Source: Gammaproteobacteria bacterium (GTDB lineage: Bacteria > Pseudomonadota > Gammaproteobacteria > Tethybacterales > Persebacteraceae). Taken from it: a stretch of DNA of 64,000 bases. Positions 1 through 64,000 of this stretch are shown here, piece by piece; the first letter of the stretch is position 1, and every line of letters begins with the position of its first letter. Location: contig OZ244916.1 of NCBI GenBank assembly GCA_965221835.1, positions 1,785,643-1,849,642 on the forward strand, written 5' to 3'. A program made the translations under genes and the position numbers. Below the pieces are notes generated by a model. It was not told the DNA's origin and ran no database searches. It saw only the letters and a program-made list of their open reading frames with translations.

Positions 1-1369
1 TTGCCGCCACATTTTGATAAGTGCGGGCGTCGCCCATCACGCCGACAGTGCGCACCGGCAGCAACACCACAAACGCCTGCGCGGTTGCCGATTCCAAACC
101 GGCGGCGGCGAGTTCGGCGGTAAAAATCGCATCCGCCCGCCGCGCAATCGCAACCCGTGCGGGCGATACTTCGCCCAACACCCGCACCGCCAATCCCGGC
201 CCGGGAAACGGATGACGAAATATCAATTCGTGCGGCAATCCGAGTTCCAAACCGAGTTTGCGTACTTCGTCTTTAAACAATTCGCGCAAAGGTTCCAGCA
301 ATTTTAAATTCAATCGCGCCGGTAATCCGCCGACATTGTGATGCGATTTAATCATCGCTTTGCCGCCTTCCACGCCCGCCGATTCCACGACATCCGGATA
401 AATTGTACCTTGCGCCAAAAAGCGCACATCGTGCAACTTTTTCGCATGCGATTCAAACTCGGCGACAAATAAATTGCCGATGCGGCGGCGTTTTTCTTCC
501 GGGTCGCAAACGCCGCGCAATGCCGCAAAAAATCTATCCGCCGCGTCAATGACCGTCAATTCCGCACCAAATCTCCCGCACAATGCTTCGCGTACCGCCG
601 CGACTTCGCCTTCCCGCATCAGCCCGTTGTCTACTAGTACACAATGCAGACGGTCGCCGATAGCACGCTGCAAAAGTGCCGCCGCAACCGCCGAATCCAC
701 GCCGCCCGACAAGGCGAGAAGTACGCCGCCGCCGTCTGTCCGGCGGCGAATGTCATCCGCGGCGCGTTTAATAAAATTCGGCATCGTCCATTCGCCGCCG
801 CAACCGCAAATGTCGCGGACAAATCGCGCCAACAATTCGCGTCCGTGCGAAGTGTGCGCGACTTCGGGATGAAACTGCACGCCGTATCGCCCGCGTTTTT
901 CGTCCGCCATCGCGGCAACCGGCGACGAATCGGAAGAGGCGGCGGCGACAAATTCGGGCGGTGCGGATAAAACGCGGTCGCCATGACTCATCCACACCCG
1001 CAACTTTTCGGGCAATCCAAAAAAAAGTTTGCCGGGCGAATGCACAACAATATCGGCGGCGCCGTATTCGTGATTTTCGGCTTTTTCTACTTTGCCGCCG
1101 AACGCCGCCGCCATCGCCTGCATTCCGTAGCAAACGCCCAAAACAGGCGCACCGCATTCCCACACCGCTGCGGCAATTTGCGGCGCACCATCCGCCACGG
1201 CGGATTGCGGACCGCCCGACAAAATCACCCCCGCCGGATGCAAAGAATCCAACGCCGCCGCCGCATGCGAATGCGGATGAATTTCGCAATATGCGCCCAG
1301 TTCGCGCACCGCCCGCGCAATCAGTTGCGTAAATTGAGAACCATAATCCAATATCAGAATCGTTTGCAC
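1..1369 (-). CDS. guaA: GMP synthase (glutamine-hydrolysing), N-terminal ~455 codons; C-terminal end lies beyond window start
   Basis: Minus-strand frame translates from GTG at 1369 as VQTILILDYGSQFTQLIARAVRELGAYCEI (GATase N-terminus). PP-loop motif LSGGVDSAVAA is encoded around 680-718. No in-window stop, so it is absent from the ORF track. Confidence 0.88.
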   Translation of the reverse strand, partial: MQTILILDYGSQFTQLIARAVRELGAYCEIHPHSHAAAALDSLHPAGVILSGGPQSAVADGAPQIAAAVWECGAPVLGVCYGMQAMAAAFGGKVEKAENHEYGAADIVVHSPGKLFFGLPEKLRVWMSHGDRVLSAPPEFVAAASSDSSPVAAMADEKRGRYGVQFHPEVAHTSHGRELLARFVRDICGCGGEWTMPNFIKRAADDIRRRTDGGGVLLALSGGVDSAVAAALLQRAIGDRLHCVLVDNGLMREGEVAAVREALCGRFGAELTVIDAADRFFAALRGVCDPEEKRRRIGNLFVAEFESHAKKLHDVRFLAQGTIYPDVVESAGVEGGKAMIKSHHNVGGLPARLNLKLLEPLRELFKDEVRKLGLELGLPHELIFRHPFPGPGLAVRVLGEVSPARVAIARRADAIFTAELAAAGLESATAQAFVVLLPVRTVGVMGDARTYQNVAA

Positions 1370-1388
1370 GGAAGTTTGCGCGAAAAAA

Positions 1389-1811
1389 TTAATTCGTCCG
1401 CACTATCGGCGGCGGATATTGTCCGCTGTTTTTGTCCGCCTGAATTTGTGCGAGAAGGGCGGCGCATTTTTTTGTTTTTGCGGCGGCGGCAATGTCGTCC
1501 GGATTGCGGGAAAAATCAAATCCGCGCGGTTTGTCGCCGAATATGCCGGAAAATAGCGCAAACGGCGCCGTCAAAATCATTCCGAAAGTCATCATAACGC
1601 CCTCTTTTGTAACGGCGGGGCGGTCGTCATCCGGTGCGGCGTAATCCTTAATTAACCGATATTCGGTGTTCAGCCAATCGCAATCCACTTCCGGACTTTC
1701 GTAAGTCAGCGGCGATTCGGCGACGGCATTGCCCGACAAAACCGCGATCATAAACACAAGCGCGAAAAAACGCCCCGCAATGCGATTTAAATTGTTGCCG
1801 TTGCGATTCAT
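1389..1811 (-). CDS. hypothetical secreted protein (N-terminal signal peptide, 140 aa)
   Basis: ORF with hydrophobic N-terminus FALVFMIAVLSGNAVA-ES. No recognisable domain. Its 5' end and upstream region are part of a tandem duplication. Confidence 0.55.
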   Translation of the reverse strand: MNRNGNNLNRIAGRFFALVFMIAVLSGNAVAESPLTYESPEVDCDWLNTEYRLIKDYAAPDDDRPAVTKEGVMMTFGMILTAPFALFSGIFGDKPRGFDFSRNPDDIAAAAKTKKCAALLAQIQADKNSGQYPPPIVRTN

Positions 1812-2072
1812 AATTTAATTCCTTTTTTTGAAAGATTTTTTTTATTAACGATTTTCAAGAAATATCTTTTTCTGAACGATTTTTTTTATTAACGATTTTT
1901 AAGAAATATCCACCCGATAGTTCGGTACCTTTTAAATTGTTGCCGTTGCGATTCATAATTTAATTCCTTTTTTTGAAAGATTTTTTTTATTAACGATTTT
2001 CAAGAAATATCTTTTTTTGAACTATTTTTTTTATTAACGATTTTAAGAAATATCCACCCGATAGTTCGGTGC
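1786..2072. repeat. tandem segmental duplication (2 x ~143 bp) spanning the guaB 3' end and the 5' end/promoter of the 140-aa gene; each copy contains 2 copies of a ~30-bp AT-rich subrepeat
   Basis: Copy A ~1786-1929 and copy B ~1930-2072 are near-identical (aaattgttgccgttgcgattcataatttaattcc...ttaagaaatatccacccgatagttcggt). The last 30 nt of guaB (..NYRVDIS*) occur twice. Confidence 0.75.
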
Positions 2073-3494
2073 CTCGCGCGTGATTTGTACATCGTGAACA
2101 TGCGATTCGCGTACGGCGGCGGGTGACACGCGGATAAACTTTGCTTTTTTGAGTGCGACAATATCGGGCGCACCGACATAGCCCATCGCCGACCGCAAAC
2201 CGCCCAAAAGTTGATACAAAACTTCGGAAACTTTTCCCTTAAAAGGCACGCGCCCTTCAACGCCTTCGGGCACGAGTTTGCCGGGCAACTCGCCGTCTTG
2301 CGAATAGCGTTCGCCGCTGCCTCGCCGCATTGCCGCCAAAGAACCCATTCCGCGATACCGTTTGTAAGAACGCCCCTGATACAACTCAATCTCGCCCGGC
2401 GATTCTTCGGTACCGGCAAGCATTCCGCCCGCCATCACGGCGTCCGCACCGGCGGCAATTGCCTTTGCGACATCGCCCGAATAACGCAATCCGCCGTCCG
2501 CGATAATTGCCGGACCGTTTTTGCCGACCGCTTTTGCAACCGCGCGAATTGCCGAAAACTGCGGCACGCCCACGCCTGCTACCATTCGCGTTGTGCAAAT
2601 GGAACCGGGACCGATTCCGACTTTGACGACATCCGCACCGGCGGCGGCAATGTCTTTCGCACCGGCGGCGGTTGCAATGTTGCCGCCGACAATCAACACG
2701 CCCGCTGCGCGTATTTTTTTGAGTCGTTTAATAGCATCCAAAACGCCGCGACTATGCCCGTGTGCCGAATCCACAACCAACGCATCCGCCCCCGCTTCGG
2801 CGAGAAGGGCGGCGCGTTCGTCGTCATTAATGCCGATTGCCGCCGCCGCCCGCAGACGTTTTTTGTCGTCTTTGCTGGCATCCGGAAAAGTTTCGGCGCG
2901 AACAATATCTTTTACGGTGACAAGACCGCGCAATATCCCGCGCGCATCCGTAATCACAACCCGTTCAATACGGTGTTCGTGCATCAATGCTTTCACCCGC
3001 CGCATGCCAAATCCCGGGCGCACCGATACGAGTTTGTCTCGCGGCGTCATCAGTTCGTGCACGGGGCGGTCGGGGCGATTTTCAAAGCGAATATCGCGGT
3101 TAGTAATAATGCCTTGCACGACGCCGTCTTTGTCTACGACCGGCATTCCCGAAAATCCGCGTTTGTCTTTAATTTCGCGCACTTGTCCGATGGTCATATC
3201 GGGCGAAACGGTAGCGGGCGAAGAAACGATTCCGCTTTCAAATCGTTTCACTTTTTCCACTTCTTCCGCCTGATTTTGCGCGGACATATTTTTATGAATC
3301 ACACCCAGCCCGCCGAATTGGGCGATAGCAATCGCCATTTCGGCTTCGGTCACAGTATCCATTGCGGCGGAAATAAACGGCGCAGCAAGCGAAAAGTTTT
3401 CGTGCAACATAGTCCGCGTAGACGCATCTTTCGGCAAAACCCCCGAATACCCCGGCGTCAACAAAACATCATCAAAAGTCAGCTCCGCATCCAT
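2043..3494 (-). CDS. guaB: inosine-5'-monophosphate dehydrogenase
   Basis: [17 protein letters not shown]..., CBS pair, catalytic [11 protein letters not shown] loop. The ORF track start at 3710 is an upstream extension; ATG at 3494 gives 484 aa. Confidence 0.95.
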
Positions 3495-3562
3495 CCCCGA
3501 ATTATACGCCGATTTTCGGCGTTCCCCGAATCGTCCATTTTGCGGAAAAATGAATTGAACGG

Positions 3563-4309
3563 TTATACGGCGTGAATGACAATTTTCGGCATTTCGTCCC
3601 AAGTTCGTTTTTGGAAACTCCTGCCGTTGGCGTGTTTGCCGCGTTTTACGCCGTCCGCGCCCCACGCGCCCCATTGTTTGAAGAAAAATTTGGCATTCGC
3701 GGCGCGGCATTGCCGCTTAATATTCGCCACCCATTCTTTTTGCATCGGACGCGCCTTTCGTCCGGATTCGCCGCCGACAATAACCCAATGAATTCCTTCC
3801 AAACTACGCCGAATATCGCCGAGATCTTCCAGCAACGGTTCCACCGACAAAAAACGAACTTCGGCGGAGATGTCGCGCAATATGCCGATGCGCGGCACGC
3901 CGTGCCTTTTGTTTTCCACCGAAACGCCCAGCCACGCATTCGGCGGCGCGGCGCGAACGGAAAAATATTGTCGCATCACCTTCGGTCGTTTGGTAAGAAT
4001 TTGATAAGTATGCCGCGGCGTTTCGCGAATCGTGTCCATCACTTTGTCAATGAACGGGAACGGTACGCCGGGATGAAATAAATCGGACATGGAATTGACG
4101 AAATAAATTGTCGGCGTTTTGCGGCGGCGCGGTGCGTCCAATCGCCCCTCGTGAAGCGACAACGCGAATCCGTTTTCATATCCCGCCGCACCCATCGCCC
4201 GCAGACGGTGCGCCATCGTTTCGGCATAACAATTTTTGCACCCCGCCGACACCTTAGTACACCCAGTCACCGGATTCCAAGTTTGCTCCGTCCATTCAAT
4301 TGACGACAT
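3563..4309 (-). CDS. phage Gp37/Gp68 family protein (DUF5131), three-Cys motif
   Basis: MSSIEWTEQTWNPVTGCTKVSAGCKNCYAE N-terminus typical of the Gp37/Gp68 family. No adjacent TcmP-like partner gene. Confidence 0.7.
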   Translation of the reverse strand: MSSIEWTEQTWNPVTGCTKVSAGCKNCYAETMAHRLRAMGAAGYENGFALSLHEGRLDAPRRRKTPTIYFVNSMSDLFHPGVPFPFIDKVMDTIRETPRHTYQILTKRPKVMRQYFSVRAAPPNAWLGVSVENKRHGVPRIGILRDISAEVRFLSVEPLLEDLGDIRRSLEGIHWVIVGGESGRKARPMQKEWVANIKRQCRAANAKFFFKQWGAWGADGVKRGKHANGRSFQKRTWDEMPKIVIHAV

Positions 4310-4425
4310 TATGAGTTTCCTCCGTATTTGCTAAATAAATAATACGCTATTTTGTTTGCCGTGTGGTTTGCAAAACAAAATCGGCGAAAGTATAACAAAT
4401 TTTTAACGGCGCAAAAATGTTCCGC

Positions 4426-4479
4426 GGTGGACATTGCGGCAAAAATTGTGGACATTTTTTTGTTTCAATGTCCACATTT
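4426..4479. promoter_or_regulatory. operator-like site: inverted repeat TGTGGACATT-N10-AATGTCCACA plus an upstream direct half-site GTGGACATT
   Basis: Perfect 10-bp inverted repeat at 4447-4456 / 4467-4476. Extra half-site at 4428-4436. Lies in the upstream region of the Gp37/Gp68 gene. Confidence 0.4.
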
Positions 4480-4535
4480 AATCCGTTGCAAACCACATGT
4501 TCCGCCGTGCAACCATGCATTTGCGCGGAATTGCC

Positions 4536-4564
4536 GCCCCAAAATTTCCGCCTTTCGGGCGGGG
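4536..4564. repeat. 29-bp hairpin-forming repeat CCCCAAAATTTCCGCCTTTCGGGCGGGGG, copy 1 (copy 2 at 6146-6174)
   Basis: Identical 29-mer occurs twice as a direct repeat bracketing the RT gene and its upstream non-coding region. It contains the hairpin CCGCC-TTTC-GGGCGG. Confidence 0.75.
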
Positions 4565-4954
4565 GGGCGAAGTGCAAATCCGCACCAACGGATTCGCGGA
4601 GATGAAATTCCGCATGATTCTTCCGTTCGGCGGGCGGGGGAATCCTCGCCGTTGCCTTTTCCGAAAAAAATTATCCCCCGAAAGCGGAACATTGAAAAAT
4701 TTCATATTTTTGGGAGATCAGAGGTTGAAATTTTGTGGCGAAATCCATATAATGAAATTTATGAAATGGAAATAATTTCAATATCGGCGACAAGTGCTTT
4801 CAAGCCCTCTTTGTAGGGGAAATTTCGCTTATCGCCTTTCGATTTGCGCCAAATCAGCGCAATATCGCAAGGGCACAGTATCGCGACATCGTTTTTTTGC
4901 GTTTTTGCGCGATATTTGCAAAAAGTGAAACTATCAGCAGTAAAAAGCTGACGG

Positions 4955-5200
4955 TAAGGGTTTACTTGAAAACAAGGCAAATTTGGCATTTGTCGCTTAT
5001 TATGGCTGACGGAATAAGTATTCCGAATGTCATACGCAACCGGCATTGTGGTTAGCGGTCAGAACAGAAAGGAGGATAAAATGAACTGTTTAATATCATG
5101 CCGGGGTAAATTGCCTTGTTGGTTCTTTGCGATCGGTTGGAAAACGCCAAAATTTAGCGTTTCAATAATCATCGTGCGTTGGAATCAAGAGTAAACCCCA
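4955..5200 (+). ncRNA. candidate retron msr-msd non-coding RNA
   Basis: 9-bp inverted repeat GGGTTTACT (4958-4966) / AGTAAACCC (5190-5198) in a1/a2-like positions, with a2 ~30 nt upstream of the RT start. Internal 13-bp long-range inverted repeat (4971-4984 / 5108-5120). Small hairpins ggaataagtattcc and aaacgc-N9-gcgttt. Structural inference only. Confidence 0.35.
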
Positions 5201-5228
5201 ACAACCGCTTTTATATGAATGGTTTTTT

Positions 5229-6134
5229 ATGATTTGCACCCCAAACCCCATTATTCGCCCTGAATCGCTGTTGAGATTGTTGCGCATCAACAAAAAACAC
5301 CTGCACGACATTTTGTCCGACAAGGAACGCTTTTATACATCTAAAACGCTAACCAAGTGCGACAAAAAAAGGAATGTTTATATTATCAAGAAGCCGTTGA
5401 AACAAATTCTTGATACCATGAAAGACACTATTTTTCTGAATGTGCAATATCCCGCATATCTTCACGGTTCACTGCCGGGAAAAAGCCCGAAGACGAACGC
5501 TAGCGCGCATTGCGGTGCGGTTTCGGCAGTATTGATGGATATTCAATCCTTTTTCCCCTCTATCACTTGCGAGCATGTATATTATATGTTCCGGCATCGC
5601 TTCCAATTTTCCAAAAAAGTATCCAAAATGCTGGCGGACATTATCACATACGATGGGCGGCTTCCCCAAGGATCGCCCGTGAGTTCCTATATTGCAAATT
5701 TGGCGTTGCGAGGCGAAGGCGAATTATATCGGTCGCTTGTTGCCAAAAATTACTGCTATACGCGATATGTAGATGATATTGCCATTTCTTCGCGTTCTAG
5801 TTTGTCGGAGGTGGAATTGCTTAAAATTAAGAAAGAGGTTCAATGTTTGATTAAACATAACAATCTCCATATCAAACGAAAAAAGACCCAACTGTGCAGA
5901 GCGGGAGCGCGTATCGTAATCACCGGATTAGTTGCAGGATCTAACGGTCCCCGAATTCGCAAAGAATATGTTGCGGATGTGCTGGATGATATAAAAGAAA
6001 TATCAAGCCGCGGATTTCACAATGCCGAAATCCAAAGTATCCAAGGCAAGATTCAATATGTTCGCCAATTTTCCTCCTCCAAAAAAGAAGGAGATTATTT
6101 GGACAGACAATTAAGAATCGCCTTGGAAAATTAG
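5229..6134 (+). CDS. retron-type reverse transcriptase
   Basis: RT motifs DIQSFFPSI, LPQGSPVSSYIANLAL, YVDDIAISS. Retron-specific VTG-like motif (ARIVITGLVAG). 301 aa, typical retron RT size. Confidence 0.85.
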   Translation: MICTPNPIIRPESLLRLLRINKKHLHDILSDKERFYTSKTLTKCDKKRNVYIIKKPLKQILDTMKDTIFLNVQYPAYLHGSLPGKSPKTNASAHCGAVSAVLMDIQSFFPSITCEHVYYMFRHRFQFSKKVSKMLADIITYDGRLPQGSPVSSYIANLALRGEGELYRSLVAKNYCYTRYVDDIAISSRSSLSEVELLKIKKEVQCLIKHNNLHIKRKKTQLCRAGARIVITGLVAGSNGPRIRKEYVADVLDDIKEISSRGFHNAEIQSIQGKIQYVRQFSSSKKEGDYLDRQLRIALEN

Positions 6135-6145
6135 CGGGAAAATCA

Positions 6146-6174
6146 CAACTCCCTCCCCAAAATTTCCGCCTTTC
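6146..6174. repeat. 29-bp hairpin repeat, copy 2
   Basis: Identical to 4536-4564. Confidence 0.75.
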
Positions 6175-6509
6175 GGGCGGGGGCGGTTTTGATTTGTTTG
6201 CGGAAATCAGAAGCGATGTACGGAATCCAAACGGAGTTTTCCTTTGTTTGCGAAATCGCCGATTTGTCGCCAATTAAATCCGGCTGACTTTGCATGCTCG
6301 CAAACGTCTATACCCTCAAACGAAAGCGGCGATTTCGGCGTACTGCAACCCGTAATCAGTACGGCGGCGAAAAGAATAGCGGTTCCGATATACAAAGCCG
6401 ACAAAACGCAACGGGAAGAAATCGCCCTCGTTAAACAACGGCAATCCCGCCGCCGCAACGCCGAACGCGGCAAAGCGAAATCCGTCCTCAAATAGTTATA
6501 ATTCAAGGA

Positions 6510-7385
6510 ATGTTCCCAGCCGACATCCAAAAAGAGACCTTTTTTACTCTTGGCGATCAAACGCCGAGTCGCTATCAGTTGTTGGAAACGATTACCCGGT
6601 ATGATAAATGGGGGATGATAAAATTTAAGTTCTCCGACATAATTCAGCGTGCGTTTGCAAAGCAAACAGGACTGGATTTGTTCAATGATTGGCACGACTC
6701 CGAAGCGATGTGGCGCAAATTTGATTCTGATGAGGAATGCCAACTGGCGAAAAAATGGATAAACGAACAAGGGGGTAACACTGTGGTCATCCGCAGTTTG
6801 TTGTCGCTGTGTCTCGCCTTGGATTTTCAAATGCGGACCGGCGACGGGAAAATTGCAGGCAGAACGGAAACGGGAGAATTGGTATACCAAGCCAAACCCA
6901 AAAAAGGACAATCCGCATGGCTCGAAGAAAACCGGCGAGCCATCGGCGTGCTGGTCAACCTCCTCTCCGCAAAAATTCAAAATACCGCCGGCTATCAGAG
7001 TGCCGCATATATCGCCGCCGTTCCGTCCTCTCCCGACAAACCGCTGGATTTGCCGACGGAGTTGGCGAAGCGAATTGCGGAAAAAACGAATCTGCACGAC
7101 ATCGGTGCGGGATTTTCGTATGCCAGCGACAAATTAATGCTTAAAGAAGTTTCCGCGGATAAAAAATGGGTGGAGTTGGAAAAATCCGGAATGGCATTTG
7201 ACCGAAATAAAGGCGGCGCAACCAATCGGCAAAAAGGCGTGATTTTGTTGGACGATTTATATCAATCCGGTGCTACAATGCATTATGCCGCAATGCAGAT
7301 GCAGCGGGCGGGGATGTCGCGCATTTTGGGTTTGACGGCGGTGAAGACAATGCGAAACGATGACAATCAGCAACGAGACAATTGA
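6510..7385 (+). CDS. phosphoribosyltransferase (PRTase)-domain protein, ComF-like; putative retron effector component
   Basis: C-terminal type I PRTase PRPP-binding signature VILLDDLYQSGATM. N-terminal ~190 aa of unknown function. Confidence 0.7.
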   Translation: MFPADIQKETFFTLGDQTPSRYQLLETITRYDKWGMIKFKFSDIIQRAFAKQTGLDLFNDWHDSEAMWRKFDSDEECQLAKKWINEQGGNTVVIRSLLSLCLALDFQMRTGDGKIAGRTETGELVYQAKPKKGQSAWLEENRRAIGVLVNLLSAKIQNTAGYQSAAYIAAVPSSPDKPLDLPTELAKRIAEKTNLHDIGAGFSYASDKLMLKEVSADKKWVELEKSGMAFDRNKGGATNRQKGVILLDDLYQSGATMHYAAMQMQRAGMSRILGLTAVKTMRNDDNQQRDN

Positions 7386-8085
7386 AATTCCGCCGGAGCA
7401 TCGGCTGTATCCGGCGCGGGCGGAGGCGTTTTTGCGCGCGCGTCCGGTATTGTCGGCGATGGGCAACACTTCTTTGTTGACCGCCCCTTTTTCGCTGGGA
7501 ATATGCGGGTCGCGCACCGACGAACGCGGCATTGACGCCGCACGCGCGTTCGTGGAGCAACTCGCGCGCGAAATGCCGGAAATTGTCATTGTCTCCGGCA
7601 ATGCGGCGGGAACCGATTTGGCGGCGCATTACACCGCGCTGAAAAACGGTATTGGAACGATTTTTGTATTGCCGGAAGGCGTTTCGCATTTTCGCATCCG
7701 CAAACAACTGCGCGAAGTTTGGAGTTGGGAAAAAGTGTTGGTTGTCAGTCAATTTCCCGCGGACGCATGTTGGGCGGTGGGGCGGGCGATGGCGCGCAAT
7801 CATCTTATTTTGGCGTTGTCGCGCGCGATGCTGGTTTCCGCCGCCGGAAGTGTCGGCGGCACAAAAGCCGCCGCAGACGCCGCCGTCCGCCACAAAGTTC
7901 CGCTGTTCACTGTCGGCTACAAAGAAAGTTCCCCCGTTGGCAATGTGGATTTGCACCGCCGCCGCTATGCGTTGCCGGTCGGGAAAAAACCGGGCACCGA
8001 TCATGCGAATGTGGACAAAATCGTGCAGACGATAATCGCCTCCGGCGGCGCGGATTCGGCGCAAAACTCTTTCGCTTTGCAATAA
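7360..8085 (+). CDS. DprA/Smf-family (Rossmann/SLOG-like) protein, standalone
   Basis: IVIVSGNAAGTDLAAHYTAL and VLVVSQFPADACWAVGRAMARNHLILALSRAMLVSAAGSVGGT match the DprA Rossmann-fold core. Start overlaps the stop of the PRTase gene (translational coupling). Confidence 0.7.
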   Translation: MTISNETIEIPPEHRLYPARAEAFLRARPVLSAMGNTSLLTAPFSLGICGSRTDERGIDAARAFVEQLAREMPEIVIVSGNAAGTDLAAHYTALKNGIGTIFVLPEGVSHFRIRKQLREVWSWEKVLVVSQFPADACWAVGRAMARNHLILALSRAMLVSAAGSVGGTKAAADAAVRHKVPLFTVGYKESSPVGNVDLHRRRYALPVGKKPGTDHANVDKIVQTIIASGGADSAQNSFALQ

Positions 8086-8286
8086 TCGGCGAATAATCGC
8101 GTTGCGATATTCCCGCCCGTTGCAGTCAAAACGCGAGGCGTACAAACAAAGATATTCCGCGTTTTTGTCCTGCTGCAAATACGAAAACAACTGCCCGCCG
8201 TTGCCCTCCATTTTTTAGTTTCGTTGTCGCATTCCGCGCCCCAAGTTTTGCATTCAATATGCGCGAAAACATTTATAATTGCGGCG

Positions 8287-11200
8287 ATGGGAGAGCGACC
8301 GGTTATTTTGGATAATCAACGCGCGGCGGTGGCGGAATATCTGCGCGCGTGTTTGGAGGGCGCGGATTTGTTTCGCATCGTTTCGGCGTATTTTTCGGTT
8401 TTCGGATATGAAACGTTGGCGGAAAAACTGGAATCCGCGTCCGCGCCGAAAGTGCGTTTTTTGTTCGGCGCGCCCGATTCGGCGGACGATGCCGAATCGG
8501 GCGACAAAACGCAGCGCGTTTTTGCGTTGACCGAATCGGGTTTGTCGGCGAACGAAATGTTGCATCAGCGCGAACTCGCCGAACGATGCGCGGCGTGGAT
8601 TCAAAAAAGTACGGAAGTACGAAAAATTTCGCGACAAAATTTTTTGCACGGCAAAATGTATCATCTGGAATCGAACGCGGACGGCGCGGCGGTGGTCGGC
8701 AGTTCCAACTTTACGCGGCGCGGGATGGGAATGTCGCGAAATCCGAACATAGAAATTAATCTTGCAACGACGAACGCAGAAGATCTCGCCGCGCTGGCGG
8801 AATGGTTTGACGAAGTTTGGGAAGACGAAAAATTAACGGAAGATGCCAAACCGGATCTTCTCGCTGCATTGAAAAGATGGACGGCGGAATACGCACCCGA
8901 ATTTTTATATTACAAAGTTTTGTACGAATTGTTCCGCAACGAAATTCGTGCGCGCGAACAGGAGGGCGACGAATCCGCCGAACGGCTGGACGGTACCGAA
9001 ATATGGAAGACGCTGTACGAATTCCAAAAAGACGGCGCGAGAACCGTCGTCGGGCGGTTGTTGCGGCACGGCGGTTGCATTCTCGCCGACAGCGTGGGAC
9101 TCGGCAAAACTTACACCGCGTTGGCGGCGATAAAATATTTTGAAATGCGCAACAAAAACGTGCTGGTACTTTGTCCGAAAAAACTGGAACAAAACTGGCG
9201 TCTTTATCAGGCGAGTGCCGCCGTTCCGCGCAATCCGTTTGTCGCCGACAAATTCGGTTATCATCTTTTGTCGCACACCGATCTGGGACGCGAAAAAGGG
9301 AAAGTCGGCAACATTGATTTGTCTAAGTTTGATTGGGGCGTTTACGATCTTGTCGTCATTGACGAATCGCACAACTTTCGTAACGATTCTAAAAGTCGCA
9401 GCAACGAAAGCGGCGAAATCGTCCGCCGCAGCCGCTACGAAACATTGCTGGAAGATGTCATAAAAACGGGCGAAAAAACCAAAGTTCTGATGTTGTCGGC
9501 GACGCCGGTTAACAATTCGTTAACCGATTTGCGAAACCAAATTTATTTAATGACCGGCGGGCGCGAAGATGTTTTTGCCGATTCGCTGGGCGTGCGTCAT
9601 ATCAAAACGGTCGTTCGTGCGGCGCAAAGACAATTTCACGAATGGGAAAAACATTCGCACGAAAAGCGGGACAAAGGCGAACTGCTGGCGTCTTTGGGGG
9701 ATGATTTTTTGAATCTACTCGCAGGTGTTACTATCGCCCGTTCGCGGCGGCAGATTAAAAATTTTTACGCCGATTTTATCGCCCGGCATGGCGATTTTCC
9801 GAAGCGCGAAAAACCGCAAAACGAACATCCGCACGCCGATTCGCGCGGCGAGTTTTCGTACGATGAATTGCACGACGATCTTCTGGCATTGAATTTTCAC
9901 ATTTATCGTCCGTCCGATTATGTTGTCGGGGCGGGTGCGCGGGCGCGTTTGGACGAAGAGAAAAAGACGCGCAACTTTAATCAAAAAGATCGCGAAAAGT
10001 TTTTGGTCGCGATGATGCGCGTTAATTTTCTTAAACGATTGGAAAGTTCCGCGCATGCTTGCAAACTCACGCTGGAGCGAACGCTTGCAAAAACGGATGC
10101 GCAAATCGAAAAAATAAATAATTTTTTGCAGCGGCGGGAGGAGGAATCGCAAACAGAACTCCCCGGCGATTCTCCGCGCGAAGCGGAAGGCGAATCGGAG
10201 AACGAATATGCGGAAGACGAAGATTTTGTCGTCAACCGCCGGGCGATGACGCCGTATCGATTATCCGAATTGGATGTGGAAAAATGGCGCGCGGATATGG
10301 CAGAAGACCGGCGCGCTTTGCGGGCGGCGTTGGACAAAGTACAGAAAATTACGCCGGAACGGGACGGCAAAATCGCGCTGCTAAAAAAACAAATCGCCGA
10401 AAAAGCAAAACGCAAAAACCGCAAACTTCTCGTCTTTACCGCCTTTAAAGATACCGCAGAATATCTGTACAATCAACTGCGTAAATGCGCCGAAGAATCG
10501 GGAATAAAAATTGCGTTCGTCGCCGGAGATGAAACCTCTGCCGGCGGCGGGCGAAATGCCTTTCCGGATATTCTCAATCGCTTTTCGCCCCGCGCACGAG
10601 GCGGCGAACCGGGCGCTGATGAAATTGATTTATTAATCGCAACCGATTGCATTTCCGAAGGGCAAAATTTGCAAGATTGCGACACGGTACTAAACTACGA
10701 CATTCATTGGAATCCGGTGCGTTTGATTCAACGTTTCGGGCGCGTAGATCGCATCGGCAGTACGAACAAATCGGTGCGGATGATTAATTATTGGCCGACC
10801 GAAGATATGGATTTTTATCTTAAATTGGAAAACCGCGTACGCGCGCGGATGGCGTTGGCGGATATTGCCGGCACCGGCGACGATGATGCGCTGAACGAAA
10901 AAGAAATGGAAAAATCCGCGCAACAGGAACTGCATTTTCGCAACGAACAACTAAAACAAATGCGCGAGAAAATTAGCGATATGGAGGAAATGGACGATTC
11001 CGTTACGATGTCCGATTTGACATTGGATTATTTCATCACGCAACTTCTCCGTTATCTGCAAAAAAACAAAGACGATCTGGAAGCCGCACCGCCGGGAATT
11101 TATGCGGTCGCGAACGCCGCAGACGGAGAGGCGAAAACCGCACCGCACGACAACGGCGCGATATTTCTTTTTCGCCGCACGAACGCCGCCGAAGACGACC

Positions 11201-11595
11201 GGACGGGTTTTTATCTCGTGCATTGCGAAAACGGAAAAGTGCGCGCGGGGCATCTGAAAGTTCGCGAAACTTTGCGCATTTTTGAATCGCTGGCGAAAGA
11301 CAAAAACAAACCGCTGAAAAAGTTGTGCGACATTTTTTCGCGCGAATTGAAAAGCGAAAACGGCGCGCGCTTTTACGACAAAATGGCAAACGCCGCCGTG
11401 TGCGACATCGGCGACACCGCCGACCGCCGTGCGGGCGAATCGTTGCGGCGCGATGCCGGACGCGGCGGAATGTTGCCGAAAGTTTGCGAACGCCCCGCCG
11501 TCAACAATTTGGAACTCGTTGCGTGGCTGGTCGTCAAAAAAGATGAAATCGGCGCGACAGAGTTGCGCGCGCAACGAACCGCCGCCGATGGTTGA
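8287..11595 (+). CDS. PLD-like nuclease domain fused to SNF2-family helicase
   Basis: N-terminal HKD-like motif HGKMYHLESNADGAAVVGSSNFT. SNF2 motifs DSVGLGKT, DESHNFRN, LMLSATPVNNS, and C-terminal helicase LLIATDCISEGQNLQ...RFGRVDRIGS. ORF track start 8224 is TTG; the first ATG is 8287. Confidence 0.85.
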   Translation: MGERPVILDNQRAAVAEYLRACLEGADLFRIVSAYFSVFGYETLAEKLESASAPKVRFLFGAPDSADDAESGDKTQRVFALTESGLSANEMLHQRELAERCAAWIQKSTEVRKISRQNFLHGKMYHLESNADGAAVVGSSNFTRRGMGMSRNPNIEINLATTNAEDLAALAEWFDEVWEDEKLTEDAKPDLLAALKRWTAEYAPEFLYYKVLYELFRNEIRAREQEGDESAERLDGTEIWKTLYEFQKDGARTVVGRLLRHGGCILADSVGLGKTYTALAAIKYFEMRNKNVLVLCPKKLEQNWRLYQASAAVPRNPFVADKFGYHLLSHTDLGREKGKVGNIDLSKFDWGVYDLVVIDESHNFRNDSKSRSNESGEIVRRSRYETLLEDVIKTGEKTKVLMLSATPVNNSLTDLRNQIYLMTGGREDVFADSLGVRHIKTVVRAAQRQFHEWEKHSHEKRDKGELLASLGDDFLNLLAGVTIARSRRQIKNFYADFIARHGDFPKREKPQNEHPHADSRGEFSYDELHDDLLALNFHIYRPSDYVVGAGARARLDEEKKTRNFNQKDREKFLVAMMRVNFLKRLESSAHACKLTLERTLAKTDAQIEKINNFLQRREEESQTELPGDSPREAEGESENEYAEDEDFVVNRRAMTPYRLSELDVEKWRADMAEDRRALRAALDKVQKITPERDGKIALLKKQIAEKAKRKNRKLLVFTAFKDTAEYLYNQLRKCAEESGIKIAFVAGDETSAGGGRNAFPDILNRFSPRARGGEPGADEIDLLIATDCISEGQNLQDCDTVLNYDIHWNPVRLIQRFGRVDRIGSTNKSVRMINYWPTEDMDFYLKLENRVRARMALADIAGTGDDDALNEKEMEKSAQQELHFRNEQLKQMREKISDMEEMDDSVTMSDLTLDYFITQLLRYLQKNKDDLEAAPPGIYAVANAADGEAKTAPHDNGAIFLFRRTNAAEDDRTGFYLVHCENGKVRAGHLKVRETLRIFESLAKDKNKPLKKLCDIFSRELKSENGARFYDKMANAAVCDIGDTADRRAGESLRRDAGRGGMLPKVCERPAVNNLELVAWLVVKKDEIGATELRAQRTAADG

Positions 11596-11605
11596 AGTTT
11601 GAACA

Positions 11606-14600
11606 ATGGAAAAAACGATGAACGACAATTTGCTGCATAAAACTAAAAACGCCCTCGCCGAATGCATTCGTCCCGCCGAAAACTTCGCCGCCGCGGCGGA
11701 AAACTTACTAAACGCACTCGGCTACGAAAGCGACCGCAAACATGTCGGCGGCAATGATTCGGTACGCGATTTCGTTCGCGATTTTCCCGCGCCGCAAGCG
11801 GAAACAAAAACCGAATCGGAATTCGTCCGCGCCGCAAAATCCGCGCGCATCATCTTTCAATATACCGGAGAAGAAATTAGCAAATCGCAAAACATGTTCG
11901 GCGCGACATTTAACGAGGGCGACATTGAAAGTTTTTTGTTTGTCGCCGTAGAGTTAAAATCCGGCGATTATGCGCGCGGCAAATACGCCGAATTCGCGCG
12001 CGAAATCAACAAGCGATTTGGAATGCCGACGGTCGTTTTGTTTCGCACGGCGGACGGCGCAGATAAATTGTCGCTCGCGTTTGTCGGACGGCGCGCACAC
12101 AAAACCGATTCCGCCCGCGATGTTTTGGAAAAAGTTTCGCTGCTGCGCAATATCAATTGCAACAAACCGCACCGCGGACATTTGGATATTCTTTTGCAAC
12201 TGTCTTTGCAAAATCGGCTGGAATGGATGTCGCGCAACAGCAAGGAAAAAAACTTCGCCGGACTTCTCGCCGCATGGCTGGACGAACTCAACACGGACGC
12301 GTTAAATAAACGTTTTTATGGCGAACTGCTTTCGTGGTTTGAACGCGCAAATCAAAAAATCTGTTTTCCGGCGAACTTGCAAAACAAGCGCGAAGATTGG
12401 ACGATTCGCCTGATTACGCGCCTGCTTTTTGTCTGGTTCGTCAAAGAAAAAAATCTTGTCGCCGAAGATTTGTTTTACAAATCGCAAATTTGCCCGCTGT
12501 TAAAAAATGGTGCGAATCCAACCAACGATTCGTACTATCGCGTTGTTTTGCAAAATCTCTTTTTTGCGACTCTCAATACGCCGATAAAAGATCGCAAATT
12601 CAGCGAAGGCGGACGCGATGCGCATCGCGATTTTTCGCGGTGGCGATATGCCGCCGAAATCGCAAACGACAAATGCAAAGAAAAACTAAAACAACTCTTC
12701 GCGCAAACGCCGTTCATCAACGGCGGACTCTTTGATTGTTTGGACGGCTACGACAGCCCGGCGAGTGCGAAAAACGCCGGACGCGAAGGCGGCGAAGAAC
12801 GGACAGATTATTTTTCGGAATCGTATTACAAAGATTCGCGCATAAAAGACAAGTTGTCGGTTCCCGATTCTTTGTTTTTTGCCGAAAACGGATTGCTTTC
12901 TATTTTCCAAAAATATAAATTTACGGTGGAAGAAAATACGCCGATAGAACAAGAAGTGGCGTTGGATCCGGAACTGCTGGGGCGCGTCTTTGAAAACCTT
13001 CTCGCTTTTTACAATCCGGAAACGCGCGAAAATGCGCGCAAACAAACCGGTTCTTTTTATACCCCGCGCGAAGTTGTAGATTATATGACGCGCGAATCGG
13101 TGGCGGAATGTTTGGCGGCGAAAACCGGTGCGGACGGCGATAAAACGCGCGCGCTTTTGGATTATGCTGCACCTGCTGATCATTCGTTTTCGGCGGCGGA
13201 AGTTAAATCTTTAGTACGTGCAATTTCCGAAATTAAAATTTTTGATCCCGCCGCCGGATCGGGGGCGTTTCCGATGGGCGTTTTGCATCTTCTTACGCTC
13301 GCGCTTTCGCGTTTGGATTCGCAAAATGCGGAATGGCACGAACTGCAAAAAAATCGCGCGCAAAAAGATGCGGCGGAAACCTTTCATCGCGCCGACAAAT
13401 CCGAACGCGGCGAACGGCTGGATGAAATTAACGAAGTTTTTTCGCGCTATTCCGATTCCGATTTCGGGCGCAAATTGTTTCTCATACAAAACAGCATTTT
13501 CGGTGCGGACATTCAGCCGGTCGCATGTCAAATTTCCAAACTGCGATTTTTTATTTCGCTGGCGATAGAACAAAAGCGGGATGCGAACGCGGAAAACTTC
13601 GGCATAAAACCGCTGCCGAATTTGGAAACGCGATTCATCGCCGCCGATTCGCTGATTAAAATCGGCGGCAGGGGACAAGGCGCACTAAAATCGGAAGCGG
13701 CGGCGAAGTTGGAACGCGACCTCGCGGCGAATCGCGAACGGCATTTTAATGCGACCGCCCGCAAAACAAAATTGCACTGCAAAAACAAAGATGAAGAATT
13801 GCGCAAAAAACTTGCGGCAGAGTTGAAAAAAACCAGCGGATTTGATAACGAAGACGCCGGACGCATCGCTGTTTGGAATCCGTACGACCAAAACGCCGCC
13901 GCGAAATGGTTTGATGCGGAATATATGTTCGGCGTCGCCGACGGCTTCGACATCGTCATCGGCAATCCGCCGTATGTGCAATTGCAAAGAGACGGCGGAC
14001 GATTGGCAAATTTATACGCGCCGCAAAACTACGAAAGTTTCGCGCGCACGGGCGATTTGTATATGTTGTTTTACGAACGCGGATTGCAACTTTGCGCGTC
14101 CGGCGGCGGGCTGATGTTTATCACTTCCAACAGTTGGTTGCGCGCAAACTATGGCGCAAATTTGCGCGGCGTTCTCGCCCGCCATAATCCGCGTTTGCTG
14201 ATTAATATGGGCGCGAATGTTTTTGAAAATGTATCTGTTAGCGTGAACATTTTGGGCGTTCAAAATGCACCGAACCGTAATGAATTGTTGGCGAATGATT
14301 TTGTTCGCACGGGCGATTTTCCGCCGTCCGAATGGCATTCCATTGCGCCGAAAAATAAAGACGGATGGGCGATTGTATCCGCGTCTGAAAACACTTTGCG
14401 CGCGAAAATTGAACAGGCGGGAACACCAATTAAGAATTGGAATGTTCGCATGTTTTTCGGTATTAAAACCGGTTATGACAAAGCGTTTTTGATTGATGCG
14501 GCGACCAAACACCGTTTGTGCGCGGAAGATCCGGGCAGTGCGGAAATTATCAAACCGACGATTCGCGGGCGGAATATTGGTAGATACTTTTACGAATCTG

Positions 14601-15193
14601 CTGACGAGTATGTTATCGCTACATTTCCTTCCAAAAATTTGTCTATTGAAAATTTTCCGGCGGTGAAAAAATATTTGCAATCTTTCGGCGACCGTTTAGA
14701 GCAAAGCGGGCGTCCGGGTTGCCGCAAGAAAAGCGCGCATGCGTGGTTTGAAACACAGGACGCAGTCGCGTATTATCCGGAATTTGAAAAAGAAAAATTG
14801 ATTTGGACAGACATCGCCCAAGCCGGACGGTTTTTCTATGACACCGAAAAACTGTACCCGATGGCAAGCGGGTTTGTAATGACCGGAGAAGATATTCAAT
14901 ATCTTCTCGCCGTTCTTAACTCGCGCTTGATCACTTGGTATATGCCAAATGTCGCCGTGAATCTTGGCGATAGCGGGCTTCGATGGAAAAAGATATATGT
15001 GGAAAAACTCCCAATCCCGCAAATTCCCAAAGCGGAACAACGCCCGTTCATAGAGTTGGCACAAAAAATCACCGCCGCCAAAGCAGCAAACCCCGCCGCC
15101 GACACCCACGAATGGGAATCCGAAATAGACCACCGCGTCTACAAACTCTACAACCTAACCAAAAAAGAAATCGCCATAATAGAGGCGGAATGA
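11606..15193 (+). CDS. MmeI/Eco57I-family type IIG-like N6-adenine DNA methyltransferase with N-terminal PD-ExK nuclease-like domain and C-terminal TRD (1195 aa)
   Basis: N-terminal D-x10-ELK (GDIESFLFVAVELK). Motif X FYTPREVVDYM. Motif I DPAAGSGAF. Motif IV IGNPPYVQ. Long C-terminal region. Confidence 0.85.
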   Translation: MEKTMNDNLLHKTKNALAECIRPAENFAAAAENLLNALGYESDRKHVGGNDSVRDFVRDFPAPQAETKTESEFVRAAKSARIIFQYTGEEISKSQNMFGATFNEGDIESFLFVAVELKSGDYARGKYAEFAREINKRFGMPTVVLFRTADGADKLSLAFVGRRAHKTDSARDVLEKVSLLRNINCNKPHRGHLDILLQLSLQNRLEWMSRNSKEKNFAGLLAAWLDELNTDALNKRFYGELLSWFERANQKICFPANLQNKREDWTIRLITRLLFVWFVKEKNLVAEDLFYKSQICPLLKNGANPTNDSYYRVVLQNLFFATLNTPIKDRKFSEGGRDAHRDFSRWRYAAEIANDKCKEKLKQLFAQTPFINGGLFDCLDGYDSPASAKNAGREGGEERTDYFSESYYKDSRIKDKLSVPDSLFFAENGLLSIFQKYKFTVEENTPIEQEVALDPELLGRVFENLLAFYNPETRENARKQTGSFYTPREVVDYMTRESVAECLAAKTGADGDKTRALLDYAAPADHSFSAAEVKSLVRAISEIKIFDPAAGSGAFPMGVLHLLTLALSRLDSQNAEWHELQKNRAQKDAAETFHRADKSERGERLDEINEVFSRYSDSDFGRKLFLIQNSIFGADIQPVACQISKLRFFISLAIEQKRDANAENFGIKPLPNLETRFIAADSLIKIGGRGQGALKSEAAAKLERDLAANRERHFNATARKTKLHCKNKDEELRKKLAAELKKTSGFDNEDAGRIAVWNPYDQNAAAKWFDAEYMFGVADGFDIVIGNPPYVQLQRDGGRLANLYAPQNYESFARTGDLYMLFYERGLQLCASGGGLMFITSNSWLRANYGANLRGVLARHNPRLLINMGANVFENVSVSVNILGVQNAPNRNELLANDFVRTGDFPPSEWHSIAPKNKDGWAIVSASENTLRAKIEQAGTPIKNWNVRMFFGIKTGYDKAFLIDAATKHRLCAEDPGSAEIIKPTIRGRNIGRYFYESADEYVIATFPSKNLSIENFPAVKKYLQSFGDRLEQSGRPGCRKKSAHAWFETQDAVAYYPEFEKEKLIWTDIAQAGRFFYDTEKLYPMASGFVMTGEDIQYLLAVLNSRLITWYMPNVAVNLGDSGLRWKKIYVEKLPIPQIPKAEQRPFIELAQKITAAKAANPAADTHEWESEIDHRVYKLYNLTKKEIAIIEAE

Positions 15194-15196
15194 CCG
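15155..15196. repeat. direct repeat A (3' end of the MTase gene); second copy at 16248-16287
   Basis: ctaaccaaaaaagaaatcgccataatagaggcggaatgacc vs ctaaccaaagagggaatcgccataatagaggcggaatgacc (38/41 identical). Confidence 0.75.
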
Positions 15197-15388
15197 CATC
15201 CAAACCGAACGCGGCGCGGTGATAAAACTGAAAAAACGGGAAGAAATTCGTTCCGCATTTTCGCTGTTATTTGAGCAATCATGCGGGACTTATCAAAATC
15301 GCTATGCAGGAAAGTGTAGATGCGTGGGACTCTGGTGGAATGGCAAATTGATGTATAATTGCGCCGCAACCATTGCAGGAGGTAAAAA

Positions 15389-15715
15389 ATGAAAATATCC
15401 ATCGCCAAAGATTTTTCGGATGTGCCTATCGGGCGTGCCCGGTCGGACGGCGACTATACCGGCGAGGCGTTTCGGGAGGATTGGCTCGTTCCGAAACTGC
15501 GGAAGGCATCGGCGAACGATCCCTTAATCATCAATTTGGACGGCGCCGAGGGGTATCCTTCGTCGTTCCTGGAAGAGGCATTCGGAGGGCTGGTGCGAAA
15601 CGGATACACCGCCGCCGATCTGCACAAACTCTTGAAAATAGAGGCGGGTAGCGGCTATAAAACCTACCGGGATATCATCTGGGATTACATCAAAGCGGCG
15701 GATTCTCTCGATTAA
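15389..15715 (+). CDS. DUF4325 (STAS-like) small protein
   Basis: Strong RBS AGGAGG. Sequence pattern DFSDVPIGRARSDGDYTGEAFRE...LDGAEGYPSSFLEEAFGGLVR matches the DUF4325 family. Confidence 0.6.
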   Translation: MKISIAKDFSDVPIGRARSDGDYTGEAFREDWLVPKLRKASANDPLIINLDGAEGYPSSFLEEAFGGLVRNGYTAADLHKLLKIEAGSGYKTYRDIIWDYIKAADSLD

Positions 15716-16155
15716 TGATGTCGCCTCACATTGTCCAGGCGGTTGTGCTGGTTCTGTGCGTTATCATTACTTTTGTTTTTAACGCGATATTGCAGCATCG
15801 GCTTTTGCATCGGCAAGGCAGGGAAAAAATTATTGATGCTTTGCTGCAATTGGTGGAAGAACAAAAGCAGTTTTACGCCGCCTATTGGGAAAAAGACGCC
15901 GCCGATGGCGCAGTGTCCGCATCCATAAACGAGACGATGCAGCAAACCCGATTTGATGCGCTGTTGGAGTTTGCCGGACGGAAATACAAATTCCGCAATA
16001 TAAACGACATTAATCGTCAGTACAGGAAATTCTGCAAAACGGCAACCGGCGACAACTTTGGCGAAAAAAACAGGGCGGCGAATACCGAAAAAGCGCGGCA
16101 TATTCATGCCATTGCGAACCAAATATACATCATTCTTTTGGAAAACAAAGTGTAG
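15715..16155 (+). CDS. hypothetical membrane protein (1 N-terminal TM helix), translationally coupled to the DUF4325 gene
   Basis: TAATG overlap with upstream gene. N-terminal hydrophobic segment AVVLVLCVIITFVFNAIL. Confidence 0.5.
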   Translation: MMSPHIVQAVVLVLCVIITFVFNAILQHRLLHRQGREKIIDALLQLVEEQKQFYAAYWEKDAADGAVSASINETMQQTRFDALLEFAGRKYKFRNINDINRQYRKFCKTATGDNFGEKNRAANTEKARHIHAIANQIYIILLENKV

Positions 16156-16169
16156 GGACGCAGTGCCGC

Positions 16170-16234
16170 AAAACTCCGTTTTATATCCCGTTTCCGCGCC
16201 GTTTAATTCGGGGCGGTTGCCGGTTTCGGGGTTG
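16170..16234. repeat. direct repeat P' : duplicated 5' end of pip (copy of 17422-17486)
   Basis: aaaactccgttttatatcccgtttccgcgccgtttaattcggggcggtt..cggtttcggggttg is identical apart from 2 nt to the pip start region. It encodes SVLYPVSAPFNSGRL in an out-of-context position. Confidence 0.8.
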
Positions 16235-16247
16235 TATTTTCTACAAT

Positions 16248-16287
16248 CTAACCAAAGAGGGAATCGCCATAATAGAGGCGGAATGAC
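16248..16287. repeat. direct repeat A' (second copy of the MTase 3' end)
   Basis: See 15155-15196. Confidence 0.75.
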
Positions 16288-16321
16288 CAACAACAAAATC
16301 ACCAGCGAAGCGTTTGCTGCG

Positions 16322-16861
16322 TTATTCCCCGCTACCGAGATGTTCCTTGTAGCGTCTTATGAAATCAAGAAATTCCGGCAGAAATTCCTTTTTTTGCTTC
16401 TCATAATCGGCGTCAGAATCGGACGCCGGTTTTGCCACTTTTTCTTTCGCGTCATTCCTGCCGGGACCCCGGAACACCTCGCGCAATAATATGCCGTACA
16501 GCACGATAAAACTAAGGAACGCGCCCGAAACCAGCAACGCTTGCGCCACAGGATGAATCATTTTGATAATATCGGCTGGTTGCATAAAAACGATAAAAAC
16601 GAATGGGAATATCACCCAAGGCGCGATTAGCGTAATGACGATGCTGAAAAACCGAAACCAATAATATTGACGGGCGACAATTTGATTGTGTTCGGTAGTT
16701 GCCTTGTCTCGCTCCTCGGAGTTCTGATTGCGCGCCTCTTCGCGCTCAAAAAACTTCAACATTTTGCCCAGCATCTTCATTTCTTCCTGCCGACGCTCGG
16801 CGTCGTTGAGCATTCCGGCGGACTCGCTGCCAAGTTCGTGATGATTTTTTTCGCCGATCAC
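16322..16861 (-). CDS. membrane protein (2-3 TM), candidate toxin partner of the Panacea-domain gene
   Basis: Hydrophobic core FRFFSIVITLIAPWVIFPFVFIVFMQP...LVSGAFLSFIVLYGILL. ATGA overlap with the upstream Panacea gene. Confidence 0.5.
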   Translation of the reverse strand: MIGEKNHHELGSESAGMLNDAERRQEEMKMLGKMLKFFEREEARNQNSEERDKATTEHNQIVARQYYWFRFFSIVITLIAPWVIFPFVFIVFMQPADIIKMIHPVAQALLVSGAFLSFIVLYGILLREVFRGPGRNDAKEKVAKPASDSDADYEKQKKEFLPEFLDFIRRYKEHLGSGE

Positions 16862-17346
16862 GACAGATCCTTAATCAATTTTTCGTAGTATTCCTTGATG
16901 ATTTCGTTAGGAATCGTGCCGAAATATTGATCTTTGCACTGATCCCACGGCGTGCCTTCGCGGTGTGTTAAATCCGAAAGCGAGAATGCGCCCAAACGCG
17001 AATACCGTTCGTAAACTTTGCTTACGATGTCCGCTTCATCTTCGTTGAGTTTGGTCGTATAGTCCGGAAACTCGCCGAATTCCGGGTCGTACGGACGCGC
17101 CTTGTTTTTGATGACAAACTGCGGCGCGAACGCGCGATATACTTCTGGAATGACCGGTCCGAATTTCCACGCTTGCACCTGATGGCGAATCAGCGGCTTG
17201 CCGGTGTAGCCGAGAGTCCAGCCGTGCGCCAGATATACATATTTTACCAGCGGCATAATCGTCAGCCGCTTTTTCGCGGCGCGCGCTTTGTCGACAAAAA
17301 TGTTCGCAATCGCACGCGAATCATGTCCCTTTTTTCCGAATAGCAT
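16858..17346 (-). CDS. Panacea-domain (DUF4065, SocA-like) antitoxin-family protein
   Basis: LTIMPLVKYVYLAHGWTLGYTGKPLIRHQVQAWKFGPVIPEVY resembles the DUF4065/Panacea N-terminal core. Confidence 0.55.
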   Translation of the reverse strand: MLFGKKGHDSRAIANIFVDKARAAKKRLTIMPLVKYVYLAHGWTLGYTGKPLIRHQVQAWKFGPVIPEVYRAFAPQFVIKNKARPYDPEFGEFPDYTTKLNEDEADIVSKVYERYSRLGAFSLSDLTHREGTPWDQCKDQYFGTIPNEIIKEYYEKLIKDLS

Positions 17347-17414
17347 TGTTATTTCACCTTTCTGTATAATTATTCAGATTTTATCATATTTTCGCCCGCC
17401 GTTATAATCGGCGA

Positions 17415-18374
17415 ATGTCTGAAAACTCCGTTTTATATCCCGTTTCCGCGCCGTTTAATTCGGGGCGGTTGGCGGTTTCGGGGTTGCATTCGGTGGCGTT
17501 TGCGGAGTATGGAAATTCGCGGGGGATTCCGGTTGTTTATTTGCATGGCGGACCGGGCGGCGGCTCTTCGCCTTCGCAGGCGGCGTTTTTTTGTCCGCAA
17601 AAGTTTCGCGTTTTGTTGTTTGATCAGCGGGGTTGCGGCAGGTCTTTGCCGCATGCGGAGTTGCGCGAAAACACGACTTGGGATTTGGTTGCAGATATGG
17701 AAAAGTTGCGTGCGCATCTCGGCATTAAAAAATGGTTGGTGTGCGGCGGGTCGTGGGGAAGTGCGTTGGCGTTGGCGTATTCGCAAAAACATCCCGCCCG
17801 TTGTTTGGGAATGATTTTGCGCGGCATTTTTACTTTGCGGCGGGCGGAGTTGTTGTGGTTTTATCAAGAGGGTGCGAGTTGGATTTTTCCGGAGTTGTGG
17901 GCGGATTTTATCGCACCGATTCCGCCTGCCGAACGCGGCGATTTGCTTTCGGCGTATCATCGCCGATTGACTGGAAAAAACCGGGCGGAAATGAATCGGT
18001 GTGCGATTGCGTGGAGCAAATGGGAGGCGGCGACATTGTCGTTTGCGCGAAATGAAAAACGCGTTCGCGAATTTTCCGCGCCGCTTTTTGCGAAGGCGTT
18101 TGCGCGAATTGAATCGCATTATTTTGTTCACGGCGGATTTTTTGCGCGGGATGGACAACTGATTGCGGATGCGCAAAAACTTGCGGGCGTGCCGGGCGTT
18201 ATCATACAAGGGCGATACGATATTATTACGCCGACAAAAACCGCGTTTGATTTGCATCGCAACTGGCCGGGGTCGCGTTTGGAAATCGTTCCCGATGCCG
18301 GACACGCCGCCGACGAACCGGGAATCGCCGCCGCAATTCGCAAAGCCGCAGACGCGTTTGCGGAGAAATTTTAA
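17415..18374 (+). CDS. pip: proline iminopeptidase (S33)
   Basis: GIPVVYLHGGPGGG, GGSWGSALALAY nucleophile elbow, 319 aa. Confidence 0.9.
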   Translation: MSENSVLYPVSAPFNSGRLAVSGLHSVAFAEYGNSRGIPVVYLHGGPGGGSSPSQAAFFCPQKFRVLLFDQRGCGRSLPHAELRENTTWDLVADMEKLRAHLGIKKWLVCGGSWGSALALAYSQKHPARCLGMILRGIFTLRRAELLWFYQEGASWIFPELWADFIAPIPPAERGDLLSAYHRRLTGKNRAEMNRCAIAWSKWEAATLSFARNEKRVREFSAPLFAKAFARIESHYFVHGGFFARDGQLIADAQKLAGVPGVIIQGRYDIITPTKTAFDLHRNWPGSRLEIVPDAGHAADEPGIAAAIRKAADAFAEKF

Positions 18375-18414
18375 TTTGTTTGCGAAGTGCGAAATTTTTG
18401 CGCTTTGCGTTAAA

Positions 18415-18603
18415 GTTCGTTTTACGGCGCGAGAAAAAAATGTCTTCCATTTCCGTGAACGTTCGTTTTTCAGTGTGAGAAAAAATGTCTTCCATTTCCG
18501 TGAACGTTCGTTTTTACGGTGCGAGAAAAAATGTCTTCCATTTCCGCGAATGTTCGTTTTTACGATGCAAGAAAAAAATGTCTTCCATTTCCGTGAACGC
18601 GAG
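18415..18603. repeat. tandem repeat, ~46-bp unit x ~3.7 (gagaaaaaatgtcttccatttccgtgaacgttcgtttttacggtgc), containing the GAACGTTC palindrome
   Basis: Direct visual alignment of units at 18431, 18477, 18523 and 18570. Confidence 0.8.
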
Positions 18604-18741
18604 AATGAAAAAGGCGGCGGAGAGTTTGGGCGGAATTATTTTTTTCATCCGTTGCGGTTGTAAAAAAACTTCGTTCGGCGGGGAACAATGTAAAATGCAC
18701 GGTGAAACTTTTATTATTAAAATATGAAGGAGGAAACGGCG

Positions 18742-19368
18742 ATGGCATTTCGTGAACGGATAATTGAGATTTTGGAAAACGGCGCGCGCACTGTGTTTGC
18801 GCCGCAGACGGCGGGGCGCGAAAGTCCGGCGGCGAATTCGGCGGATACCGAAATGTCGGATGATGCGCGTCGGCATGCGGCGGCGTTGATGCGCGTGAAT
18901 CATTGCGGCGAAGTTTGCGCGCAGGCGTTGTATCAGGGGCAGGCGTTGTTTGCGCGCGATGCGGCGGTGCGCGAAAGTTTGCAGGAAGCGGCGGATGAAG
19001 AAATTGATCATCTCGCATGGACGGCGGAGCGAATTGAAGAACTCGGCGGACGACAAAGTTTTTTGAATCCGTTGTGGTTCGGCGGTGCATTCGCTATCGG
19101 TGCGGCGGCGGCGTTGGTGTCCGATAAAATCTCGCTGGGATTTGTCGCCGAAACCGAACGGCAAGTGTCGGCGCATCTGCAAAGTCATCTGGAAAAACTT
19201 CCGCCCGATGATGCGAAAAGCCGCCGCATCGTGGAACAAATGGATATTGACGAACAACGGCACGCCGCAAACGCCGTTGAAATGGGCGGTGCAGAACTGC
19301 CGCCGCCGATTAAAATCGCGATGCGTTTTGCCGGAAAAGTGATGACGCGCGGCAGTTATTGGATTTAG
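18742..19368 (+). CDS. coq7: demethoxyubiquinone hydroxylase (Coq7 family)
   Basis: [17 protein letters not shown], di-iron carboxylate EExxH motifs. AGGAGG RBS before ATG 18742; ORF track start 18724 is an upstream alternative. Confidence 0.85.
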
Positions 19369-19377
19369 TTTTTCGCC

Positions 19378-20589
19378 GTGCGAAGCGACATCGCCCCCGG
19401 TTTTTTGCCTGACGCCGAATCGCAGCGGGCGCAAGAAATTGTTCGCTCGTGCGTGCATTGCGGAATGTGTACCGCGGTGTGTCCGACTTATATTTTGGAT
19501 CGCGATGAACGCGATAGTCCGCGCGGGCGAATTTATTTAATCAGCGAAATGATGCAAGACGGTGCGCCGTCCGCTGTTGCGTTGCGACATTTGGATCGGT
19601 GCCTGACTTGTCGCGCATGTGAAACTGCATGTCCGTCCGGCGTGCGTTATGCGGAGTTGGCGGATATCGGGCGGCATGCCGCCGAACCGGCGCGCAAAAC
19701 TTCCGCGCGTTTGTCGCGCAATGTTGTTGCCGCGATTTTTGGAAGTCCGAAAACAATGCGCGCGGCGGGTGCGTTGGCGGCGGCGGGACGTTTGGTTTTG
19801 CCGGGCGGATTGCGGCGGCATTTTGCGCGGCGGCGTAAGACAAAAATGCGCGCGCATTCGCGAAAAATGATTATGCTTTTCGGTTGCGTTGAAGGCGCGT
19901 TGTCGCCGCAAACGCATGCCGCATTGTCGGATGTTTTGCATTCGGCGAAAATCGGATTAATCAATTCGCCCGCCGCCGGATGTTGCGGCGCGTTGCGTTT
20001 TCATTTGAATCAACAGGAACGGGCGAAAGAAGAAATGCGCCGCAATGTCGCGGCATGGGCGCCGCTGTTGCGAACAGGCGAAGCGGAAACGATTGCGATG
20101 ACGGCGAGCGGCTGTCATCAGATGGTCGCGCGCTACGGCGAATTGTTGCAAACGGAAGACGCGCATTTAGTTTCGCAAAAAACGCAAAGCGCCGCGGCGA
20201 TTGTCGCGCGCGAATGGCAACGCGCCCCGCCGCGTTTTGCAAAGATTGCGAACGCGGCGGTGTCGTATCATTCGCCTTGCACAATGCAACACGGTGCGGA
20301 CGGCGACGGGCGGGCGGAAGAATTGTTGACGCAAGCCGGTTATGCAGTTTGCGCGCCCGCCGAAAAAGGCGTTTGTTGCGGTTCCGCCGGGACTTATTCA
20401 ATTTTGCAACCCGCGCGGGCGCGAAGATTGCGAACGCGAAAACTGCGAAATCTTTCCGCCGCCGGTGCAAGACAAATCGCGACCGCAAATATCGGCTGTC
20501 AACTTTTTTTGTCGGCGGGCGGAAAAAAACCGGCACTGCACTGGCTGGAACTCCTCGCCGAAGCAATCTCCGCCCCGTCGGAAAACTAA
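19378..20589 (+). CDS. glcF: glycolate oxidase iron-sulfur subunit-like (Fe-S oxidoreductase, GlcF family)
   Basis: Two 4Fe-4S ferredoxin motifs CVHCGMCTAVCP and CLTCRACETACP, followed by CCG-type Cys-rich domains. Confidence 0.75.
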   Translation: MRSDIAPGFLPDAESQRAQEIVRSCVHCGMCTAVCPTYILDRDERDSPRGRIYLISEMMQDGAPSAVALRHLDRCLTCRACETACPSGVRYAELADIGRHAAEPARKTSARLSRNVVAAIFGSPKTMRAAGALAAAGRLVLPGGLRRHFARRRKTKMRAHSRKMIMLFGCVEGALSPQTHAALSDVLHSAKIGLINSPAAGCCGALRFHLNQQERAKEEMRRNVAAWAPLLRTGEAETIAMTASGCHQMVARYGELLQTEDAHLVSQKTQSAAAIVAREWQRAPPRFAKIANAAVSYHSPCTMQHGADGDGRAEELLTQAGYAVCAPAEKGVCCGSAGTYSILQPARARRLRTRKLRNLSAAGARQIATANIGCQLFLSAGGKKPALHWLELLAEAISAPSEN

Positions 20590-20610
20590 ATTCAAAATAC
20601 AAAAATAAGC

Positions 20611-20621
20611 GGGGGGGGGGG
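20611..20621. repeat. homopolymeric G11 tract between convergent glcF and serC 3' ends
   Basis: aagc-ggggggggggg-taaaa seen directly. Confidence 0.85.
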
Positions 20622-20709
20622 TAAAAATTCGTTTTATAAAACGATGGCGGATGCGCCGATTTGTTTGCGCCGCGAACGGATTCTGAATTCCGGATTTCGC
20701 GAAAAAAAA

Positions 20710-21780
20710 TTAACCGCGCCGTTTGGCGAAATCGCGCATGTAATCCGTGAGTTGACGAACGCCCGCAACGGGCATCGCGTTATAAATGGACGCGCGACAG
20801 CCGCCGAGAACGGCGTGTCCTTTAAGTCCAATCATTCCGTTTTGTTGCGCGCCCGTCAAAAAATCGGCAGTCAAAGAATCGTCCGGCAGAAAAAACGGCA
20901 CATTCATTCGCGAACGACAATCGGGTGAAACATCGTTGCGATAAAATCCTTCGTTTATGCAGTCGTATAACAGGCGCGATTTTTCATCGCTGCGGCGCGC
21001 CATTTCGGCGAGTCCGCCTTCGTTTTTAATCCATTCCAAAACCAGCGCGGACATATAAATCGGAAAAGTCGGCGGCGTATTAAACATAGAATCGTTTTCC
21101 GCTTGCAAATTATAATCCCAAACGCGCGGCGTTTGCGGGCGGGGGCGAACGAGCGATTTGCGAACGATAACGATTGTGACACCGGTCGGTCCGATATTTT
21201 TTTGCGCCCCGGCATAAATCAATCCATAATCGTTAATGTTTAGCGGACGCGAAAGAATGTTGGAAGACATATCCGCCACCAGCGGCACATCGGCAACGGG
21301 CGGATGCAAAAACTCCACGCCATGCACCGTTTCGTTGTCCGCATAGTGCAAATATGCCGCATTCGCCGCAACGGGTTCCGTTTTTTGCGGCAGCGAAGTG
21401 TGTTCGTCGCCGGTGTCGGCGACAATTTGCACGCGGCAATATTTTTTCGCTTCTTCGGCGGCGCGGCGCGACCAGTGTCCGGTAATCATATAGGCGGCGG
21501 TCGTGTTTTCATCGGCGGCGAGATTCATCGCCAACGCCGCCGCTTGTCCGGTCGCACCGCCGGTGAGAAATAAAACCGCGTAATCGTCGCCGACATTGAG
21601 CAACTCGCGCAACAACGAATGCGCCTTTTCGTAAATGTCCATAAACGCCGCCCCGCGATGTAAAATTTCCATCGCCGAAGCGCCCTCGCCGCGGTAAGTT
21701 AAAAATTCATCGTGCGCCCGCGCCATCACTTCGTCGGGCAATCCGCACGGACCGGGATTAAAATTGTAAGCGCGTTCCAT
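20710..21780 (-). CDS. serC: phosphoserine aminotransferase
   Basis: MERAYNFNPGPCGLPDEVM N-terminus, class V aminotransferase fold, 356 aa. Confidence 0.9.
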   Translation of the reverse strand: MERAYNFNPGPCGLPDEVMARAHDEFLTYRGEGASAMEILHRGAAFMDIYEKAHSLLRELLNVGDDYAVLFLTGGATGQAAALAMNLAADENTTAAYMITGHWSRRAAEEAKKYCRVQIVADTGDEHTSLPQKTEPVAANAAYLHYADNETVHGVEFLHPPVADVPLVADMSSNILSRPLNINDYGLIYAGAQKNIGPTGVTIVIVRKSLVRPRPQTPRVWDYNLQAENDSMFNTPPTFPIYMSALVLEWIKNEGGLAEMARRSDEKSRLLYDCINEGFYRNDVSPDCRSRMNVPFFLPDDSLTADFLTGAQQNGMIGLKGHAVLGGCRASIYNAMPVAGVRQLTDYMRDFAKRRG

Positions 21781-21836
21781 CCCGCCATTTTACCGCATTT
21801 CCCGCCGAATGCAAATTCAATTTGTCCGGCGATTTG

Positions 21837-22139
21837 TTAAAAATTAATTCGCCCGATTTCAAACGCGTCCGATTCTGCAATGTCCAACTGATATTTCGGA
21901 TTGCGCGGCGAACCATCGGCATTTCGTCCCTGCGAAAACATGCCGAGCGTTTTGCTGTTTGCGGCGGTAATTGTTAAAAATAAAATTTGCCGCAGAGTCG
22001 CGCGTGTTTTGCGATAGCGCGAAGTCGCGTTGCGCTCAATTCTATTGCGTTCGTATTTGGACAGTCCGCCTTTTAATTCGGAATGCCACTTTTGGAAAGT
22101 CCGATTTTCGTCGTTGTAGTCCACATCCAAAAGCGCCAT
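21837..22139 (-). CDS. hypothetical protein (100 aa); 3' end duplicated at 22296-22358
   Basis: ORF only. The 62-bp copy of its 3' end (gttaaaaattaattcgcccgatttcaaacgcgtccgattctgcaatgtccaactgatattt) recurs 460 bp away. Confidence 0.3.
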   Translation of the reverse strand: MALLDVDYNDENRTFQKWHSELKGGLSKYERNRIERNATSRYRKTRATLRQILFLTITAANSKTLGMFSQGRNADGSPRNPKYQLDIAESDAFEIGRINF

Positions 22140-22178
22140 AATAATTCCGATTTTACCGCGAAACTATGCCAAAAAACT

Positions 22179-22284
22179 CTCGCCCCTGACATTTGTCGGG
22201 GGCGAAACCAGCCGCAGCAGTTTACTGTTGCAAAACCCGGCATTTTCCGCGAACGATAGAAGGGCGGAGTAAACTCCGCCGAAT
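22179..22284. mobile_element. truncated copy of a MITE-like element (full copy at 58159-58291)
   Basis: ~100 bp >95% identical to 58159-58265, including the left TIR ctcgcccctgacatttgtcgggggcgaaa. Right TIR missing. Confidence 0.6.
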
Positions 22285-22473
22285 GTTTTTGTCCGGCGTT
22301 TCGTTAAAAATTAATTCGCCCGATTTCAAACGCGTCCGATTCTGCAATGTCCAACTGATATTTTCGCCCCGTTATTCCCGCGAATGCGAGAATTTAAATT
22401 GTTGGCGTAAATCGGAATTTTGGGATTTTTCGCTTGTGCGGGGAATGACAAATTTGCCGCCTGTTTTGCGAAT

Positions 22474-23304
22474 TTATTTTTGCAAACGCCGCAGGATGCG
22501 GTCAAGTGCGTCAAGGGAGGCGTAGTGCATAATGAGTTTGCCGCCTTTGCCGCGGGGGAGAATTTGTACGCGCGTTGACAACTTTGCCGATAGTTCCGAT
22601 TCTAGTCGCCGCGTGTCGCCGTCTTTGGCGGGGGCGGATTTTTTGGGTGAATCGTTTTGTTGCACTAAACGTTCTACGGCGCGCACCGGTAGTTTTTCGG
22701 CGGCTATTTTGCGCGCCAATGTGAGTTGACGCGCGGGCGATAGCGACAACAACGGGCGCGCATGTCCGCCGTCCATTTCGCCGTCTTCCAGCATTTTTAA
22801 TACCGGCGGCGACAGCGACAAAAGGCGCAAAAGATTGCTTACCGCCGCGCGCGACATTCCCAAATGTTCCGCCGCTTGCGCGTGTGTCATTTGCGTTTCT
22901 TCTAACAATCGGGCAATGCCGCGCGCTTGTTCGGCGGCGTTTAAATCGGCGCGCTGAATATTTTCCACCAGCGCGAAAAGCATCGCTTCGCGGTCGGACA
23001 ATTCGCGAACGATTGCCGGAATTTCGGCGAGTGCCGCCATTTGCGCCGCCCGCCAACGTCTTTCGCCGGCGACAATTTCCAATCCGTTTTTTGTTGGACG
23101 GGCGACAATCGGCTGAATGACGCCGCGTTGACGAATGGAATCGGCGAGTGCCGTCAATTCTGCTTGCGCAAAACGGCGGCGCGGTTGTCCCGCACCGGGA
23201 TGCAAATCGGCGAGAGGGATGCGGCGGATTCCTTCGCCGGACGAAGAGGCGGCGGCGGTCGCGCCCAACAATTCGTCCAGTCCGCGCCCAAGTCCGTGTT
23301 TCAT
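22474..23304 (-). CDS. parB: chromosome partitioning protein ParB
   Basis: MKHGLGRGLDELL, ParB box IVAGERRWRAA, HTH. True ATG at 23304; the ORF track's 405-aa ORF is an upstream extension. Confidence 0.9.
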   Translation of the reverse strand: MKHGLGRGLDELLGATAAASSSGEGIRRIPLADLHPGAGQPRRRFAQAELTALADSIRQRGVIQPIVARPTKNGLEIVAGERRWRAAQMAALAEIPAIVRELSDREAMLFALVENIQRADLNAAEQARGIARLLEETQMTHAQAAEHLGMSRAAVSNLLRLLSLSPPVLKMLEDGEMDGGHARPLLSLSPARQLTLARKIAAEKLPVRAVERLVQQNDSPKKSAPAKDGDTRRLESELSAKLSTRVQILPRGKGGKLIMHYASLDALDRILRRLQK

Positions 23305-24059
23305 GCGAAGCGCGCCAAAAACTCGTCGCCCAAACGGCGATAGCCGTCCGCACCGGGCGAACGCGGCGCATATCGCAACACCGGCAAACAATGACTCGGC
23401 GCTTCTGCTACTCGCACATTGCGCAAAATGGCGGTGGAAAAAACTTTTTCGCCGAAGTGCCGTTCTAGTTCGTCGGAAATGTTGCGCGCCAAAATATTGC
23501 GCCGGTCCAACATTGAACGGACGATTCCCGCGATATGCAAAGACGGATTCCAGCCCGCCCGCAAACGGCGAATCGTCGCCGCCAAATCCGAAAGTCCTTC
23601 CATCGCAAAATATTCGCACTGCATCGGAATCAAAACGCGTTCCGCCGCCACCAATGCGTTGACGGTCAACGCGCCCAAAGACGGCGGGCAATCTATCAGC
23701 GCAAAATCAAACTCGCTTTTTAGCGGACGCAATCCTTTTTGCAGTCGCTGTTGCCAGTCGGTTGCGCCGGCGAGTTCCATTTCCGCGCCCGCCAAATTCA
23801 TGTTCGCCGCCAGCATCCAATATTTTCCCGCGCACGAATAAATGAGTTTGTCGGCGGCGGGTGCGCCGTCCAATACTTCGTAAATGCCGCCGGCGATTCG
23901 CCATTTGTCTATGCCGCTGCCAGAAGTTGCGTTGCCTTGCGGGTCGGAATCGATGAGGAGTACTTTTTTGCCGCATTCGGCGAGACGCGCTGCCAGATTT
24001 AAACTGACTGTCGTTTTGCCGGTGCCGCCTTTTTGGTTGATGATGGCGAAAATTTTCAT
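23301..24059 (-). CDS. parA: chromosome partitioning ATPase ParA/Soj
   Basis: MKIFAIINQKGGTGKTT deviant Walker A. ATGA overlap with parB. Confidence 0.9.
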   Translation of the reverse strand: MKIFAIINQKGGTGKTTVSLNLAARLAECGKKVLLIDSDPQGNATSGSGIDKWRIAGGIYEVLDGAPAADKLIYSCAGKYWMLAANMNLAGAEMELAGATDWQQRLQKGLRPLKSEFDFALIDCPPSLGALTVNALVAAERVLIPMQCEYFAMEGLSDLAATIRRLRAGWNPSLHIAGIVRSMLDRRNILARNISDELERHFGEKVFSTAILRNVRVAEAPSHCLPVLRYAPRSPGADGYRRLGDEFLARFA

Positions 24060-25879
24060 TTTCGTTTTGTACGCGCGCGCAAAAAAACCGCCAGCAACGA
24101 CAACGCCGCCGGAGTCATTCCGCCGATTCGCCGCGCCTGCCGCACATTCGCCGGACGATGGCGGACGAACAATTCGCGCACTTCGCACGACAAACCGGAA
24201 ACGGCGGCGAAATCAAAATCGTCTGGAATATGCATTTCGTCTTCGTCTTGCGCCCGCGAAAGTCGCACCGATTGATGCCGAATGTAGCCGGCGTACTTAA
24301 AACGCGATTCAATTTCTGCAATGTCGGCGGGGGCGGAAAGTCGTTTTTCCGGCAAATCGGCGTAAGAATTTTCGGGTTTGCAAATCCATGCGGCGGCGGT
24401 TTGCGGCGGCGAGTTTGGCGGGCGAATTATTTCTTTTTGCAACCGCTGTTCTTCGTTTTGCAAACGATCGCGGCGCGCACAAAACGATTCCCATCGCGCA
24501 TCGCAGATGAGATTCAATTCCCGCCCGACCGGCGTCAAACGCAAATCGGCGTTGTCTTCGCGCAACGACAAACGGCATTCGGCACGGCTGGTAAACATCC
24601 GGTACGGTTCCGATACGCCGCGCGCGGTAATGTCGTCAATCAGCACGCCGATATACGATTCTTCGCGGCGCGGAATCCATGGCGCAATGTCTTTTGCAAA
24701 ATGTGCGGCGTTTAATCCGGCGACGAGTCCTTGCGCCGCCGCTTCTTCGTAACCGGTCGTGCCGTTGATTTGTCCGGCGAAAAATAAACCGGCAACGGCG
24801 CGCGTTTGCAAAGACGGCGACAACGCGCGCGGATCAAAATAATCGTATTCCACCGCGTAGCCGAATTGCAAAATGCGCGCGTTTTCTAGACCGGCAACTT
24901 GCGCGACAAACGCCGATTGTGTTTGCTCAGGCAATGCGGTAGAAATGCCGTTCGGATAATAAACGCGCCCGTCCAAAGTTTCCGGTTCCAAAAAAATGCG
25001 GTGCGAATCGCGTTCGGGAAAACGCGCAACTTTGTCTTCCACGGACGGACAATAACGCGGTCCCGCGCCGCCGATTGCGCCGCTGAATGCGGGCGATTCG
25101 TGCGTTGCCGCGCGAATGATTTCGTGCGCTTTTTCGTTCGTGCGCGTGATATGACACGGCATTTCCGGCGGACGGCGGCGGGCGGTTTCCAAAAACGAAA
25201 ACTGCGGGCGGGGCGAATCGCCGTGTTGCGTTTCCAGATTTGCAAAATTAATACTCGCGCCGTCTAATCGCGGCGGCGTGCCGGTTTTGAGTCGTCCGAC
25301 CGGCAAATTCAATTCGCGCAACTTTTGGGCGAGACGCGAAGAATCGGAATCGCCCGCCCGTCCGCCGGGTGTTTGTTTTGCGCCGGTGTGCAAAACGCCG
25401 CCCAAAAAAGTTCCGGCGGTTAGTACCACCGCTGCGGCGGAAAATAAATCGCCGCCCGCCCGCACACCCGCCGCCCGTCCGTTGCGAATCAGAATATCAT
25501 CCGCCGCGCATTCGGCGATTTGCACCGGCGATTCGGCGATGGCAAATCGCATTGCGCGGCGATATAATTCGCGGTCGGTTTGCATTCGGGTTGCGCGTAC
25601 TGCCGCGCCGCGACTGCTGTTTAAGCGGCGGCATTGAATGCCGGAATCGTCTGCGGCTTGCGCCATTGCGCCGCCGAGTGCGTCAATTTCTTTTACTAAA
25701 TGCCCCTTGCCGATGCCGCCGATGGCGGGATTGCACGACATTCGCCCGATTGCCGATTCGGAATGCGTCAGCAAAAGTGCGGATGCGCCCGCACGACAGG
25801 CGGCGAGGGCGGCTTCCGCCCCGGCGTGTCCGCCGCCGACAACGACAACATCAAATTGTTTTTCCATAATGCGAATCAT
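24056..25879 (-). CDS. mnmG: tRNA uridine 5-carboxymethylaminomethyl modification enzyme MnmG (GidA)
   Basis: FDVVVVGGGHAGAEAA...MSCNPAIGGIGKGHLVKEIDALGG. Confidence 0.92.
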   Translation of the reverse strand: MIRIMEKQFDVVVVGGGHAGAEAALAACRAGASALLLTHSESAIGRMSCNPAIGGIGKGHLVKEIDALGGAMAQAADDSGIQCRRLNSSRGAAVRATRMQTDRELYRRAMRFAIAESPVQIAECAADDILIRNGRAAGVRAGGDLFSAAAVVLTAGTFLGGVLHTGAKQTPGGRAGDSDSSRLAQKLRELNLPVGRLKTGTPPRLDGASINFANLETQHGDSPRPQFSFLETARRRPPEMPCHITRTNEKAHEIIRAATHESPAFSGAIGGAGPRYCPSVEDKVARFPERDSHRIFLEPETLDGRVYYPNGISTALPEQTQSAFVAQVAGLENARILQFGYAVEYDYFDPRALSPSLQTRAVAGLFFAGQINGTTGYEEAAAQGLVAGLNAAHFAKDIAPWIPRREESYIGVLIDDITARGVSEPYRMFTSRAECRLSLREDNADLRLTPVGRELNLICDARWESFCARRDRLQNEEQRLQKEIIRPPNSPPQTAAAWICKPENSYADLPEKRLSAPADIAEIESRFKYAGYIRHQSVRLSRAQDEDEMHIPDDFDFAAVSGLSCEVRELFVRHRPANVRQARRIGGMTPAALSLLAVFLRARTKRK

Positions 25880-25926
25880 ACTCTACGCGCCGCATTTTGC
25901 GAAAATCGGCGTTTATGAATTCCGGC

Positions 25927-26066
25927 GTTCACGGGAATGGAAGATTTTTTCATGATTTTTCCATGTCGCTTTTGTTCACGGGAATGGAAGATTTTTTCAT
26001 GATTTTTTCATGTCGCTTTCGTTCACGGGAATGGAATGTTTTTTCCATGTCGCTTTTCATTTACGG
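25927..26066. repeat. tandem repeat ~47-bp unit x3 (gttcacgggaatggaagattttttcatgatttttccatgtcgctttt), inverted relative to the array at 18415-18603
   Basis: Units at 25927, 25974 and 26021. The core gttcacggRaatggaaga is the reverse complement of the tcttccatttccgtgaac core at 18.4 kb. Confidence 0.75.
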
Positions 26067-26112
26067 AAAAAAACGCTTTTTTCTCGCAAGCGCCGGGACA
26101 ATCAATTAAAAC

Positions 26113-26200
26113 TGGAAAATCGTAAACCGTAAAACTGGAAAATCGCAAAATCGCAAAATCGCAAAATCGCAAAATCGGAAAATCGTAAAACCGAAAAAGC
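26113..26200. repeat. octanucleotide tandem repeat (N-AAAATCG) x ~10, with 5 perfect consecutive CAAAATCG units
   Basis: Seen directly in the divergent mnmG/pheA intergenic region. Confidence 0.8.
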
Positions 26201-26250
26201 GGGGCGGATGTTGACGGCGAAACTTTGCAAATCGGTTAAAATATAACGCG

Positions 26251-27336
26251 ATGGAGAAAGGGCTGCCGGAAGTGCGTGCGCAAATAGATGCGCTGGACGA
26301 CGAATTGATTGCGTTGCTGCGGCGGCGTGCCGATTTGACTGCCGCCGCCGGCGAAGTTAAACGGGCGGCGGGCGCGGAAGTATTCGCCCGTTTGGACCGG
26401 GAAGCCGAAATTTTGCGCAGAGTCGCTCCTCGCGGCGGGGCGCTTTCTGAAACCGCAATGTATGCCATTTTTCGCGAAGTTATTTCGGCGTGTTTGGCGG
26501 TGGAATGTCCGCAAACCATTTGCTATCTCGGTCCGCCGCACACTTTTACGCACGAGGCGGCGCGCAAACATTTCGGCGAAAGCGCGAATTGTCTGCCCGC
26601 AGAATCGATTCGCGAAACGGTCGGACGGGCGGAAAAAGGATTGTGCAATTTTGCCGTCGTGCCGTTTGAAAATTCCGGCGAAGGAACTGTGGGCGATACT
26701 TTTGATGCGTTGCTGGATACTTCAATGGAAATCGGCGGCGAAATTATTTTTCGCATTCGCCACAATTTGTTGGCGGCACAAAAAATCGCGCCCGACAAAA
26801 TACAAACTATTTACGCACATCCGCAAGCGTTCGCGCAATGCCGCCGCTGGCTGGAACATTACGCGCCGGGGGCTGCGCATTCGCCGTGCGAAAGCAATGC
26901 CGCCGCCGCCCGATTCGTTTCGGCAAAAAATGAAAACGCCGCCGCCGCTATCGCTTCCGATTCCGCGGGACGTTATTACAAACTGGCGACAGTTGCCGCC
27001 GATATTGAAGATTCCGCCGCAAATAGTACGCGATTTTTAATTTTAGGAAATGCGCGTCCCGCCCCGACCGGTGCGGATAAAACATCGTTCGTGATGCAAA
27101 TGCCGGCGTCCGACAAGGCGGGAACTCTGTATCAACTTTTGGAACCGATGTCGCGGTTGGGCGTGAATATGACGAAGTTTGAATCGCGTCCGGCGGGCAA
27201 ATTCGGCGAGTATTATTTTTATGTGGACGCGGACGGGCATCGGGAAGACGAGGCGGTATCGCGGGCGTTGGACGAAATTCGGGCGCGTGCCGCATTTGTT
27301 AAAGTGTTGGGTTCATACCCGCGGGCGGCGGGATAA
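26251..27336 (+). CDS. pheA: bifunctional chorismate mutase / prephenate dehydratase (P-protein)
   Basis: N-terminal CM domain ([16 protein letters not shown]), PDT domain, C-terminal ACT domain. Confidence 0.9.
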
Positions 27337-28106
27337 TGTCTCTCGCAAGTCGCATCATTCCGTGTCTGGATATTGACGGCGGCAGAGTCGTAAAAGGCGT
27401 GCGTTTTCTCAATTTGCGCGATGCCGGCGACCCGGTGGAAGCCGCAACCCGCTATGATTGCGGCGGTGCGGACGAGATTGTTTTTTTGGACATTACCGCG
27501 ACAAGCGGCGAACGAATGATTTTGCTGGATATTGTTCGGCAGGTGGCGGAATCTATTACGATTCCGCTGACTGTCGGCGGCGGCGTGCGGTCGGCGGACG
27601 ATTTTCAAATGTTGTTGCGGGCGGGGGCGGACAAAGTAAGCATCAACTCCGCCGCTGTCGCCCGCCCCGAATTGTTGGGCGAATGCGCGCGATATTTCGG
27701 TTCGCAATGCGTTATGTTGGCGGCGGATGTGCGAAAAACCGGGCAAGGCGAATGGGAAGTGGTGACGCACGGCGGGCGGCGTCCGACCGGCATGGACGCG
27801 ATTGAATGGTTGCGGCGGGCGGAAGACGAAGGCGCGGGCGAGATTTTATTGACAAGTATGGATGCGGACGGTACGCGAGATGGTTACGATTTACCGTTGT
27901 TGCAGGCGGCGACTTCCGCGGTTGGTTTGCCGGTGATTGCAAGCGGCGGCGGCGGCGAACCGGCGCATTTTGCGGCGGCATTTTTGGAAGGCGGCGCGGA
28001 TGCGGTGTTGGCGGCGGGGATTTTTCATGACGGCGTTTTTACTATCGGCGAAGTCAAACAATTTCTGGCGGCGCGCGGATTGGAAATTCGCGGCGAGGCG
28101 AAATGA
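27336..28106 (+). CDS. hisF: imidazole glycerol phosphate synthase cyclase subunit
   Basis: [16 protein letters not shown]...[13 protein letters not shown]. Confidence 0.92.
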
Positions 28107-28432
28107 CGCGGCGCGTTTGCATACTCGGCGAATTGGCGGCAATGGCGGAACGGCGCAAAACCGCGTCTCCGGACGATTCGTATACCGCGCGTTTGTTGCA
28201 AGGCGATGAAGATTCGTTGCTTAAAAAACTCGCCGAAGAGGCGGGCGAAGCGGCGTTGGCGGCGAAAGGCGGCAACCGCGAAAAACTCGCCGCCGAAATT
28301 GCCGATTTGGCGTATCACGCCGTTGTCGTCTTGGCGCGTTATAATGTCTCACTGGAACAAGTCGCGGCGGCATTGCGCGCGCGCCGGGGCGGTTCGGGAC
28401 TTAGCGAAAAATCCGCGCGCGAAAGGAAATAA
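28103..28432 (+). CDS. hisE: phosphoribosyl-ATP pyrophosphatase
   Basis: SYTARLL...[11 protein letters not shown]...[14 protein letters not shown]. Confidence 0.85.
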
Positions 28433-28435
28433 AAA

Positions 28436-28651
28436 ATGGGAGCATTTAGCGTTTGGCATTGGTTAATTGTGTTGCTGGTCGTGGTGCTTTTGTTCGGCAC
28501 AAAAAAGTTGCGCGGGTTGGGCGGCGATTTGGGCGCCGCTATCAAGGGATTTAAGCAGGGAGTGAAAGAGGACGGCGCGAAAACGTTAGAATCGTCCGCC
28601 GAAGAATCTCCCGCCGCTGACAAAACCGATTCCCGCGACCGCACCGCCTGA
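28436..28651 (+). CDS. tatA: twin-arginine translocase subunit TatA
   Basis: [40 protein letters not shown]. Confidence 0.88.
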
Positions 28652-28658
28652 CACGCGG

Positions 28659-29129
28659 ATGTTTAACATCAGTTTCGGCGAAGTCGTTGTCGTTGCGGTG
28701 ATAGGTTTGATTGTCATCGGTCCGAAACGATTGCCGGAGGCGGCGCGATTTGTGGGACATTTGCTGTCGCGGGTGCAGCGGCAGGTAGCAGATGTCAAAT
28801 CCGATATTCGCCGCGAAATGGATCTTGAAGATTTAAAATCCATTCAGCGCGAATACGAAAGTGCGGCGCGCGATATAAAAGATGATTTTTCCGCACACAC
28901 GCGCGAAGTAAAAGACGCAGTTGCGGACGGCAAAGCGGCGATGACGGCGCAATGGCCGGGCGCATCCGAACAGAAGAACGCGGCGAATACCGAAAAACGC
29001 GCGGATAATTTCAACTCCAATTCTGATTCCGATTCGGCAACGGCAACGGCAACGGCAACGACTTCTGCCGCACACGGAACACCGGAATCGACTCCGGAAA
29101 AAACGCCGGAAAAGATCCCGCCCCGATGA
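28659..29129 (+). CDS. tatB: twin-arginine translocase subunit TatB
   Basis: MFNISFGEVVVVAVIGLIVIGPKRLPEAARFVG. Contains an in-frame (GCAACG)x4 hexanucleotide repeat at ~29037-29062. Confidence 0.82.
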   Translation: MFNISFGEVVVVAVIGLIVIGPKRLPEAARFVGHLLSRVQRQVADVKSDIRREMDLEDLKSIQREYESAARDIKDDFSAHTREVKDAVADGKAAMTAQWPGASEQKNAANTEKRADNFNSNSDSDSATATATATTSAAHGTPESTPEKTPEKIPPR

Positions 29130-29905
29130 GCAGCGACACGGCGACGGACGGGCTTCTCGGGCATCTGGCGGAGTTGCGCGGCGGATTGTTGCGATGTGTC
29201 ACAGTACTTCTGATATTAATTTTCGCGCAGTTGATTCCGTACAACGGCGTTTCGTTCGCCGGCATTTTGGTGGAAACGCTTGCGTTGCCGCTTTCGCGTA
29301 CGCTGGCGGAATCGTCATTGCCGGGGGGCACTTTAATTTCTACCGGCGTATTGGATCCGTTTTTGGTGCAGATTACGACCGCCGCGTTGGCATCTTTTTT
29401 GGTCGGGTTGCCGTATTTTTTGTTTGAGACATGGCGGTTTGTCGCCCCGGGATTGTACAAACACGAAAAAAAATTGGTGTTGCCGCTGATTGTCAGCAGT
29501 ACCGCATTGTTTTATTTGGGAATGTTGTTTGCCTATTTTTTGGTGTTTCGCACGGTGTTTCATTTTGTCGCAGCGGTCGCACCGGAAGGCATTGCATGGA
29601 CGCCGGACATCATGCGTTTTTTCAGTTTCGCGCTTACTATTTTTATCGCTTTCGGAGTCGCGTTTGAAACGCCGGTGGTGGTGTATTTGTTGGTGCGCGG
29701 CGGAGTTGTGGAGAAAGACAATTTACGGCGGGCGCGGCGATATGTCATTGTCGGTGCGTTTGTCGTTGCCGCAATTTTTACGCCGCCCGATATTATTTCG
29801 CAATTGTTGTTGGCGATTCCGTGCTGGCTGCTTTTTGAGTTGGGATTATTTTTGGCGCCTTCCAAAAAACGCGATGAGGCGAGCAAAAATGATGCGGAAA
29901 ATTAA
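29126..29905 (+). CDS. tatC: twin-arginine translocase subunit TatC
   Basis: 6-TM protein with conserved HLAELR and FTPPD motifs. Confidence 0.88.
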   Translation: MSSDTATDGLLGHLAELRGGLLRCVTVLLILIFAQLIPYNGVSFAGILVETLALPLSRTLAESSLPGGTLISTGVLDPFLVQITTAALASFLVGLPYFLFETWRFVAPGLYKHEKKLVLPLIVSSTALFYLGMLFAYFLVFRTVFHFVAAVAPEGIAWTPDIMRFFSFALTIFIAFGVAFETPVVVYLLVRGGVVEKDNLRRARRYVIVGAFVVAAIFTPPDIISQLLLAIPCWLLFELGLFLAPSKKRDEASKNDAEN

Positions 29906-29996
29906 AATGGCAAAGACCATAAAAAACGCCGCGTTTTGTGTCAAAATGTTCCGCGTTGACAGCGAAAAAATTAATAACAAAGTCGGAGAACAATAA

Positions 29997-31259
29997 ATGC
30001 CCGCATCCAACCGCCGCAAAATTCTTGTCGTCGACGACGAGATCGGCATACGCGAACTATTGACGGAAATTTTAACGGACGAAGGATACGCCGTTGTCGC
30101 CGCCGCAGATGCCGAAGAGGCGTGGAGCATTCGTACGCGCGAACAATTTTCGCTGATTCTTTTGGATATTTGGATGCCCGACAAAGACGGGTTGACTTTG
30201 CTGAAACAATGGCAGGATGCGGGATTGCTGGGAATTCCGATTGTGGTGATGTCCGGACACGCGACTATCAACACCGCCGTGGAAGCGATGAAACTCGGCG
30301 CGCTGGAAGTGTTAGAAAAACCGATTGCAACCAACCGATTGCTGGCGACGGTGGAAAAATCGGTGCGCAGTCCGAGAGAAAAACAAGGCAATATAGAAAT
30401 TCAACAAACCAATTTCGGGCGCGGTGAAGTGTTGCAACGTTTTAAGCACAACTTGTTTCAAGCGTCTGCCGGTTCGTATCCGGTGCTGATGGTCGGACCG
30501 CCGAACGCGGGCGCGACTTTTTATGCGCAAATGCTGGCACCGCCGCAAGGCGATGTCGTTTTTATCAGTTGTCATTCGCAACTGCAAGGCAACTTGGGAC
30601 AGATTTTGCGCCGTGCTGCAGGCGGTTTGGTTATCGTGCCGATGATTGACGGATTGAATTCTATGCAGCAAAACGGTCTTCTCGCATTGATGAATGAGGC
30701 GGCACGCATTCATTCTCGCGTTGTCGCTTCGGCGGCGGAATCGCCCGAAAAGTTGGCAGTCGGGCGCGATTTCAATCCCGCGCTGCTAAAAATACTGGAG
30801 CATATCGTCATACAGCCGCCGATGGCGCAATATATGGAAGACATTCCCTATATCGTGGATATTGTCACGCGCCGCTTAACCAAAAATACGGGAATGGCGA
30901 ATTGTCGTCTGACCGCTTCGGCGGTGGAGGTGCTGATGAATCACCGTTATGAAAACGATTTTTTGGAACTGCAATCGCTGGTGCGGTGCGCGATAATGCT
31001 GGCGGAATCGGAACAGGTTGATGCAGACCATGTACATCGGGCGATTGATCAATTTTCGCTTGGCGTGCCGTCGTTAAATCGCGTTGTCGGCGGCGATATT
31101 TTTTCCATGACTTTGCGCGATGCGCGCATTGCGTTTGAACGCGAATATTTTCGCCGTCTGTTGGAAATGACTCAAAACAATATTCAACAAGCGACTCAAA
31201 TTTCCGGGTTGGAACGCACTTACTTGTACCGCAAATTAAAACAACACAAATACAGTTAA
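29997..31259 (+). CDS. NtrC-family response regulator with receiver domain, degenerate AAA+ sigma-54 activator domain and C-terminal Fis-type HTH (NtrX-like)
   Basis: Receiver KILVVDDEIGIRELL...D-56-like residue. Central domain lacks a canonical GESGTGKE Walker A (GPPNAGAT instead). C-terminal HTH. Confidence 0.7.
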   Translation: MPASNRRKILVVDDEIGIRELLTEILTDEGYAVVAAADAEEAWSIRTREQFSLILLDIWMPDKDGLTLLKQWQDAGLLGIPIVVMSGHATINTAVEAMKLGALEVLEKPIATNRLLATVEKSVRSPREKQGNIEIQQTNFGRGEVLQRFKHNLFQASAGSYPVLMVGPPNAGATFYAQMLAPPQGDVVFISCHSQLQGNLGQILRRAAGGLVIVPMIDGLNSMQQNGLLALMNEAARIHSRVVASAAESPEKLAVGRDFNPALLKILEHIVIQPPMAQYMEDIPYIVDIVTRRLTKNTGMANCRLTASAVEVLMNHRYENDFLELQSLVRCAIMLAESEQVDADHVHRAIDQFSLGVPSLNRVVGGDIFSMTLRDARIAFEREYFRRLLEMTQNNIQQATQISGLERTYLYRKLKQHKYS

Positions 31260-31267
31260 TCGCGGAA

Positions 31268-34200
31268 ATGTTCGCGCCGGATATCGCCGCCGGATTGTCG
31301 CCGCCGCCTGCGCCGGGCAATGTCGTGTGCGCCGCCGCTCCCGCCGGTGCGGGCGAATCGCTGGCGGTGGCGGCATGGTATTCTCTGCATCGGCGACCGA
31401 TTTTGTGGCTGGTGCGGGATGCGCGTACGGCGGCTTATGCGGCGGCAGAACTCGCTTTTTTCGCGCCCGATGCGCCCGTTCATTTGTTGCCCGATTGGGA
31501 AACATTGCCGTTCGCCGCTGTGTCGCCGCCGCCCGATTTGCAAACCGCCCGCATGGCGGCGTTGGCGGCAATGTGCGGCGGCGGAATCACTGTTGCAACG
31601 GCAGCGGCGGCACTTTTGCCGTGTCCGCCTCCGGCATTTGTCGCCGCCCGTGCGATGCGTGCCGGGGATCACATTTCGCCCGCCGCACTGATTTCGGGAT
31701 TGGTAGAATTCGGTTATGCGCGCACCGACCGCGTTTTGGCGGCGGGCGAGTTTGCGGTTTATGGCGGGCAAATTGACATTTTTCCGCCGGATGCCGCCGC
31801 GCCGTACCGATTGGTTTTGGAAGATGACGAAATTGAACAAATTCGCGTTTTTGATGCACAAACGCAAATGTCGTCCGGGCGCGCCGAAGAGTTTCGCTTG
31901 TTTCCGGCGGGGGAATGCGATTTGTCGGCGGCGGGGATTGCGCGTTTTCGCCGGGCGTTTACCGCACGATTCGGCGATGCGGACGATGAAACGGTGCGGG
32001 CGATTGTTGCCGGAAAAGCGGCGCCGGGAATGGAGTTTTTGCTGCCGCTATTTTTTGACAAAATCGCGCGATTGCCCGATTATCTGGCGGCGGATACATT
32101 AGTTATTTTCGGGCGGGGCGGACGCGAAGCGGCGGAACGGTTTATGACATTGGCGAGGCGGCGGCGCGACAACGCGGAAATTTACGAACATCGCGCCGCA
32201 TTGCAAGCCGAGGAAGTTTTTTTGCCGCCCGAAGAATTGCAAAAAAAGTTTTCACAATTCGCCGCGGTGGAATGGGACGGCGAATCGGCAACGCCGCCGC
32301 CGATAGAAATTAACCGCCGCGATTCCGATTCGCATGCGGCATTGAAATCTTTTTTGCGTACTGCGGCGGGGCGCGTGATTCTCGCCGCCGATAGCGCGGG
32401 GCGGCGCGATTCTTTGCATTCCGCATTGTCCGGCGATTTGCAAGAGTTGCGAAAAGCGGATTCTTTTGCCGATTGTGCAGAAGGTATTTCGTTGACCGTC
32501 GCGCCGTTGCGGGGAGGTTTTTCCATGCCGGAATTGACGGTGTTGACAGAAGCGGAAATTTTTGCAACGCGTTCCGCACCGCGCCGCCGCACACATTCTG
32601 CACCGTCGCCGGCGGACGAATTGACAATCGGCGAGGCGGTCATTCATCGCGATTATGGAATCGGGCGTTATGCGGGAATTGTGGAACGCACCGGTGCCGC
32701 GCGCGGAGAGTTTTTGCAAATTGAATATGCGGACGGGCAGCGATTACTTTTACCGGCGGCGCACTTGCATTTGTTGCTGCCGTATCACGGCGAACCGGCG
32801 GCACTTTCCAAACTCGGCGGTGCGCGATGGAAACGCGTTCGCGCCCGCGCACAAAAAAATGCGCGCGATACAGCGGCGCGAATGTTGGCAATGCAAGCGC
32901 GGCGGGAAGCGGCGCGCGACAAGCGGCAAACGCCGGATGCCCGCGCGTTGGCGCGATTTGTAGACGAGTTTCCGTACACCGAAACGCCTGATCAAGCGGA
33001 GGCGTGTCGCGCTGTTTTGTGCGATATGCAATCGTCAAAACCGATGGACCGGGTTGTCGTCGCCGATGTCGGATTTGGCAAAACCGAAGTCGCGATGCGC
33101 GCCGCCGCCGCCGCCGTTCTGGCGGGAATGCAAACCGCAGTACTGGCGCCTACGACTCTTTTGGCAGAACAACACGCGCGTACATTTACTGATCGTTTTG
33201 CCGGTTTTCCGGCGCGAATTGTATCGTTAACCCGCCTGTCGTCCGCTGCCGAAAAACGCCGCGCGCTGGCGGAAATCGGCGACGGACGCGCCGACATCGT
33301 CATCGGCACGCACGCGTTACTCGGCAAATCCATGCAGTTTGCAAAACCGGGGCTGGCGGTAATAGACGAAGAACATCGTTTCGGCGTACGGCAAAAAGAA
33401 CATTTCAAAACGATGCGCGCGAACATGGATATTCTCGCGTTGTCGGCGACTCCAATTCCGCGTACGATGGCGATGGCGATGGAGGGAATTCGCGACATTT
33501 CCGTAATTGCAACGCCGCCGCCGGGACGGCTGGCAATACGCACCCGCATCGCGTCTTTTTCGCGTACAGAAATAACAGACGCATGCGAACGCGAATTGTT
33601 GCGCGGCGGACAAATTTATTTTGTGCATAACGACATTCGCGGACTTCCCGAAATGGAATCGCGTTTGCGCGAGTGGTTGCCCGAAATGACCATTGTCGCC
33701 GTCCACGGCGCTATGCATAGCGCGGACATTGCGCGCGCGATGCGGCAATTTGTGCGCGGCGATGTGGATATGTTGCTGGCGACTTCCATCGTGGAAAGCG
33801 GTTTGGATATTGCGCGTGCGAATACGATGATTATCAATCGCGCGGATCGGATGGGGATTTCGCGTTTGCATCAGTTGCGCGGACGGGTCGGGCGTTCGGA
33901 TGTGCGCGCGCATGTTTTGTTGCTGACTTCGCCGGAAGGGGCGGCAACTGCGCGCGGCGAAGCGCGACTGAACGCATTGTCGGAATGCACCGCACCGGGA
34001 GACGGATTTTTGATTGCGTTGCGCGATTTGGAAACGCGCGGTGCGGGAGAGATTTTCGGCGAACGACAAAGCGGCGAGTTGGCGGCGGTGGGTTATGCGA
34101 TGTATCAAAAAATGGTGCGGGCTGCAGTACGCGAATTGACGGACGGCGATGAAGAATCGGCGGCAGTGGTGGATTTTTCGGCACCGGCGCTTTTGCCCGC

Positions 34201-34609
34201 CGATTATGCACCATCGCCGGGCGAACGATTGCGCTATTATCGCCGTTTGTCGGCGGCAAAAACAGCAGCAGACATTACCGCCGTGCGATTGGAATGGGAA
34301 GATCGTTTCGGCACACCGCCGCCGCCGGCACAACTTTTGTTGGCATCGCACAAACTTCGTTTGCTGGCGGATGCAGCACAAATTACGCAACTGCGCGCAA
34401 ATGACGGTGCGGCAACGGCGGCGTTTGTCGCCGCACCAAAATGCCGCGACAAACTACTTCTAAAAATCGCCGAAAAAAAATGTCGCCCGCAAAAAGACGG
34501 CGCAATCCACATCGTCAACTTATCCCGCGATGCCTTGCAATGTGCCGCGCAACTGGAAGATTTTTTGCGCGATTTAATCGCAGATGCGCCCGCCGATTCC
34601 GCCGATTAA
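31268..34609 (+). CDS. mfd: transcription-repair coupling factor
   Basis: UvrB-homology N-terminus, RNAP-interaction domain, SF2 helicase motifs (VADVGFGKTEVA, DEEHRFGV), TRCF C-terminus. 1113 aa. Confidence 0.92.
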   Translation: MFAPDIAAGLSPPPAPGNVVCAAAPAGAGESLAVAAWYSLHRRPILWLVRDARTAAYAAAELAFFAPDAPVHLLPDWETLPFAAVSPPPDLQTARMAALAAMCGGGITVATAAAALLPCPPPAFVAARAMRAGDHISPAALISGLVEFGYARTDRVLAAGEFAVYGGQIDIFPPDAAAPYRLVLEDDEIEQIRVFDAQTQMSSGRAEEFRLFPAGECDLSAAGIARFRRAFTARFGDADDETVRAIVAGKAAPGMEFLLPLFFDKIARLPDYLAADTLVIFGRGGREAAERFMTLARRRRDNAEIYEHRAALQAEEVFLPPEELQKKFSQFAAVEWDGESATPPPIEINRRDSDSHAALKSFLRTAAGRVILAADSAGRRDSLHSALSGDLQELRKADSFADCAEGISLTVAPLRGGFSMPELTVLTEAEIFATRSAPRRRTHSAPSPADELTIGEAVIHRDYGIGRYAGIVERTGAARGEFLQIEYADGQRLLLPAAHLHLLLPYHGEPAALSKLGGARWKRVRARAQKNARDTAARMLAMQARREAARDKRQTPDARALARFVDEFPYTETPDQAEACRAVLCDMQSSKPMDRVVVADVGFGKTEVAMRAAAAAVLAGMQTAVLAPTTLLAEQHARTFTDRFAGFPARIVSLTRLSSAAEKRRALAEIGDGRADIVIGTHALLGKSMQFAKPGLAVIDEEHRFGVRQKEHFKTMRANMDILALSATPIPRTMAMAMEGIRDISVIATPPPGRLAIRTRIASFSRTEITDACERELLRGGQIYFVHNDIRGLPEMESRLREWLPEMTIVAVHGAMHSADIARAMRQFVRGDVDMLLATSIVESGLDIARANTMIINRADRMGISRLHQLRGRVGRSDVRAHVLLLTSPEGAATARGEARLNALSECTAPGDGFLIALRDLETRGAGEIFGERQSGELAAVGYAMYQKMVRAAVRELTDGDEESAAVVDFSAPALLPADYAPSPGERLRYYRRLSAAKTAADITAVRLEWEDRFGTPPPPAQLLLASHKLRLLADAAQITQLRANDGAATAAFVAAPKCRDKLLLKIAEKKCRPQKDGAIHIVNLSRDALQCAAQLEDFLRDLIADAPADSAD

Positions 34610-34654
34610 ATCCGCCGCCATTATTTTCAAAACACCGTTGCCGCAACGGCAAAT

Positions 34655-35299
34655 TTATTCCATCAACGCCGCAGGAATAAATGCACCCAACATTAAAATC
34701 GCTATCGCAATATTAAAAACGCGCACACGAATCGGATTGGCGTGCAGAAATTTTCCGATAGTCGCACCGCAAAATCCCCATATCCACATACACGGCACAT
34801 CCACAAGAAAAAAAGTCGCAGTCATCAAAACCGCCTCCAACACCGCACCGTGTTCTGCCGAAATAAACGCCGCTGTCGCACCGCCGCACATCACCCACGA
34901 TTTTGGATTAATCCACTGAAATGTTGCCATCTGAAAAAATGTCGGCGGTTTTGTCGCCCGCGATTTTTCGGCGTTGCCGGCAGACGCGATTTTCCATGCC
35001 AGCCAACACATAAACACGATACCCGTCCAGCGAAGCACATCGTGCAAAAACGGATAACGGGCGAAAATAAATCCGCCGCCCAACGCCACAATCAGCAGCA
35101 TCGCCGCAAATCCAAAATTCACGCCGAAAATTACCCGCGCCGTTTTAACGAGACCAAAATTAACCGCCGCCGTTGCGATAATCATGGTATTCGGACCGGG
35201 GATTATAGAAGTTGCAAACGCAAACAACGCAATCCCCCCAAAAAAATCCCATCCCGGCATTACCCCCCCTTTCCAATTTTTCACAATAAAAAATTCCAT
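34655..35299 (-). CDS. LysE/RhtB-family amino-acid exporter
   Basis: 6-TM, ~200 aa, IPGPNTM motif region. Confidence 0.75.
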   Translation of the reverse strand: MEFFIVKNWKGGVMPGWDFFGGIALFAFATSIIPGPNTMIIATAAVNFGLVKTARVIFGVNFGFAAMLLIVALGGGFIFARYPFLHDVLRWTGIVFMCWLAWKIASAGNAEKSRATKPPTFFQMATFQWINPKSWVMCGGATAAFISAEHGAVLEAVLMTATFFLVDVPCMWIWGFCGATIGKFLHANPIRVRVFNIAIAILMLGAFIPAALME

Positions 35300-35558
35300 T
35301 ATAAACGAATATAAACGAATCGCTGCCGCATGCTTTTACGGAAAGCAAAAGTAATTTGTTGTATAATGCCGTGCGAGTTTGTTTTTCCGTCTTCCTTTTT
35401 TCATTCCCCAGCGCAGCCGCAATAGAGATATATTTCGTAGATATTGCGCAATAAACCCATTGCGCCTTTTGTCGCAATCAAAACGGAAACATGGTATAAT
35501 TGTTCCGTTGCGGATTCATTTCCGCTTTTAATCCCTACAAATAATAAGGAGAAAAACG

Positions 35559-36041
35559 ATGAACGACAATGATAAGAAATTACTTGCAAATAAGAAATTG
35601 TTTGATGCAATTAAGAAAGGCAAGGAAATAGCCCGAGACGATACCAAAAACAAATTGGATGAATTGAATAAAGAAATCAAGGATCTGATTACTAAAGAAA
35701 ACGCGAGTCCGAATGCGAAAATGGATGACGGTTGGACGGTTTTGATGGAGGCGGCAAATGTCGGAAATCTCGAAATTGCCCAAACTCTGATAAATGCAGG
35801 GGCGAATCCGAATGCGGCGAAGGGCTATGGCTGGACGGCTTTGATGGAGGCGGCATATTACGGACATATGACAATTGTCTCTCTTCTGCTGGAAAAAGTG
35901 GTAAATCGGAATGCGGCATTAAATGCGAATTGGACTGCTTTGGATGCCGCAAATCTGGCGTGGCAAAATGCGAAAACTCCGGAAGAGGCGAAAAAGTTTC
36001 AGACAATTGTGGATATGTTTCAAGGGAAAAAGACGGGATAA
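35559..36041 (+). CDS. ankyrin-repeat protein (no signal peptide)
   Basis: Repeats GWTVLMEAANVGNLEIAQTLINAGANPNA / GYGWTALMEAAYYGH. AAGGAG RBS. Confidence 0.8.
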   Translation: MNDNDKKLLANKKLFDAIKKGKEIARDDTKNKLDELNKEIKDLITKENASPNAKMDDGWTVLMEAANVGNLEIAQTLINAGANPNAAKGYGWTALMEAAYYGHMTIVSLLLEKVVNRNAALNANWTALDAANLAWQNAKTPEEAKKFQTIVDMFQGKKTG

Positions 36042-36044
36042 CAA

Positions 36045-36078
36045 AACCGGCGGGGATTCAATGTCCCCGCTTTTTTTG
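36045..36078 (+). terminator. rho-independent terminator (family hairpin CCGGCGGGGATTCAATGTCCCCGC + T7)
   Basis: GC stem followed by T-run immediately after the ank stop codon. Confidence 0.7.
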
Positions 36079-36111
36079 TATTTCTTTACAAAACCAAAAG
36101 GAAAAATCATT

Positions 36112-36438
36112 ATGAAAATCAAATCTATTATTTTGCCGCTGTTTGCGGTTTTTGTTTTGGGTGTGTCCGGTTGTGCGGACAAATCTGGACCGAAATTACG
36201 CGAAATTGAACGAGTTTCGGAAATGTCGGACGAGGAAATTGCCGCCGCAAGAGAGGCGTGTCATCTTATTTCCACAACCGATTATAACTGTTCAGAATTG
36301 GTAAATCCGATTCACGGAATGACTCCGGACGAATGGAAAATTCTCACCGAATCTACGAAAGAATGTCGCAAAAATCAGTTGCTGTCATTTCATCATTGTC
36401 TGCGAGGAAAAGGCGTACGGTACGCCGAATATAATTAA
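36112..36438 (+). CDS. small lipoprotein (conserved MKIKSIILPLFAVF signal, lipobox LGVSGC)
   Basis: ATG at 36112 with RBS AAAGGAAAAATCATT-ATG. Cys-rich mature part. Confidence 0.65.
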   Translation: MKIKSIILPLFAVFVLGVSGCADKSGPKLREIERVSEMSDEEIAAAREACHLISTTDYNCSELVNPIHGMTPDEWKILTESTKECRKNQLLSFHHCLRGKGVRYAEYN

Positions 36439-36441
36439 GCC

Positions 36442-37551
36442 ATGTTTGCCCGTTATGTTTGGATAATCGCCCCGCTGTTTGCGGCGGGGTGCGGCGGGAT
36501 TAACATTTTGCCGGAACCGTTTACTCGCGAACGGGTGGACGGAAAAATTCCGGTAAAAGTAGAATTGATTCGCAAACAAGTACGGGCGGAGTTGGACGGC
36601 GTTCCAGAAGGCGAAGCGGAAGTTTTGCGATGGCAGGTGATTGAAAAAGATTATAACAAATGCCGTTTGTCATCCGCCCGTGCAACAAAATCGGAAGCGG
36701 AGGAAGTTTTCGCCGTGTGCATGTCCGAACAAGGATATGTTTATATGTTGCCGATTGACGCCGAACAATTTCATTGGGATATTGCGGAAAAAGAGGAGGG
36801 TATTTACGCAGAGGAAAAACGAGTAGCGGAAGAACGCCGAATTGCCGCTGAAAAAGAACTGGAAAAACTCCGAGTTGCCGCCGAAAAAAAAGCGGAAGAG
36901 GAACGAATCGCTGCCGAAAAGAAAGCGGAAGAGGAACGAATTGCTGCCGCTGTAAAAGCGGAACAGGAGCGTTTAGAAAACAATTTGAGAATTTATGCAA
37001 GAGACAATGAATTGTCGGAAGTGCGGCGTTTACTTTCTTTGGGCGTTAATCCTAATGCGGTGAATGATGGCGGTGTGACGGCTTTGATGGGGGCTGCATA
37101 TAATGGACATGCCGAAATTGCGAAAATGCTGTTATCGGCAGGGGCGAATCCGAATGTGGTAAATAAGGACGGCTTGACGGCTTTGATAGTGGCGGGAAAT
37201 AGCGAACATGCCGAAATTGCGAAAATGCTGTTAGACGGCGGTGCGAATCCGAATGCGGCGATTATTAACGGCTGGACGGCTTTGATTTTGGTAGCAAATA
37301 AGGGACATGCCGAAGTTGCGAAAATTTTATTGTCGGCGAGGGCGAATCCGAATGCGGTTGATAATAAAGGTATGACGGCTTTGATGGTAGCAGCATTGAA
37401 AGGACATGCCGAAATTATAAAGATATTGATAGCGGGCGGAGCGGAAGTTAATCAGCGTACGCCCGAAGGAAGTACAGCTTTGAGTTTGGCAAAATATAGG
37501 GGCTTTTCCGAGATTGAACGCATTTTGCGAGCGGCGGGGGCGAAAGAATAA
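36442..37551 (+). CDS. lipoprotein with coiled-coil (AEEERIAAEKKAEEERIAA) and C-terminal ankyrin repeats, ending ERILRAAGAKE
   Basis: Signal/lipobox LFAAGC. 4-5 ANK repeats (TALMGAAYNGHAEIAKMLLSAGANPN...). Confidence 0.8.
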   Translation: MFARYVWIIAPLFAAGCGGINILPEPFTRERVDGKIPVKVELIRKQVRAELDGVPEGEAEVLRWQVIEKDYNKCRLSSARATKSEAEEVFAVCMSEQGYVYMLPIDAEQFHWDIAEKEEGIYAEEKRVAEERRIAAEKELEKLRVAAEKKAEEERIAAEKKAEEERIAAAVKAEQERLENNLRIYARDNELSEVRRLLSLGVNPNAVNDGGVTALMGAAYNGHAEIAKMLLSAGANPNVVNKDGLTALIVAGNSEHAEIAKMLLDGGANPNAAIINGWTALILVANKGHAEVAKILLSARANPNAVDNKGMTALMVAALKGHAEIIKILIAGGAEVNQRTPEGSTALSLAKYRGFSEIERILRAAGAKE

Positions 37552-37588
37552 CGGCGAGGATTCCATTTCCCCGCCGTTTTTTTTTACA
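37552..37588 (+). terminator. rho-independent terminator (family hairpin)
   Basis: acggcgaggattccatttccccgccg + T9. Confidence 0.7.
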
Positions 37589-37609
37589 AAACTAAAATGA
37601 AAAATCATT

Positions 37610-38101
37610 ATGAAAAATGACATAAATAAACAATTGATTAAAGCGTGTATTGACGACAATTTAGAGGAAGTTAATCGTCTAATTGCGGCTGGTGCGAATC
37701 CGAATGTGGTAAATAAGGACGGCTTGACGGCTTTGATATTGGCGGCATTTTATGGATATACCGAAATTGCGAAAGTGTTGTTAGACGGCGGTGCGAATCC
37801 GAATGCGGCGATTATTAACGGCTGGACGGCTTTGATTTTGGCGGCAAATAAGGGACATGCCGAAATTGCGAAAATTCTGTTGTCGGCGGGGGCGAATCCG
37901 AATGGGACGGGTAATGACAACTTGACGGCTTTAATGCGTGCGACAGTGGAAGGATATGCCGAAATTGTAAAGATATTGATAGCTGGTGGAGCGGAAGTTA
38001 ATCAGCGTACGCACGACGGAGTCACGGCTTTGGATCTTGCGAAACATGGGGGCTTTTCCAAGATTGAACGCATTTTGCGGGCGGCGGGGGCGAAAGAATA
38101 G
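37610..38101 (+). CDS. ankyrin-repeat protein, ends ERILRAAGAKE
   Basis: 4 ANK repeats. A degenerate copy of the MKIKSII start lies upstream as a 7-codon ORF (atgaaaaatcattatgaaaaatga). Confidence 0.8.
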   Translation: MKNDINKQLIKACIDDNLEEVNRLIAAGANPNVVNKDGLTALILAAFYGYTEIAKVLLDGGANPNAAIINGWTALILAANKGHAEIAKILLSAGANPNGTGNDNLTALMRATVEGYAEIVKILIAGGAEVNQRTHDGVTALDLAKHGGFSKIERILRAAGAKE

Positions 38102-38136
38102 CGGCGGGGATTCCGTGTCCTCGCCGGTTTTTTTTG
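38102..38136 (+). terminator. rho-independent terminator (family hairpin)
   Basis: cggcggggattccgtgtcctcgccgg + T8. Confidence 0.75.
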
Positions 38137-38185
38137 CGTTTTTACGAATTCGGCGGGATAGGGTTGTTTTCAACCGAAAGAGGAG

Positions 38186-39265
38186 ATGATGGGCGAAAAG
38201 GACAAACAATTTATTAAAGCAATTATAGAATGCGATTTGAATTTGGTCAAGCAACTGATTGATGAAGGTGCGAATCTGAATGCGGTGGATGAATGGAACC
38301 AGCCGGCTTTGTATAATGTGGTAGTACGACGACTTGACGAATTTACGAAAATTCTGATTGCGGCGGGTGCAAATCCAAATGCGGCGAATAAAGACGGCAT
38401 GACGGCTTTGATGTTGGCGGGACAAGAAGGATATACCGAAGTTGCAAAAATGCTGTTGTCGGCGGGGGCGAATCCGAATGCGGCAAATAAATACGGCATG
38501 ACGGCTTTGATGCTTGTGGCATGGAACGGAAATGCCGAAGTTGCCGAGTTGCTGTTATCGGCGGGGGCGGATGTGAATGCGGTGACTGATAAAAGAGATA
38601 GGGCTTTTAATAAAGGCGATACGGCTTTGATGTTTGCGGCAAGGAAAGGACATGAAGTTGCGAAAATACTGTTGTCGGCGGGGGCGAATCCGAATGCGGC
38701 GAATTATGGCGGCTATACGGCTTTGATGCAGGCGGCATCATACAAAAACACCGAAGTTGTAAAAATGCTAATAGCGGCGGGGGCGGATGTGAATGCGGCG
38801 AAGTATGACGGCACAACGGCTTTGAATGGGGCGGCGAATGACGAAATTAGATGCATGTTGCAGGCGGCGGGAGCGAAATTCCGTGTCCCCGCTGTTTTAG
38901 AAAAACAAAAGAATTCCTTTTCTGTTTTTGATTTTATAATGGATATCACTGTTTTTGATATTATCATCACTATCGTCTTATTTGTTATACTTGTTTTACA
39001 AGGTTCAATCGCTTTAATAGTTTTGTCAATTGCGTTGATCTGCTTTCTTGCATTTGCTTTCGTATTTGGTCATGTTTTTTTTCTCGCCGTGGCTTTTGAT
39101 TTTGGAGTTGTCGGCATAATCGCTTATGTTGCCGCATGGATTTTTATGGCTCCCATAATGATAATTTTAGGAGCTGTCGCAGGGGTTATATCTTTTATAG
39201 GGGTTCTTCTAGGATTTCTACCTTTTTTCGAAAAATGGCGGAACTTTGGCGACAAAAATGCGTAA
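38186..39265 (+). CDS. ankyrin-repeat protein with C-terminal ~4-TM membrane domain
   Basis: 6 ANK repeats, then ...LQAAGAKFRVPAVLEKQ... reads through into a hydrophobic 130-aa tail (IITIVLFVILVLQGSIALIVLSIALICFLAFAFVFGHVFFLAVAF...). Confidence 0.75.
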   Translation: MMGEKDKQFIKAIIECDLNLVKQLIDEGANLNAVDEWNQPALYNVVVRRLDEFTKILIAAGANPNAANKDGMTALMLAGQEGYTEVAKMLLSAGANPNAANKYGMTALMLVAWNGNAEVAELLLSAGADVNAVTDKRDRAFNKGDTALMFAARKGHEVAKILLSAGANPNAANYGGYTALMQAASYKNTEVVKMLIAAGADVNAAKYDGTTALNGAANDEIRCMLQAAGAKFRVPAVLEKQKNSFSVFDFIMDITVFDIIITIVLFVILVLQGSIALIVLSIALICFLAFAFVFGHVFFLAVAFDFGVVGIIAYVAAWIFMAPIMIILGAVAGVISFIGVLLGFLPFFEKWRNFGDKNA

Positions 39266-39430
39266 ATTTTTTTTGATTTTCCGCGTGTTTGCGGCATTTT
39301 GATTATCTACCAAATGATTCCGTATATCTACAAAATGCACACCGAAGGGGATATTTAATGGCATAATTGCGAGGCGGGGAAAAGGATTTTCGCCGCATTT
39401 TTTAATCATTATCAAAAAACAAGGAGAAAA

Positions 39431-39940
39431 ATGATGAAGAGTGATTACAAGAAATTGTCCAAAGCCCTGAAAGATGGAAAAGTGGATGACTTTAAGAATT
39501 TGCTTAAAGAGGGCGCAAATCCGAATGCGCCTGATCACCGGCATGAATCGATTCTGCATTTGGCGGTGCGCAAAGGCAATGCCGAAAATTCCGAAATAAC
39601 CGTTGATTATCTGTTAAACAAAGCGGTTAATAAGGCGAATCCGAATACGGCAACGCCGGACGGATGGACGGCTTTGATGGAAGCGGCGCATGTCGGAAAA
39701 TGCAATGTTGCCAAAATTTTGTTAGAAGCGGGGGCGAATCCAAATGCGGCGAAGGGCTACGGTTGGACGGCTTTAATGTCGGCGGCATTTGAGGGACATG
39801 ACAAAGTTGTAGATATTCTGTTGAAACGGGGGGCGAATCCGAATGCCGCATTAAACGCAGATTGGACGGCTTTGTTTTCCGCATATGAAGCCGGACATTC
39901 CAAAGTCGTCAAAATTTTGGAAAAGAAGGCGAAAAAATAA
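39431..39940 (+). CDS. ankyrin-repeat protein (no signal peptide)
   Basis: GWTALMEAAHVGKCNVAKILLEAGANPNAAKGYGWTALMSAAFEGH. AAGGAG RBS. Confidence 0.8.
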   Translation: MMKSDYKKLSKALKDGKVDDFKNLLKEGANPNAPDHRHESILHLAVRKGNAENSEITVDYLLNKAVNKANPNTATPDGWTALMEAAHVGKCNVAKILLEAGANPNAAKGYGWTALMSAAFEGHDKVVDILLKRGANPNAALNADWTALFSAYEAGHSKVVKILEKKAKK

Positions 39941-39944
39941 CAAA

Positions 39945-39980
39945 AATCGGCGGGGATTCCATGTTCCGCCGTTTTATTTA
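39945..39980 (+). terminator. rho-independent terminator (family hairpin)
   Basis: tcggcggggattccatgttccgccg + T-rich. Confidence 0.65.
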
Positions 39981-40003
39981 CAAAACCGAAAGGAAAAATT
40001 ATT

Positions 40004-41008
40004 ATGAAAATCAAATCTATTATTTTGCCGCTGTTTGCGGTTTTTGCGTTGATAGTTTCGCCGTCTGCTTTTACCGATGAAGGCGATGAAGTCCATCAAG
40101 GGCTTTTTGCCAATCCGTTGACGCACGCCTCTGTGCACGGCAATTTGGCGGAAGTTAAGCGGTTGCTTGCGGCGGATGCAAATCCGAATGAGGCGAATGA
40201 TTACGGTACTACGGCTTTAATGTGGGCGACAAGCAAAGGACATGCCGAAGTTGCCGAGTTGCTATTGTCGGCAGGGGCTAATCCGAATGCGGCGAATATT
40301 TACGGCTTTACGGCTTTGCATGATGCAAAATGGGGACATGCCGAAGTTGTCGAGGTTTTGTTGGCGGCGGGGGCGAATCCGAATGCGGAGAATAATGTCG
40401 GCGAGACGGCTTTGATAGTTGTTGTAAGAGAAGGATATACCGAAATGGTAAAAATGATGTTGGCGGCGGGGGCGAATCCGAATGCGGCAACTAATAACGG
40501 CAGGACGGCTTTGATGGGGGCGGCATGGAAAGGACATGCTGAAATTGCCGAGATGTTATTATCGGCAGGGGCGAATCCGAATGCGGCAACTAATAACGGC
40601 AGGACGGCTTTGATGGGGGCGGCAAGGAACGGACATGCCGAAGTTGCGAAAATGCTGTTGTCGGCGGGGGTAGATGTTAATGCGGCGATTGATGAAGGTA
40701 CAACGGCTTTGATGCTGACTGCATGGAAAGGACATGCTGAAATTGCCGAGATGTTATTATCGGCAGGGGCGAATCCGAAGGTGACGGATAAATCGGGCAA
40801 AACGGCTTTGATGTGGGCGGTAAGAAGAGGAAATGCCGAAGTTACCGAGATATTGTTGGAAGAGGATACGTATTTGTATGCAACAGATAAGGAAGGCAAA
40901 AACGTTTTGGATTATGCAAACGAAGAATGGTCGGAAGCGAAAACGCAAGAAGAAGCATTGGAGTATAAGCGGATTGTAGAAATGTTGCGGGCGGCGGGGG
41001 CGAAATAA
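40004..41008 (+). CDS. secreted ankyrin-repeat protein (signal peptide MKIKSIILPLFAVFALIVSPSAF), ends MLRAAGAK
   Basis: 8 ANK repeats including two near-identical units (NNGRTALMGAAWKGHAEIAEMLLSAGANPNAAT x2). Confidence 0.8.
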   Translation: MKIKSIILPLFAVFALIVSPSAFTDEGDEVHQGLFANPLTHASVHGNLAEVKRLLAADANPNEANDYGTTALMWATSKGHAEVAELLLSAGANPNAANIYGFTALHDAKWGHAEVVEVLLAAGANPNAENNVGETALIVVVREGYTEMVKMMLAAGANPNAATNNGRTALMGAAWKGHAEIAEMLLSAGANPNAATNNGRTALMGAARNGHAEVAKMLLSAGVDVNAAIDEGTTALMLTAWKGHAEIAEMLLSAGANPKVTDKSGKTALMWAVRRGNAEVTEILLEEDTYLYATDKEGKNVLDYANEEWSEAKTQEEALEYKRIVEMLRAAGAK

Positions 41009-41012
41009 CAAA

Positions 41013-41048
41013 AACCGGCGGGGATTTCGTGTCTCCGCCGTTTTTTTA
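41013..41048 (+). terminator. rho-independent terminator (family hairpin)
   Basis: ccggcggggatttcgtgtctccgccg + T7. Confidence 0.75.
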
Positions 41049-41067
41049 ATAATCAAAAAGGATAACA

Positions 41068-41289
41068 ATGAATAAAATTCTGAAATTCATCCTTTCGCCG
41101 GTTATTATTCCGACTGCTTTTGCGAAATCGGCGAAAAACAGCAAGGTGATGCGGGTGTTGCTATATCTATACTTGCTTGTTTTCGTTTTGACTACTCCGT
41201 ATGCATGGCTTTTCGGGCTTATTCCATTATTTATTCATTTGTTATTCTTTCTGCATAAAGTAATGATGAAGGTCATTAACGAAGAATGA
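41068..41289 (+). CDS. small hydrophobic membrane protein (73 aa, 2 TM)
   Basis: ORF followed by a family terminator hairpin at 41293-41327. Confidence 0.45.
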   Translation: MNKILKFILSPVIIPTAFAKSAKNSKVMRVLLYLYLLVFVLTTPYAWLFGLIPLFIHLLFFLHKVMMKVINEE

Positions 41290-41292
41290 CAA

Positions 41293-41327
41293 AACCGGCG
41301 GGGATTTCGAATCCTCGCCGTTTTTTA
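41293..41327 (+). terminator. rho-independent terminator (family hairpin)
   Basis: ccggcggggatttcgaatcctcgccg + T6. Confidence 0.7.
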
Positions 41328-41350
41328 CAAAACCAAAAGGAAAAATCATT

Positions 41351-41416
41351 ATGAAAATCAAATCTATTATTTTGTCGCTGTTTGCCGCCGTGTTTGCGGC
41401 GGGGTGTGGGCGGTGA
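41351..41416 (+). pseudogene. frameshifted lipoprotein signal-peptide segment (MKIKSIILSLFAAVFAAGCGR-stop) upstream of, and out of frame with, the next ankyrin gene
   Basis: Conserved family start plus lipobox AAGC terminates after 21 codons. The ANK ORF continues in another frame from 41404/41416. Confidence 0.55.
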
Positions 41417-42597
41417 TGGCGTCTTTTGTAGGTAAAATTTTACATTCTATGGTGGGGAATGGATTAACACCATTCGCTCAACTAATGCTTTGGCTGGGTA
41501 CGAATCCGAATGCGGCAGTGGATGACGGATTTACGGCTTTGATGTCGGCGGCATTTGACGGAAATGCCAAAATTGCCAAGTTGCTGTTGACAGCAGGGGC
41601 GAATCCGAATGCGGTGACTAATGACGGCAGGACGGCTTTAATGGCGGCGGCAATCAAAGGACATGCCGAAGTTGCGAAAGTGTTGTTAGACGGCAAGGCG
41701 AATCAGAATGCGGCGGCTAATAAAAGCGTGACGGCTTTGATGGTGGCGGCAGGGGAAGGACATACCGAGGTTGCGAAAGTGTTGTTAGACGGCGGGGCGA
41801 ATCTGAATGCAGCGAATGATGACGGCTATACGGCTTTGATGTTGGCGGCAGTGGAAGGACATGCCGAAGTTGCGAAAGTTCTGATTGCGGCGGGGGCGAA
41901 TCCGAATGCGGCGAATGATAGTGGCAATACGGCTTTGCATTTGGTGGCAGTTAAAGGGCATGCTGAAGTTGCGAAAATACTGTTAGCGGCGGGGGCGAAT
42001 CCGAATGCGGCGAGAGATGGCGGCTGGACGGCTTTAATGTTTGCGGCAATTGACGGACATGCCGAAGTTGCGAAAGTATTGTTAGACGGCGGGGCAAATC
42101 CGAATGCGGCGGGTAATAACGGCGAAACAGCTTTGGGAGGGGCGGCAAAAATAGGACATGCCGAAGTTGCTAAAATTCTATTATCGGCGGGGGCGAATCC
42201 GAATGCAGTGGACAACGACAGCTGGACGGCTTTGAGGTGGGCAGCATATAAGGGACATACCGAAGTTGCGAAAATTCTGTTATCGGCGAGGGCGAATCCG
42301 AATGCGGCGAATGATTACGGCGATACGGCTTTGATACTTGCATCAATATCAGGACATTCCGAAGTTGCGAAAATTCTGATTGCGGCGAAGGCGAATCCGA
42401 ATGCGACGGATAATAACGGCAGGACGGCTTTGATTCAGGCAGTAGATAAAGGACATGCCGAAATTGTAAAGATATTGATAGCGAGTGGAGCGGAAGTTAA
42501 TCAGCGTACGTCCAAAGAATTCACAGCTTTGGGTATAGCGAAAGCACTCGGCTTTTCCAAGATTGAACGCATTTTGCGGGCGGCGGGGGCGAAGTAG
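41416..42597 (+). CDS. ankyrin-repeat protein (11 repeats), ends ERILRAAGAK; signal peptide disrupted by frameshift
   Basis: ORF track start 41404 is GTG. First ATG is 41416. Repeats TALMxAAxxGHAEVAKVLLDGGANPNAA throughout. Confidence 0.75.
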   Translation: MASFVGKILHSMVGNGLTPFAQLMLWLGTNPNAAVDDGFTALMSAAFDGNAKIAKLLLTAGANPNAVTNDGRTALMAAAIKGHAEVAKVLLDGKANQNAAANKSVTALMVAAGEGHTEVAKVLLDGGANLNAANDDGYTALMLAAVEGHAEVAKVLIAAGANPNAANDSGNTALHLVAVKGHAEVAKILLAAGANPNAARDGGWTALMFAAIDGHAEVAKVLLDGGANPNAAGNNGETALGGAAKIGHAEVAKILLSAGANPNAVDNDSWTALRWAAYKGHTEVAKILLSARANPNAANDYGDTALILASISGHSEVAKILIAAKANPNATDNNGRTALIQAVDKGHAEIVKILIASGAEVNQRTSKEFTALGIAKALGFSKIERILRAAGAK

Positions 42598-42680
42598 CAT
42601 AATCTAACTTTGGCGGCGGTCGCTTTGTTTCATCGGCGGGCGATTGCTTTTTATTCATTCTATCCGAAAGGAGAATTACG

Positions 42681-43364
42681 ATGAACGAAAACGACACAAA
42701 TTTATTTAATGCGATTAAACTCAACAAAGATCCGGAAGAGGTCAAGCGTCTGATTAAGGCGGGGGCGAATCCGAATGCCGTGGATGATGACGAATTGACG
42801 GCTTTGATGTGGGTGGCGTGGGGCGGAGGAGGCAAAGAAGAGAAAGTAAGATTGCCCGACAATACTCGGAATTGCGTAGGGCGTATCGGTTGGACTATTT
42901 TGCCCGCAGATCCCAGAAAAGAAGATGCCGAAATAGCCGAAGTATTGTTATCGGAGAAAGCGGAGCCCAATGCGGCAAGAAGTGATGGCATCACAGCATT
43001 GATGATGGCAGCGTATAACGGACATGCCGAAGTTGTCAAGATGTTGTTGTCGGCGGGGGCGAATGTGGATGCGGCGAATGATGACGGCGTGACGGCTTTG
43101 ATGGCGGCGGCACAAGAAGGGTATACCGAAGTTGTCAAAATTTTGATTGCGGCGGGTGCAAATCTAAATGCGGCGGATAAAGACGGCTGGACGACTTTGA
43201 TGTTTGCGGCACAAAAAGGGCATACCGAAGTTGCTGAAATTCTGTTGTCGGTGGAGGCGAATCCGAATACGGAAAATAAATACGGCAGGACGGCTTTGGA
43301 TATTGCGGAAGAAGAGGGGCATGACGAATTCATCCGCATTTTGGAAGAGGCGGGGGCGGAATAA
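42681..43364 (+). CDS. ankyrin-repeat protein (no signal peptide)
   Basis: GITALMMAAYNGHAEVVKMLLSAGANVDAANDDGVTALMAAAQEGYTEVVKILIAAGANLNA. AAGGAG RBS. Confidence 0.8.
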   Translation: MNENDTNLFNAIKLNKDPEEVKRLIKAGANPNAVDDDELTALMWVAWGGGGKEEKVRLPDNTRNCVGRIGWTILPADPRKEDAEIAEVLLSEKAEPNAARSDGITALMMAAYNGHAEVVKMLLSAGANVDAANDDGVTALMAAAQEGYTEVVKILIAAGANLNAADKDGWTTLMFAAQKGHTEVAEILLSVEANPNTENKYGRTALDIAEEEGHDEFIRILEEAGAE

Positions 43365-43368
43365 CAAA

Positions 43369-43404
43369 AACCGGCGGGGATTTCGTGTCCTCGCCGGTTT
43401 TTTG
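43369..43404 (+). terminator. rho-independent terminator (family hairpin)
   Basis: ccggcggggatttcgtgtcctcgccgg + T6. Confidence 0.75.
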
Positions 43405-43709
43405 CGGGGATTTGGGGGTTTTGTTCTGAATTCGCAATTTGCTCTTGATATTTGTCGGGCGGGGCGGTTGGGGATTTGGGGGGATTTTCGCGTTCGCGAG
43501 AATGGAATTGGGGTTGCCGAAAAATGTTTATGCGTTGCGGGCGTTTTTGCGTCCGAATTGGCGGATTTTTCGCGCAAATAAAGCGTTTTTTTCCGATTCC
43601 GGCGGGGCAAATCGTGCGGGCGGCGATTATCCGGCGGCGGCATTTTTCTTAAAACGGAGTCGGCGGACGGACGGGCGTGCATTAAACAGGCGATTCGTAT
43701 TAAAATTGA

Positions 43710-43766
43710 AAAATGACAATGCTAAATAACATTCTTTCCATTTTGATTTGGTTTCCGATTGCGGGC
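43710..43766. repeat. 57-bp direct repeat: duplicated 5' end of nuoM (second copy 46076-46132 is the real gene start)
   Basis: aaaaatgacaatgctaaataacattctttccattttgatttggtttccgattgcggg is identical at both positions. Brackets the RM1 insertion. Confidence 0.85.
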
Positions 43767-43807
43767 GTCCGAAACGGCGGGGGCGTTAAATCAGTTGCGG
43801 GGACGAG

Positions 43808-45187
43808 ATGAAAATTGACATTGAAAAATTGAAACGCGAGTTGTATGAAATGGATGCCTTGCGCAAAAAAGATGATGTGCAGTGCGACACGGCGGGGCGT
43901 ATTGAGCCGCAATATTTTGACGGCGATTTGTCGGAGTTGGGATTGTCGCCGAAAGTCGCCGAGGCGATGCGCAAAGAGTTGGGCGACAAAAAATTGTATC
44001 AACATCAGGCGGATGCGATTCGGGCATCAATGCGGGGCGACAATGTCGTTTTGGAATCCCCGACCGCAAGCGGCAAAACGCTATCATTCACCGCCCCGAT
44101 GCTGGAAAGCGTTTGCGGCGGCGGCGGCTGGCGAATTATTTGCGGCGAATGTATTTCCGTCTTAAAACAATTGCCGGACAAATCCGCCAATTTAATTTTC
44201 GCCGACCCGCCGTACAATTTGCAATTAAAAAACGAGTTATACCGCCCGAACATGACTCGCGTGGACGGCGTTTCCGATTCGTGGGACAAGTTTGCATCTT
44301 TTGCGGAATATGATATTTTTTGCGATTCGTGGTTGCGCGAATGTCGCCGCGTTTTGGCGGATGACGGCGCGATTTGGGTAATCGGTACTTATCACAACAT
44401 CGGGCGTTTGTCGCGTCTTATGCAGGATTTGGGTTTTTGGATGCAAAACGATGTGATTTGGCACAAGACGAATCCGATGCCGAATTTTCGCGGCGTGCGG
44501 TTTACGAATGCAACTGAAACTTTATTGTGGGCGAAAAAATCGGAAAAATCACGCGCGGTTTTCAATCACAAAAAAATGAAAGCGGAAAACGGCGGCAAAC
44601 AAATGACGAATGTTTGGCGTTTTCCGATTTGCGGCGGGGCGGAGCGTTTGCGCGATGCGGCGGGAAAGAAATTGCATTCAACACAAAAACCGGAATCGCT
44701 TTTGCGGCGAATCATTCTCGCAACAAGCCGCCCGGGCGATGTCGTATTGGATCCTTTTTCCGGCAGCGGCACGACGGTCGCGGTCGCGCGTTCTTTGCAA
44801 AGAATCGGAATCGGCATAGAACGCGAAAAAAAATATATCACAATTTCGGCAAAACGAATCGCCGCAATTGTACCGGAGGAAATTCCCGCCGAAGATTCCG
44901 CCCCCGCCCCTCGCCGCGTACCGTTTTCGGAATTGATTGCGCGCGGATTAATTAAACCCGGCGAAACTTTGTATTCAAGCAACGGCAAATCACGCGCGCA
45001 AGTTTTGCAAAACGGCGACATTAAAATTAATGGCGCGATTAACGCCGAAGGTTCCATCCACAAAATCGGCGCGAAAGCCGCGGGGACTCCGTCTTGCAAC
45101 GGCTGGAATTTTTGGTACGCGAAAACTGACGGCGGCAAAGTGTTGCTGAACGATTTGCGCGAACGGGCGCGAAAAACGGAGGCGTAA
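43808..45187 (+). CDS. beta-class DNA methyltransferase (DPPY...FSGSGTT order) carrying an in-frame N-terminal ~98-aa fragment of a DEAD/DEAH-box helicase; probable MTase start at ATG 44101
   Basis: Residues 60-98 LYQHQADAIRASMRGDNVVLESPTASGKTLSF = helicase Q-motif plus Walker A. From MLESV onward it is a typical ~360-aa MTase: IICGECISVLKQLP, LIFADPPYNL, LDPFSGSGTT. Confidence 0.8.
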   Translation: MKIDIEKLKRELYEMDALRKKDDVQCDTAGRIEPQYFDGDLSELGLSPKVAEAMRKELGDKKLYQHQADAIRASMRGDNVVLESPTASGKTLSFTAPMLESVCGGGGWRIICGECISVLKQLPDKSANLIFADPPYNLQLKNELYRPNMTRVDGVSDSWDKFASFAEYDIFCDSWLRECRRVLADDGAIWVIGTYHNIGRLSRLMQDLGFWMQNDVIWHKTNPMPNFRGVRFTNATETLLWAKKSEKSRAVFNHKKMKAENGGKQMTNVWRFPICGGAERLRDAAGKKLHSTQKPESLLRRIILATSRPGDVVLDPFSGSGTTVAVARSLQRIGIGIEREKKYITISAKRIAAIVPEEIPAEDSAPAPRRVPFSELIARGLIKPGETLYSSNGKSRAQVLQNGDIKINGAINAEGSIHKIGAKAAGTPSCNGWNFWYAKTDGGKVLLNDLRERARKTEA

Positions 45188-45190
45188 TTT

Positions 45191-46084
45191 ATGAATTATG
45201 ATCAATTTTCCCGCCTTATTAACCGTACTGTTTTCTCCGATTCCAAGGTGAAACTGTTGCGGAGCATCGCTCGTCAACCGGAGAATTTTGTCGGACTTTT
45301 CCGACCGACGACGCCGGAGGTGAAAATTGCCCAAAATTTATCTCAATCTCATGAGATTAAGTTCGGCTACGCATTTGAGGAATTGGTGCGCCTGTATCTC
45401 AAAGAAAACGGATGTCAAATATTTGATTCTTCTATTGTCATTGATGGCAAAAGAAAAGATTTGGATATTTATTTTCGCAAGGATGGTAAGGATTATCTCG
45501 TGGAGCAAAAGACGCGGGATAACCACGACTCCACGAAAAAGCTCGGGCAAGCCGATGACTTTGAGAAAAAATTGGTAGCGGTGTCCGATGGCGGAAAAAA
45601 AGCGGTGTGCGGCGTTCTATTCTTTTTAGACCCCGGTATGTCCAAAAACAAAATATTCTATGAAGAGCGTCTGCCCGAGATTACACAGCGACACGGACTC
45701 GAGACGCGCCTCGTATATGGCGGGGAATTTTTTAATATGTTGTCGTTGGATGTTTGGGATGAGATTGAAAAGTATCTCATTCGGTGGCGCGCGGAATTGC
45801 CGGGATTCCCGGAATTTAACTATGACCGAAATCCGGAGGAAAGTTTTAACGAAATCAAAGACATGAGTCCCGCTGATTTTTGTAAAATTTTCACGCACGA
45901 AGAAATAGGCAAACACATTCTGCCGATTCTCTTTCCGGAGCAAAAAACGCTTAAAATGTTGGTTGACTATTGGGCGTGCAAACCCGAAGGCGTTCGGGCG
46001 CGCAAATCTGACGGCGTTCGCATTTCCCGGTTAATAAATGAACGAATTTCGGAGATGTTGCGGGCGGCGGGGACGAAAAAATGA
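45191..46084 (+). CDS. putative type II restriction endonuclease (PD-(D/E)xK)
   Basis: D-x13-EQK pattern (KDLDIYFRKDGKDYLVEQKTRD). Position immediately 3' of the MTase. C-terminal codons share ttgcgggcggcgggg-cgaaa with the ank gene 3' ends. Stop overlaps nuoM ATG (ATGA). Confidence 0.55.
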   Translation: MNYDQFSRLINRTVFSDSKVKLLRSIARQPENFVGLFRPTTPEVKIAQNLSQSHEIKFGYAFEELVRLYLKENGCQIFDSSIVIDGKRKDLDIYFRKDGKDYLVEQKTRDNHDSTKKLGQADDFEKKLVAVSDGGKKAVCGVLFFLDPGMSKNKIFYEERLPEITQRHGLETRLVYGGEFFNMLSLDVWDEIEKYLIRWRAELPGFPEFNYDRNPEESFNEIKDMSPADFCKIFTHEEIGKHILPILFPEQKTLKMLVDYWACKPEGVRARKSDGVRISRLINERISEMLRAAGTKK

Positions 46085-47565
46085 CAATGCTAAATAACAT
46101 TCTTTCCATTTTGATTTGGTTTCCGATTGCGGGGGGGGTGGTGGTGTTGGTTTGCGGGGCGGCGGGGGTTTGTCCGTACCGAATTAAGGCGGGCGGGATT
46201 GCGGTATCGGGTGCGGCGTTTTTGATTTCGTTGCCGCTGTTTTTTATGTTTGATAGCGGCACGGCGGCGATGCAATTTGTTGAAGATGCTGCGTGGATAG
46301 ACCGGTTTAATATCCGCTACGGGTTGGGCGTGGACGGCTTTTCAATGCTGATGATTTTGCTGAATACTTTTACGACCGTGCTTGTTTTGGCGGCGTGCTG
46401 GCAATCGGTGCAGACGCGGGTTGCAGGTTATGTGGCGGCATTTTTGATGATGTCGGGGCTGACAAACGGCGTTTTTGCGGCGACCGATGCGGCGTTGTTT
46501 TATGTTTTTTGGGAGGCGACTCTCATTCCGCTGTTTATTGTCATCGGCGTTTGGGGCGGCGAACGGCGCGTTTATGCGGCGATTAAATTCTTTTTGTATA
46601 CGCTTGTCGGTTCGTTGCTGATGCTGATTGCGCTTTTGTATTTATACAACGAAACCGGCGATTTTTCTATCGCATCTTTTCACGATGTGCCGATTTCCAT
46701 GACTGCACAAACATTTTTATTTTTCGCATTTTTGGCGGCGTTTGCGGTAAAAGTGCCGATGACGCCTGTGCATACTTGGTTGCCGGATGCGCATGTGGAG
46801 GCGCCGACAGGCGGTTCTATTGTGCTGGCGGCGGTGATGTTAAAACTCGGCGCGTACGGATTTTTGCGTTTTTCGTTGCCGGTCGCCCCCGATGCGAGTG
46901 TGGAATTCGCGTGGCTGATTATCGCGTTGTCTTTGGCGGCGATTGTTTATATCGGCTTGGTTGCGCTGGTGCAAGATGATATGAAAAAACTCATCGCCTA
47001 TTCGTCGGTTGCGCACATGGGATTTGTAACGCTTGGATTTTTTCTGTTTGACGAACTCGGAATGAAAGGCGGAATCGCGCAAATGGTGTCGCACGGTTTT
47101 GTATCGGGCGCGATGTTTTTCGGCGTGGGCGTGGTATATGACCGGATGCATACGCGCAAAATTGCGGACTACGGCGGCATTGCAAACACGATGCCGAAAT
47201 ATGCGGCGTTTATGATGTTGTTTGCGATGGCGAATGCGGGATTGCCCGGCACGAGCGGATTTGTCGGCGAGTTTATGGTGATTTTGGCGGCGGTGCGCAC
47301 CGATTTATGGATAGGATTGTTGTGCGCAACGACTTTAATTACCGGCGCGGCGTATACTTTGTGGATGTACAAACGCGTCTTTTTCGGCGAAATCGCAAAC
47401 GATGCGGTGCGCGAAATGCGCGATGCAACACCGCGCGAAATATTAATAATGTCGCTTTTCGCCGCGCTGATAATGCTGATGGGATTGTGGCCGTTTCCAT
47501 TTCTGGAAACGCTGGACGCAACAACCGCGAATCTACTCGCCCATGTGCGGGAGGGGAAGTTGTGA
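46081..47565 (+). CDS. nuoM: NADH-quinone oxidoreductase subunit M
   Basis: 14-TM antiporter-like subunit. MTMLNNILSILIWFPIAGG..., WLPDAHVEAPTGGS. Confidence 0.92.
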   Translation: MTMLNNILSILIWFPIAGGVVVLVCGAAGVCPYRIKAGGIAVSGAAFLISLPLFFMFDSGTAAMQFVEDAAWIDRFNIRYGLGVDGFSMLMILLNTFTTVLVLAACWQSVQTRVAGYVAAFLMMSGLTNGVFAATDAALFYVFWEATLIPLFIVIGVWGGERRVYAAIKFFLYTLVGSLLMLIALLYLYNETGDFSIASFHDVPISMTAQTFLFFAFLAAFAVKVPMTPVHTWLPDAHVEAPTGGSIVLAAVMLKLGAYGFLRFSLPVAPDASVEFAWLIIALSLAAIVYIGLVALVQDDMKKLIAYSSVAHMGFVTLGFFLFDELGMKGGIAQMVSHGFVSGAMFFGVGVVYDRMHTRKIADYGGIANTMPKYAAFMMLFAMANAGLPGTSGFVGEFMVILAAVRTDLWIGLLCATTLITGAAYTLWMYKRVFFGEIANDAVREMRDATPREILIMSLFAALIMLMGLWPFPFLETLDATTANLLAHVREGKL

Positions 47566-48551
47566 ACAACGCGACCGCCGTTTCCTTTTTTAATGATTCG
47601 CGGAATGCGGCGGCGTTCGCGCCGTCCGACAACAAGCGGGCGGACGGGCGATATTACACGCGCGGCGATCCGTTTTCGCATGCGGCGTTTTGCGAATGGG
47701 CGCGCGTTGCCGGACTGCCGCAAGCGAAAGTTTTGGAACCGTTTGCCGGCGCGAACAATTTAATTAAGACGTTGCGCGCTGCCGGTTTGTGCGAAACATT
47801 CGCGGCGTTTGATATTTTGCCCGGCGACAAATCTGTCAAACGGCGCGATACGCTGGCGGATTTTCCGCGCGGCTTTAATGTCTGCATTACAAATCCGCCG
47901 TGGCTGGCGCGCAACTCTGCGACCCGCCGCGGATTGCCGTATCCGCAAACTCGCTACGACGATTTGTACAAACATTGTCTCGCCGAGTGTCTCGCGCATT
48001 GCGGTTATGTTGCCGCGTTGGTGCCGGAATCGTTTATTCGCGGCGGTTTGTTTACGCCGCGCCTTTCGGCGTTTGTTTCGCTGAACAACGGCATGTTCGC
48101 CGATACCGAACATCCGGTCGGACTCGCGCTTTTTGTCCCGCGCGCGCTCAATACTATTTTATATTGCGGCGCGACAAAAATCGGCGAGTTGCGGCGGTTG
48201 CGCGAATATTGCCCGCCCGCATCCCGCGATGGCGGCGGCGTTTCGTTCAATTCGCCGGACGGCAATTTGGGATTGATTGCGTTGGATAATAATTTTTGCG
48301 CGAGCATTCGTTTTTGCGAAGCGGCGGAGTTGGACGGTTACGAAGTGCGACAAAGTTGCCGCGCGATTACCAAAATTCGCGTTCCCGGACGCCCGCAAAT
48401 CGGCGCGTATAATCGTTTTATCAATTCCTTTCGCAAAAACACGATGGATGTTTTTTTAACGGCATATCGCGGTTTGCGCAAAGACGGATTTTACCGCCGC
48501 CGTTTGGATTACGCGCTAGCGCGGGATATTATTTCTTATGTCGGATTCTAA
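47562..48551 (+). CDS. gamma-class N6-adenine DNA methyltransferase (FxGxG then NPPW)
   Basis: Motif I VLEPFAGANN, motif IV VCITNPPWLA. GTG start overlapping the nuoM stop (GTGA). ORF track start 47307 overlaps nuoM and is rejected. Confidence 0.75.
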   Translation: MNNATAVSFFNDSRNAAAFAPSDNKRADGRYYTRGDPFSHAAFCEWARVAGLPQAKVLEPFAGANNLIKTLRAAGLCETFAAFDILPGDKSVKRRDTLADFPRGFNVCITNPPWLARNSATRRGLPYPQTRYDDLYKHCLAECLAHCGYVAALVPESFIRGGLFTPRLSAFVSLNNGMFADTEHPVGLALFVPRALNTILYCGATKIGELRRLREYCPPASRDGGGVSFNSPDGNLGLIALDNNFCASIRFCEAAELDGYEVRQSCRAITKIRVPGRPQIGAYNRFINSFRKNTMDVFLTAYRGLRKDGFYRRRLDYALARDIISYVGF

Positions 48552-49242
48552 AATGCCGCCGCCGGATTGGGAGGGAGAAGCGATGCGCAAAATGTGGCGC
48601 AAAAACGCCGCTGCTGTGCCGTCCGAAGTTGAGACAGGCGACAGCGGGATGATGAAAAAAATCGCGACTTATTGCGATAACTTCGGTTATGCTGCGCGGG
48701 AAGTTATTGCCAAAATTTCCGGCGATAAAATGTTTGCCGCGCACTTTGCCAAAAATCCTGGTACTCAAGGAATTCACGAACAAATCGCTGCCGATTATTT
48801 ACAAAAAATTTCCCTGGTCGGAAATTTTGAGATTTTGCCGAGAAGCGGAAAGGATGCGCTGTTTATCAATGCGCGAGGCGAATTGTTAAAGCGCAAAGAC
48901 AAATCGCAAACGAGTGCGCAAGATTCTAAATCGCTGGATTTTTGTTGGAAAACCGGCGGATTTGTCTGCTACGCGAGTCACAAGTATACGAAAGAATCGG
49001 GCGGGGCGCAAGACCATCAATTTCGCGATCAAAAACGGTTTCTGGAAAATTTTCGCGAACATAATAATCCGCGGGCGGCGTGTTTTGCGATTTGCGATGG
49101 CGCATTTTACACCGAAGAAAAAATGCAGGAGTTGGAAAGTGTGACGCGCAAAAAACCGCCGATAAGTTTCGCCGTACATATTGAAGATGTCGCCGAAAAT
49201 TTGCAAAAACTTGCGGCATTAAAGGATAATTCGCTACAATGA
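48538..49242 (+). CDS. hypothetical protein, candidate restriction endonuclease partner of the preceding MTase
   Basis: Overlaps MTase 3' end by 14 nt. No clear catalytic motif (possible D-x12-SHK). Assignment by context only. Confidence 0.4.
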   Translation: MSDSKMPPPDWEGEAMRKMWRKNAAAVPSEVETGDSGMMKKIATYCDNFGYAAREVIAKISGDKMFAAHFAKNPGTQGIHEQIAADYLQKISLVGNFEILPRSGKDALFINARGELLKRKDKSQTSAQDSKSLDFCWKTGGFVCYASHKYTKESGGAQDHQFRDQKRFLENFREHNNPRAACFAICDGAFYTEEKMQELESVTRKKPPISFAVHIEDVAENLQKLAALKDNSLQ

Positions 49243-50696
49243 CCGCCGCTGAGTTGATGATTTCCGCTGCGAGTGTGGAGATATTTTTGTTTGTTGCCGG
49301 GTGCGCGGTGTTGTGCGCGGATTTGTTTTTGCCCGATTCGTATCGCGCGCGGTTGCATTGGGCGGTGATTGCCGCATTGTTGGTTGCAGCCGCCGCCGTT
49401 GCGGGATCGGTTGCGGATGCGCCGATTGCGGCGTTGCACGGATTTTTTGTTTCCGACCCGCTGGCGGCAATTCTCAAAACAACCGCATTGTTGGCGGTCG
49501 CCGGGTCGCTGGCATTTTCGCGCGGTTATTTGCAGTCGGCGGGAATGTTGCGCGGCGAATTTCATGCGCTGGCTTTGTTTGCTGCTTTGGGAATGGCGGT
49601 GATGATTTCGGCGGGGCATTTTCTTTCGCTGTATCTCGGATTGGAATTGATGTCGCTGTCGTTGTATGCGATGATTGCGATGCGGCGCGAAAGTGCGCAT
49701 GCGGTGGAAGCGGCGATTAAATATTTCGTGTTGGGCGCGTTGGCGTCGGGTTTATTTTTGTATGGCGTATCGGTAATTTACGGCGCGACCGGCGGAAAAT
49801 TGTACATTGCCGAAGTCGCAGAAGCCGCGGCGGCGGGCGGCGAATCGTCCATGGCGCTTTCGCTCGGATTGGTGTTTGCGTTGGCGGGTTTGGCATTCAA
49901 ACTCGGCGCCGCGCCGTTTCACATGTGGCTGCCGGATGTTTACGAAGGTGCGCCTGCGCCGATGACTTTGTTTGCGGCGGCGGCGCCGAAAGTTGCGGCG
50001 ATGGCGATGATGTTGCGCGTGTTGACGGATGCGTTGCCGGCGTTGCATGGCGAATGGCGCGATATGCTGATTGTGTTGGGGCTGGCGTCTTTGGCGGTGG
50101 GCAACATTACCGCTATCGCGCAAACCGATATTAAACGAATGCTGGCTTATTCGGCGATTGCGCACAGCGGATTTATGGTGTTGGGCGTGTTGGCGGGCGA
50201 TGCGGACGGCGTGGCGGCGGCGGTGTTTTATGTTGCCGCGTACGCGCTGATGACGGTCGGCGGATTCGGCGTGGTGGTTTTGCTGGCGCCGGACGGACGC
50301 GAAAATGGCGCGCTGGAATCGTTAAAAGGAATGTCGTCTCGCAACATTCTCGTCGCCGGCGTACTCGCTGCGCTGATGTTGTCTATGGCGGGCGTGCCGC
50401 CGGTTGTGGGATTTGTCGCCAAACTGACGATTTTGCAGGCGGTGGCGGATGCGGGATTGGTGTGGCTGGCGGTGGCGGCGGTCGTATTTTCGGCAATCGG
50501 CGCGTTTTATTATTTGCGCGTCATCAAATTGATGTTTTTTGATCCGCCGCCGGATGGTGCTGCCGCTGTGCGTTTGTCGCCGGCGGGGGGTGCGATGGTT
50601 GCGTTGGTCGGATTTTTGATTTTGATATTGGGAATATTTCCCGGTGCGCTTTTGTCGGCATGCGAAGCGGCGGCAAAAATCGCGCTAACAACATGA
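49239..50696 (+). CDS. nuoN: NADH-quinone oxidoreductase subunit N
   Basis: 14-TM. LYLGLELMSLSLYAMIAMRRES...KLGAAPFHMWLPDVYEGAPAP. Confidence 0.92.
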   Translation: MTAAELMISAASVEIFLFVAGCAVLCADLFLPDSYRARLHWAVIAALLVAAAAVAGSVADAPIAALHGFFVSDPLAAILKTTALLAVAGSLAFSRGYLQSAGMLRGEFHALALFAALGMAVMISAGHFLSLYLGLELMSLSLYAMIAMRRESAHAVEAAIKYFVLGALASGLFLYGVSVIYGATGGKLYIAEVAEAAAAGGESSMALSLGLVFALAGLAFKLGAAPFHMWLPDVYEGAPAPMTLFAAAAPKVAAMAMMLRVLTDALPALHGEWRDMLIVLGLASLAVGNITAIAQTDIKRMLAYSAIAHSGFMVLGVLAGDADGVAAAVFYVAAYALMTVGGFGVVVLLAPDGRENGALESLKGMSSRNILVAGVLAALMLSMAGVPPVVGFVAKLTILQAVADAGLVWLAVAAVVFSAIGAFYYLRVIKLMFFDPPPDGAAAVRLSPAGGAMVALVGFLILILGIFPGALLSACEAAAKIALTT

Positions 50697-51241
50697 ACGC
50701 GCGTCCCGATTTTCGCGAACGCCGCATATCGGGAAAAACCGCGTTTCGCGGGCGCATTATAGAAGTGCAAACGGACGAAGTATTGTTGCCGGACGGCAAA
50801 ACTGCTTCGCGCGAAGTGGCGCGTCATCCCGGTGCGGCGGTGATTGTGCCGCTTCTGGATTCGCAAACGGTGTTGTTGGCGTGGCAGTACCGATATCCGC
50901 TGGGGCGGCATTTGTTGGAGTTTCCGGCGGGCAAACTGGATGCGGGCGAGTTGCCGCAAAACGCAGCGGTGCGCGAATTGTTGGAAGAAACCGGCTATCG
51001 CGCGCGCAAATGGTCGCACATTCTTACGACAGAAACCAGCCCGGGATTTTGCGACGAGGCGGCGTTTTTGTATCTGGCGCAAGAGTTGGAATATGAAGGG
51101 CATCCGGGCGAGGCGGACGAGTTTGTCGCAACCGAAAAAACGCCGCTGTCGCGCGCGTTGCAAATGCTGGCGGACGGCGAAATCACAGACGCGAAAACGA
51201 TCATCGGTTTGCTCTGGTTGCAACAAAAATTTTGTGTCTGA
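50693..51241 (+). CDS. NUDIX hydrolase (ADP-ribose pyrophosphatase-like)
   Basis: Nudix box GKLDAGELPQNAAVRELLEETGY. ATG overlaps the nuoN stop. Confidence 0.85.
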   Translation: MNARPDFRERRISGKTAFRGRIIEVQTDEVLLPDGKTASREVARHPGAAVIVPLLDSQTVLLAWQYRYPLGRHLLEFPAGKLDAGELPQNAAVRELLEETGYRARKWSHILTTETSPGFCDEAAFLYLAQELEYEGHPGEADEFVATEKTPLSRALQMLADGEITDAKTIIGLLWLQQKFCV

Positions 51242-51332
51242 TTCGCCGCCGCCGCCTGATTTCGCCGCTTGATTTGCCGCCGGAAAAAATTCGCCCGATT
51301 TTCGCGTATCTTGTATAATATGGAACGGAAAA

Positions 51333-51878
51333 ATGATCAGTTTTAGCAACCATTTTTTAATCGCGACATCCAAACTGGATCGGTCGGTATTTTCCGATTC
51401 GGTGATTTATGTCTGCCGGCACGACGCCGATGGTGCGTTCGGTATCGTGCTGAACAAACCCAGCGATACTTCGGTGCGCGAACTTTTGGAATCGCTTAAA
51501 ATTCCGCCCGCCGCCGGACACGCGAATGTTTTGCAAGGCGGTCCGGTAAAACCGGAACAGGTTTTTATTTTGCACAGTCCGCCCGGCGAATACGATGTGA
51601 CGATTCGCGTGAATGACAATATCGGCGTGACGATGTCTAAGGATATTCTTTCCGCCATTGCCGAAAATCGCGCGCCCGAAAAAATGCAATTCGCTTTCGG
51701 TTATGCCGGATGGGATTCCGACCAACTGGAAAATGAAATCCGCGAAAACGCATGGATTGCCATTCCCGCCAGCCCCGATATTATTTTTGATATGCCGCCG
51801 CCGCAGCGAATGTCTGAAGCCGCCCGCCGACTCGGTTTTGACATTAAAAGTTTGTCGGCGGATATAGGTCGCGCTTGA
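51333..51878 (+). CDS. YqgE/AlgH family protein (UPF0301)
   Basis: HFLIATSKLDRSVFSDSVIYVCRHDADGAFGIVLNKP. Confidence 0.85.
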   Translation: MISFSNHFLIATSKLDRSVFSDSVIYVCRHDADGAFGIVLNKPSDTSVRELLESLKIPPAAGHANVLQGGPVKPEQVFILHSPPGEYDVTIRVNDNIGVTMSKDILSAIAENRAPEKMQFAFGYAGWDSDQLENEIRENAWIAIPASPDIIFDMPPPQRMSEAARRLGFDIKSLSADIGRA

Positions 51879-52276
51879 TGATTCTTCTCGCTTTTGATGT
51901 CGGACGCAAAAAAACCGGCGTCGCCGTCGGCAGTTTTTTGACCGGCGGTGCGCGCCCCGTTGCGGTTGTGTGCGGCGATGCGGGCGACCAAATTGTCGCC
52001 GCCGCAAAATATATCCGGGAATGGGCGCCGCAAATTCTGGTTGTCGGACTGCCGCGTTATTTGGACGGCGGCGAACACAAAATGACACGTTTTTGTCGCA
52101 CTTTCGCCGAAAAACTGCGGGACCAATTTCGCCTGCCGGTGGAGTTTGCGGACGAACGTCTCACGACTTATTGCGCCCGCACCGAAGCCGGCAAACGCGA
52201 CAAAATAGATGCGGTTGCCGCCGAAATTATTTTGCGCGACTGGATACAATCGCGGCAATCGCGCGCCGCCGAATAA
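51878..52276 (+). CDS. ruvX: putative pre-16S rRNA nuclease / Holliday-junction resolvase-like YqgF
   Basis: ILLAFDVGRKKTGVAVG...LVVGLP...LTT. Overlaps yqgE stop. Confidence 0.85.
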   Translation: MILLAFDVGRKKTGVAVGSFLTGGARPVAVVCGDAGDQIVAAAKYIREWAPQILVVGLPRYLDGGEHKMTRFCRTFAEKLRDQFRLPVEFADERLTTYCARTEAGKRDKIDAVAAEIILRDWIQSRQSRAAE

Positions 52277-52325
52277 TTTTTTTTGACAAACTGATTTTTT
52301 TTGACAAACAAAAAGGAGTAAAAAA

Positions 52326-53645
52326 ATGACAAACACAAACATGAACGCATTTTGGATGCCCTATTCGTCCAACAAAAATTTCAAAGCAAAACCGCGCCTT
52401 ATCGCGCGTGCGGAAGGCATGTATTGCTACGATCCCGCCGGACGAAAAATGCTCGATTCCACCGCCGGACTTTGGTATTGCAACGCCGGACACTGCCGCA
52501 AACCCATCGTGGAAGCGATACAAAAACAAGCGGCACTTTTAGATTGCGCACCGACTTTTCATTTGGGACATCCTTATGTTTTTGATTTCGCGCATCGCTT
52601 GACTGGTTATTCGCCCGATGGTTTGGACGCAGTATTTCTCACCAACTCCGGTTCCGAAGCCGCCGATAGCGCGCTTAAAATCGCGCTCGCTTATCACAAA
52701 ATTCGCGGCAACGGCGGACGGCAACTAATTATCGGACGCGAACGCGGCTATCATGGCGTCGGTTTCGGCGGAATGTCTGCGGGCGGTCTCGTCAAAAATC
52801 GCATGTGGTTCGGCAATCAATTGTTGCGCACCGATCATTTGCCGCACACTTGTCTGCCGCAAAATGTTTTTTCGCGCGGACAACCCGAAAACGGTGCAAA
52901 CGAATGCGCCGATGCGCTTTCGGCGTTGGTTGCGTTTCATGATCCGTCCACTATTGCGGCGGTGATTGTGGAACCGGTTGCCGGTTCGGCGGGCGTTTTG
53001 CCGCCGCCGAAAGGGTATTTGCAAAAACTGCGCGCGATTTGCGATGCGCATGATATTTTGCTGATTTTTGACGAAGTCATCACCGGTTTCGGGCGGCTGG
53101 GTGCAAAAACCGCGTCCGAATTTTTCGGCGTTACGCCCGATATGTTGACTTTCGCGAAAGGCGTGACAAGCGGCAGCGCACCGCTCGGCGGCGTGTTTGT
53201 GCGCAACGAAATCCGGCAGGCGTTTTTGGATGCGGCGGGCGATATTGACATAGATTTTTTCCACGGCTACACCTATTCCGGGCATCCGCTTTCGGTTGCG
53301 GCGGGCGAAGGAACTTTGGATGTATACGAATCCGAAAAACTGATGACGCGCATCGGCGACGAAAATCTCGCCGATTATTTTGCAGACGCGTTGCATTCCA
53401 TGCGCGATTTGCCGAATGTGCGCGACATTCGCAACATCGGATTTATGGGCGCGGTGGAGTTGGAAAGCGATGGAAATCCGGGGCGGCGCGCTTTCAATAT
53501 TTTTGAACGCTGTTTCCACGAAAAAGATTTGTTGTTGCGCGTGACTGGCGACACGGTAGCGTTTTCGCCGCCGCTTATCGCCGAAAAAACGCATCTGGAC
53601 GAAATTTTCGGCAAGTTTGCGGACGCGTTGCGGGAATATCAATAA
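52326..53645 (+). CDS. class III (omega) aminotransferase, omega-amino acid:pyruvate type
   Basis: NAGHCRKPIVEAIQKQ, PLP-lysine region IFDEVITGFGRLG, 439 aa. Confidence 0.8.
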   Translation: MTNTNMNAFWMPYSSNKNFKAKPRLIARAEGMYCYDPAGRKMLDSTAGLWYCNAGHCRKPIVEAIQKQAALLDCAPTFHLGHPYVFDFAHRLTGYSPDGLDAVFLTNSGSEAADSALKIALAYHKIRGNGGRQLIIGRERGYHGVGFGGMSAGGLVKNRMWFGNQLLRTDHLPHTCLPQNVFSRGQPENGANECADALSALVAFHDPSTIAAVIVEPVAGSAGVLPPPKGYLQKLRAICDAHDILLIFDEVITGFGRLGAKTASEFFGVTPDMLTFAKGVTSGSAPLGGVFVRNEIRQAFLDAAGDIDIDFFHGYTYSGHPLSVAAGEGTLDVYESEKLMTRIGDENLADYFADALHSMRDLPNVRDIRNIGFMGAVELESDGNPGRRAFNIFERCFHEKDLLLRVTGDTVAFSPPLIAEKTHLDEIFGKFADALREYQ

Positions 53646-53659
53646 AACCGGCGGGCGCA

Positions 53660-55846
53660 ATGTTCAGCAACCGCCGCACACTGTTTCACGAAACTTTTTT
53701 GGTGTTCGGCGGGTTGCTGACCGCCTTGCTGTTTCTGATGTTGCTAACTTATTCGCCGAATGATCCGGCGTGGACTTCGTTGCAAAGCGCGGATACTGAA
53801 ACAAAAATTCAAAACCGTCTCGGCATGGTCGGGGCGTATGTCGCCGATATTTTATTTGCAATGCTGGGCAATTCTTCGTATCTGCTTTGCATCATAATTT
53901 TTATCGCGTTGCGCGGTACTTTGTCTTCGGCGGGCAAAGGCGAACGCATCGGAGGATGGTGGTGCGCGCTCGGTTTGCTGCTTTTTATATTATCTTCGGC
54001 GGCGTTGGAACGCATTCGCTTTTCGGCATTCGCCGTGGAGTTGCCGAACGCGGCGGGGGGCGCAATCGGCGAATTGGTCGCCGGGGGAATGTTAGGATTG
54101 TTCGGCGAAACCGGTTCGGTTTTAATTCTGTTATGCATCTGGATTGTCAGTTGGAGTTTGTCGTCCAATTTGTCGTGGTTTTCGTTTTGCGAATTGATTG
54201 GCGAACGCGTGGAAAAAATATTTTTCGCCGCCGCCGCCGCATTAGAAAGACGGCGCAATTTAAGACGCGGAAAAATTGCCGGATTGCGCCGTGCCGCCGC
54301 CGCCGAAGAGTTGCGCCGCACAACTCCGCATACGCTGAGTATTTCATCTTCCGCCGCCAAAAAACCGGTGCGTTCTCGTCCGCATTCCGCATCTAAACCC
54401 GCCGCCGCACAACTGCCGCTCGCCGATTTGTCCGCCCGGACGCCGGTGTCGTCCGAAGGACTTTGGGACCGGCGTGACGATTCACGCGCGGAGTTGTCGC
54501 CGCAAAAGTTGGAAGAAATGTCCGCGCTCATAAAAGAAACCCTAAAAAGTTTCGGCATTGCCGTTGAAGTTTTGGCGGCACATCCCGGACCGGTCATTAC
54601 GCGTTACGATATTCGTCCGGAAGCGGGCGTAAAAGGTGCGCAAATCGTCAGTTTAGTGCGCGACATTGCGCGCGCGTTGTCGGTATCAGGCATTCGCGTG
54701 TTGGAAACGATTCCGGGAAAAGATTGTATGGGATTGGAAATTCCGAATCAAATTCGCGAAACGGTTTATTTTGAAGATTTAATTGAAGACGATTCTTATT
54801 TGCGGGACAAACATATTTTGCCGCTGGCGTTGGGAAAAAACGCGCTTGGTGCGCCGCTGGTGGCGGATCTCACAAAAATGCCGCATTTGCTGGTGGCAGG
54901 TGCGACCGGTTCCGGAAAATCGGTTTGCATTAATGCGATGTTGTTGAGTTTGTTGCTGTCGTCCCCGCCCGACAAAATGCGCCTGATTCTCATTGACCCG
55001 AAAATGCTGGAACTCGCCTCATACAACGATATTCCGCATCTTCTCGCACCGGTAATTACCGATGTAACGCAAGTGCCCGCCGTGCTGAATTGGGCGGTGG
55101 GCGAAATGGAATCGCGTTACCGGATGATGTCCGAAACCGGCGCACGCAACATTGATTCGTACAACCGGCAAATCGCCGATTCCGCAGATGGCGAAAACAA
55201 ACCGCTGCCCTATATCGTTATCGTCATTGACGAACTCGCCGATTTGATGATGACGACCGGCAAAAAAGTGGAAATGACAATCAGCCGCCTCGCCCAAAAA
55301 GCGCGCGCCGCCGGCATTCATCTTATTTTGGCAACGCAACGCCCTTCGGTGGATGTGATTACCGGATTGATTAAGGCGAATGTCCCTTGCCGCATTGCGT
55401 TTCAAGTCGCTTCCAAAGTAGATTCGCGGACGATTATCGATCAAATGGGCGCAGAAATGCTACTCGGAATGGGCGATATGCTATATTTGCCCGCCGGTAC
55501 CGGCACGCCGCAACGGGTGCATGGCGCGTTCGTGTCGGACGGCGAAGTATCCCGCACCGCCGAACGCCTGCGCGAATCGGGCGAACGCAACTACGAAATA
55601 GATTTCAGTGTGCCGCCGTCCGCCGCCGGTGCGGAAGACGAAACGGATGCGGAAAGCGATGAAATGTATGATCAAGCGGTGGAAACGGTATTGTCGACAA
55701 GCCGCCCGTCCATTTCTTTGGTGCAACGAAAGTTGCGAATCGGCTACAATCGTGCCGCCCGCCTGATTGAAGCGATGGAACGGGCGGGAATCATATCCCC
55801 GCCGGACGAAAACGGCGTCCGCAAAATCATCGCCCCGAATAAATAA
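53660..55846 (+). CDS. ftsK: DNA translocase FtsK
   Basis: N-terminal 4 TM, Walker A LVAGATGSGKSV, Walker B IVIVIDELADL, gamma domain wHTH (LVQRKLRIGYNRAARLIEAME). Confidence 0.92.
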   Translation: MFSNRRTLFHETFLVFGGLLTALLFLMLLTYSPNDPAWTSLQSADTETKIQNRLGMVGAYVADILFAMLGNSSYLLCIIIFIALRGTLSSAGKGERIGGWWCALGLLLFILSSAALERIRFSAFAVELPNAAGGAIGELVAGGMLGLFGETGSVLILLCIWIVSWSLSSNLSWFSFCELIGERVEKIFFAAAAALERRRNLRRGKIAGLRRAAAAEELRRTTPHTLSISSSAAKKPVRSRPHSASKPAAAQLPLADLSARTPVSSEGLWDRRDDSRAELSPQKLEEMSALIKETLKSFGIAVEVLAAHPGPVITRYDIRPEAGVKGAQIVSLVRDIARALSVSGIRVLETIPGKDCMGLEIPNQIRETVYFEDLIEDDSYLRDKHILPLALGKNALGAPLVADLTKMPHLLVAGATGSGKSVCINAMLLSLLLSSPPDKMRLILIDPKMLELASYNDIPHLLAPVITDVTQVPAVLNWAVGEMESRYRMMSETGARNIDSYNRQIADSADGENKPLPYIVIVIDELADLMMTTGKKVEMTISRLAQKARAAGIHLILATQRPSVDVITGLIKANVPCRIAFQVASKVDSRTIIDQMGAEMLLGMGDMLYLPAGTGTPQRVHGAFVSDGEVSRTAERLRESGERNYEIDFSVPPSAAGAEDETDAESDEMYDQAVETVLSTSRPSISLVQRKLRIGYNRAARLIEAMERAGIISPPDENGVRKIIAPNK

Positions 55847-55909
55847 CCGCCGCCCGATTCCATTCCCGCCCGCTTAATTTTCGCGTAAAATGTGCGGTTT
55901 TACCCCGTC

Positions 55910-55929
55910 ATTCCCGCGAACGCGGGAAT
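55910..55929. repeat. dRS3-type repeat ATTCCC-N8-GGGAAT
   Basis: attcccgcgaacgcgggaat followed by tttaccgacaaatcc, as in the 58.36 kb copy. Confidence 0.7.
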
Positions 55930-55972
55930 CTATTTTTACCGACAAATCCGCCGCCCCTCATTCCATTCCCGC

Positions 55973-56157
55973 AAATGTTTTAAGATGTCTCAAAAATGTT
56001 TTGCGAGGTCTACGAAATGTTTTAAGATGTCTCGCAAATGTTTTAACAGGTCTACGAAATGTTTTGAGATGTCTCGGAAATGTTTTGCGAGGTCTACGAA
56101 ATGTTTTAAGATGTCTCGGAAATGTTTTGCGAGGTCTACGAAATGTTTTAAGAACCC
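55973..56157. repeat. tandem repeat array, ~21-bp units alternating between two variants (aaatgttttaagatgtctcg / aaatgttttgcgaggtctacg), ~8.5 units
   Basis: Direct alignment. Lies upstream of the 56381 gene and is in-frame with it in the ORF track, giving KCFxRSTKCFKMSR repeats. Confidence 0.85.
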
Positions 56158-56216
56158 TATTTTTTCGCCGCCGGAGTCCGAAAAATGCCATTTTTCAGCG
56201 ATTTGCGCGTTTTCTT

Positions 56217-56335
56217 GCCGAACCCGCCCGTTTTTTTGCGAATTCGGGCGGGCAAAACATGCCCATCGGATTTTTGCGAACTTGATTTTTGCGAACATGC
56301 CGAACCCGCCCGTTTTTTTTGCAGATTCGGGCGGG
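56217..56335. promoter_or_regulatory. two copies of a 36-bp hairpin element (gccgaacccgcccg-T7-gc-r-aattcgggcggg) in the promoter region; the second copy is followed by a TATACT -10-like box
   Basis: Copies at 56217-56252 and 56299-56335. 8-bp GC stem with T-rich loop, no downstream T-run. Confidence 0.45.
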
Positions 56336-56380
56336 ATGTGTTATACTTTCGCCCATAGTTTACAAAAAAGGAGTTCTCAA

Positions 56381-58105
56381 ATGAAAAATGCAATCCAAAA
56401 AATCATTATTGTCGCCGCCGTTGTAGCGGGAGTTTCGCAAGTCGCAAATGCGGCGGGATATGTGGTACGAATTGTAGAAAATATTTATGCGGCAACGAAC
56501 TACCCCGAATATACCGCCGGCGTATCCGACGACGAAAGGGCTCGTTATGCCATAGCGGCGGCGGAGTTTCTATGCACGAATGCCGGAAACACTTATCTAG
56601 AATGCACTGAGACAATGGGACGGAATGCTCCGAATTTCCTTCGCACCAACTTTTCGGATTTTGTTGATGGGGGAACGCGGCATATCTATGCGTTTGCATC
56701 GTTTACCAGAAATACACGCTTTGATGTAAGGGCGGCGACCGTAGGGGATGCAGCTGTGCGGCTTATTGCAGCATGCGAAGAGAGGCATACTAGGAGCACA
56801 ACCTGCACAACCGAAGTGACTAGTAACGGTTGGATATGCGGAGACGGGGACGGATTTGACATCGTTAACACCGCTCTGATTCCTCCTCGAACTCAAAACT
56901 GCAACACAGAAACGACTTCGTTCAATTTTGACAACATTGACCGCCCAAGCGATTGCCCGGATGGACAAGTTTGGGACAATACGGGATGCCTCTGGGCAAC
57001 GGCGGAAGTTTGCAGTGCAATGCCGATTCCTCAAATTTTTGATAACGATTCGGAGGTCGGCAATGATGATCTCGGCGGATCTTGCATCCTGCCGAGGAAT
57101 AGTAACGACTGCAGAACTTTGCACGGAAATTTGCAGCCGGTGTTTGCGGCGGACGAAGATGACAGATGCGAACCGATGACGAATTGCGGCACGGGAACGA
57201 CGGGAACGGCAAATGCTCAAAATGAATGCGAATGTCTTGATGACACATATAGATTTGTTGCAGGTTCTACGACAATGTGCGCACCGATTCCGCCGGGTGC
57301 CGCAATCTGCGGGGCGAATGCGATAAATGCGGAAGATATTACGATGTGCGTTTGCGTTGACGACCATAGATTTGTTGCAGGTTCTACGACAATGTGCGAA
57401 CCGATTCCGCCGGATGCCGCAAACTGCGGGGCGAATGCGATAAATGATCCGAACGATAATACGAATTGCGTTTGCGTTGACAACCATAGATTTGTTGAAG
57501 GTTCTGCGACGAAATGCGAAGCGATTCCGCAAACAAGCGGCGGCGGAAATGGCAGCGGCGGCAAGTTTATTCTTAGCGGAATCGGTTTGTTTTGGGCGGT
57601 TTATTCATGGAAAAACGGTGCGGGCGAATTCAACTTTTCGCCCGATGTCGGCTACGCCTTCACCGAAAGCGGCTACTCCGCAAACGCCGCCGGACAACTC
57701 AATTTCCGTGACGAAAATCTGCATATTTATTGGCGTGCCGGTCAACAAAACGCAAACGGCAACTTCGGCGATTTGCGTTACGAAAGCGGCGGAAAATACA
57801 CGGCGGATTTTTGGACAGCAACATTTTCCGAATCGATTTCCGGCGAAACGGCGAATTATGATTTTTCGCTTTCGGCAAATTTACAAAACAGAATCTGGAA
57901 TATATCGCCCGTTTACCGTTTGCATTCCGAATGGAAAGAATCCGATTCCGGCATAAAAACCGATACTCGCAACGAATTAAATTTGCAAGGAAATTTCCGT
58001 TATAACGGCTGGACAATCCGCCCCGCCGCCGGTTTCCGCTGGCAAAATGCAAACGATTTTTCCGAAAATGCCCGATTCCAAATAAACGCGATTCATCGGT
58101 TTTAA
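56381..58105 (+). CDS. secreted protein with Cys-rich tandem motifs and a C-terminal region ending in Phe (possible outer-membrane beta-barrel / autotransporter-like)
   Basis: RBS AAAAGGAG. Signal peptide MKNAIQKIIIVAAVVAGVSQVANAAG. Three ~42-aa Cys-containing repeats (C-x-C-[LV]DD-x-RFV-x-GS-x3-C-x-[PA]IP...CGANAIN). C-terminal ...FQINAIHRF. Confidence 0.65.
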   Translation: MKNAIQKIIIVAAVVAGVSQVANAAGYVVRIVENIYAATNYPEYTAGVSDDERARYAIAAAEFLCTNAGNTYLECTETMGRNAPNFLRTNFSDFVDGGTRHIYAFASFTRNTRFDVRAATVGDAAVRLIAACEERHTRSTTCTTEVTSNGWICGDGDGFDIVNTALIPPRTQNCNTETTSFNFDNIDRPSDCPDGQVWDNTGCLWATAEVCSAMPIPQIFDNDSEVGNDDLGGSCILPRNSNDCRTLHGNLQPVFAADEDDRCEPMTNCGTGTTGTANAQNECECLDDTYRFVAGSTTMCAPIPPGAAICGANAINAEDITMCVCVDDHRFVAGSTTMCEPIPPDAANCGANAINDPNDNTNCVCVDNHRFVEGSATKCEAIPQTSGGGNGSGGKFILSGIGLFWAVYSWKNGAGEFNFSPDVGYAFTESGYSANAAGQLNFRDENLHIYWRAGQQNANGNFGDLRYESGGKYTADFWTATFSESISGETANYDFSLSANLQNRIWNISPVYRLHSEWKESDSGIKTDTRNELNLQGNFRYNGWTIRPAAGFRWQNANDFSENARFQINAIHRF

Positions 58106-58122
58106 TTTCGGAAAAAAAAGAA

Positions 58123-58152
58123 AAGGCGGCGGGGAAACTCGCCGCTTTTTTT
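58123..58152 (+). terminator. rho-independent terminator
   Basis: aaaaggcggcggggaaactcgccgc + T8. Confidence 0.7.
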
Positions 58153-58158
58153 GGTTTA

Positions 58159-58291
58159 CTCGCCCCTGACATTTGTCGGGGGCGAAATCAGCCGCAGCAG
58201 TTTACTGCTGCAAAACCCGGCATTTTCCGCGAACGATAGAATCGGGGGGCGGAGTAAACTCCGCCGTACTTGTTTCGCCCCCGACAAATGT
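58159..58291. mobile_element. MITE-like element (133 bp) with 29-bp terminal inverted repeats
   Basis: Left ctcgcccctgacatttgtcgggggcgaaa / right tttcgcccccgacaaatgtcgggggcgag. Second, truncated copy at 22179-22284. Confidence 0.7.
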
Positions 58292-58358
58292 CGGGGGCGA
58301 GTCATGAACGCGGAAAATGGTAAATTTTATTTTCGGCGGAATTTCGCCGCGTTCACCT

Positions 58359-58491
58359 CGTCATTCCCGCGAAATCGGGAATCCATTTTTACCGACAAAT
58401 CCCCGCATTTATCTCGTTTTTTGCAAAAAAAATTCGCGGAAATTCCAAAATTAATCGCCCCGAATGGATTCCCGCTTTCGCGGGAATGACG
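58359..58491. mobile_element. dRS3-bounded small inverted-repeat element (two inverted dRS3 copies, 58363-58382 and 58468-58487, flanking ~85 bp)
   Basis: gtcattcccgcgaaatcgggaatccatt ... aatggattcccgctttcgcgggaatgac form 28-bp terminal inverted repeats. Confidence 0.65.
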
Positions 58492-58524
58492 GCGTTTTTT
58501 CGCGGAATTCCATCTTTGCGGAAG

Positions 58525-60705
58525 TTAGGGGCGGGCGGGGCGGACGGTGATTTGTCCGGCGGCGTTTTCGTTTATGGTGTATTGTTTTCCGGTGACAACA
58601 TTGCCTTCCGATTCTGCCATCGCCAGCGGGTCTATAACTCGCGTTCGCAATAAACGTTCCACGGCACGGGCGCCTGTTTCGGGCGATAATCCGTCTCGCA
58701 CGAGAGAAGCGTGCAATCGTTTTCCCGCCCGCACGGTAATTTGTTTGTCGGTGCGCAAACGGTCGTTCAATTCGCGCAATCGCAAATCCACAATTCGCGC
58801 AACTGCTGCGCGCGATAGCGGTTGAAAACGAATGACCGCATCCAGCCGGTTGCGAAACTCCCGCGAAAAACGCCGCGAAATCTCTTCCGCCCCCGCTGCC
58901 GCCGCATCATCCCGCCCGAAACCGGCGGGCGCGCGTTCCCATTCCGCCGCCCCGGCGTTGGAAGTCATTATTAAAATCGCGTTGGAAAAATCGGCACGGC
59001 GTCCGGCGTTGTCGGTCAGCGCACCGTAATCCATCACTTGCAAAAAAATATGCAAAATATCGGGATGCGCCTTTTCAATTTCGTCCAATAATAAAACCGC
59101 GTCCGGATGACGGAAAATTTGCTCCGTTAAACCGCCGCTTTGTTCAAATCCGACATAGCCCGGCGGTGCGCCGATAAGACGCGAAACGGAATGCGATTCC
59201 ATATATTCGGACATGTCAAAACGCAAAAGTTTTGCGTCCAATGCCGCCGCGAGTTGTCGCGCCATTTCGGTTTTGCCGGTGCCGGTCGGACCCGCAAACA
59301 AAAACGCCCCCGCCGTGCGTCCGTTGTCGTGATAGCCCAGCCGCCGCCGCAATACTGCCGCCGACAAATGCGCCGCCGCCTGCGGTTGTGCCATTACTTT
59401 CGCCGACAAATGCGCCGCCAGATTCGCCGCGTTTTCGCTGTCTTTCGCGGGCAATCCCGCAGCCGTTCGCGCGACGATAATAATATCGTTTTCGGCAACC
59501 GGCGACGAGTCGCCGCGCAGTTTTTTTTGCGAACCGGCATCGTCCAGCAAATCTATCGCTTTGTCCGGCAAAAAGCGCGAAGGCAAAAATCGCCGCGAAT
59601 AGCGCACCGCAAAATCCGCCGCTTGCGGTGCATATTTAACGCGATGATGGGCGGACAATCCGGTTATTACGCCGGATAAAATTACTTGCAATTCGCGTCC
59701 GCCCGGTTCTGCAATGTCAATTTTGTGAAATCGCCGCGACAATGCCGCATCGCGTTCAAAAATGCGGCGATATTCGGCGTAAGTTGTCGCACCGATGCAT
59801 CGCACGCCGCCGGTCAGCAGCGGTTTCATTAAATTGGCGGCATCCAGCGCGCCGCCCGATACTGCGCCCGCGCCGATGATGGTGTGAATTTCGTCTATGA
59901 ATAAAACCGCGTTCGGGCGGGCGCGACATTTTTCGAGTAACTGCCGCATCCGTTGTTCAAAATCGCCGCGGTATTTTGTGCCGGCAACCAGATCGCCGAC
60001 GGAAATGGCGGTTAGCGAAAAATCCGCCAAAGACGGCGGCGCATCTTCGCGCAATGCGTAGTGCGCGAGTTTATGTACGACGGCGGTTTTGCCCACGCCC
60101 GGCTCGCCGACCAAAATCGGATTATTTTTGTATTTGCGTCCGATAACGCGTACGATTTCGGCAATTTCCGCGTCTCGTCCGAACGGTTTTTCCAGCCGTC
60201 CGGCGGCGGCGAGGGCGACCAAATCGTTTTCGGTATCGGCGGCGGATTGCGATTGCGGTTGCGATTCCAATTCGGCGGTTTTGAAGGCGGATTTTTGATT
60301 TGCATGCGCCAGTACTGCCAGCCGTTCAACGCCGTGTTTGCAAAGATAATAGGCGGCACGCGAATCGGGTTCGGCGAAAACCGCCGCCAAAACATGCGCG
60401 CCGGAAACGCCGCCGGATGAATAGGTGCGCGTTTGCAAAACCGCCCGCTTAATGACGCGGTCAAACTCGGCGGTCGGTGCGGGGCGTTTCGCGCCCGAAT
60501 GCGATTTTTGCGATTCAATGCAGTGCGCCAGATCTTGCCGCAAACTTTCCACATCCGCCTTGCAACGCGACAAACAATGGCGCACCGAAGAGTTGTCTAT
60601 CAGTACCAAAACCAGATGTTCCAGCGTAACCGCCTCCAGCCGCCGCCGCCTCGCGTCGGTATAGGTGAAGTTAATGTTATCCTCCAACTCCGGCGTAATC
60701 ATCAT
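58525..60705 (-). CDS. clpA: ATP-dependent Clp protease ATP-binding subunit ClpA
   Basis: Clp N-domain, two AAA+ modules (GEPGVGKT, GPTGTGKT). 726 aa. No clpS upstream. Confidence 0.9.
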   Translation of the reverse strand: MMITPELEDNINFTYTDARRRRLEAVTLEHLVLVLIDNSSVRHCLSRCKADVESLRQDLAHCIESQKSHSGAKRPAPTAEFDRVIKRAVLQTRTYSSGGVSGAHVLAAVFAEPDSRAAYYLCKHGVERLAVLAHANQKSAFKTAELESQPQSQSAADTENDLVALAAAGRLEKPFGRDAEIAEIVRVIGRKYKNNPILVGEPGVGKTAVVHKLAHYALREDAPPSLADFSLTAISVGDLVAGTKYRGDFEQRMRQLLEKCRARPNAVLFIDEIHTIIGAGAVSGGALDAANLMKPLLTGGVRCIGATTYAEYRRIFERDAALSRRFHKIDIAEPGGRELQVILSGVITGLSAHHRVKYAPQAADFAVRYSRRFLPSRFLPDKAIDLLDDAGSQKKLRGDSSPVAENDIIIVARTAAGLPAKDSENAANLAAHLSAKVMAQPQAAAHLSAAVLRRRLGYHDNGRTAGAFLFAGPTGTGKTEMARQLAAALDAKLLRFDMSEYMESHSVSRLIGAPPGYVGFEQSGGLTEQIFRHPDAVLLLDEIEKAHPDILHIFLQVMDYGALTDNAGRRADFSNAILIMTSNAGAAEWERAPAGFGRDDAAAAGAEEISRRFSREFRNRLDAVIRFQPLSRAAVARIVDLRLRELNDRLRTDKQITVRAGKRLHASLVRDGLSPETGARAVERLLRTRVIDPLAMAESEGNVVTGKQYTINENAAGQITVRPARP

Positions 60706-60788
60706 CTTAATAAGTATAATGCAAACTTCGCCGCAAAGCGGGAATTAATTTGCGGCGGATTTTTTTACGGACAAATCGCCCGCGATTT

Positions 60789-61601
60789 TCATAACGCCGC
60801 CGCCTCGCCGTCAAAAATGTTTTCGTGCAAATTCGGATTTTCGCGGGCGTAATCGCGCGCCGTTTTGCCGCCCGATTCCGCAAAATCCGGATTCGCGCCC
60901 GCTGCAAGAAGAAGTTTTATGATTTCGCCGTGTCCGCCCGCCGCCGCCTGATGTAAAGCCGTGTTGCCGTCTTCGTCCGCCAAATCGGGAGACGCTTTTG
61001 CCGCCAAAAGCATTCGGACAATTTCGGTGCGTTTGCGGTATGCCGCCAAATGCAAAGGTGTGCCGCCGGTATCGGTCGCCGCATCCGGATTCGCACCCGC
61101 TGCGAGTAGCATTTCGGCGATTCCGATATTTCCGAAATACGCCGCCCAATACAAAGCGGTTTCTTTGTTTGCGGTCGCCGCATTTGGATTCGCCCCCGCC
61201 GCCAAAAGTAGACGAACATTTTCGGCATTTTGCGCAAATGCCGCCTGAAATAAAGGCGTTCCGCCGTCCCGCGTTTCCGCATTCGGATTCGCCCCCGCCG
61301 CCAACAATGCCGCAACGATTTCGCCATCTTCGCCGCCCGCCGCAAAATGCAAAACCGTCCATTCGGAACCGGAGTGCGCGTTCGGATTTCCGCAAAACTT
61401 CAATAGCATTTTGGCAATCGCGGAAAAATTTCCGATAACTGCCAAAGTCAAAAACGAATCGCACAAGGTTGTCGAAGGCGGTGCAAAAATTTCGTCCGCT
61501 TCCGATTCGGCAGCGGCGGACGGCGAAAACGCCGCGATTATAGCGACCAAAACGGCGGATAAAACGGCGGATAAAACGGCGGATAAAACAGCGTTTTTCA
61601 T
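60789..61601 (-). CDS. secreted ankyrin-repeat protein (paralogue of the 35.5-43.4 kb array) with (AVLS)x3 repeat in the signal peptide
   Basis: LLAAGANPNA repeats x6. Signal peptide encoded partly by a 15-nt tandem repeat (ggataaaacggcgga x3 at ~61556-61600). Start ATG 61601 (or 61631). Confidence 0.75.
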   Translation of the reverse strand: MKNAVLSAVLSAVLSAVLVAIIAAFSPSAAAESEADEIFAPPSTTLCDSFLTLAVIGNFSAIAKMLLKFCGNPNAHSGSEWTVLHFAAGGEDGEIVAALLAAGANPNAETRDGGTPLFQAAFAQNAENVRLLLAAGANPNAATANKETALYWAAYFGNIGIAEMLLAAGANPDAATDTGGTPLHLAAYRKRTEIVRMLLAAKASPDLADEDGNTALHQAAAGGHGEIIKLLLAAGANPDFAESGGKTARDYARENPNLHENIFDGEAAAL

Positions 61602-61721
61602 TGCGGCGAATCTTGCGCAATTATAAAACATGGTTGCGGGCGGCGGAAATTTGGGATTCGCCGCCGCGGCGGGTTAAAATAAAAATCCGCCGCACGAATT
61701 TACGCGGCTTTGGAAAAAATA

Positions 61722-62600
61722 ATGACAGCAAAATCCGCCGGTGCAAAACTTCGCCTTGCAATGAAAGAGGAAAATCCTCTTCTCGTCGCCGGCACGGTCA
61801 ACGCTTTTTGCGCGATACTCGCCGAACACGCCGGTTTTCGCGCGATTTATCTTTCCGGCGGCGGAGTTGCCGCTTGTATGGGAATGCCCGATTTGGCGGC
61901 GACAACAATGCACGATGTCATCGCCGATGCCGGACGCATCACCGCCGCCTCGCCGCTGCCGTTGTTGGTGGACGCCGATACCGGATTTGGTTCGTGGATT
62001 AATATCGCGCGGACGACAAAAGAACTCGCGCGAGTCGGTGCGGCGGGAATGCATTTGGAAGATCAGATTCAGGCGAAACGATGCGGACATCGCCCCAACA
62101 AATCTCTCGTGCCGCCCGCCGAAATGGCGGACCGCATCCGTGCCGCCGTGGATGCGCGCGACAACGCCGAATTCGTTATTATGGCGCGCACCGATGCGTT
62201 GGCGAATGAAACGCGCGATTCTGCCGTTGCCCGCGCAAAATTGTACGCCGATGCCGGCGCCGATATGATTTTTGCCGAAGCCGCGAAAAGTTTGGATGAT
62301 TATCGCGCTTTCAAAACCGGATGCGGCGTGCCGGTGCTGGCAAACATTACCGAATTCGGGCAAACGCCGATGTTTACCGCCGCCGAATTGCAAAGCGCTG
62401 GCGTAGATTTAATGCTGTTTCCGCTGTCCGCATTCCGCGGGATGAACCGCGCCGCCGCCGACATATACGCCGCCATTCGCAAAGACGGCGGACAAAAATC
62501 GGTTGTTGCGATGATGCAAACGCGCGATGAATTGTACGAACGCCTTCGCTATCACGATTACGAAAAGAAAATGGATTCCCTTTTTGGAGGACAACAATGA
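61722..62600 (+). CDS. prpB: 2-methylisocitrate lyase
   Basis: PEP mutase/ICL family. [23 protein letters not shown] track TTG start at 61710; ATG at 61722. Confidence 0.85.
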
Positions 62601-63706
62601 GCACAAATCAAGGATTGCGCGGCGTATATGCCGGGCGCACCGCCATCTGCACATGCGGTCACGACGGGCGCGGGTTAGATTATCGCGGTTATCGCATAGA
62701 AGATCTCGCAACAAGTGCGGGATTTGAAGAAACCGCGTTTTTACTTTTGCACGGCGAGTTGCCGACTGCCGCCGCACTGACGGCATTCAAAACGCGCCTC
62801 GCCGGACTTCGCGAATTGCCGCCTGCGGTGCGGGATACGCTGGAACGAATCCCCGCGCACGCCCATCCGATGGATGTGATGCGCACTGCGTGTTCGGTTC
62901 TCGGTGCGGTGGAAGCGGAAGACGAAGACGACAAAAAAACCGCCGAACGCTTACTCGCTTTTTTCCCGTCCGCAATTGGTTACTGGCACCGCTTTGTGCA
63001 AACCGGCGAACGCGCGGAAGTCGACACGCCGGACGAAGATATTGCCGCGCAGTTGTTGCGGCTGATTACCGGCGCACCGCCCCAAAAATCGCATGTCGCG
63101 GCGATGAACATATCGCTGGTACTGTACGCCGAACATGAATTTAACGCCTCTACTTTTACCGCGCGAGTAGTGACGGCGACTTTGTCCGATTTTCATTCGG
63201 CGACAACCGCCGCTATCGGTGCGTTGCGCGGTCCCTTGCATGGCGGTGCGAACGAGGCGGCAATGGCGCTCATAGAACGCTTTTCGTCGCCCGCTGCGGC
63301 GGCGGCGGGAATTGAAAAAATGCTGGCGGCAAAAGAAAAAATTATGGGATTCGGGCATGCTGTTTATTCCGAATGCGACCCGCGCAGCGACATTATCAAA
63401 AGCGAATCGCGGCGGCTGGCGGCGGGGCATCCGGATGCGCATTTGTTTCCCGTTTCCGAGGCGGTAGAAAAAGTGATGTGGGACGAAAAAAAGTTGTTTC
63501 CGAATCTGGATTTTTACAGCGCTTCGGCGTATCATTTTATGGGCGTTCCGACGCCGCTTTTTACGCCGATTTTTGTCGTGTCGCGAATGGCGGGATGGGC
63601 GGCGCACATTATGGAGCAGCGCGCCGACAACCGTCTTATTCGCCCTAACGCCGAATATATCGGTCCGGCGACTCGCCCGTTTACGCCGCTGGCAGAACGG
63701 GGATGA
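62597..63706 (+). CDS. prpC: 2-methylcitrate synthase / citrate synthase family
   Basis: Citrate synthase signature [34 protein letters not shown]. Confidence 0.85.
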
Positions 63707-63784
63707 ACGCGTCCGCCGCCTGATGAGGTTGACATCGGCGGGGGATGGCGGTATAATTTTAATTTTTTCTTGGAGCAATCGGGA

Positions 63785-64000
63785 ATGTCCAGAGTTTGTC
63801 AGGTAACCGGAAAAGGCGCGATGAGCGGCAACAATGTATCGCACGCGAACAACAAAAACAAGCGCGTGTTTTTGCCGAATTTACACAAAAAACGCTTTTG
63901 GGTGCCGTCCGAAAAACGTTATATTACTTTGCGCGTGTCCTCGCACGGCATTCGCACGATTGACAAACGCGGCATTGAAACCGTCGTCGGCGATTTGCGC
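63785..64000 (+). CDS. rpmB: 50S ribosomal protein L28 (3' end beyond window)
   Basis: [63 protein letters not shown]. Confidence 0.9.

Follow-up and report, generated by a model that had tools for sequence, protein, structure and literature searches.

A Type VI-like retron and a ShosTA/PsyrTA-like gene pair adjoin in a gammaproteobacterial defence island

Two independent anti-phage modules very probably adjoin in the segment analyzed here (positions 4,536 to 8,085 of the window, by which we mean the whole 64,000-nt stretch of Gammaproteobacteria DNA): a compact Type VI-like retron and a divergent ShosTA/PsyrTA-like toxin-antitoxin pair. Both are located on the plus strand, in a defence island of variable content that lies downstream of guaB. 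MnmG assigns the host no more closely than to an uncultured member of the Pseudomonadota. The retron unit (about 4725-6196) comprises a promoter, a structured RNA, a small-protein (SP) ORF, a reverse transcriptase (RT) and a terminator, while the second module (6510-8085) consists of a PRTase gene and a DprA-like gene. We establish here the gene content, RNA architecture and family assignments of the modules as well as their independence from one another. Both are variants of kinds of system that are already known, and they are of moderate interest.

Linkage and divergence of the two modules

A sequence-only reading of this DNA had joined the RT, the PRTase and the DprA-like protein into a single three-component retron, with msDNA sensed by the PRTase and DprA-like effectors. 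Its observations on the sequence itself (the RT, the repeat upstream of it, the PRTase and the DprA-like gene) were borne out, but the coupling of the RT to the pair was contradicted by the comparative evidence. The one-system model does have points in its favor, as the window and two related loci (L001 and L002) have these genes next to one another in the same orientation, Type III-A retrons have PRTase effectors, and ShosA-type proteins bind ssDNA. However, neither a PRTase nor a DprA gene was found within 5 kb of the RT at any of 80 Type VI RT loci, or near the RT in five relatives having 40-57% RT identity (L003-L007). A retron RT was likewise absent from all 88 PRTase-family loci outside the window's own configuration, which included seven closer loci (L008-L014) and 81 more distant ones. 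The PRTase and DprA-like genes, on the other hand, are kept together: the DprA-like gene is directly downstream of the PRTase gene in 7/7 of the closer loci, and adjoins it downstream in 68 of the 72 distant loci with room (of 81).

Comparisons between strains also set the two modules apart. In one sister strain (L008) the pair is present at the same site without the retron, and in another (L002) an AriAB-like ATPase cassette lies between the RT and the pair. Flanks of the window and L002 are 97-99% identical and the pair is approximately 99% identical, whereas the retron cassette is only 71% identical; identity is 98.8% from position 6145 rightward, as opposed to 71% in the cassette to the left. 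Compared to L001, the window has 0 differences over 4642-6134 and 5-15 per kb in the flanks. The promoter-like and terminator-like sites belong to the RT unit itself, and the terminator-like site together with a 375-nt spacer separates this unit from the pair. Furthermore, the retron carries an embedded effector ORF of its own. Because the RT is of Type VI rather than Type III-A, linkage is absent and the divergence histories are discordant, the one-system model is unsupported, and we consider it extremely improbable. An 83-aa ORF in the spacer (6244-6495) was considered as a third partner and rejected; it had no family match, including in Pfam, and the spacer belongs to the conserved flank.

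The retron cassette is flanked by a direct repeat (4529-4565 and 6147-6183) with a 29-nt core, of which the window has two exact copies where 0 are expected. The left copy is long (approximately 105-110 nt, within 4529-4641), with a terminator-like hairpin starting at its 3′ end (stem 4633-4650), while the short right copy itself forms a terminator-like hairpin, with a T tract after it (6147-6196 in all). L002 has three copies of the repeat, bracketing the retron and the ATPase cassette, and L008, which lacks the retron, has zero. The ~105-nt repeat marks the cassette borders. The long copy folds as ssDNA/RNA (z = -2.9), and we considered an integron attC site as a possible explanation of the repeat, but no integrase was present among the ORFs scanned. 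An exact-pattern scan of JGI metagenomes for the repeat returned 0 matches.

The reverse transcriptase and its structured RNA

The RT (5229-6134, 301 aa) has the motifs YVDD, TNASAH (NAxxH) and IVITGLVAG (VTG), and matches Pfam RVT_1 with 63.7 bits. The PADLOC RT_VI profile gave the highest score (222 bits), followed by the next profile at 162 bits and RT_III-A at 159 bits, and all 25 of the PADLOC matches listed are retron RT profiles. NCBIfam retron models scored 142, 102 and 102 bits, far above the group II intron RT model (43) and the Drt/Abi models (at most 50), so that the alternative grouping with group II intron or Abi RTs was not seen and the earlier identification of a retron-type RT with a VTG motif is confirmed. 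RT_VI was the top profile for the window RT and for seven members of its clade, by a margin of 40-60 bits. In a neighbor-joining tree, which is distance-based only, this clade forms a monophyletic group that connects with 74 canonical Type VI RTs; the best match to the window RT in the 80-locus Type VI set, which came from a scan of genome contigs for RTs, has 37% identity. Profile scores and clustering thus place the window RT among the retron RTs of the Type VI lineage and outside Type III-A, the lineage associated with PRTases. The Type III-A retrons with PRTase effectors (Ec107-like and Vc81 groups) resemble the window in having a retron RT and a PRTase in one neighborhood. However, here the RT scores 63 bits lower against their profile than against that of Type VI, a PRTase lies beside no other relative of this RT, and the PRTase family travels with a DprA-like gene. 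Type VI is reportedly among the types in the retron classification of Mestre et al. 2020.

Upstream of the RT is a structured leader of about 470 nt (4760-5228), similar to the "hybrid RNA" of Type VI retrons. It is preceded by a sigma-70-type promoter-like site (4725-4753, TTGAAA-17-TATAAT) that matches at 11/12 positions, the best in the region, and L002 and L003 share both hexamers. The sequence-only reading had overlooked this site, as well as the 37-aa ORF and the direct repeat.

An inverted repeat is formed by GGGTTTACT (4958-4966) and AGTAAACCC (5190-5198), with 30 nt between the latter and the start of the RT. By our estimate, approximately 0.2 perfect 9-mer repeats would be expected by chance in about 300 nt, so such a repeat is not rare in itself; it owes its significance to conservation of the helix. 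This outer, a1/a2-like helix has 10 bp (4958-4967 with 5189-5198) and is preserved in two relatives (L002 and L003), where T>C is compensated by A>G; an equivalent helix of unrelated sequence occurs in four more diverged loci (L004-L007). In the window, 4971-4983 pairs with 5108-5120 to form an inner helix, within which lie two conserved hairpins and the beginning of the small ORF. Other conserved elements of the leader are a hairpin at 4805-4819 and a 5-bp stem-loop, UCAGC/GCUGA (4934-4951), which L002 and L003 retain (loops of 8, 8 and 3 nt across the three loci) and which has analogous hairpins in L004-L007. The G directly after the 5′ arm (4968) is conserved in the three close loci, which is only suggestive of a branching G.

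Folding energies supported structure in the leader (MFE z-scores of -4.6 for 477 nt and -3.7 for 302 nt), and in a consensus fold of three sequences 17 pairs showed compensatory changes. The nested-helix topology was common to seven loci that were folded independently and have unrelated sequences, although the covariation sample is small (3 close and 4 distant sequences). These results substantiate the a1/a2-like repeat noted earlier. Folding, one of the checks suggested for msr/msd structure, showed a conserved structured RNA, while an Rfam scan of 4000-8400 with E up to 10 gave chance-level matches only and no retron RNA family.

Within this RNA lies the SP ORF (5081-5194), which encodes the 37-aa peptide MNCLISCRGKLPCWFFAIGWKTPKFSVSIIIVRWNQE and is preceded by an AGGAGG ribosome binding site (5070-5075). 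Its stop codon, 34 nt from the RT start, falls within the 3′ arm of the outer helix. At the equivalent place, 7/7 members of the RT clade have an ORF of 34-42 aa that is separated from the RT by 29-88 nt (29-41 nt in 6/7) and that, in 5/7, has a GGAGG-type ribosome binding site within 20 nt upstream. The products are all basic and have a hydrophobic C-terminus. Between L005 and L007, the small ORF differs by five synonymous changes and a stop-codon swap against two conservative replacements. There was no Pfam match to the SP ORF, and sequestration of the ribosome binding site was not consistently predicted across the folds of the seven loci. By its position and character the SP is a candidate toxic effector of the retron, matching the small toxic protein of the Type VI "hybrid RNA".

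The architecture of Type VI retrons (Retron-Vpa2, Retron-Eco12 and Retron-Sen3) has been described (bioRxiv 10.1101/2025.10.22.683967; 10.64898/2026.04.27.721009), including a stem-loop 5′ of the first repeat arm in the cl2075 lineage. The window resembles them in RT profile and clustering, in having upstream of the RT a long structured RNA that holds a small ORF with its own ribosome binding site, in the long-range helix that brackets this ORF, in the 5-bp stem-loop that directly precedes the first inverted-repeat arm (as in the cl2075 lineage), and in the hydrophobic C-terminus of the small protein. It differs in that its RNA is more compact, its 5′ arm and the SP start being only about 115 nt apart, and in that the small proteins of its clade are shorter (34-42 aa) and have no apparent resemblance to the few candidate small ORFs inspected in canonical loci.

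The window further differs from Type VI retrons in lacking a Cro/C1-type HTH gene between SP and RT. At that position, 74/80 canonical Type VI loci have an ORF of approximately 100 aa (79-116 aa) that abuts the RT, and it was HTH_3 in each of the four sampled. The 37-aa SP, however, is the only ORF between promoter and RT in the window, and no HTH was found when all ORFs of at least 20 aa on both strands of 4310-5260 were checked. A 95-aa antisense ORF (4759-5046), a 55-aa extended SP frame and a 77-aa ORF of L005 also had no match in Pfam. In published Type VI work the HTH protein is important, being an antitoxin in Sen3 and a repressor in Vpa2 (bioRxiv 10.1101/2025.10.22.683967; 10.64898/2026.04.27.721009). 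By analogy, an HTH-less retron might work differently or be crippled.

The latter case, in which the retron would be a decaying, non-functional remnant that lost its HTH gene and had its neighbors deleted, is consistent with the missing gene and with deletions in the island of the window strain, which lacks the PDC-M41A partner and ATPase cassette of L002. However, the RT has an undisrupted ORF that retains every catalytic motif and covers the profile over its full length, the promoter, ribosome binding site and helices are conserved, and the SP ORF shows mostly synonymous change in the L005-L007 comparison. Moreover, the HTH-less SP-RT layout is common to 7/7 loci of the monophyletic clade, down to 38% RT identity, which points to a long-standing arrangement that has been maintained, and not to a gene lost recently. 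Decay is therefore very unlikely in our judgment.

The PRTase and DprA-like pair

The first gene of the pair (6510-7385) encodes a 291-aa ShosT/PsyrT-like PRTase, the candidate toxin. It has a ComF-like PRTase domain at about residues 120-285, with the acidic PRPP-binding loop VILLDDLYQSGAT, and its N-terminal ~115 aa had no recognizable match. Matches to the ShosT and PsyrT profiles were weak (20-29 bits). A sequence search of PDB with the single PRTase sequence found nothing, and with a seven-sequence profile the PRPP loop alone matched. In the predicted structure, only approximately 156 residues of the 291-aa model, corresponding to the PRTase domain, align to any PDB chain, and the top Foldseek match in PDB is ShosT.

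The second gene (7360-8085) overlaps the first by 26 nt and encodes a 241-aa ShosA/PsyrA-like protein with a DprA fold, the candidate antitoxin. It matches DNA_processg_A (101 bits), PsyrA (111.5 bits) and ShosA (75.8 bits), and in PDB it matches DprA (1e-10) and ShosA (9vzo, 3.5e-3). The protein has a Rossmann domain only and starts with it, its residues 30-224 aligning with ShosA 122-316. The only PADLOC defence profiles matching the pair were PsyrA, ShosA, PsyrT and ShosT. That the downstream proteins are a PRTase, nearest ComF in fold, and a DprA-like protein thus agrees with what had been read from the sequence. Taking profile and structure matches together, the pair is assigned as a divergent ShosTA/PsyrTA-like toxin-antitoxin module, in which toxin and antitoxin are candidate roles. 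As for the competence proteins ComF(C) and DprA, scores against NCBIfam comF (16.6, cut-off 233) and dprA (79.6, cut-off 191) are far below the cut-offs, and the genes overlap in a defence island rather than lying in a competence regulon.

ShosTA has a PRTase toxin with an N-terminal pyrophosphatase-like domain of approximately 164 aa, and its ShosA, which has an N-terminal SAM domain, binds ssDNA, with ssDNA modulating its interaction with RecA (PMC11961720; PMC12961424). The window pair shares with ShosTA and PsyrTA a two-gene operon in which the gene for a PRTase-fold toxin precedes that for a DprA-like protein, and it is autonomous and kept together across many loci. Unlike ShosTA, the toxin has its N-terminal ~115 aa in place of the pyrophosphatase-like domain, and the antitoxin lacks the N-terminal SAM domain and C-terminal tail of ShosA. 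The toxin also lacks the RecQ-like part of PsyrT.

The two modules could have separate origins and nevertheless cooperate here, for example if the DprA-like protein binds retron cDNA, so that the pair makes up for the absence of an HTH or tunes the retron. The retron does lack the HTH, which keeps the toxin under control in those Type VI systems that have been studied, the properties of ShosA with respect to ssDNA would suit such a role, and both strains with this retron lineage at the site also carry the pair, so that occasional cross-talk is possible. The HTH-less loci L003-L007, however, are without the pair, which indicates that the clade does not depend on it, and the pair is a constant part of the island with or without the retron. 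We regard cooperation as unlikely, and consider below how two independent modules may act.

Toxin control and significance

For both modules, we infer toxicity and triggers, and also msDNA production, by analogy with studied systems. In the retron, the RT would bind the structured RNA, as in Vpa2 and Sen3, and the small hydrophobic SP would be a toxic effector that is silent in uninfected cells. Since the HTH is absent, the toxin must be controlled in another way than in Vpa2 and Sen3, whose schemes depend on the HTH, and only the RNA structure and/or the RT would be left to silence the SP. The trigger may then be phage recombination functions or inhibition of RecBCD, which would alter cDNA (msDNA) levels or otherwise release the toxin, leading to abortive infection. 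Since the SP stop lies in the 3′ arm of the priming-type helix, reverse transcription would start on the toxin coding sequence. Tentatively, and with more doubt than conviction, we propose that this retron is a minimal two-component Type VI variant whose sole effector is the 37-aa peptide encoded inside the RT's RNA, without a protein antitoxin or repressor, and in which cDNA synthesis is tied to toxin expression by starting on the toxin's coding sequence. In the pair, as known from ShosTA, the PRTase would use PRPP and poison nucleotide metabolism and DNA replication, and the DprA-like protein would bind ssDNA and RecA and counteract the damage. Phage interference with the antitoxin may free the PRTase toxin.

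Recognizing two systems that share a defence island avoids the mis-annotation of this locus as a retron with ComFC/DprA-like effectors. The repeat-bounded, strain-variable cassettes illustrate the exchange of whole defence modules at one chromosomal site, and the pair, as a shortened ShosTA relative without the pyrophosphatase and SAM domains, shows which parts may be dispensable. Because the HTH was needed to restrain the toxin in both of the Type VI systems studied, the HTH-less monophyletic branch is a natural case in which to examine whether a toxin can be restrained by nothing but RNA structure and the RT.

Retron-type reverse transcriptase and its separation from the PRTase-DprA pair

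The reverse transcriptase (RT) gene, confirmed at 5229-6134 by ORF listing and sequence reading, matched Pfam RVT_1 with 63.7 bits. In PADLOC, RT_VI was the top profile (222 bits), followed by RT_V (162 bits) and RT_III-A (159 bits), and all 25 of the matches listed were retron RT profiles. The NCBIfam retron models scored 142, 102 and 102 bits, compared to 43 bits for the group II intron RT model and at most 50 bits for the Drt/Abi models. As the retron models score far above the others, the RT is a retron RT and does not group with the group II intron or Abi/UG enzymes, in agreement with the sequence-only reading of this stretch. That reading had also joined the RT to two downstream genes, encoding a PRTase-like and a DprA-like protein, in one three-component retron, and here only the retron part stood, as a PRTase or DprA-like ORF was found within 5 kb of the RT in none of 80 Type VI loci.

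Other comparisons bear on the same question. The neighbors of the RT in five relatives (L003-L007) are Type I specificity (S) subunit, methylase and TIR protein genes and transposases. In seven loci with a PRTase homologue (L008-L014), a DprA-like gene always follows and no RT accompanies the homologue. A survey of 81 further loci (443 kb) of the PRTase family with the DDLYQSG motif gave an adjacent DprA-like gene in 68 of the 72 with room downstream, and a retron-type RT in none of the 81. Furthermore, three close sister strains, all obtained from one kind of sample, differ precisely at this site. Retron and pair are both present in the window and in the sister-strain locus L001; the sister-strain locus L002 has, in order, a PDC-M41A gene, a divergent retron, a 523-aa AriAB-like ATPase and the pair; and L008, also at this site, has the pair without a retron. 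Comparison of the window with L002 gave 97-99% identity in the flanks but only 71% in the retron cassette; relative to L001, the cassette (4642-6134) has no differences, against 5-15 per kb in the flanks. The presence/absence pattern and the discordance between cassette and flank identity thus indicate that the retron has been exchanged independently of the pair. Several lines of sequence evidence agree, then, that the pair is a system separate from the retron.

The cassette borders may indicate how such exchange takes place. A repeat of approximately 105 nt lies 5′ of the retron (4529-4641), with a 37-nt copy 3′ of it (6147-6183) that also forms a terminator-like hairpin with a T tract. Three copies surround the retron and the ATPase gene in L002 (7368-7466, 8928-9035 and 10698-10729), and L008, which has no cassette, has no copy of the ~105-nt repeat. 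The bracketing of variable cassettes by repeats, together with cassette identities of 100% to L001 and 71% to L002, suggests repeat-mediated exchange of cassettes; no recombinase was identified for them. The L002 ATPase (9109-10680; AAA_15/AAA_21, best PADLOC match AriAB, 104 bits) makes up a cassette of its own, bounded by repeats, between retron and pair; the window lacks it.

The host is an uncultured member of the Pseudomonadota, and its MnmG shares 79% identity with the MnmG of a gammaproteobacterial MAG. The defence island extends from guaB to approximately 17 kb of the window, beyond which are housekeeping genes including parB and mnmG, and it also contains a DUF5131 (PDC-M41B) gene, an HKD-SNF2 helicase gene and a Type IIG methylase-like gene. 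The DUF5131 gene (3563-4309, minus strand) matched PADLOC PDC-M41B/M30B with ~350 bits. Its PDC-M41A partner occurs in L002 (6491-7330, 243 bits), a different 352-aa gene takes that position in L008 (6647-7705), and the window has no PDC-M41A, so that the B gene is an orphan, next to a palindrome-rich spacer of 220 nt (4310-4528). The HKD(PLD)-SNF2 helicase gene (8224-11595; PADLOC C3a139, 373 bits) adjoins that for the Type IIG restriction-methylase-like protein (11606-15193, 456 bits). Compared with L001, the latter is most divergent at 13000-14100 (97 differences over the 13000-13999 bins), a pattern that a target-recognition domain would be expected to show. A similar Eco57I/TaqI_C methylase gene occurs in L009, directly 5′ of a PRTase-DprA pair. 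A degenerate AT-rich tandem array (1822-2054; ~44 nt x 5, or ~145 nt x 2) separates a 140-aa ORF from the guaB 3′ end, and a rearranged copy is present in the sister strains.

Identity of the PRTase-DprA pair

ORF listing and sequence reading confirmed the PRTase-like gene at 6510-7385 and the DprA-like gene at 7360-8085, with an overlap of 26 nt. The DprA-like assignment was borne out by clear matches (DNA_processg_A 101 bits, PsyrA 111.5, ShosA 75.8). Matches of the PRTase-like protein were weak (PsyrT 28.8 bits, ShosT 20.3, and Pribosyltran 16.6, under the cut-off). Nothing matched its N-terminal ~115 residues. In L008 the N-terminal ~92 residues are replaced by divergent sequence (window 6510-6786, codons 1-92; L008 8001-8298) and the remainder is ~98% identical, and a recombination breakpoint therefore lies inside the gene. 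The N-terminal domain looks swappable and is possibly a sensing domain.

Canonical ShosT has an N-terminal pyrophosphatase-like domain and canonical ShosA an N-terminal SAM domain (PMC11961720, PMC12961424), whereas the window pair has neither. It fits best as a shortened and divergent member of the ShosTA/PsyrTA group of PRTase toxin and DprA-like antitoxin systems. By analogy with ShosTA, the PRTase would exert PRPP-dependent toxicity, countered by an antitoxin that would bind ssDNA and RecA.

Retron RNA and its embedded small-protein ORF

In Type VI retrons, a structured RNA and the reading frame of a small toxic protein (SP) share one "hybrid" transcript, and the RT is accompanied by a Cro/C1-type HTH protein (bioRxiv 10.1101/2025.10.22.683967; 10.64898/2026.04.27.721009). 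We aligned the 700 nt 5′ of the RT to L002 (64% RT identity) and L003 (57%), and found blocks conserved in all three: a predicted promoter, TTGAAA-17-TATAAT (4725-4753; 11 of 12 positions match), a hairpin (4805-4819), a 5-bp stem-loop (4934-4951) and an inner long-range helix (4971-4983 with 5108-5120). The a1/a2 inverted repeat proposed from sequence reading, which forms the outer helix, is also kept, a T>C / A>G change in it being compensatory. Two copies of the octamer GCTGACGG, at 4947-4954 (as the 3′ arm of the small stem-loop) and at 5005-5012 (in the first inner hairpin), are kept in L002 and L003; they are reminiscent of the direct repeats that have been reported as conserved in Vpa2 hybrid RNA loops.

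Inside this RNA is a 37-aa ORF (5081-5194), the candidate SP, with AGGAGG just 5′ and its stop codon in the 3′ arm of the outer helix. All seven loci of the window's RT clade have an ORF of 34-42 aa at this position, each encoding a basic product with a hydrophobic C-terminus; the distance to the RT is 29-41 nt in six of the seven, and a GGAGG-type RBS can be seen in five. Between L005 and L007, this ORF shows five synonymous changes and a stop-codon swap versus two conservative replacements. Although the clade's subgroups have nearly no sequence in common, independent minimum free energy folding gave one topology in all seven loci: a small hairpin, an outer helix that ends at the stop codon of the SP, an inner helix around two hairpins and the SP start, and a hairpin in the distal part of the SP coding sequence. 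The RNA of the window was more stable than all shuffles tested (z = -3.7 and -4.6), and no Rfam family matched it. These features mark the retron as a Type VI-like unit carrying its own effector candidate, the embedded SP. Retron and pair are both variants of recently characterized kinds.

A Type VI branch without the HTH gene

Canonical Type VI loci mostly have a probable HTH gene at the RT start, whereas the window's retron does not. Among 80 Type VI-like loci of reference genomes, an ORF of 79-116 aa abuts the RT start in 74, and all four of these that were sampled are HTH_3. In the window, there is no ORF beyond the SP between promoter and RT, and candidate ORFs near the RT gave no Pfam match in a search for an HTH. 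Recent loss of the gene could account for this. However, the HTH-less RTs (the window's clade, 11 RTs) are monophyletic beside 74 canonical Type VI RTs in a distance tree, and RT_VI is their best profile wherever tested. We therefore rejected recent loss; by phylogeny and profile, the clade is a maintained SP-RT branch without HTH.

By analogy with the Type VI retrons Vpa2 and Sen3, the RT would bind the structured RNA and the SP would be a toxin, released by phage recombination proteins or inhibition of RecBCD. Since there is no HTH, the toxin would have to be restrained by the RNA, the RT or both; in the folds of the seven clade loci, occlusion of the RBS was not consistent. We consider this HTH-less Type VI branch the most interesting element of the locus.

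Follow-up and report, generated by a model that had tools for sequence, protein, structure and literature searches.

A phosphoribosyltransferase and DprA-like gene pair next to a retron reverse transcriptase probably forms an autonomous toxin-antitoxin module of the ShosTA/PsyrTA class

Introduction

What do a phosphoribosyltransferase (PRTase) gene and a DprA-like gene do beside a retron reverse transcriptase (RT) gene? This question is raised by the 64-kb stretch of DNA analyzed here (the window), in which the two genes, ORF1 and ORF2, follow an RT gene on the same strand. The first-pass annotation had proposed the pair as a candidate nucleic-acid-sensing effector that lacks an obvious toxic domain, with a reference to retron type III-like effectors and with the caveat that it may operate apart from the RT. 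The lack of a toxic domain could not be upheld, as in ShosTA, the E. coli APEC O1/P2-hotspot type IV toxin-antitoxin anti-phage system, and in PsyrTA (RqlHI) toxicity resides in the PRTase itself, with the DprA-like protein acting as its antitoxin (PMC11961720; PMC12961424; bioRxiv 10.1101/2022.05.11.491447). We propose, with a probability of about 0.75, that ORF1 and ORF2 act on their own as an abortive-infection module, a type IV-like toxin-antitoxin system of two genes that belongs to the ShosTA/PsyrTA class as defined in the preprint of Millman et al. and by Rousset et al.

Results

Organization and distribution of the gene pair

The pair and its parts are located as follows:

6510..7385, + strand: ORF1, 291 aa, predicted toxin (ShosT/PsyrT-like) with a variable N-terminal region (residues 1 to about 92) followed by a type I phosphoribosyltransferase domain
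6510..6786, + strand: first 92 codons of ORF1, encoding an N-terminal segment that is mosaic and variable
7239..7277, + strand: PRPP-binding loop VILLDDLYQSGAT, ORF1 residues 244-256, containing an intact DDLYQSGAT
7360..7385, + strand: overlap of 26 nt by which ORF2 starts before ORF1 stops, translational coupling
7360..8085, + strand: ORF2, 241 aa, consisting solely of a DprA-like Rossmann (SLOG) domain, predicted ssDNA-binding antitoxin (ShosA/PsyrA-like)

The overlap of 26 nt and the tight translational coupling of the two genes, both pointed out previously, were confirmed by these coordinates. The DprA domain match of ORF2 begins at residue 12, and the ATG at 7360 is the sole ATG, GTG or TTG start upstream of it. 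The overlap is kept, with both frames conserved, in the related loci L001, L005 and L002, the last of which encodes a PRTase that is 54% identical to ORF1. Among the related loci, a candidate start of the DprA ORF was found at -26 to +36 nt from the PRTase stop in 83 of 85, and the two genes overlap in 45 of these 85, by 4 nt in 32 of the 45.

The set of related loci (n=86) comprises 80 genome, 5 metagenome and 1 viral loci and spans many phyla. Without exception, the DprA-like gene is situated immediately 3' of the PRTase gene on the same strand (80/80 genome, 5/5 metagenome and 1/1 viral loci). With a profile of the ORF1 family, 303 representative clusters were obtained at E<=1e-30, and the family is carried by at least 158 of 185,579 species genomes, while 2.9 million viral contigs yielded a single relative. 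One fused relative of 958 aa (P0193) is present in the representative library. Two observations had been named beforehand as speaking against a role with the RT: a wide occurrence of the pair without RT neighbors, which was indeed found, and a location in conserved competence operons, which are not the setting of the pair.

ORF1 is a PRTase with a variable N-terminus

The domain assignments made from the sequence alone proved correct in a loose sense. ORF1 matched Pfam Pribosyltran below threshold (E 0.005). In PADLOC it matched PsyrT (9e-8), confined to the C-terminal PRTase part (model positions 536-688 of 689), and ShosT (1e-4); of 39 ORF1 family members, 36 matched PsyrT and 33 ShosT. A PDB sequence search using ORF1 alone gave nothing meaningful, the family profile reached E 0.07 against the ShosT PDB sequence, and a PDB profile search matched the PRPP loop only. 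The AF2 model of ORF1 (pLDDT 79, pTM 0.78) was compared with the PDB by Foldseek, which returned 8zvc, 'ShosT with PRPP-Mg', as top match (E 4e-4), with H. pylori ComF and APRT next.

The residues D248, D249, Y251, Q252, S253 and G254 of the PRPP loop show no variation across 39 family members. The family profile puts the PRPP-loop stretch on the loops of solved PRTases and on ShosT residues 317-369. By sequence alignment, D248 and D249 are the counterparts of ShosT D331 and D332, the mutation of which (D331A/D332A) abolished toxicity (PMC11961720).

In the predicted structure, the PRTase part begins at about residue 95 and is preceded by about 92 aa in a small beta-alpha-beta-alpha arrangement of low confidence, with pLDDT <50 at residues 1-31. 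This segment has the lowest conservation in the family alignment and is not covered by any Pfam, PADLOC or PDB match. Compared with the ortholog in the syntenic island of L001, identity is 30% over residues 1-92 but 98% over residues 93-291, and the DNA homology breaks at window position 6787.

[quoted passage not shown]

ORF2 was assigned to Pfam DNA_processg_A (E 6.6e-29) and matched PsyrA (1.2e-32) and ShosA (8.5e-22) in PADLOC. A PDB sequence search returned DprA (1e-10) and ShosA (9vzo, 0.0035). R52 and R146 of ORF2 align with R139 and R234 of ShosA and with R52 and R143 of HpDprA, and their equivalents are kept in 84-85 of 86 partner proteins. In ShosA, R139 and R234 are needed for ssDNA binding and antitoxin function. 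Residues 30-224 of ORF2 align to ShosA 122-316 and thereby reach into the ShosA-specific C-terminal helix region. In the ShosA model the match starts at position 86, in the ShosA chain at residue 122; the SAM domain (ShosA residues 1-94) is missing from ORF2 and no start is possible upstream of 7360. Deletion of the SAM domain destabilized ShosA.

The RT is a separately exchanged cassette

The RT gene ends at 6134 and is separated from ORF1 by a gap of 375 nt (6135-6509), which, as described before, contains a hairpin repeat:

6147..6183, + strand: terminator-like hairpin repeat (hairpin 6163-6183), second copy of a 37-nt direct repeat with the other copy at 4529-4565
6184..6509, + strand: non-coding leader of ORF1, which travels with the pair

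The 29-nt core of the repeat occurs exactly 2 times in the window, with 0.00 occurrences expected by chance. In L005, 2 copies were detected with the core probe and a diverged third at 8698-8729 by blastn, and every copy is placed at a cassette boundary. The hairpin repeat at 6147-6183 is the border between the RT cassette and the pair and lies outside the machinery of the pair. Window positions 6145-10355 are 98.8% identical to L005 8691-12900, where this block is preceded by an ATPase gene and not by the RT. An 83-aa ORF on the + strand of the gap (6244-6495) was rejected as coding, since it is frameshifted in L005. A consensus scan of the region 5' of ORF1 gave no convincing sigma-70 promoter. 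The hairpin at 6163-6183, with a stem and a T-rich tail, is only a modest terminator; RT read-through may therefore co-transcribe the pair in this strain. An Rfam scan of 3500-9000 gave nothing over threshold.

The RT itself is an intact retron RT (YVDD, NAxxH, VTG) with a conserved promoter upstream and an RNA whose structure includes a covarying closing stem. Its best PADLOC type is RT_VI (1.9e-66) rather than type III. An HTH (Cro/C1) partner, as in type VI, was not found, since none of the small ORFs that surround the RT or lie in the gap matches a Pfam family. A retron-like RT within 6 kb was present in only 2 of 86 related loci, namely L005 and L078, where the RT is convergent. L001, from a sister genome, harbors the pair and a TcmP-like gene in place of the RT; in L005, from another, a gene for a 523-aa AriA/PtuA-like ATPase is located between the RT and the block of leader and pair; and the RT relatives at L006 and L007 are not accompanied by the pair. 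The RT cassette has a GC content of 41-43%, compared with 53-59% in the 3' part of ORF1 and in ORF2. The pair is independent of the RT, which is exchanged separately in the same hotspot, and their adjacency is incidental. The earlier caveat was therefore justified, and the proposed check for recurrent co-occurrence with RTs came out against the retron effector.

Comparison with known systems

ShosTA resembles the pair in being a two-gene operon of a PRTase and a DprA-like protein, here the predicted toxin and antitoxin. In ShosTA, the antitoxin neutralizes the toxin without contacting it, and phage protection is by abortive infection. Both have a type I PRTase with the DD pair in the PRPP loop and a DprA Rossmann fold keeping both arginines, and PRPP-bound ShosT (8zvc) is the best solved structural match of the ORF1 model. 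In contrast, ORF1 has 291 aa versus 424 aa of ShosT, with a short variable N-terminus replacing the PPase-like hydrolase (Rossmann) domain of ShosT residues 1-164, and ORF2 has 241 aa versus 328 aa of ShosA. Sequence similarity is low (ShosT HMM 1e-4, ShosA PDB sequence 0.0035), and the pair is chromosomal and island-borne, whereas E. coli ShosTA is found in P2 prophage hotspots. In PADLOC, both proteins are matched best by PsyrTA (PsyrA 1.2e-32; PsyrT 9e-8 for the PRTase part), which likewise has a DprA-like antitoxin gene adjoining the PRTase gene, an adjacency present in 86/86 loci; however, ORF1 lacks the N-terminal RecQ-type helicase that is fused to the PRTase in PsyrT, a protein of about 690 aa. 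Points against membership in the class include the weak sequence similarity between ORF1 and both ShosT and PsyrT, which is confined to the PRTase domain, and the absence of the PPase or helicase domain from ORF1 and of the SAM domain from ORF2.

The PRTase-like effectors of type III retrons (e.g. Retron-Eco11, III-A3) share with ORF1 a PRTase fold next to a retron RT in a defense context. These effectors (clusters 67/113) show a specific, recurrent association with a retron RT and its ncRNA and mostly have a winged-helix protein as partner (PMC7736814). Unlike them, ORF1 is not matched by the PADLOC retron PRTase effector models, its partner is DprA-like instead of winged-helix, and the RT is nearest to type VI and no conserved neighbor. 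With ComF(C) and DprA the pair shares the superfamily folds (type I PRTase; DprA Rossmann/SLOG with ssDNA-binding arginines), but its domains are truncated, its genes are operon-linked and it lies in a defense island instead of a competence setting.

The defense context assumed for the pair was confirmed: it is part of a strain-variable defense island (3563-17346) that also contains DUF5131, HKD-Snf2, a type IIG methylase and a Panacea-type antitoxin.

Alternative readings of the locus

Adjacency on the same strand, the intact RT with its promoter and covarying RNA, the missing canonical type VI HTH partner, the weak terminator 3' of the RT and the use of PRTase-like effectors by type III retrons (PMC7736814) might together suggest a novel retron type, a tripartite system of RT, ncRNA/msDNA and pair in which, for example, the DprA-like protein binds msDNA to restrain the PRTase toxin; this comes close to the leading idea of the first-pass annotation. 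This is highly improbable given that 84 of 86 related pair loci have no RT, that the syntenic L001 has the pair and not the RT, that an ATPase gene splits them in L005 and that the nearest RT relatives lack the pair; base composition and the repeat-bounded cassettes also set RT and pair apart. The plain retron-effector reading was rejected on the RT count, the missing effector-model match and the type VI affinity of the RT. That the pair would represent ordinary ComF and DprA genes for natural transformation is hardly credible. H. pylori ComF is the second-best Foldseek match of ORF1, ORF2 belongs to the DprA superfamily, and ORF1 relatives carry the JGI label 'predicted amidophosphoribosyltransferase', a COG1040/ComFC-style name. 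Against this, both proteins fall far below the NCBIfam cut-offs (ORF1, TIGR00201 comF, 16.6 bits with a cut-off of 233.55; ORF2, TIGR00732 dprA, 79.6 bits with a cut-off of 191.15), ORF2 lacks the SAM and C-terminal domains, and the strict linkage of PRTase and DprA in an operon across many phyla is the signature of ShosTA/PsyrTA. On these cut-offs, the location in a strain-variable island and the operon linkage, the competence reading was rejected. No DUS/USS uptake sequences were detected within the 64-kb window.

Unlikely, with more in its favor, is that the pair forms an integral part of a larger helicase/methylase system, as it adjoins an HKD-Snf2 gene and a type IIG methylase gene in the window (PRTase-DprA-HKD/Snf2-type IIG methylase). 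In such a system, either the helicase/nuclease or the methylase could be directed to ssDNA by the DprA-like protein, or the toxin-antitoxin pair could act as an inbuilt suicide back-up of the restriction-like system. An SNF2-family helicase gene lies beside the pair on the same strand in an operon-like arrangement in six further loci (L041, L071, L076, L059, L070 and L074) besides L001, L005 and the window itself. L059 and L074 encode a fusion of the DprA domain with a DUF1156 (HmaB/DrmMI-type) methylase-like protein, located 3' of an SNF2+NOV_C (HmaA-like) gene, and in L002 the type IIG methylase still adjoins the pair with permuted gene order. The interval between ORF2 and the HKD-Snf2 gene contains no evident terminator and no significant structure. 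However, only about 10% of the relatives reside inside SNF2-helicase/methylase operons and about 90% of the related loci have neither neighbor; among 121 nearest neighbors, 118 different Pfam families were counted. Hma operons are hotspots for the insertion of unrelated defense systems, with 66.5% carrying insertions, and PsyrTA has been found nested inside a BREX operon (PMC11232893), so that nesting need not imply functional dependence. Moreover, ShosTA functions with two genes. When metagenomes were scanned with the HKD-Snf2 protein, one fragment was obtained. We tentatively consider, at low likelihood, that PRTase-DprA, rather than being a free toxin-antitoxin pair in every case, can be recruited as a component into SNF2-helicase/methylase defense systems (Hma-, DISARM- or HKD-Snf2/type IIG-like). 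If this were true, the DprA-like domain, sometimes fused to a methylase, would couple ssDNA sensing to restriction-like defense and PRTase-mediated suicide, and positions 6510-15193, from the PRTase to the methylase, would be one four-gene system.

Discussion

The folds and motifs of both proteins, the strict order of PRTase and then DprA, the independence from the RT and the defense-island setting are the observed basis for regarding the pair as an autonomous toxin-antitoxin module. Its toxicity, antitoxin action and trigger are predicted by homology to the relatives for which a mechanism has been described (PMC11961720; PMC12961424). ORF1 would bind PRPP via its intact PRPP loop, and its phosphoribosyl transfer would disturb nucleotide (purine) metabolism, so that DNA is damaged or over-replicated and growth stops. 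ORF2, a putative ssDNA-binding protein of the RecA-loading type co-translated with ORF1 from the same mRNA, would counter this damage indirectly, without binding the toxin. Upon infection, phage shut-off of host expression or a flood of ssDNA or recombination intermediates might deplete or titrate ORF2, and the stable ORF1 toxin would then kill or arrest the infected cell.

Judged by sequence, the pair is a widespread minimal variant of the known ShosTA/PsyrTA kind, with both proteins shorter than their characterized relatives: it is minimal in that the PPase and helicase domains are missing from ORF1 and the SAM domain from ORF2. The locus also cautions against assigning retron effectors by adjacency alone, as the RT of this repeat-bounded hotspot is one of its cassettes that can be exchanged. 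A further lead comes from the repeated occurrence of the pair nested within SNF2/methylase operons, with DprA-methylase fusions among them. A likely function is provided for a widespread family that is now unannotated or called 'hypothetical' or 'amidophosphoribosyltransferase', in which the principle of PRTase toxin and DprA antitoxin known from ShosTA and PsyrTA is evidently present in minimal form. If toxicity and rescue hold, the PPase and helicase domains of the toxin and the SAM domain of the antitoxin would be dispensable for the mechanism.

Organization of the PRTase-DprA locus

ORF1, the predicted PRTase toxin gene, and ORF2, the predicted DprA-like antitoxin gene, lie downstream of a retron-type reverse transcriptase (RT) gene. 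The layout described in the first-pass annotation (RT, 375-nt gap with a hairpin repeat, ORFs overlapping by 26 nt) was confirmed from the coordinates.

Features of the locus (window coordinates, strand)
4529-4565 and 6147-6183: 37-nt direct repeat, copies 1 and 2; copy 2 contains the gap hairpin
5081-5194 (+): candidate hydrophobic ORF inside the putative ncRNA (L005 5846-5959; L007 515-619; L006 5843-5971)
5229-6134 (+): RT, 301 aa
6135-6509: gap between RT and ORF1, 375 nt
6163-6183: hairpin in the gap, terminator-like by scan
6510-7385 (+): ORF1, 291 aa
7360-8085 (+): ORF2, 241 aa
8224-15193 (+): HKD(PLD)-Snf2 helicase (PADLOC C3a139, 7.8e-112) and type IIG-like methylase (Eco57I/TaqI_C)
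16322-16861 (-): 179-aa ORF without Pfam match, which would lie downstream of the SocA/Panacea gene
16858-17346 (-): SocA/Panacea-domain antitoxin gene, adjoining the 179-aa ORF

The sole ATG, GTG or TTG start upstream of the DprA-domain match of ORF2 (from residue 12) is the ATG at 7360, and a 54%-identical homologue (L002) has the identical 26-nt overlap with both frames kept. Exactly two copies of the direct repeat's 29-nt core are present in the 64 kb (0.00 expected). Within the gap, a putative minus-strand ORF of 65 aa (6207-6404) with a lipoprotein-like signal and lipobox (MSALYIGTAILFAAVLITGC...) was also observed; its counterpart in L005, a sister genome, is intact (8753-8950, TTG start).

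Relation to the ShosTA and PsyrTA systems

ShosTA and PsyrTA (RqlHI) defend against phages as toxin-antitoxin systems, pairing a toxin that carries a PRTase domain with a DprA-homologous antitoxin (Millman et al. preprint; Rousset et al., PMC9122126). Pfam Pribosyltran matched ORF1 only below threshold (E 0.005), while PADLOC gave PsyrT (9e-8, PRTase part only, model positions 536-688 of 689) and ShosT (1e-4). The solved structure closest to the AlphaFold2 model of ORF1 (pLDDT 79, pTM 0.78; input, a 39-sequence family alignment) was 8zvc, 'ShosT with PRPP-Mg', followed by H. pylori ComF and adenine PRTases. ORF1 has an intact PRPP loop, VILLDDLYQSGAT, whose DD pair is invariant across the family; exchange of the equivalent residues in ShosT (D331A/D332A) abolished toxicity (PMC11961720). 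The first-pass remark that the pair has no 'obvious toxic domain' is answered by these relatives, since in ShosTA and PsyrTA the PRTase is the toxin.

For ORF2, matches were obtained to Pfam DNA_processg_A (6.6e-29), to PsyrA (1.2e-32) and ShosA (8.5e-22) in PADLOC, and to the solved structures of DprA (1e-10) and ShosA (9vzo, 0.0035). ShosA requires R139 and R234 both to bind ssDNA and to act as antitoxin (PMC12961424); R52 and R146 of ORF2 align with these two arginines and are kept in 84-85 of 86 partner proteins. That the pair represents competence genes is hardly credible: as canonical competence proteins both were rejected, ORF1 scoring 16.6 bits against the NCBIfam comF cut-off of 233 and ORF2 79.6 bits against the dprA cut-off of 191.

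ShosT binds PRPP and disturbs purine metabolism, leading to DNA duplications and filamentation; ShosA is unstable, and host shut-off by T7 Gp0.7 releases the toxin (PMC11961720, PMC12961424). Because ShosA binds ssDNA and RecA but not ShosT (PMC11961720, PMC12961424), ShosTA is a type IV system. In contrast to these relatives, ORF1 has neither the PPase-like domain (164 aa) found in ShosT nor the RecQ helicase found in PsyrT, and the SAM domain of ShosA is missing from ORF2.

Compared with the orthologue in L001, the second sister genome, residues 1-92 of ORF1 are 30% and residues 93-291 98% identical (DNA breakpoint at 6787); the first 92 residues are a mosaic segment. The N-terminal part also shows the lowest conservation in the family and the lowest model confidence; a specificity or regulatory role for it is speculation.

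Close relatives of ORF1 are few (7 matches). At profile level the family is large: a word-indexed search gave 48 proteins, 303 representative clusters matched with E<=1e-30, and 185,579 species genomes contained 158 relatives; 2.9 million viral contigs yielded only one. As determined by script, a DprA-like gene lies directly downstream on the same strand in 80/80 genome loci from many phyla, and likewise in 5 metagenome loci and 1 viral locus. In about half of these loci the two genes overlap, most commonly by 4 nt.

The adjacent retron

The RT is not a partner of the pair. A retron-like RT within 6 kb (<=6 kb) of a related pair was found at two loci only, L005 and L078 (convergent in L078), and L001, which matches the window at 97.7-99.2% identity on either side, carries guaB, DUF5131, a TcmP-like gene, PRTase, DprA, HKD-Snf2 and type IIG methylase without an RT. 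These results speak against the retron-type effector link of the first-pass annotation. Its caveat, that the pair may act independently of the RT, held: in L005 a 523-aa AriA/PtuA-like ATPase gene comes after a 64%-identical RT, and only then does the gap-ORF1-ORF2 block follow (98.8% identical to window 6145-10355); neither a PRTase nor a DprA gene was found near the RT relatives in L006 and L007. Since L005 keeps gap and pair together behind the ATPase gene, the gap belongs with the pair and not with the RT. The closest PADLOC model for the RT is RT_VI (1.9e-66), ORF1 gave no match to the PADLOC models of retron PRTase effectors, and GC content is 41-43% in the RT cassette versus 53-59% in the 3' part of ORF1 and ORF2. 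A retron effector is thus a very improbable identity for the pair.

With a copy of the 37-nt repeat on either side, the RT cassette (4566-6146) has the appearance of a self-contained retron. Upstream of the RT, a promoter-like TTGAAA-17-TATAAT (4725-4753) is kept in L005 and L007, and is followed by a structured RNA (approximately 4955-5205; -76.8 kcal/mol, z -3.76) whose closing stem GGGTTTACT/AGTAAACCC, compared with GGGTTCACT/AGTGAACCC in L005 and L007, carries a compensatory change. The RT has the motifs YVDD, NAxxH and VTG and is closest to type VI; no Cro/C1 HTH partner of that type was found at the cassette. A candidate hydrophobic ORF of 34-42 aa, whose Shine-Dalgarno sequence is strong (AAGGAGG), immediately precedes the RT in 4/4 RT loci; it may encode a small peptide effector, or its presence may reflect conservation of the RNA.

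In L005 the hairpin repeat is present at each cassette boundary; the core probe detected two copies, and blastn a third, diverged one (8698-8729). The AriA/AriAB/PtuA-like ATPase cassette (L005 7109-8680) is flanked by such copies, and its absence from the window may reflect loss, or lack of acquisition, through recombination between them.

The defence island and SNF2/methylase neighbours

The defence island (3563-17346) comprises DUF5131, the retron, the pair, HKD-Snf2, the type IIG methylase and a Panacea-type antitoxin. Upstream of the DUF5131 gene (3563-4309, -; PADLOC PDC-M30B/M41B), from 4310-4530 onward, its usual partner is gone from the window and the retron cassette stands instead; this slot is occupied by a 352-aa PDC-M30A (TcmP-like) gene in L001 and by a 279-aa PDC-M41A gene in L005. 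Directly downstream of the pair, the 1195-aa methylase begins 10 nt past the HKD-Snf2 gene, making the two a candidate restriction-like system. The SocA/Panacea gene and the 179-aa ORF (16322-17346) are probably another TA pair marking the island end. Elsewhere, the probable source of the 16-mer GGCGAATCCGAATGCG (27 copies, mostly at 99-nt spacing; 35801-43271, + and 61179-61293, -) is a 33-aa tandem repeat encoded in the gene of a very large protein.

A Pfam census of the 121 nearest neighbours of related pairs gave 118 different families and no third gene common to all, the top families being SNF2/ResIII/Helicase_C (5-6 loci), PLDc_2 (3) and NOV_C (3). Operon-like SNF2 genes adjoin the pair in six distant genomes, as HKD-Snf2 homologues (L041, L071, L076) or SNF2+NOV_C (HmaA-like) genes (L059, L070, L074). 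The latter three have the PRTase-DprA module inside Hma-like operons. L059 and L074 encode the DprA domain as a fusion with a DUF1156 (HmaB/DrmMI-like) protein; in L070 the contig terminates within the DUF1156-like extension. In L002 a type IIG methylase is still adjacent, in permuted order.

DprA-like/DUF1156 (HmaB/DrmMI-type) methylase-like ORFs downstream of SNF2+NOV_C and PRTase genes
L059: 6673-10719
L074: 6534-10946
L070: 6816-7956

The recurrent SNF2 neighbours and the DprA-DUF1156 fusions would fit a functional coupling of the pair with SNF2/methylase genes. However, published work identifies Hma operons as insertion hotspots of defence systems, and also lists PsyrTA inside a BREX operon (PMC11232893). 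An autonomous TA pair that became nested in this way is therefore the simpler explanation, and real coupling is unlikely.

Taken together, the finding is real and largely explained, although this minimal variant is uncharacterised. The pair is autonomous from the adjacent retron and, with a probability of about 0.75 for class and mechanism by homology, would be a minimal variant of the PRTase-toxin/DprA-antitoxin defence class, from which we infer its toxicity, rescue, trigger and substrate alike.

Follow-up and report, generated by a model that had tools for sequence, protein, structure and literature searches.

In MANTIS (Gao_RL, the Type-2 BREX-related system MtsA-D), the effector carries an N-terminal HKD/phospholipase D (PLD) domain with a catalytic histidine, H122, joined to an SF2 helicase-like ATPase, and a separate N6-adenine methyltransferase provides site recognition and self-marking. 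This methyltransferase is loaded by a DUF499 AAA+ ATPase (MtsA) and a small co-regulator of the DUF3780 family (MtsB). Deletion of MtsC is reported to be non-toxic. Class 1 DISARM comprises DrmA (a YprA-like helicase), DrmB (DUF1998), DrmC, DrmD and DrmMI; it combines an Snf2 helicase with an Eco57I-type N6-adenine methyltransferase and has a PLD protein in its gene set. In the literature, RapA-like helicases are ascribed to BREX type 3, DISARM, ARMADA and Hma/MANTIS-type systems. Type III enzymes pair a beta-class Mod, which holds the sole DNA-specificity element, with Res, an ATP-dependent, Rad25-like SF2 subunit bearing a C-terminal PD-(D/E)xK nuclease. Type ISP enzymes (LlaGI, LlaBIII) place an Mrr-type nuclease, an HsdR-like motor, a gamma-class methyltransferase and a single target recognition domain (TRD) on one polypeptide. 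Type IIG/IIL enzymes (MmeI, DrdV, Cj0031) have their own conserved N-terminal PD-(D/E)xK nuclease, a helical spacer, a gamma-class N6-adenine methyltransferase and a single TRD, and use no ATP.

The locus described here lies in a 64,000-nucleotide stretch of DNA from a Gammaproteobacteria bacterium, referred to as the window. It consists of two intact, co-directional genes (8224/8287-11595 and 11606-15193), separated by the 10 nt given in the earlier note. With a probability of roughly 0.6, the pair is a self-contained, two-subunit, ATP-dependent defence module of the restriction-modification type, organised like Mod and Res. Its features are as follows.

8287-11595, plus strand: gene 1, PLD(HKD) nuclease fused to a RapA-like Swi2/Snf2 ATPase, 1102 aa (domain matches, AF2 model, and a 100% identical database protein of 1102 aa, P0001)
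8314-8886, plus strand: PLD/HKD nuclease domain, single half-site (PLDc_2 7.5e-9, RE_NgoFVII 2.9e-5)
8647-8655, plus strand: PLD motif H121-G-K123
8698-8712, plus strand: PLD motif GSSNF
9004-10758, plus strand: Swi2/Snf2 ATPase core (profile matches to SNF2-rel_dom/ResIII and Helicase_C; conserved motifs)
9097-9111, plus strand: Walker A motif GLGKT
9361-9372, plus strand: helicase motif DESH
9496-9507, plus strand: helicase motif SATP
10729-10752, plus strand: motif VI, QRFGRVDR
10894-11592, plus strand: C-terminal alpha+beta region of gene 1, aa ~870-1102 (secondary structure of the AF2 model)
11606-15193, plus strand: gene 2, methyltransferase/specificity subunit, 1195 aa (profile matches; the database form in NCBI and ENA starts at 11618 and has 1191 aa)
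11606-12160, plus strand: N-terminal alpha/beta domain, aa 1-185, DUF4391-like, proposed adaptor to gene 1 (AF2 model, profile comparisons)
12173-12970, plus strand: helical spacer domain of MmeI_hel/PglX/HsdM-N type, aa ~190-455
12968-14305, plus strand: gamma-class N6-adenine methyltransferase domain (Eco57I 2.6e-32, N6_Mtase)
13055-13066, plus strand: methyltransferase motif FYTP, aa 484-487
13244-13270, plus strand: methyltransferase motif DPAAGSGAF, aa 547-555
13964-13975, plus strand: methyltransferase motif NPPY, aa 787-790
14003-15055, plus strand: variable region with a single TRD, aa ~800-1150 (TaqI_C match at 984-1137, 7.6e-13), overlapping the C-terminal end of the methyltransferase span

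Gene 1 had been described from the sequence as a PLD domain fused to a full SNF2 ATPase, and the PLD and helicase profiles agree, with the motifs at the places given. The length of 1123 aa reported with it holds only for an in-frame TTG start at 8224; from the ATG at 8287, the start used in the same note, the product has 1102 aa, and homologues align from residue 1-7 of this form. The motif HGKMY occupies aa 121-125, and BfiI (2c1l) matches the PLD domain at 4.2e-5. Across 198 homologues H121, S139, S140, N141, E156 and N158 are invariant, and K123 is lysine in 197 and arginine in one. Among the core helicase motifs S361 is found in 197 and S404 in 195, every other scored residue being present in all 198. 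Among solved structures, RapA matches the AF2 model (pLDDT 76) best (E 1.9e-15), with a whole-protein alignment that covers 1186 columns, gaps included; ZorD and SauUSI also match structurally. The PLD domain is a single HKD half-site, as in Nuc, BfiI, SauUSI and MtsD, and two copies of the gene 1 protein must therefore pair to form one PLD active site.

A RapA-like helicase would also suit exclusion of a BREX-like kind without cleavage. Methylation would mark self, the Snf2 motor would evict or block replication or transcription complexes on unmarked DNA, and the PLD domain would be minor or a phosphodiesterase acting on something other than DNA. A sigma-70 fusion of the gene 2 N-terminal domain in a few loci hints at a link to RNA polymerase. 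However, the PLD catalytic residues are retained as described above, the domain resembles the restriction nucleases NgoFVII and BfiI, and the equivalent residue in MANTIS, H122, is required for restriction, all of which makes non-cleaving exclusion decidedly unlikely.

In gene 2 the motif order FYTP - DPAAGSG - NPPY is that of gamma-class enzymes. The three motifs had been recognised before, and they are now accompanied by matches to Eco57I, N6_Mtase and TaqI_C. Of the scored motif residues in 153 homologues, G553 and Y790 are present in 152 and the remainder in all. Taken over both proteins, each PLD, Walker A/B and motif III/VI residue is kept in no fewer than 195 of the 198 helicases, and each residue of methyltransferase motifs I/IV in no fewer than 152 of the 153 methyltransferases. 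A sequence-profile search of the PDB with gene 2 returned CamA, BseCI and TaqI only, all for the C-terminal half, and no relatives among MmeI, PglX or BpuSI.

The TRD region is swapped between alleles; the tail behind it, at the C-terminus (aa 1151-1195), is conserved. Within the TRD region identity falls to 10-70% over some parts in most alleles and over the whole length in three, while elsewhere the alleles are mostly 96-100% identical (with two short dips); the helicase cluster beside the swapped TRDs keeps at least 90% identity. This mosaicism next to a near-constant helicase places specificity in gene 2. Because there is only one TRD, the site is probably short and asymmetric and methylated on one strand. 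The two genes and their flanks show no homopolymer or short-repeat tracts and no inverted TRD cassettes, so phase variation or shufflon-type switching is not indicated here.

The N-terminus of gene 2 had been taken for an MmeI-like PD-ExK nuclease. A string of this kind, D106-x9-E116-x-K118, is present in the N-terminal domain (VELK at 11948-11959), but the triad is not conserved. Of 153 aligned family members, 101 have D in the D column; the E116 column holds E in 107, D in 19 and A, Q, K or G in about 24, and only 69 have K in the K118 column, so that the three columns hold at 45-82% across the family, against near-invariant methyltransferase and PLD residues. At the consensus D position the protein from the window has N, and no Pfam MmeI_N match was obtained. 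Moreover, in other loci the same N-terminal domain follows the helicase without a methyltransferase, either fused to a sigma-70 factor or standing alone. A reading of gene 2 as a full type IIG enzyme, cleaving DNA by means of an N-terminal nuclease of its own, is therefore unlikely; in that reading the PLD-Snf2 protein would be an accessory that increases or widens restriction, for instance by breaking down DNA already cut. With no conserved MmeI-type nuclease N-terminus, the label 'type IIG-like with its own nuclease' is doubtful for this gene. The helical spacer, gamma-class N6-adenine methyltransferase and single TRD are shared with type IIG/IIL enzymes, whereas the position of their nuclease is taken here by a DUF4391-like domain, and the adjoining nuclease is ATP-dependent.

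Several comparisons link this domain to DUF4391. The Pfam model matches five of 13 family members (best 5.5e-3), hhalign against DUF4391 proteins gives E 1.7e-4 at a probability of 48-50%, and reciprocal HMM matches are specific but weak. A homologue search with the DUF4391 profile stayed close to its query, the best 120 matches all sharing at least 82% identity with the first query sequence. A Foldseek search of the PDB with the model of the methyltransferase N-terminus gave no significant match. The link, judged on profiles, appears moderately significant, and the domain looks like a DUF4391-type module that always follows the PLD-Snf2 helicase, whatever it is fused to.

The two genes are obligately linked. 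Relatives occur in at least 598 GTDB species genomes, and metagenomic relatives of the pair number in the thousands. Among 80 loci the methyltransferase lies downstream on the same strand in 72 and upstream on the same strand in two, while six end too soon to tell; the same two-gene synteny is thus found on one strand in 74 of 74 informative loci from many phyla, usually with the genes touching. In two of them (L001 and L002) the stop codon of one gene overlaps or adjoins the start codon of the other, and none of the 80 contains a helicase-methyltransferase fusion. The identities of the partners, helicase against methyltransferase, correlate with r = 0.81.

This linkage and correlated divergence speak against two independent neighbours, namely an orphan or type IIG methyltransferase beside a modification-dependent (type IV) PLD-helicase resembling SauUSI. 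SauUSI is indeed among the structural matches of gene 1 (E 8.6e-12), and recognition of modified bases by the last 230 aa of that protein is conceivable in principle. However, a profile search detected no family of modified-base reader domains in gene 1, and with an active m6A methyltransferase as its neighbour a type IV enzyme would be in danger of attacking its own host. Such a chance pairing is very improbable.

A further possibility is a degraded or minimal class 1 DISARM, reduced to DrmD and DrmMI by loss of DrmA and DrmB, or a system related to MANTIS or BREX that lacks the DUF499 ATPase. Gene 1 matches DrmD models (PADLOC 7.6e-35, NCBIfam 2.4e-41) and the NCBIfam PLD anti-phage protein model (2.6e-42), which appears to represent MtsD, and gene 2 weakly matches DrmMI and PglX models. 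In addition, the HKD domain stands at the N-terminus of a Swi2/Snf2-type helicase as in MANTIS, with H121 in the place of H122. The scores nevertheless fall far under the curated cut-offs. NCBIfam DISARM_DrmD reaches 142 bits against 610 and covers residues 579-962 only, which leaves gene 1 outside the DrmD equivalog; the PLD anti-phage model reaches 145 against 1100, and a third comparison gives 71 against 500. They are also far weaker than those of dedicated models. In PADLOC the HKD+Snf2 family matches gene 1 at 7.8e-112, and REase_MTase_IIG matches gene 2 at 8.3e-137 against 9.6e-16 (54.8 bits) for DrmMI, so that gene 2 does not classify as DrmMI. The earlier description as DISARM-like thus stands as distant homology and falls as a class assignment.

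The partner genes point the same way. No YprA/DUF1998, DUF499 or stand-alone DUF3780 gene was seen among the window ORFs scanned or in the Pfam-annotated contexts of L001 and L002, and none recurs in the 80 loci, where no third gene is conserved at all. The absence of drmA and drmB, already remarked in the note, is borne out, and homologues of the pair do not co-occur with them, contrary to the refuting condition named in the note. Since there is no conserved third gene and DrmA, DrmB and DUF499 are not seen where annotation exists, the pair is not regarded as a degraded DISARM or a relative of MANTIS/BREX; loss of the partners in every lineage over many phyla is implausible, and this origin is extremely improbable. 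Further differences are that the PLD domain is fused to the helicase, unlike in DISARM, and that the methyltransferase, unlike that of MANTIS, is a 1195-aa Eco57I/TaqI_C-type protein with its own N-terminal domains.

In the two-subunit restriction-modification reading, gene 2 would be the site-reading and self-marking subunit, and gene 1 the effector, in which a PLD half-site is joined to a RapA-like Swi2/Snf2 translocase on double-stranded DNA. The sequence supplies the prerequisites of such a system, namely intact catalytic motifs and diversified TRDs. Host sites carrying methylation would be ignored. On an unmethylated site the methyltransferase would recruit or license the PLD-Snf2 protein through the N-terminal domain of gene 2, and we infer a physical coupling of the two proteins at this step. 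Translocation would then be powered by ATP hydrolysis, and cleavage would come after the dimerisation or convergence of two motors. DNA whose sites face in opposite directions would be the preferred target, as with type III, type ISP and MANTIS, and the module would owe its presumed defence phenotype to this cycle. Loading of the methyltransferase in MANTIS takes two additional proteins, and the two-protein system may for that reason work differently.

The likeness to type III is one of logic, with two subunits, the sole specificity element in the methyltransferase, an ATP-dependent SF2 'Res' bearing the nuclease, asymmetric sites and an expected hemimethylation. It is an analogy and not membership, as the methyltransferase here is gamma-class, the motor RapA-like Snf2 and the nuclease an N-terminal PLD. 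Type ISP offers a similar analogy, with nuclease, ATP motor, gamma-class methyltransferase, single TRD and probably translocation-coupled cleavage. The description 'split type ISP' holds in this sense, but the parts are different, with a PLD instead of an Mrr nuclease and a RapA-like Snf2 instead of an HsdR-like motor on two proteins. Overall, the pair seems to be a reduced relative of DISARM, MANTIS and type III systems rather than a new principle. The suggestion that it might be uncharacterised is in keeping with the literature, in which no paper characterising the module and no named or characterised two-gene system was found; the pair is noted there in passing, only as a table entry in Milman et al. 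2023.

A sister operon is present on plasmids of Raoultella, Listeria, Acetobacter, Mycolicibacterium, Photobacterium, Sulfitobacter and Methanomethylovorans, and no description of it was found in the literature. It encodes a PLD-Snf2 protein homologous over its full length (35-37% identity), a DUF4391 protein, a type III-like Mod methyltransferase and a DEAD-box, Res-like helicase. As in the two-gene form, the DUF4391 module comes after the helicase and before the methyltransferase. It directly follows the helicase in all six plasmid loci with an annotated copy, the seventh having an unannotated ORF there. In contrast to the two-gene form, DUF4391 is a separate protein of ~185-270 aa, the methyltransferase is a 'site-specific DNA-methyltransferase' of ~480-700 aa, and six of the seven loci have a second large helicase, in some cases along with another gene for an ATP-binding or AAA-family ATPase.

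Tentatively, and with somewhat less than even confidence, these arrangements may belong to an unnamed, very widespread class of ATP-dependent restriction. A portable DUF4391-type adaptor would plug a RapA-like PLD-Snf2 motor into interchangeable recognition partners (Eco57I-type methyltransferase, type III-like Mod or sigma-70), and the two-gene form would be the minimal helicase-methyltransferase core elaborated by DISARM, ARMADA, BREX type 3 and MANTIS. If so, the pair is the simplest natural form of the Snf2 helicase and PglX/Eco57I-type methyltransferase at the heart of these systems. Its two proteins, as against four to six, would make it tractable for asking how methylation status reaches a translocating PLD nuclease. 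Reassigning the supposed nuclease motif to a DUF4391-like adaptor would also provide a first functional hypothesis for the DUF4391 family. Judged from the PADLOC model matches, annotation tools probably label the pair 'type IIG' plus 'helicase-related protein', and the restriction potential and ATP dependence of many genomes may be misdescribed as a result.

Around the pair, a 312-aa minus-strand ORF at 7273-8211 was considered as an upstream neighbour and dismissed as an artefact lying antisense to a PsyrA/ShosA-like gene. In a scan of the locus, promoter-like sites were fewer than in shuffled sequence and terminator-like sites about as many, so the scan has no bearing on operon structure. 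Uptake sequences of the Neisseria type are absent. The genes intercalated in 25 loci encode AlbA_2/HATPase_c_4, DUF1016, Fic, Bro-N, Uma2 and other proteins. The three commonest neighbours, found in 13, 9 and 7 of the 80 loci, are AlbA_2/HATPase_c_4, DUF1016 and an SMC/AAA_15 ATPase, which are typical guests of type I restriction-modification operons.

Two adjacent genes form a module that pairs a phospholipase D (PLD) nuclease-Snf2 helicase with an N6-adenine methyltransferase, and the main idea of an earlier note made from the sequence alone, that of a two-gene module of this kind, was right: the finding is real. The ORF calls are:

8224 (TTG) or 8287 (ATG) to 11595, plus strand: ORF1 (gene 1), PLD-Snf2 helicase
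11606-15193, plus strand: ORF2 (gene 2), methyltransferase, after a 10-nt gap

From the start at 8287 that the note had given, the protein has 1102 aa. The database entry has this form, and alignments with homologues begin at its first residues; the length of 1123 aa given in the note belongs to the TTG at 8224. In Pfam, ORF1 reads PLDc_2 and an NgoFVII PLD nuclease domain, then SNF2-rel_dom/ResIII and Helicase_C, with the motifs HGKMY...GSSNF, GLGKT, DESH, SATP and QRFGRVDR. Among 198 helicase homologues the PLD residues H121, K123 (197/198), S139-S140-N141, E156 and N158 are invariant or nearly so, as are the Snf2 motifs GxGKT, DESH, SAT and QRxxRxxR (S361 in 197 and S404 in 195). Domain calls and motifs bear out the proposed fusion of a PLD nuclease to a SNF2 ATPase. 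The closest fold to the AF2 model of gene 1 (pLDDT 76) is RapA (E 1.9e-15 over the whole length), and the protein thereby joins the RapA-like helicases that have been reported in BREX type 3, DISARM, ARMADA and Hma/MANTIS-type defence systems; ZorD and SauUSI are further structural matches. Gene 1 carries a single HKD motif. Nuc and BfiI have one HKD motif per chain, and a dimer builds one active site. In the published SauUSI and MtsD structures a dimer is likewise needed for one PLD active site, so gene 1 would need to dimerize for each active site.

ORF2, whose database form begins at 11618, matches Eco57I methylase, N6_Mtase and TaqI_C in Pfam. It contains FYTP, DPAAGSGAF and NPPY in gamma-class order, in agreement with its first description as a gamma-class N6A methyltransferase. 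In 153 methyltransferases SxYTP, DxAxGxG and NPPY are invariant, except that G553 and Y790 are each substituted in one protein.

Full-length relatives at ≥50% identity number in the thousands for each protein, and several of those for the two proteins lie on contigs of equal length, which makes shared contigs probable. Scanning GTDB genomes, one for each species, gave at least 598 confirmed relatives, from which 80 loci in many phyla were kept; sponge-associated lineages (Poribacteria, Caldilineaceae, Binatia, Latescibacterota) are prominent among them. The synteny suggested for survey recurs: 72 of the 80 loci have the methyltransferase gene after the helicase gene, in the same orientation. 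The order is reversed in two, both from Poribacteria, with FRG, TPR and TIR genes between, and in the remaining six the contig stops short of the partner, or stops beyond an intervening DUF1016 gene. The identities of the two partners correlate (r = 0.81). In about 25 loci AlbA_2/HATPase_c_4 regulators, DUF1016/YhcG, Fic, Bro-N, Uma2 or a four-helix-bundle protein are wedged between the pair; such a set of guests is usual in type I restriction-modification operons. Clustering of all neighbouring ORFs in the 80 loci found no conserved third gene, the next commonest families occurring in 13, 9 and 7 loci (the last an SMC/AAA_15 ATPase). In two Pfam-annotated contexts (L001, L002) the neighbours are unrelated, and the stop and start codons of the pair overlap or abut. 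YprA/DUF1998 and DUF499 proteins are absent from the window ORFs scanned (most of those above 300 aa and the neighbours of the pair), consistent with the reported absence of drmA and drmB.

The N-terminus of gene 2 had been read as an MmeI-like PD-ExK nuclease. The string D106-x9-E116-x-K118 is present in the window protein, and the reading is mistaken, since the triad columns are variable and MmeI_N is matched neither by this protein nor by 13 family members in Pfam. Of 153 members, 101 have D in the aligned acidic column, where the window protein has N; at E116 the counts are 107 E and 19 D, and at K118 69 K. An AF2 model of residues 1-455 (pLDDT 76) divides into two domains, one alpha/beta (1-185) and one helical (190-455), and Foldseek found no significant match to it in the PDB. 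DUF4391 is matched in 5 of 13 family members (Pfam), a profile of seven DUF4391 proteins aligns to that of the N-terminal region over 138 columns (E 1.7e-4, ~49% probability), and reciprocal HMM searches give single, specific, weak matches. A DUF4391-like assignment, moderately significant and more interesting, replaces the nuclease reading.

This domain also occurs in other forms within the 80 loci, each time directly after the helicase. In L048 (14825-15676) a stand-alone 283-aa protein joins the domain, here 34% identical to residues 39-196 of the window methyltransferase, to a match to the C-terminal tail (1082-1195) and lacks the methyltransferase core. Either it arose by natural deletion or it is an adaptor that works alone. 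In L056 (3735-6194) the domain is fused to a complete sigma-70-family factor, regions 1.2-4 (phmmer against SigA, 6e-54), and in L008 (13249-14649) to a partial one. Both sigma fusions directly follow the gene for a RapA-like PLD-Snf2 protein. To find a sigma factor coupled to a protein related to the RNA-polymerase-associated ATPase is unexpected. These varied forms, together with a sister operon on plasmids, suggest that the domain is a portable partner of the PLD-Snf2 protein, and it is proposed to couple gene 2 to gene 1.

That operon (L084-L090) is carried by plasmids from seven genera, one archaeal, and its PLD-Snf2 proteins are more distant homologues (35-37% identity). PLD-Snf2 comes first, then DUF4391 and a type III-like methyltransferase, in some loci with one more gene between these two (an ATP-binding protein in Raoultella); six of the seven loci also have a large DEAD-box helicase after them. 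The operon sometimes includes WYL, ATP-binding or AAA-family ATPase genes as well. One DUF4391 cluster, whose source name is an E. coli protein, is on at least 1000 contigs; the operon appears to be common in Enterobacterales. No published description of it was found in the literature searched.

Residues 1-800 of the methyltransferase alleles compared are mostly 96-100% identical, falling to ~82-90% at two short places. Within the TaqI_C region (800-1150) identity drops to 10-70% in segments of most alleles, and along all of it in three; conservation returns over the last 45 residues. The cognate helicases all fall into a single cluster (23 proteins, ≥90% identity); their contigs match those of these alleles in length and are presumably the same. 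Type I systems show this pattern, in which the specificity module can be exchanged while the effector stays constant.

The logic of the module resembles five known systems, and it belongs to none of them. In the window ORFs scanned and the annotated contexts it lacks DrmA/B of DISARM, with sub-threshold DrmD/DrmMI scores, and DUF499 and DUF3780 of MANTIS/Type-2 BREX-related systems. Unlike type IIG enzymes its methyltransferase has no conserved nuclease, unlike type ISP it is two polypeptides with a different nuclease and motor, and it differs from type III in methyltransferase class, nuclease and helicase. Of the labels in the note, "DISARM-like" holds only as distant homology and "split type ISP-like" as an analogy of logic. 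The best-supported reading is a putative Mod/Res-like ATP-dependent restriction-modification system: gene 2 would recognise and methylate the site, gene 1 would translocate and cut as a dimer, and the N-terminal domain of gene 2 would join the two. Being widespread and minimal, the module is of moderate interest to specialists. The PADLOC "HKD+Snf2" model goes back to a survey of genes accessory to type III CRISPR. Literature searches turned up a table entry in Milman et al. 2023, and no paper naming or testing the two-gene system was found in the open literature.

The module lies in a defence island (2043-17346) running from guaB (2043-3710) to a hydrolase, with DUF5131/PDC-M30B, a retron reverse transcriptase, a PsyrTA-like pair, DUF4325 and a SocA_Panacea antitoxin. 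A 56%-identical homologue of the module in another genome also adjoins guaB (L002, 8464-9924). Further features of the window are:

5229-6134, plus strand: retron-type reverse transcriptase (PADLOC RT_VI 1.9e-66; NCBIfam retron St85 family 1.9e-41, below cut-off)
6510-7385, plus strand: PRTase-like protein, weak PsyrT/ShosT matches
7360-8085, plus strand: DprA-like PsyrA/ShosA protein (1.2e-32)
16858-17346: SocA_Panacea antitoxin, adjoining a 179-aa ORF
36442-37551, plus strand: ankyrin-repeat protein
43808-45187: N6_N4 methyltransferase with RAMA domain

The stretch 5229-8085, directly upstream of the module, looks like a retron reverse transcriptase joined to a PsyrTA/Shosta-like pair. Opposite the PsyrA/ShosA-like gene, an Arg-rich ORF of 312 aa (7273-8211, minus strand) has a short match to a type IIG profile (2.8e-8), yet it is almost certainly an artefact. 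Downstream, 15147-17490 carries junction scars. The methyltransferase 3' end with its stop codon (15147-15195) has a 49-nt copy at 16240-16288 (92% identity). Immediately ahead of this copy, 16170-16238 repeats the 5' end of the alpha/beta-hydrolase coding sequence (17422-17490) at 97%. With both flanks repeated, two cargos are framed alike, DUF4325 with a 146-aa ORF and the SocA_Panacea pair; the scars look like unequal recombination between strains with different cargo at one hotspot. Farther on, 35000-45200 is a low-GC block with strong GC skew and several plus-strand ORFs of 330-400 aa, among them the ankyrin-repeat gene. The ankyrin repeats, and the module's many relatives from sponge symbionts, hint that the organism lives in association with a host.
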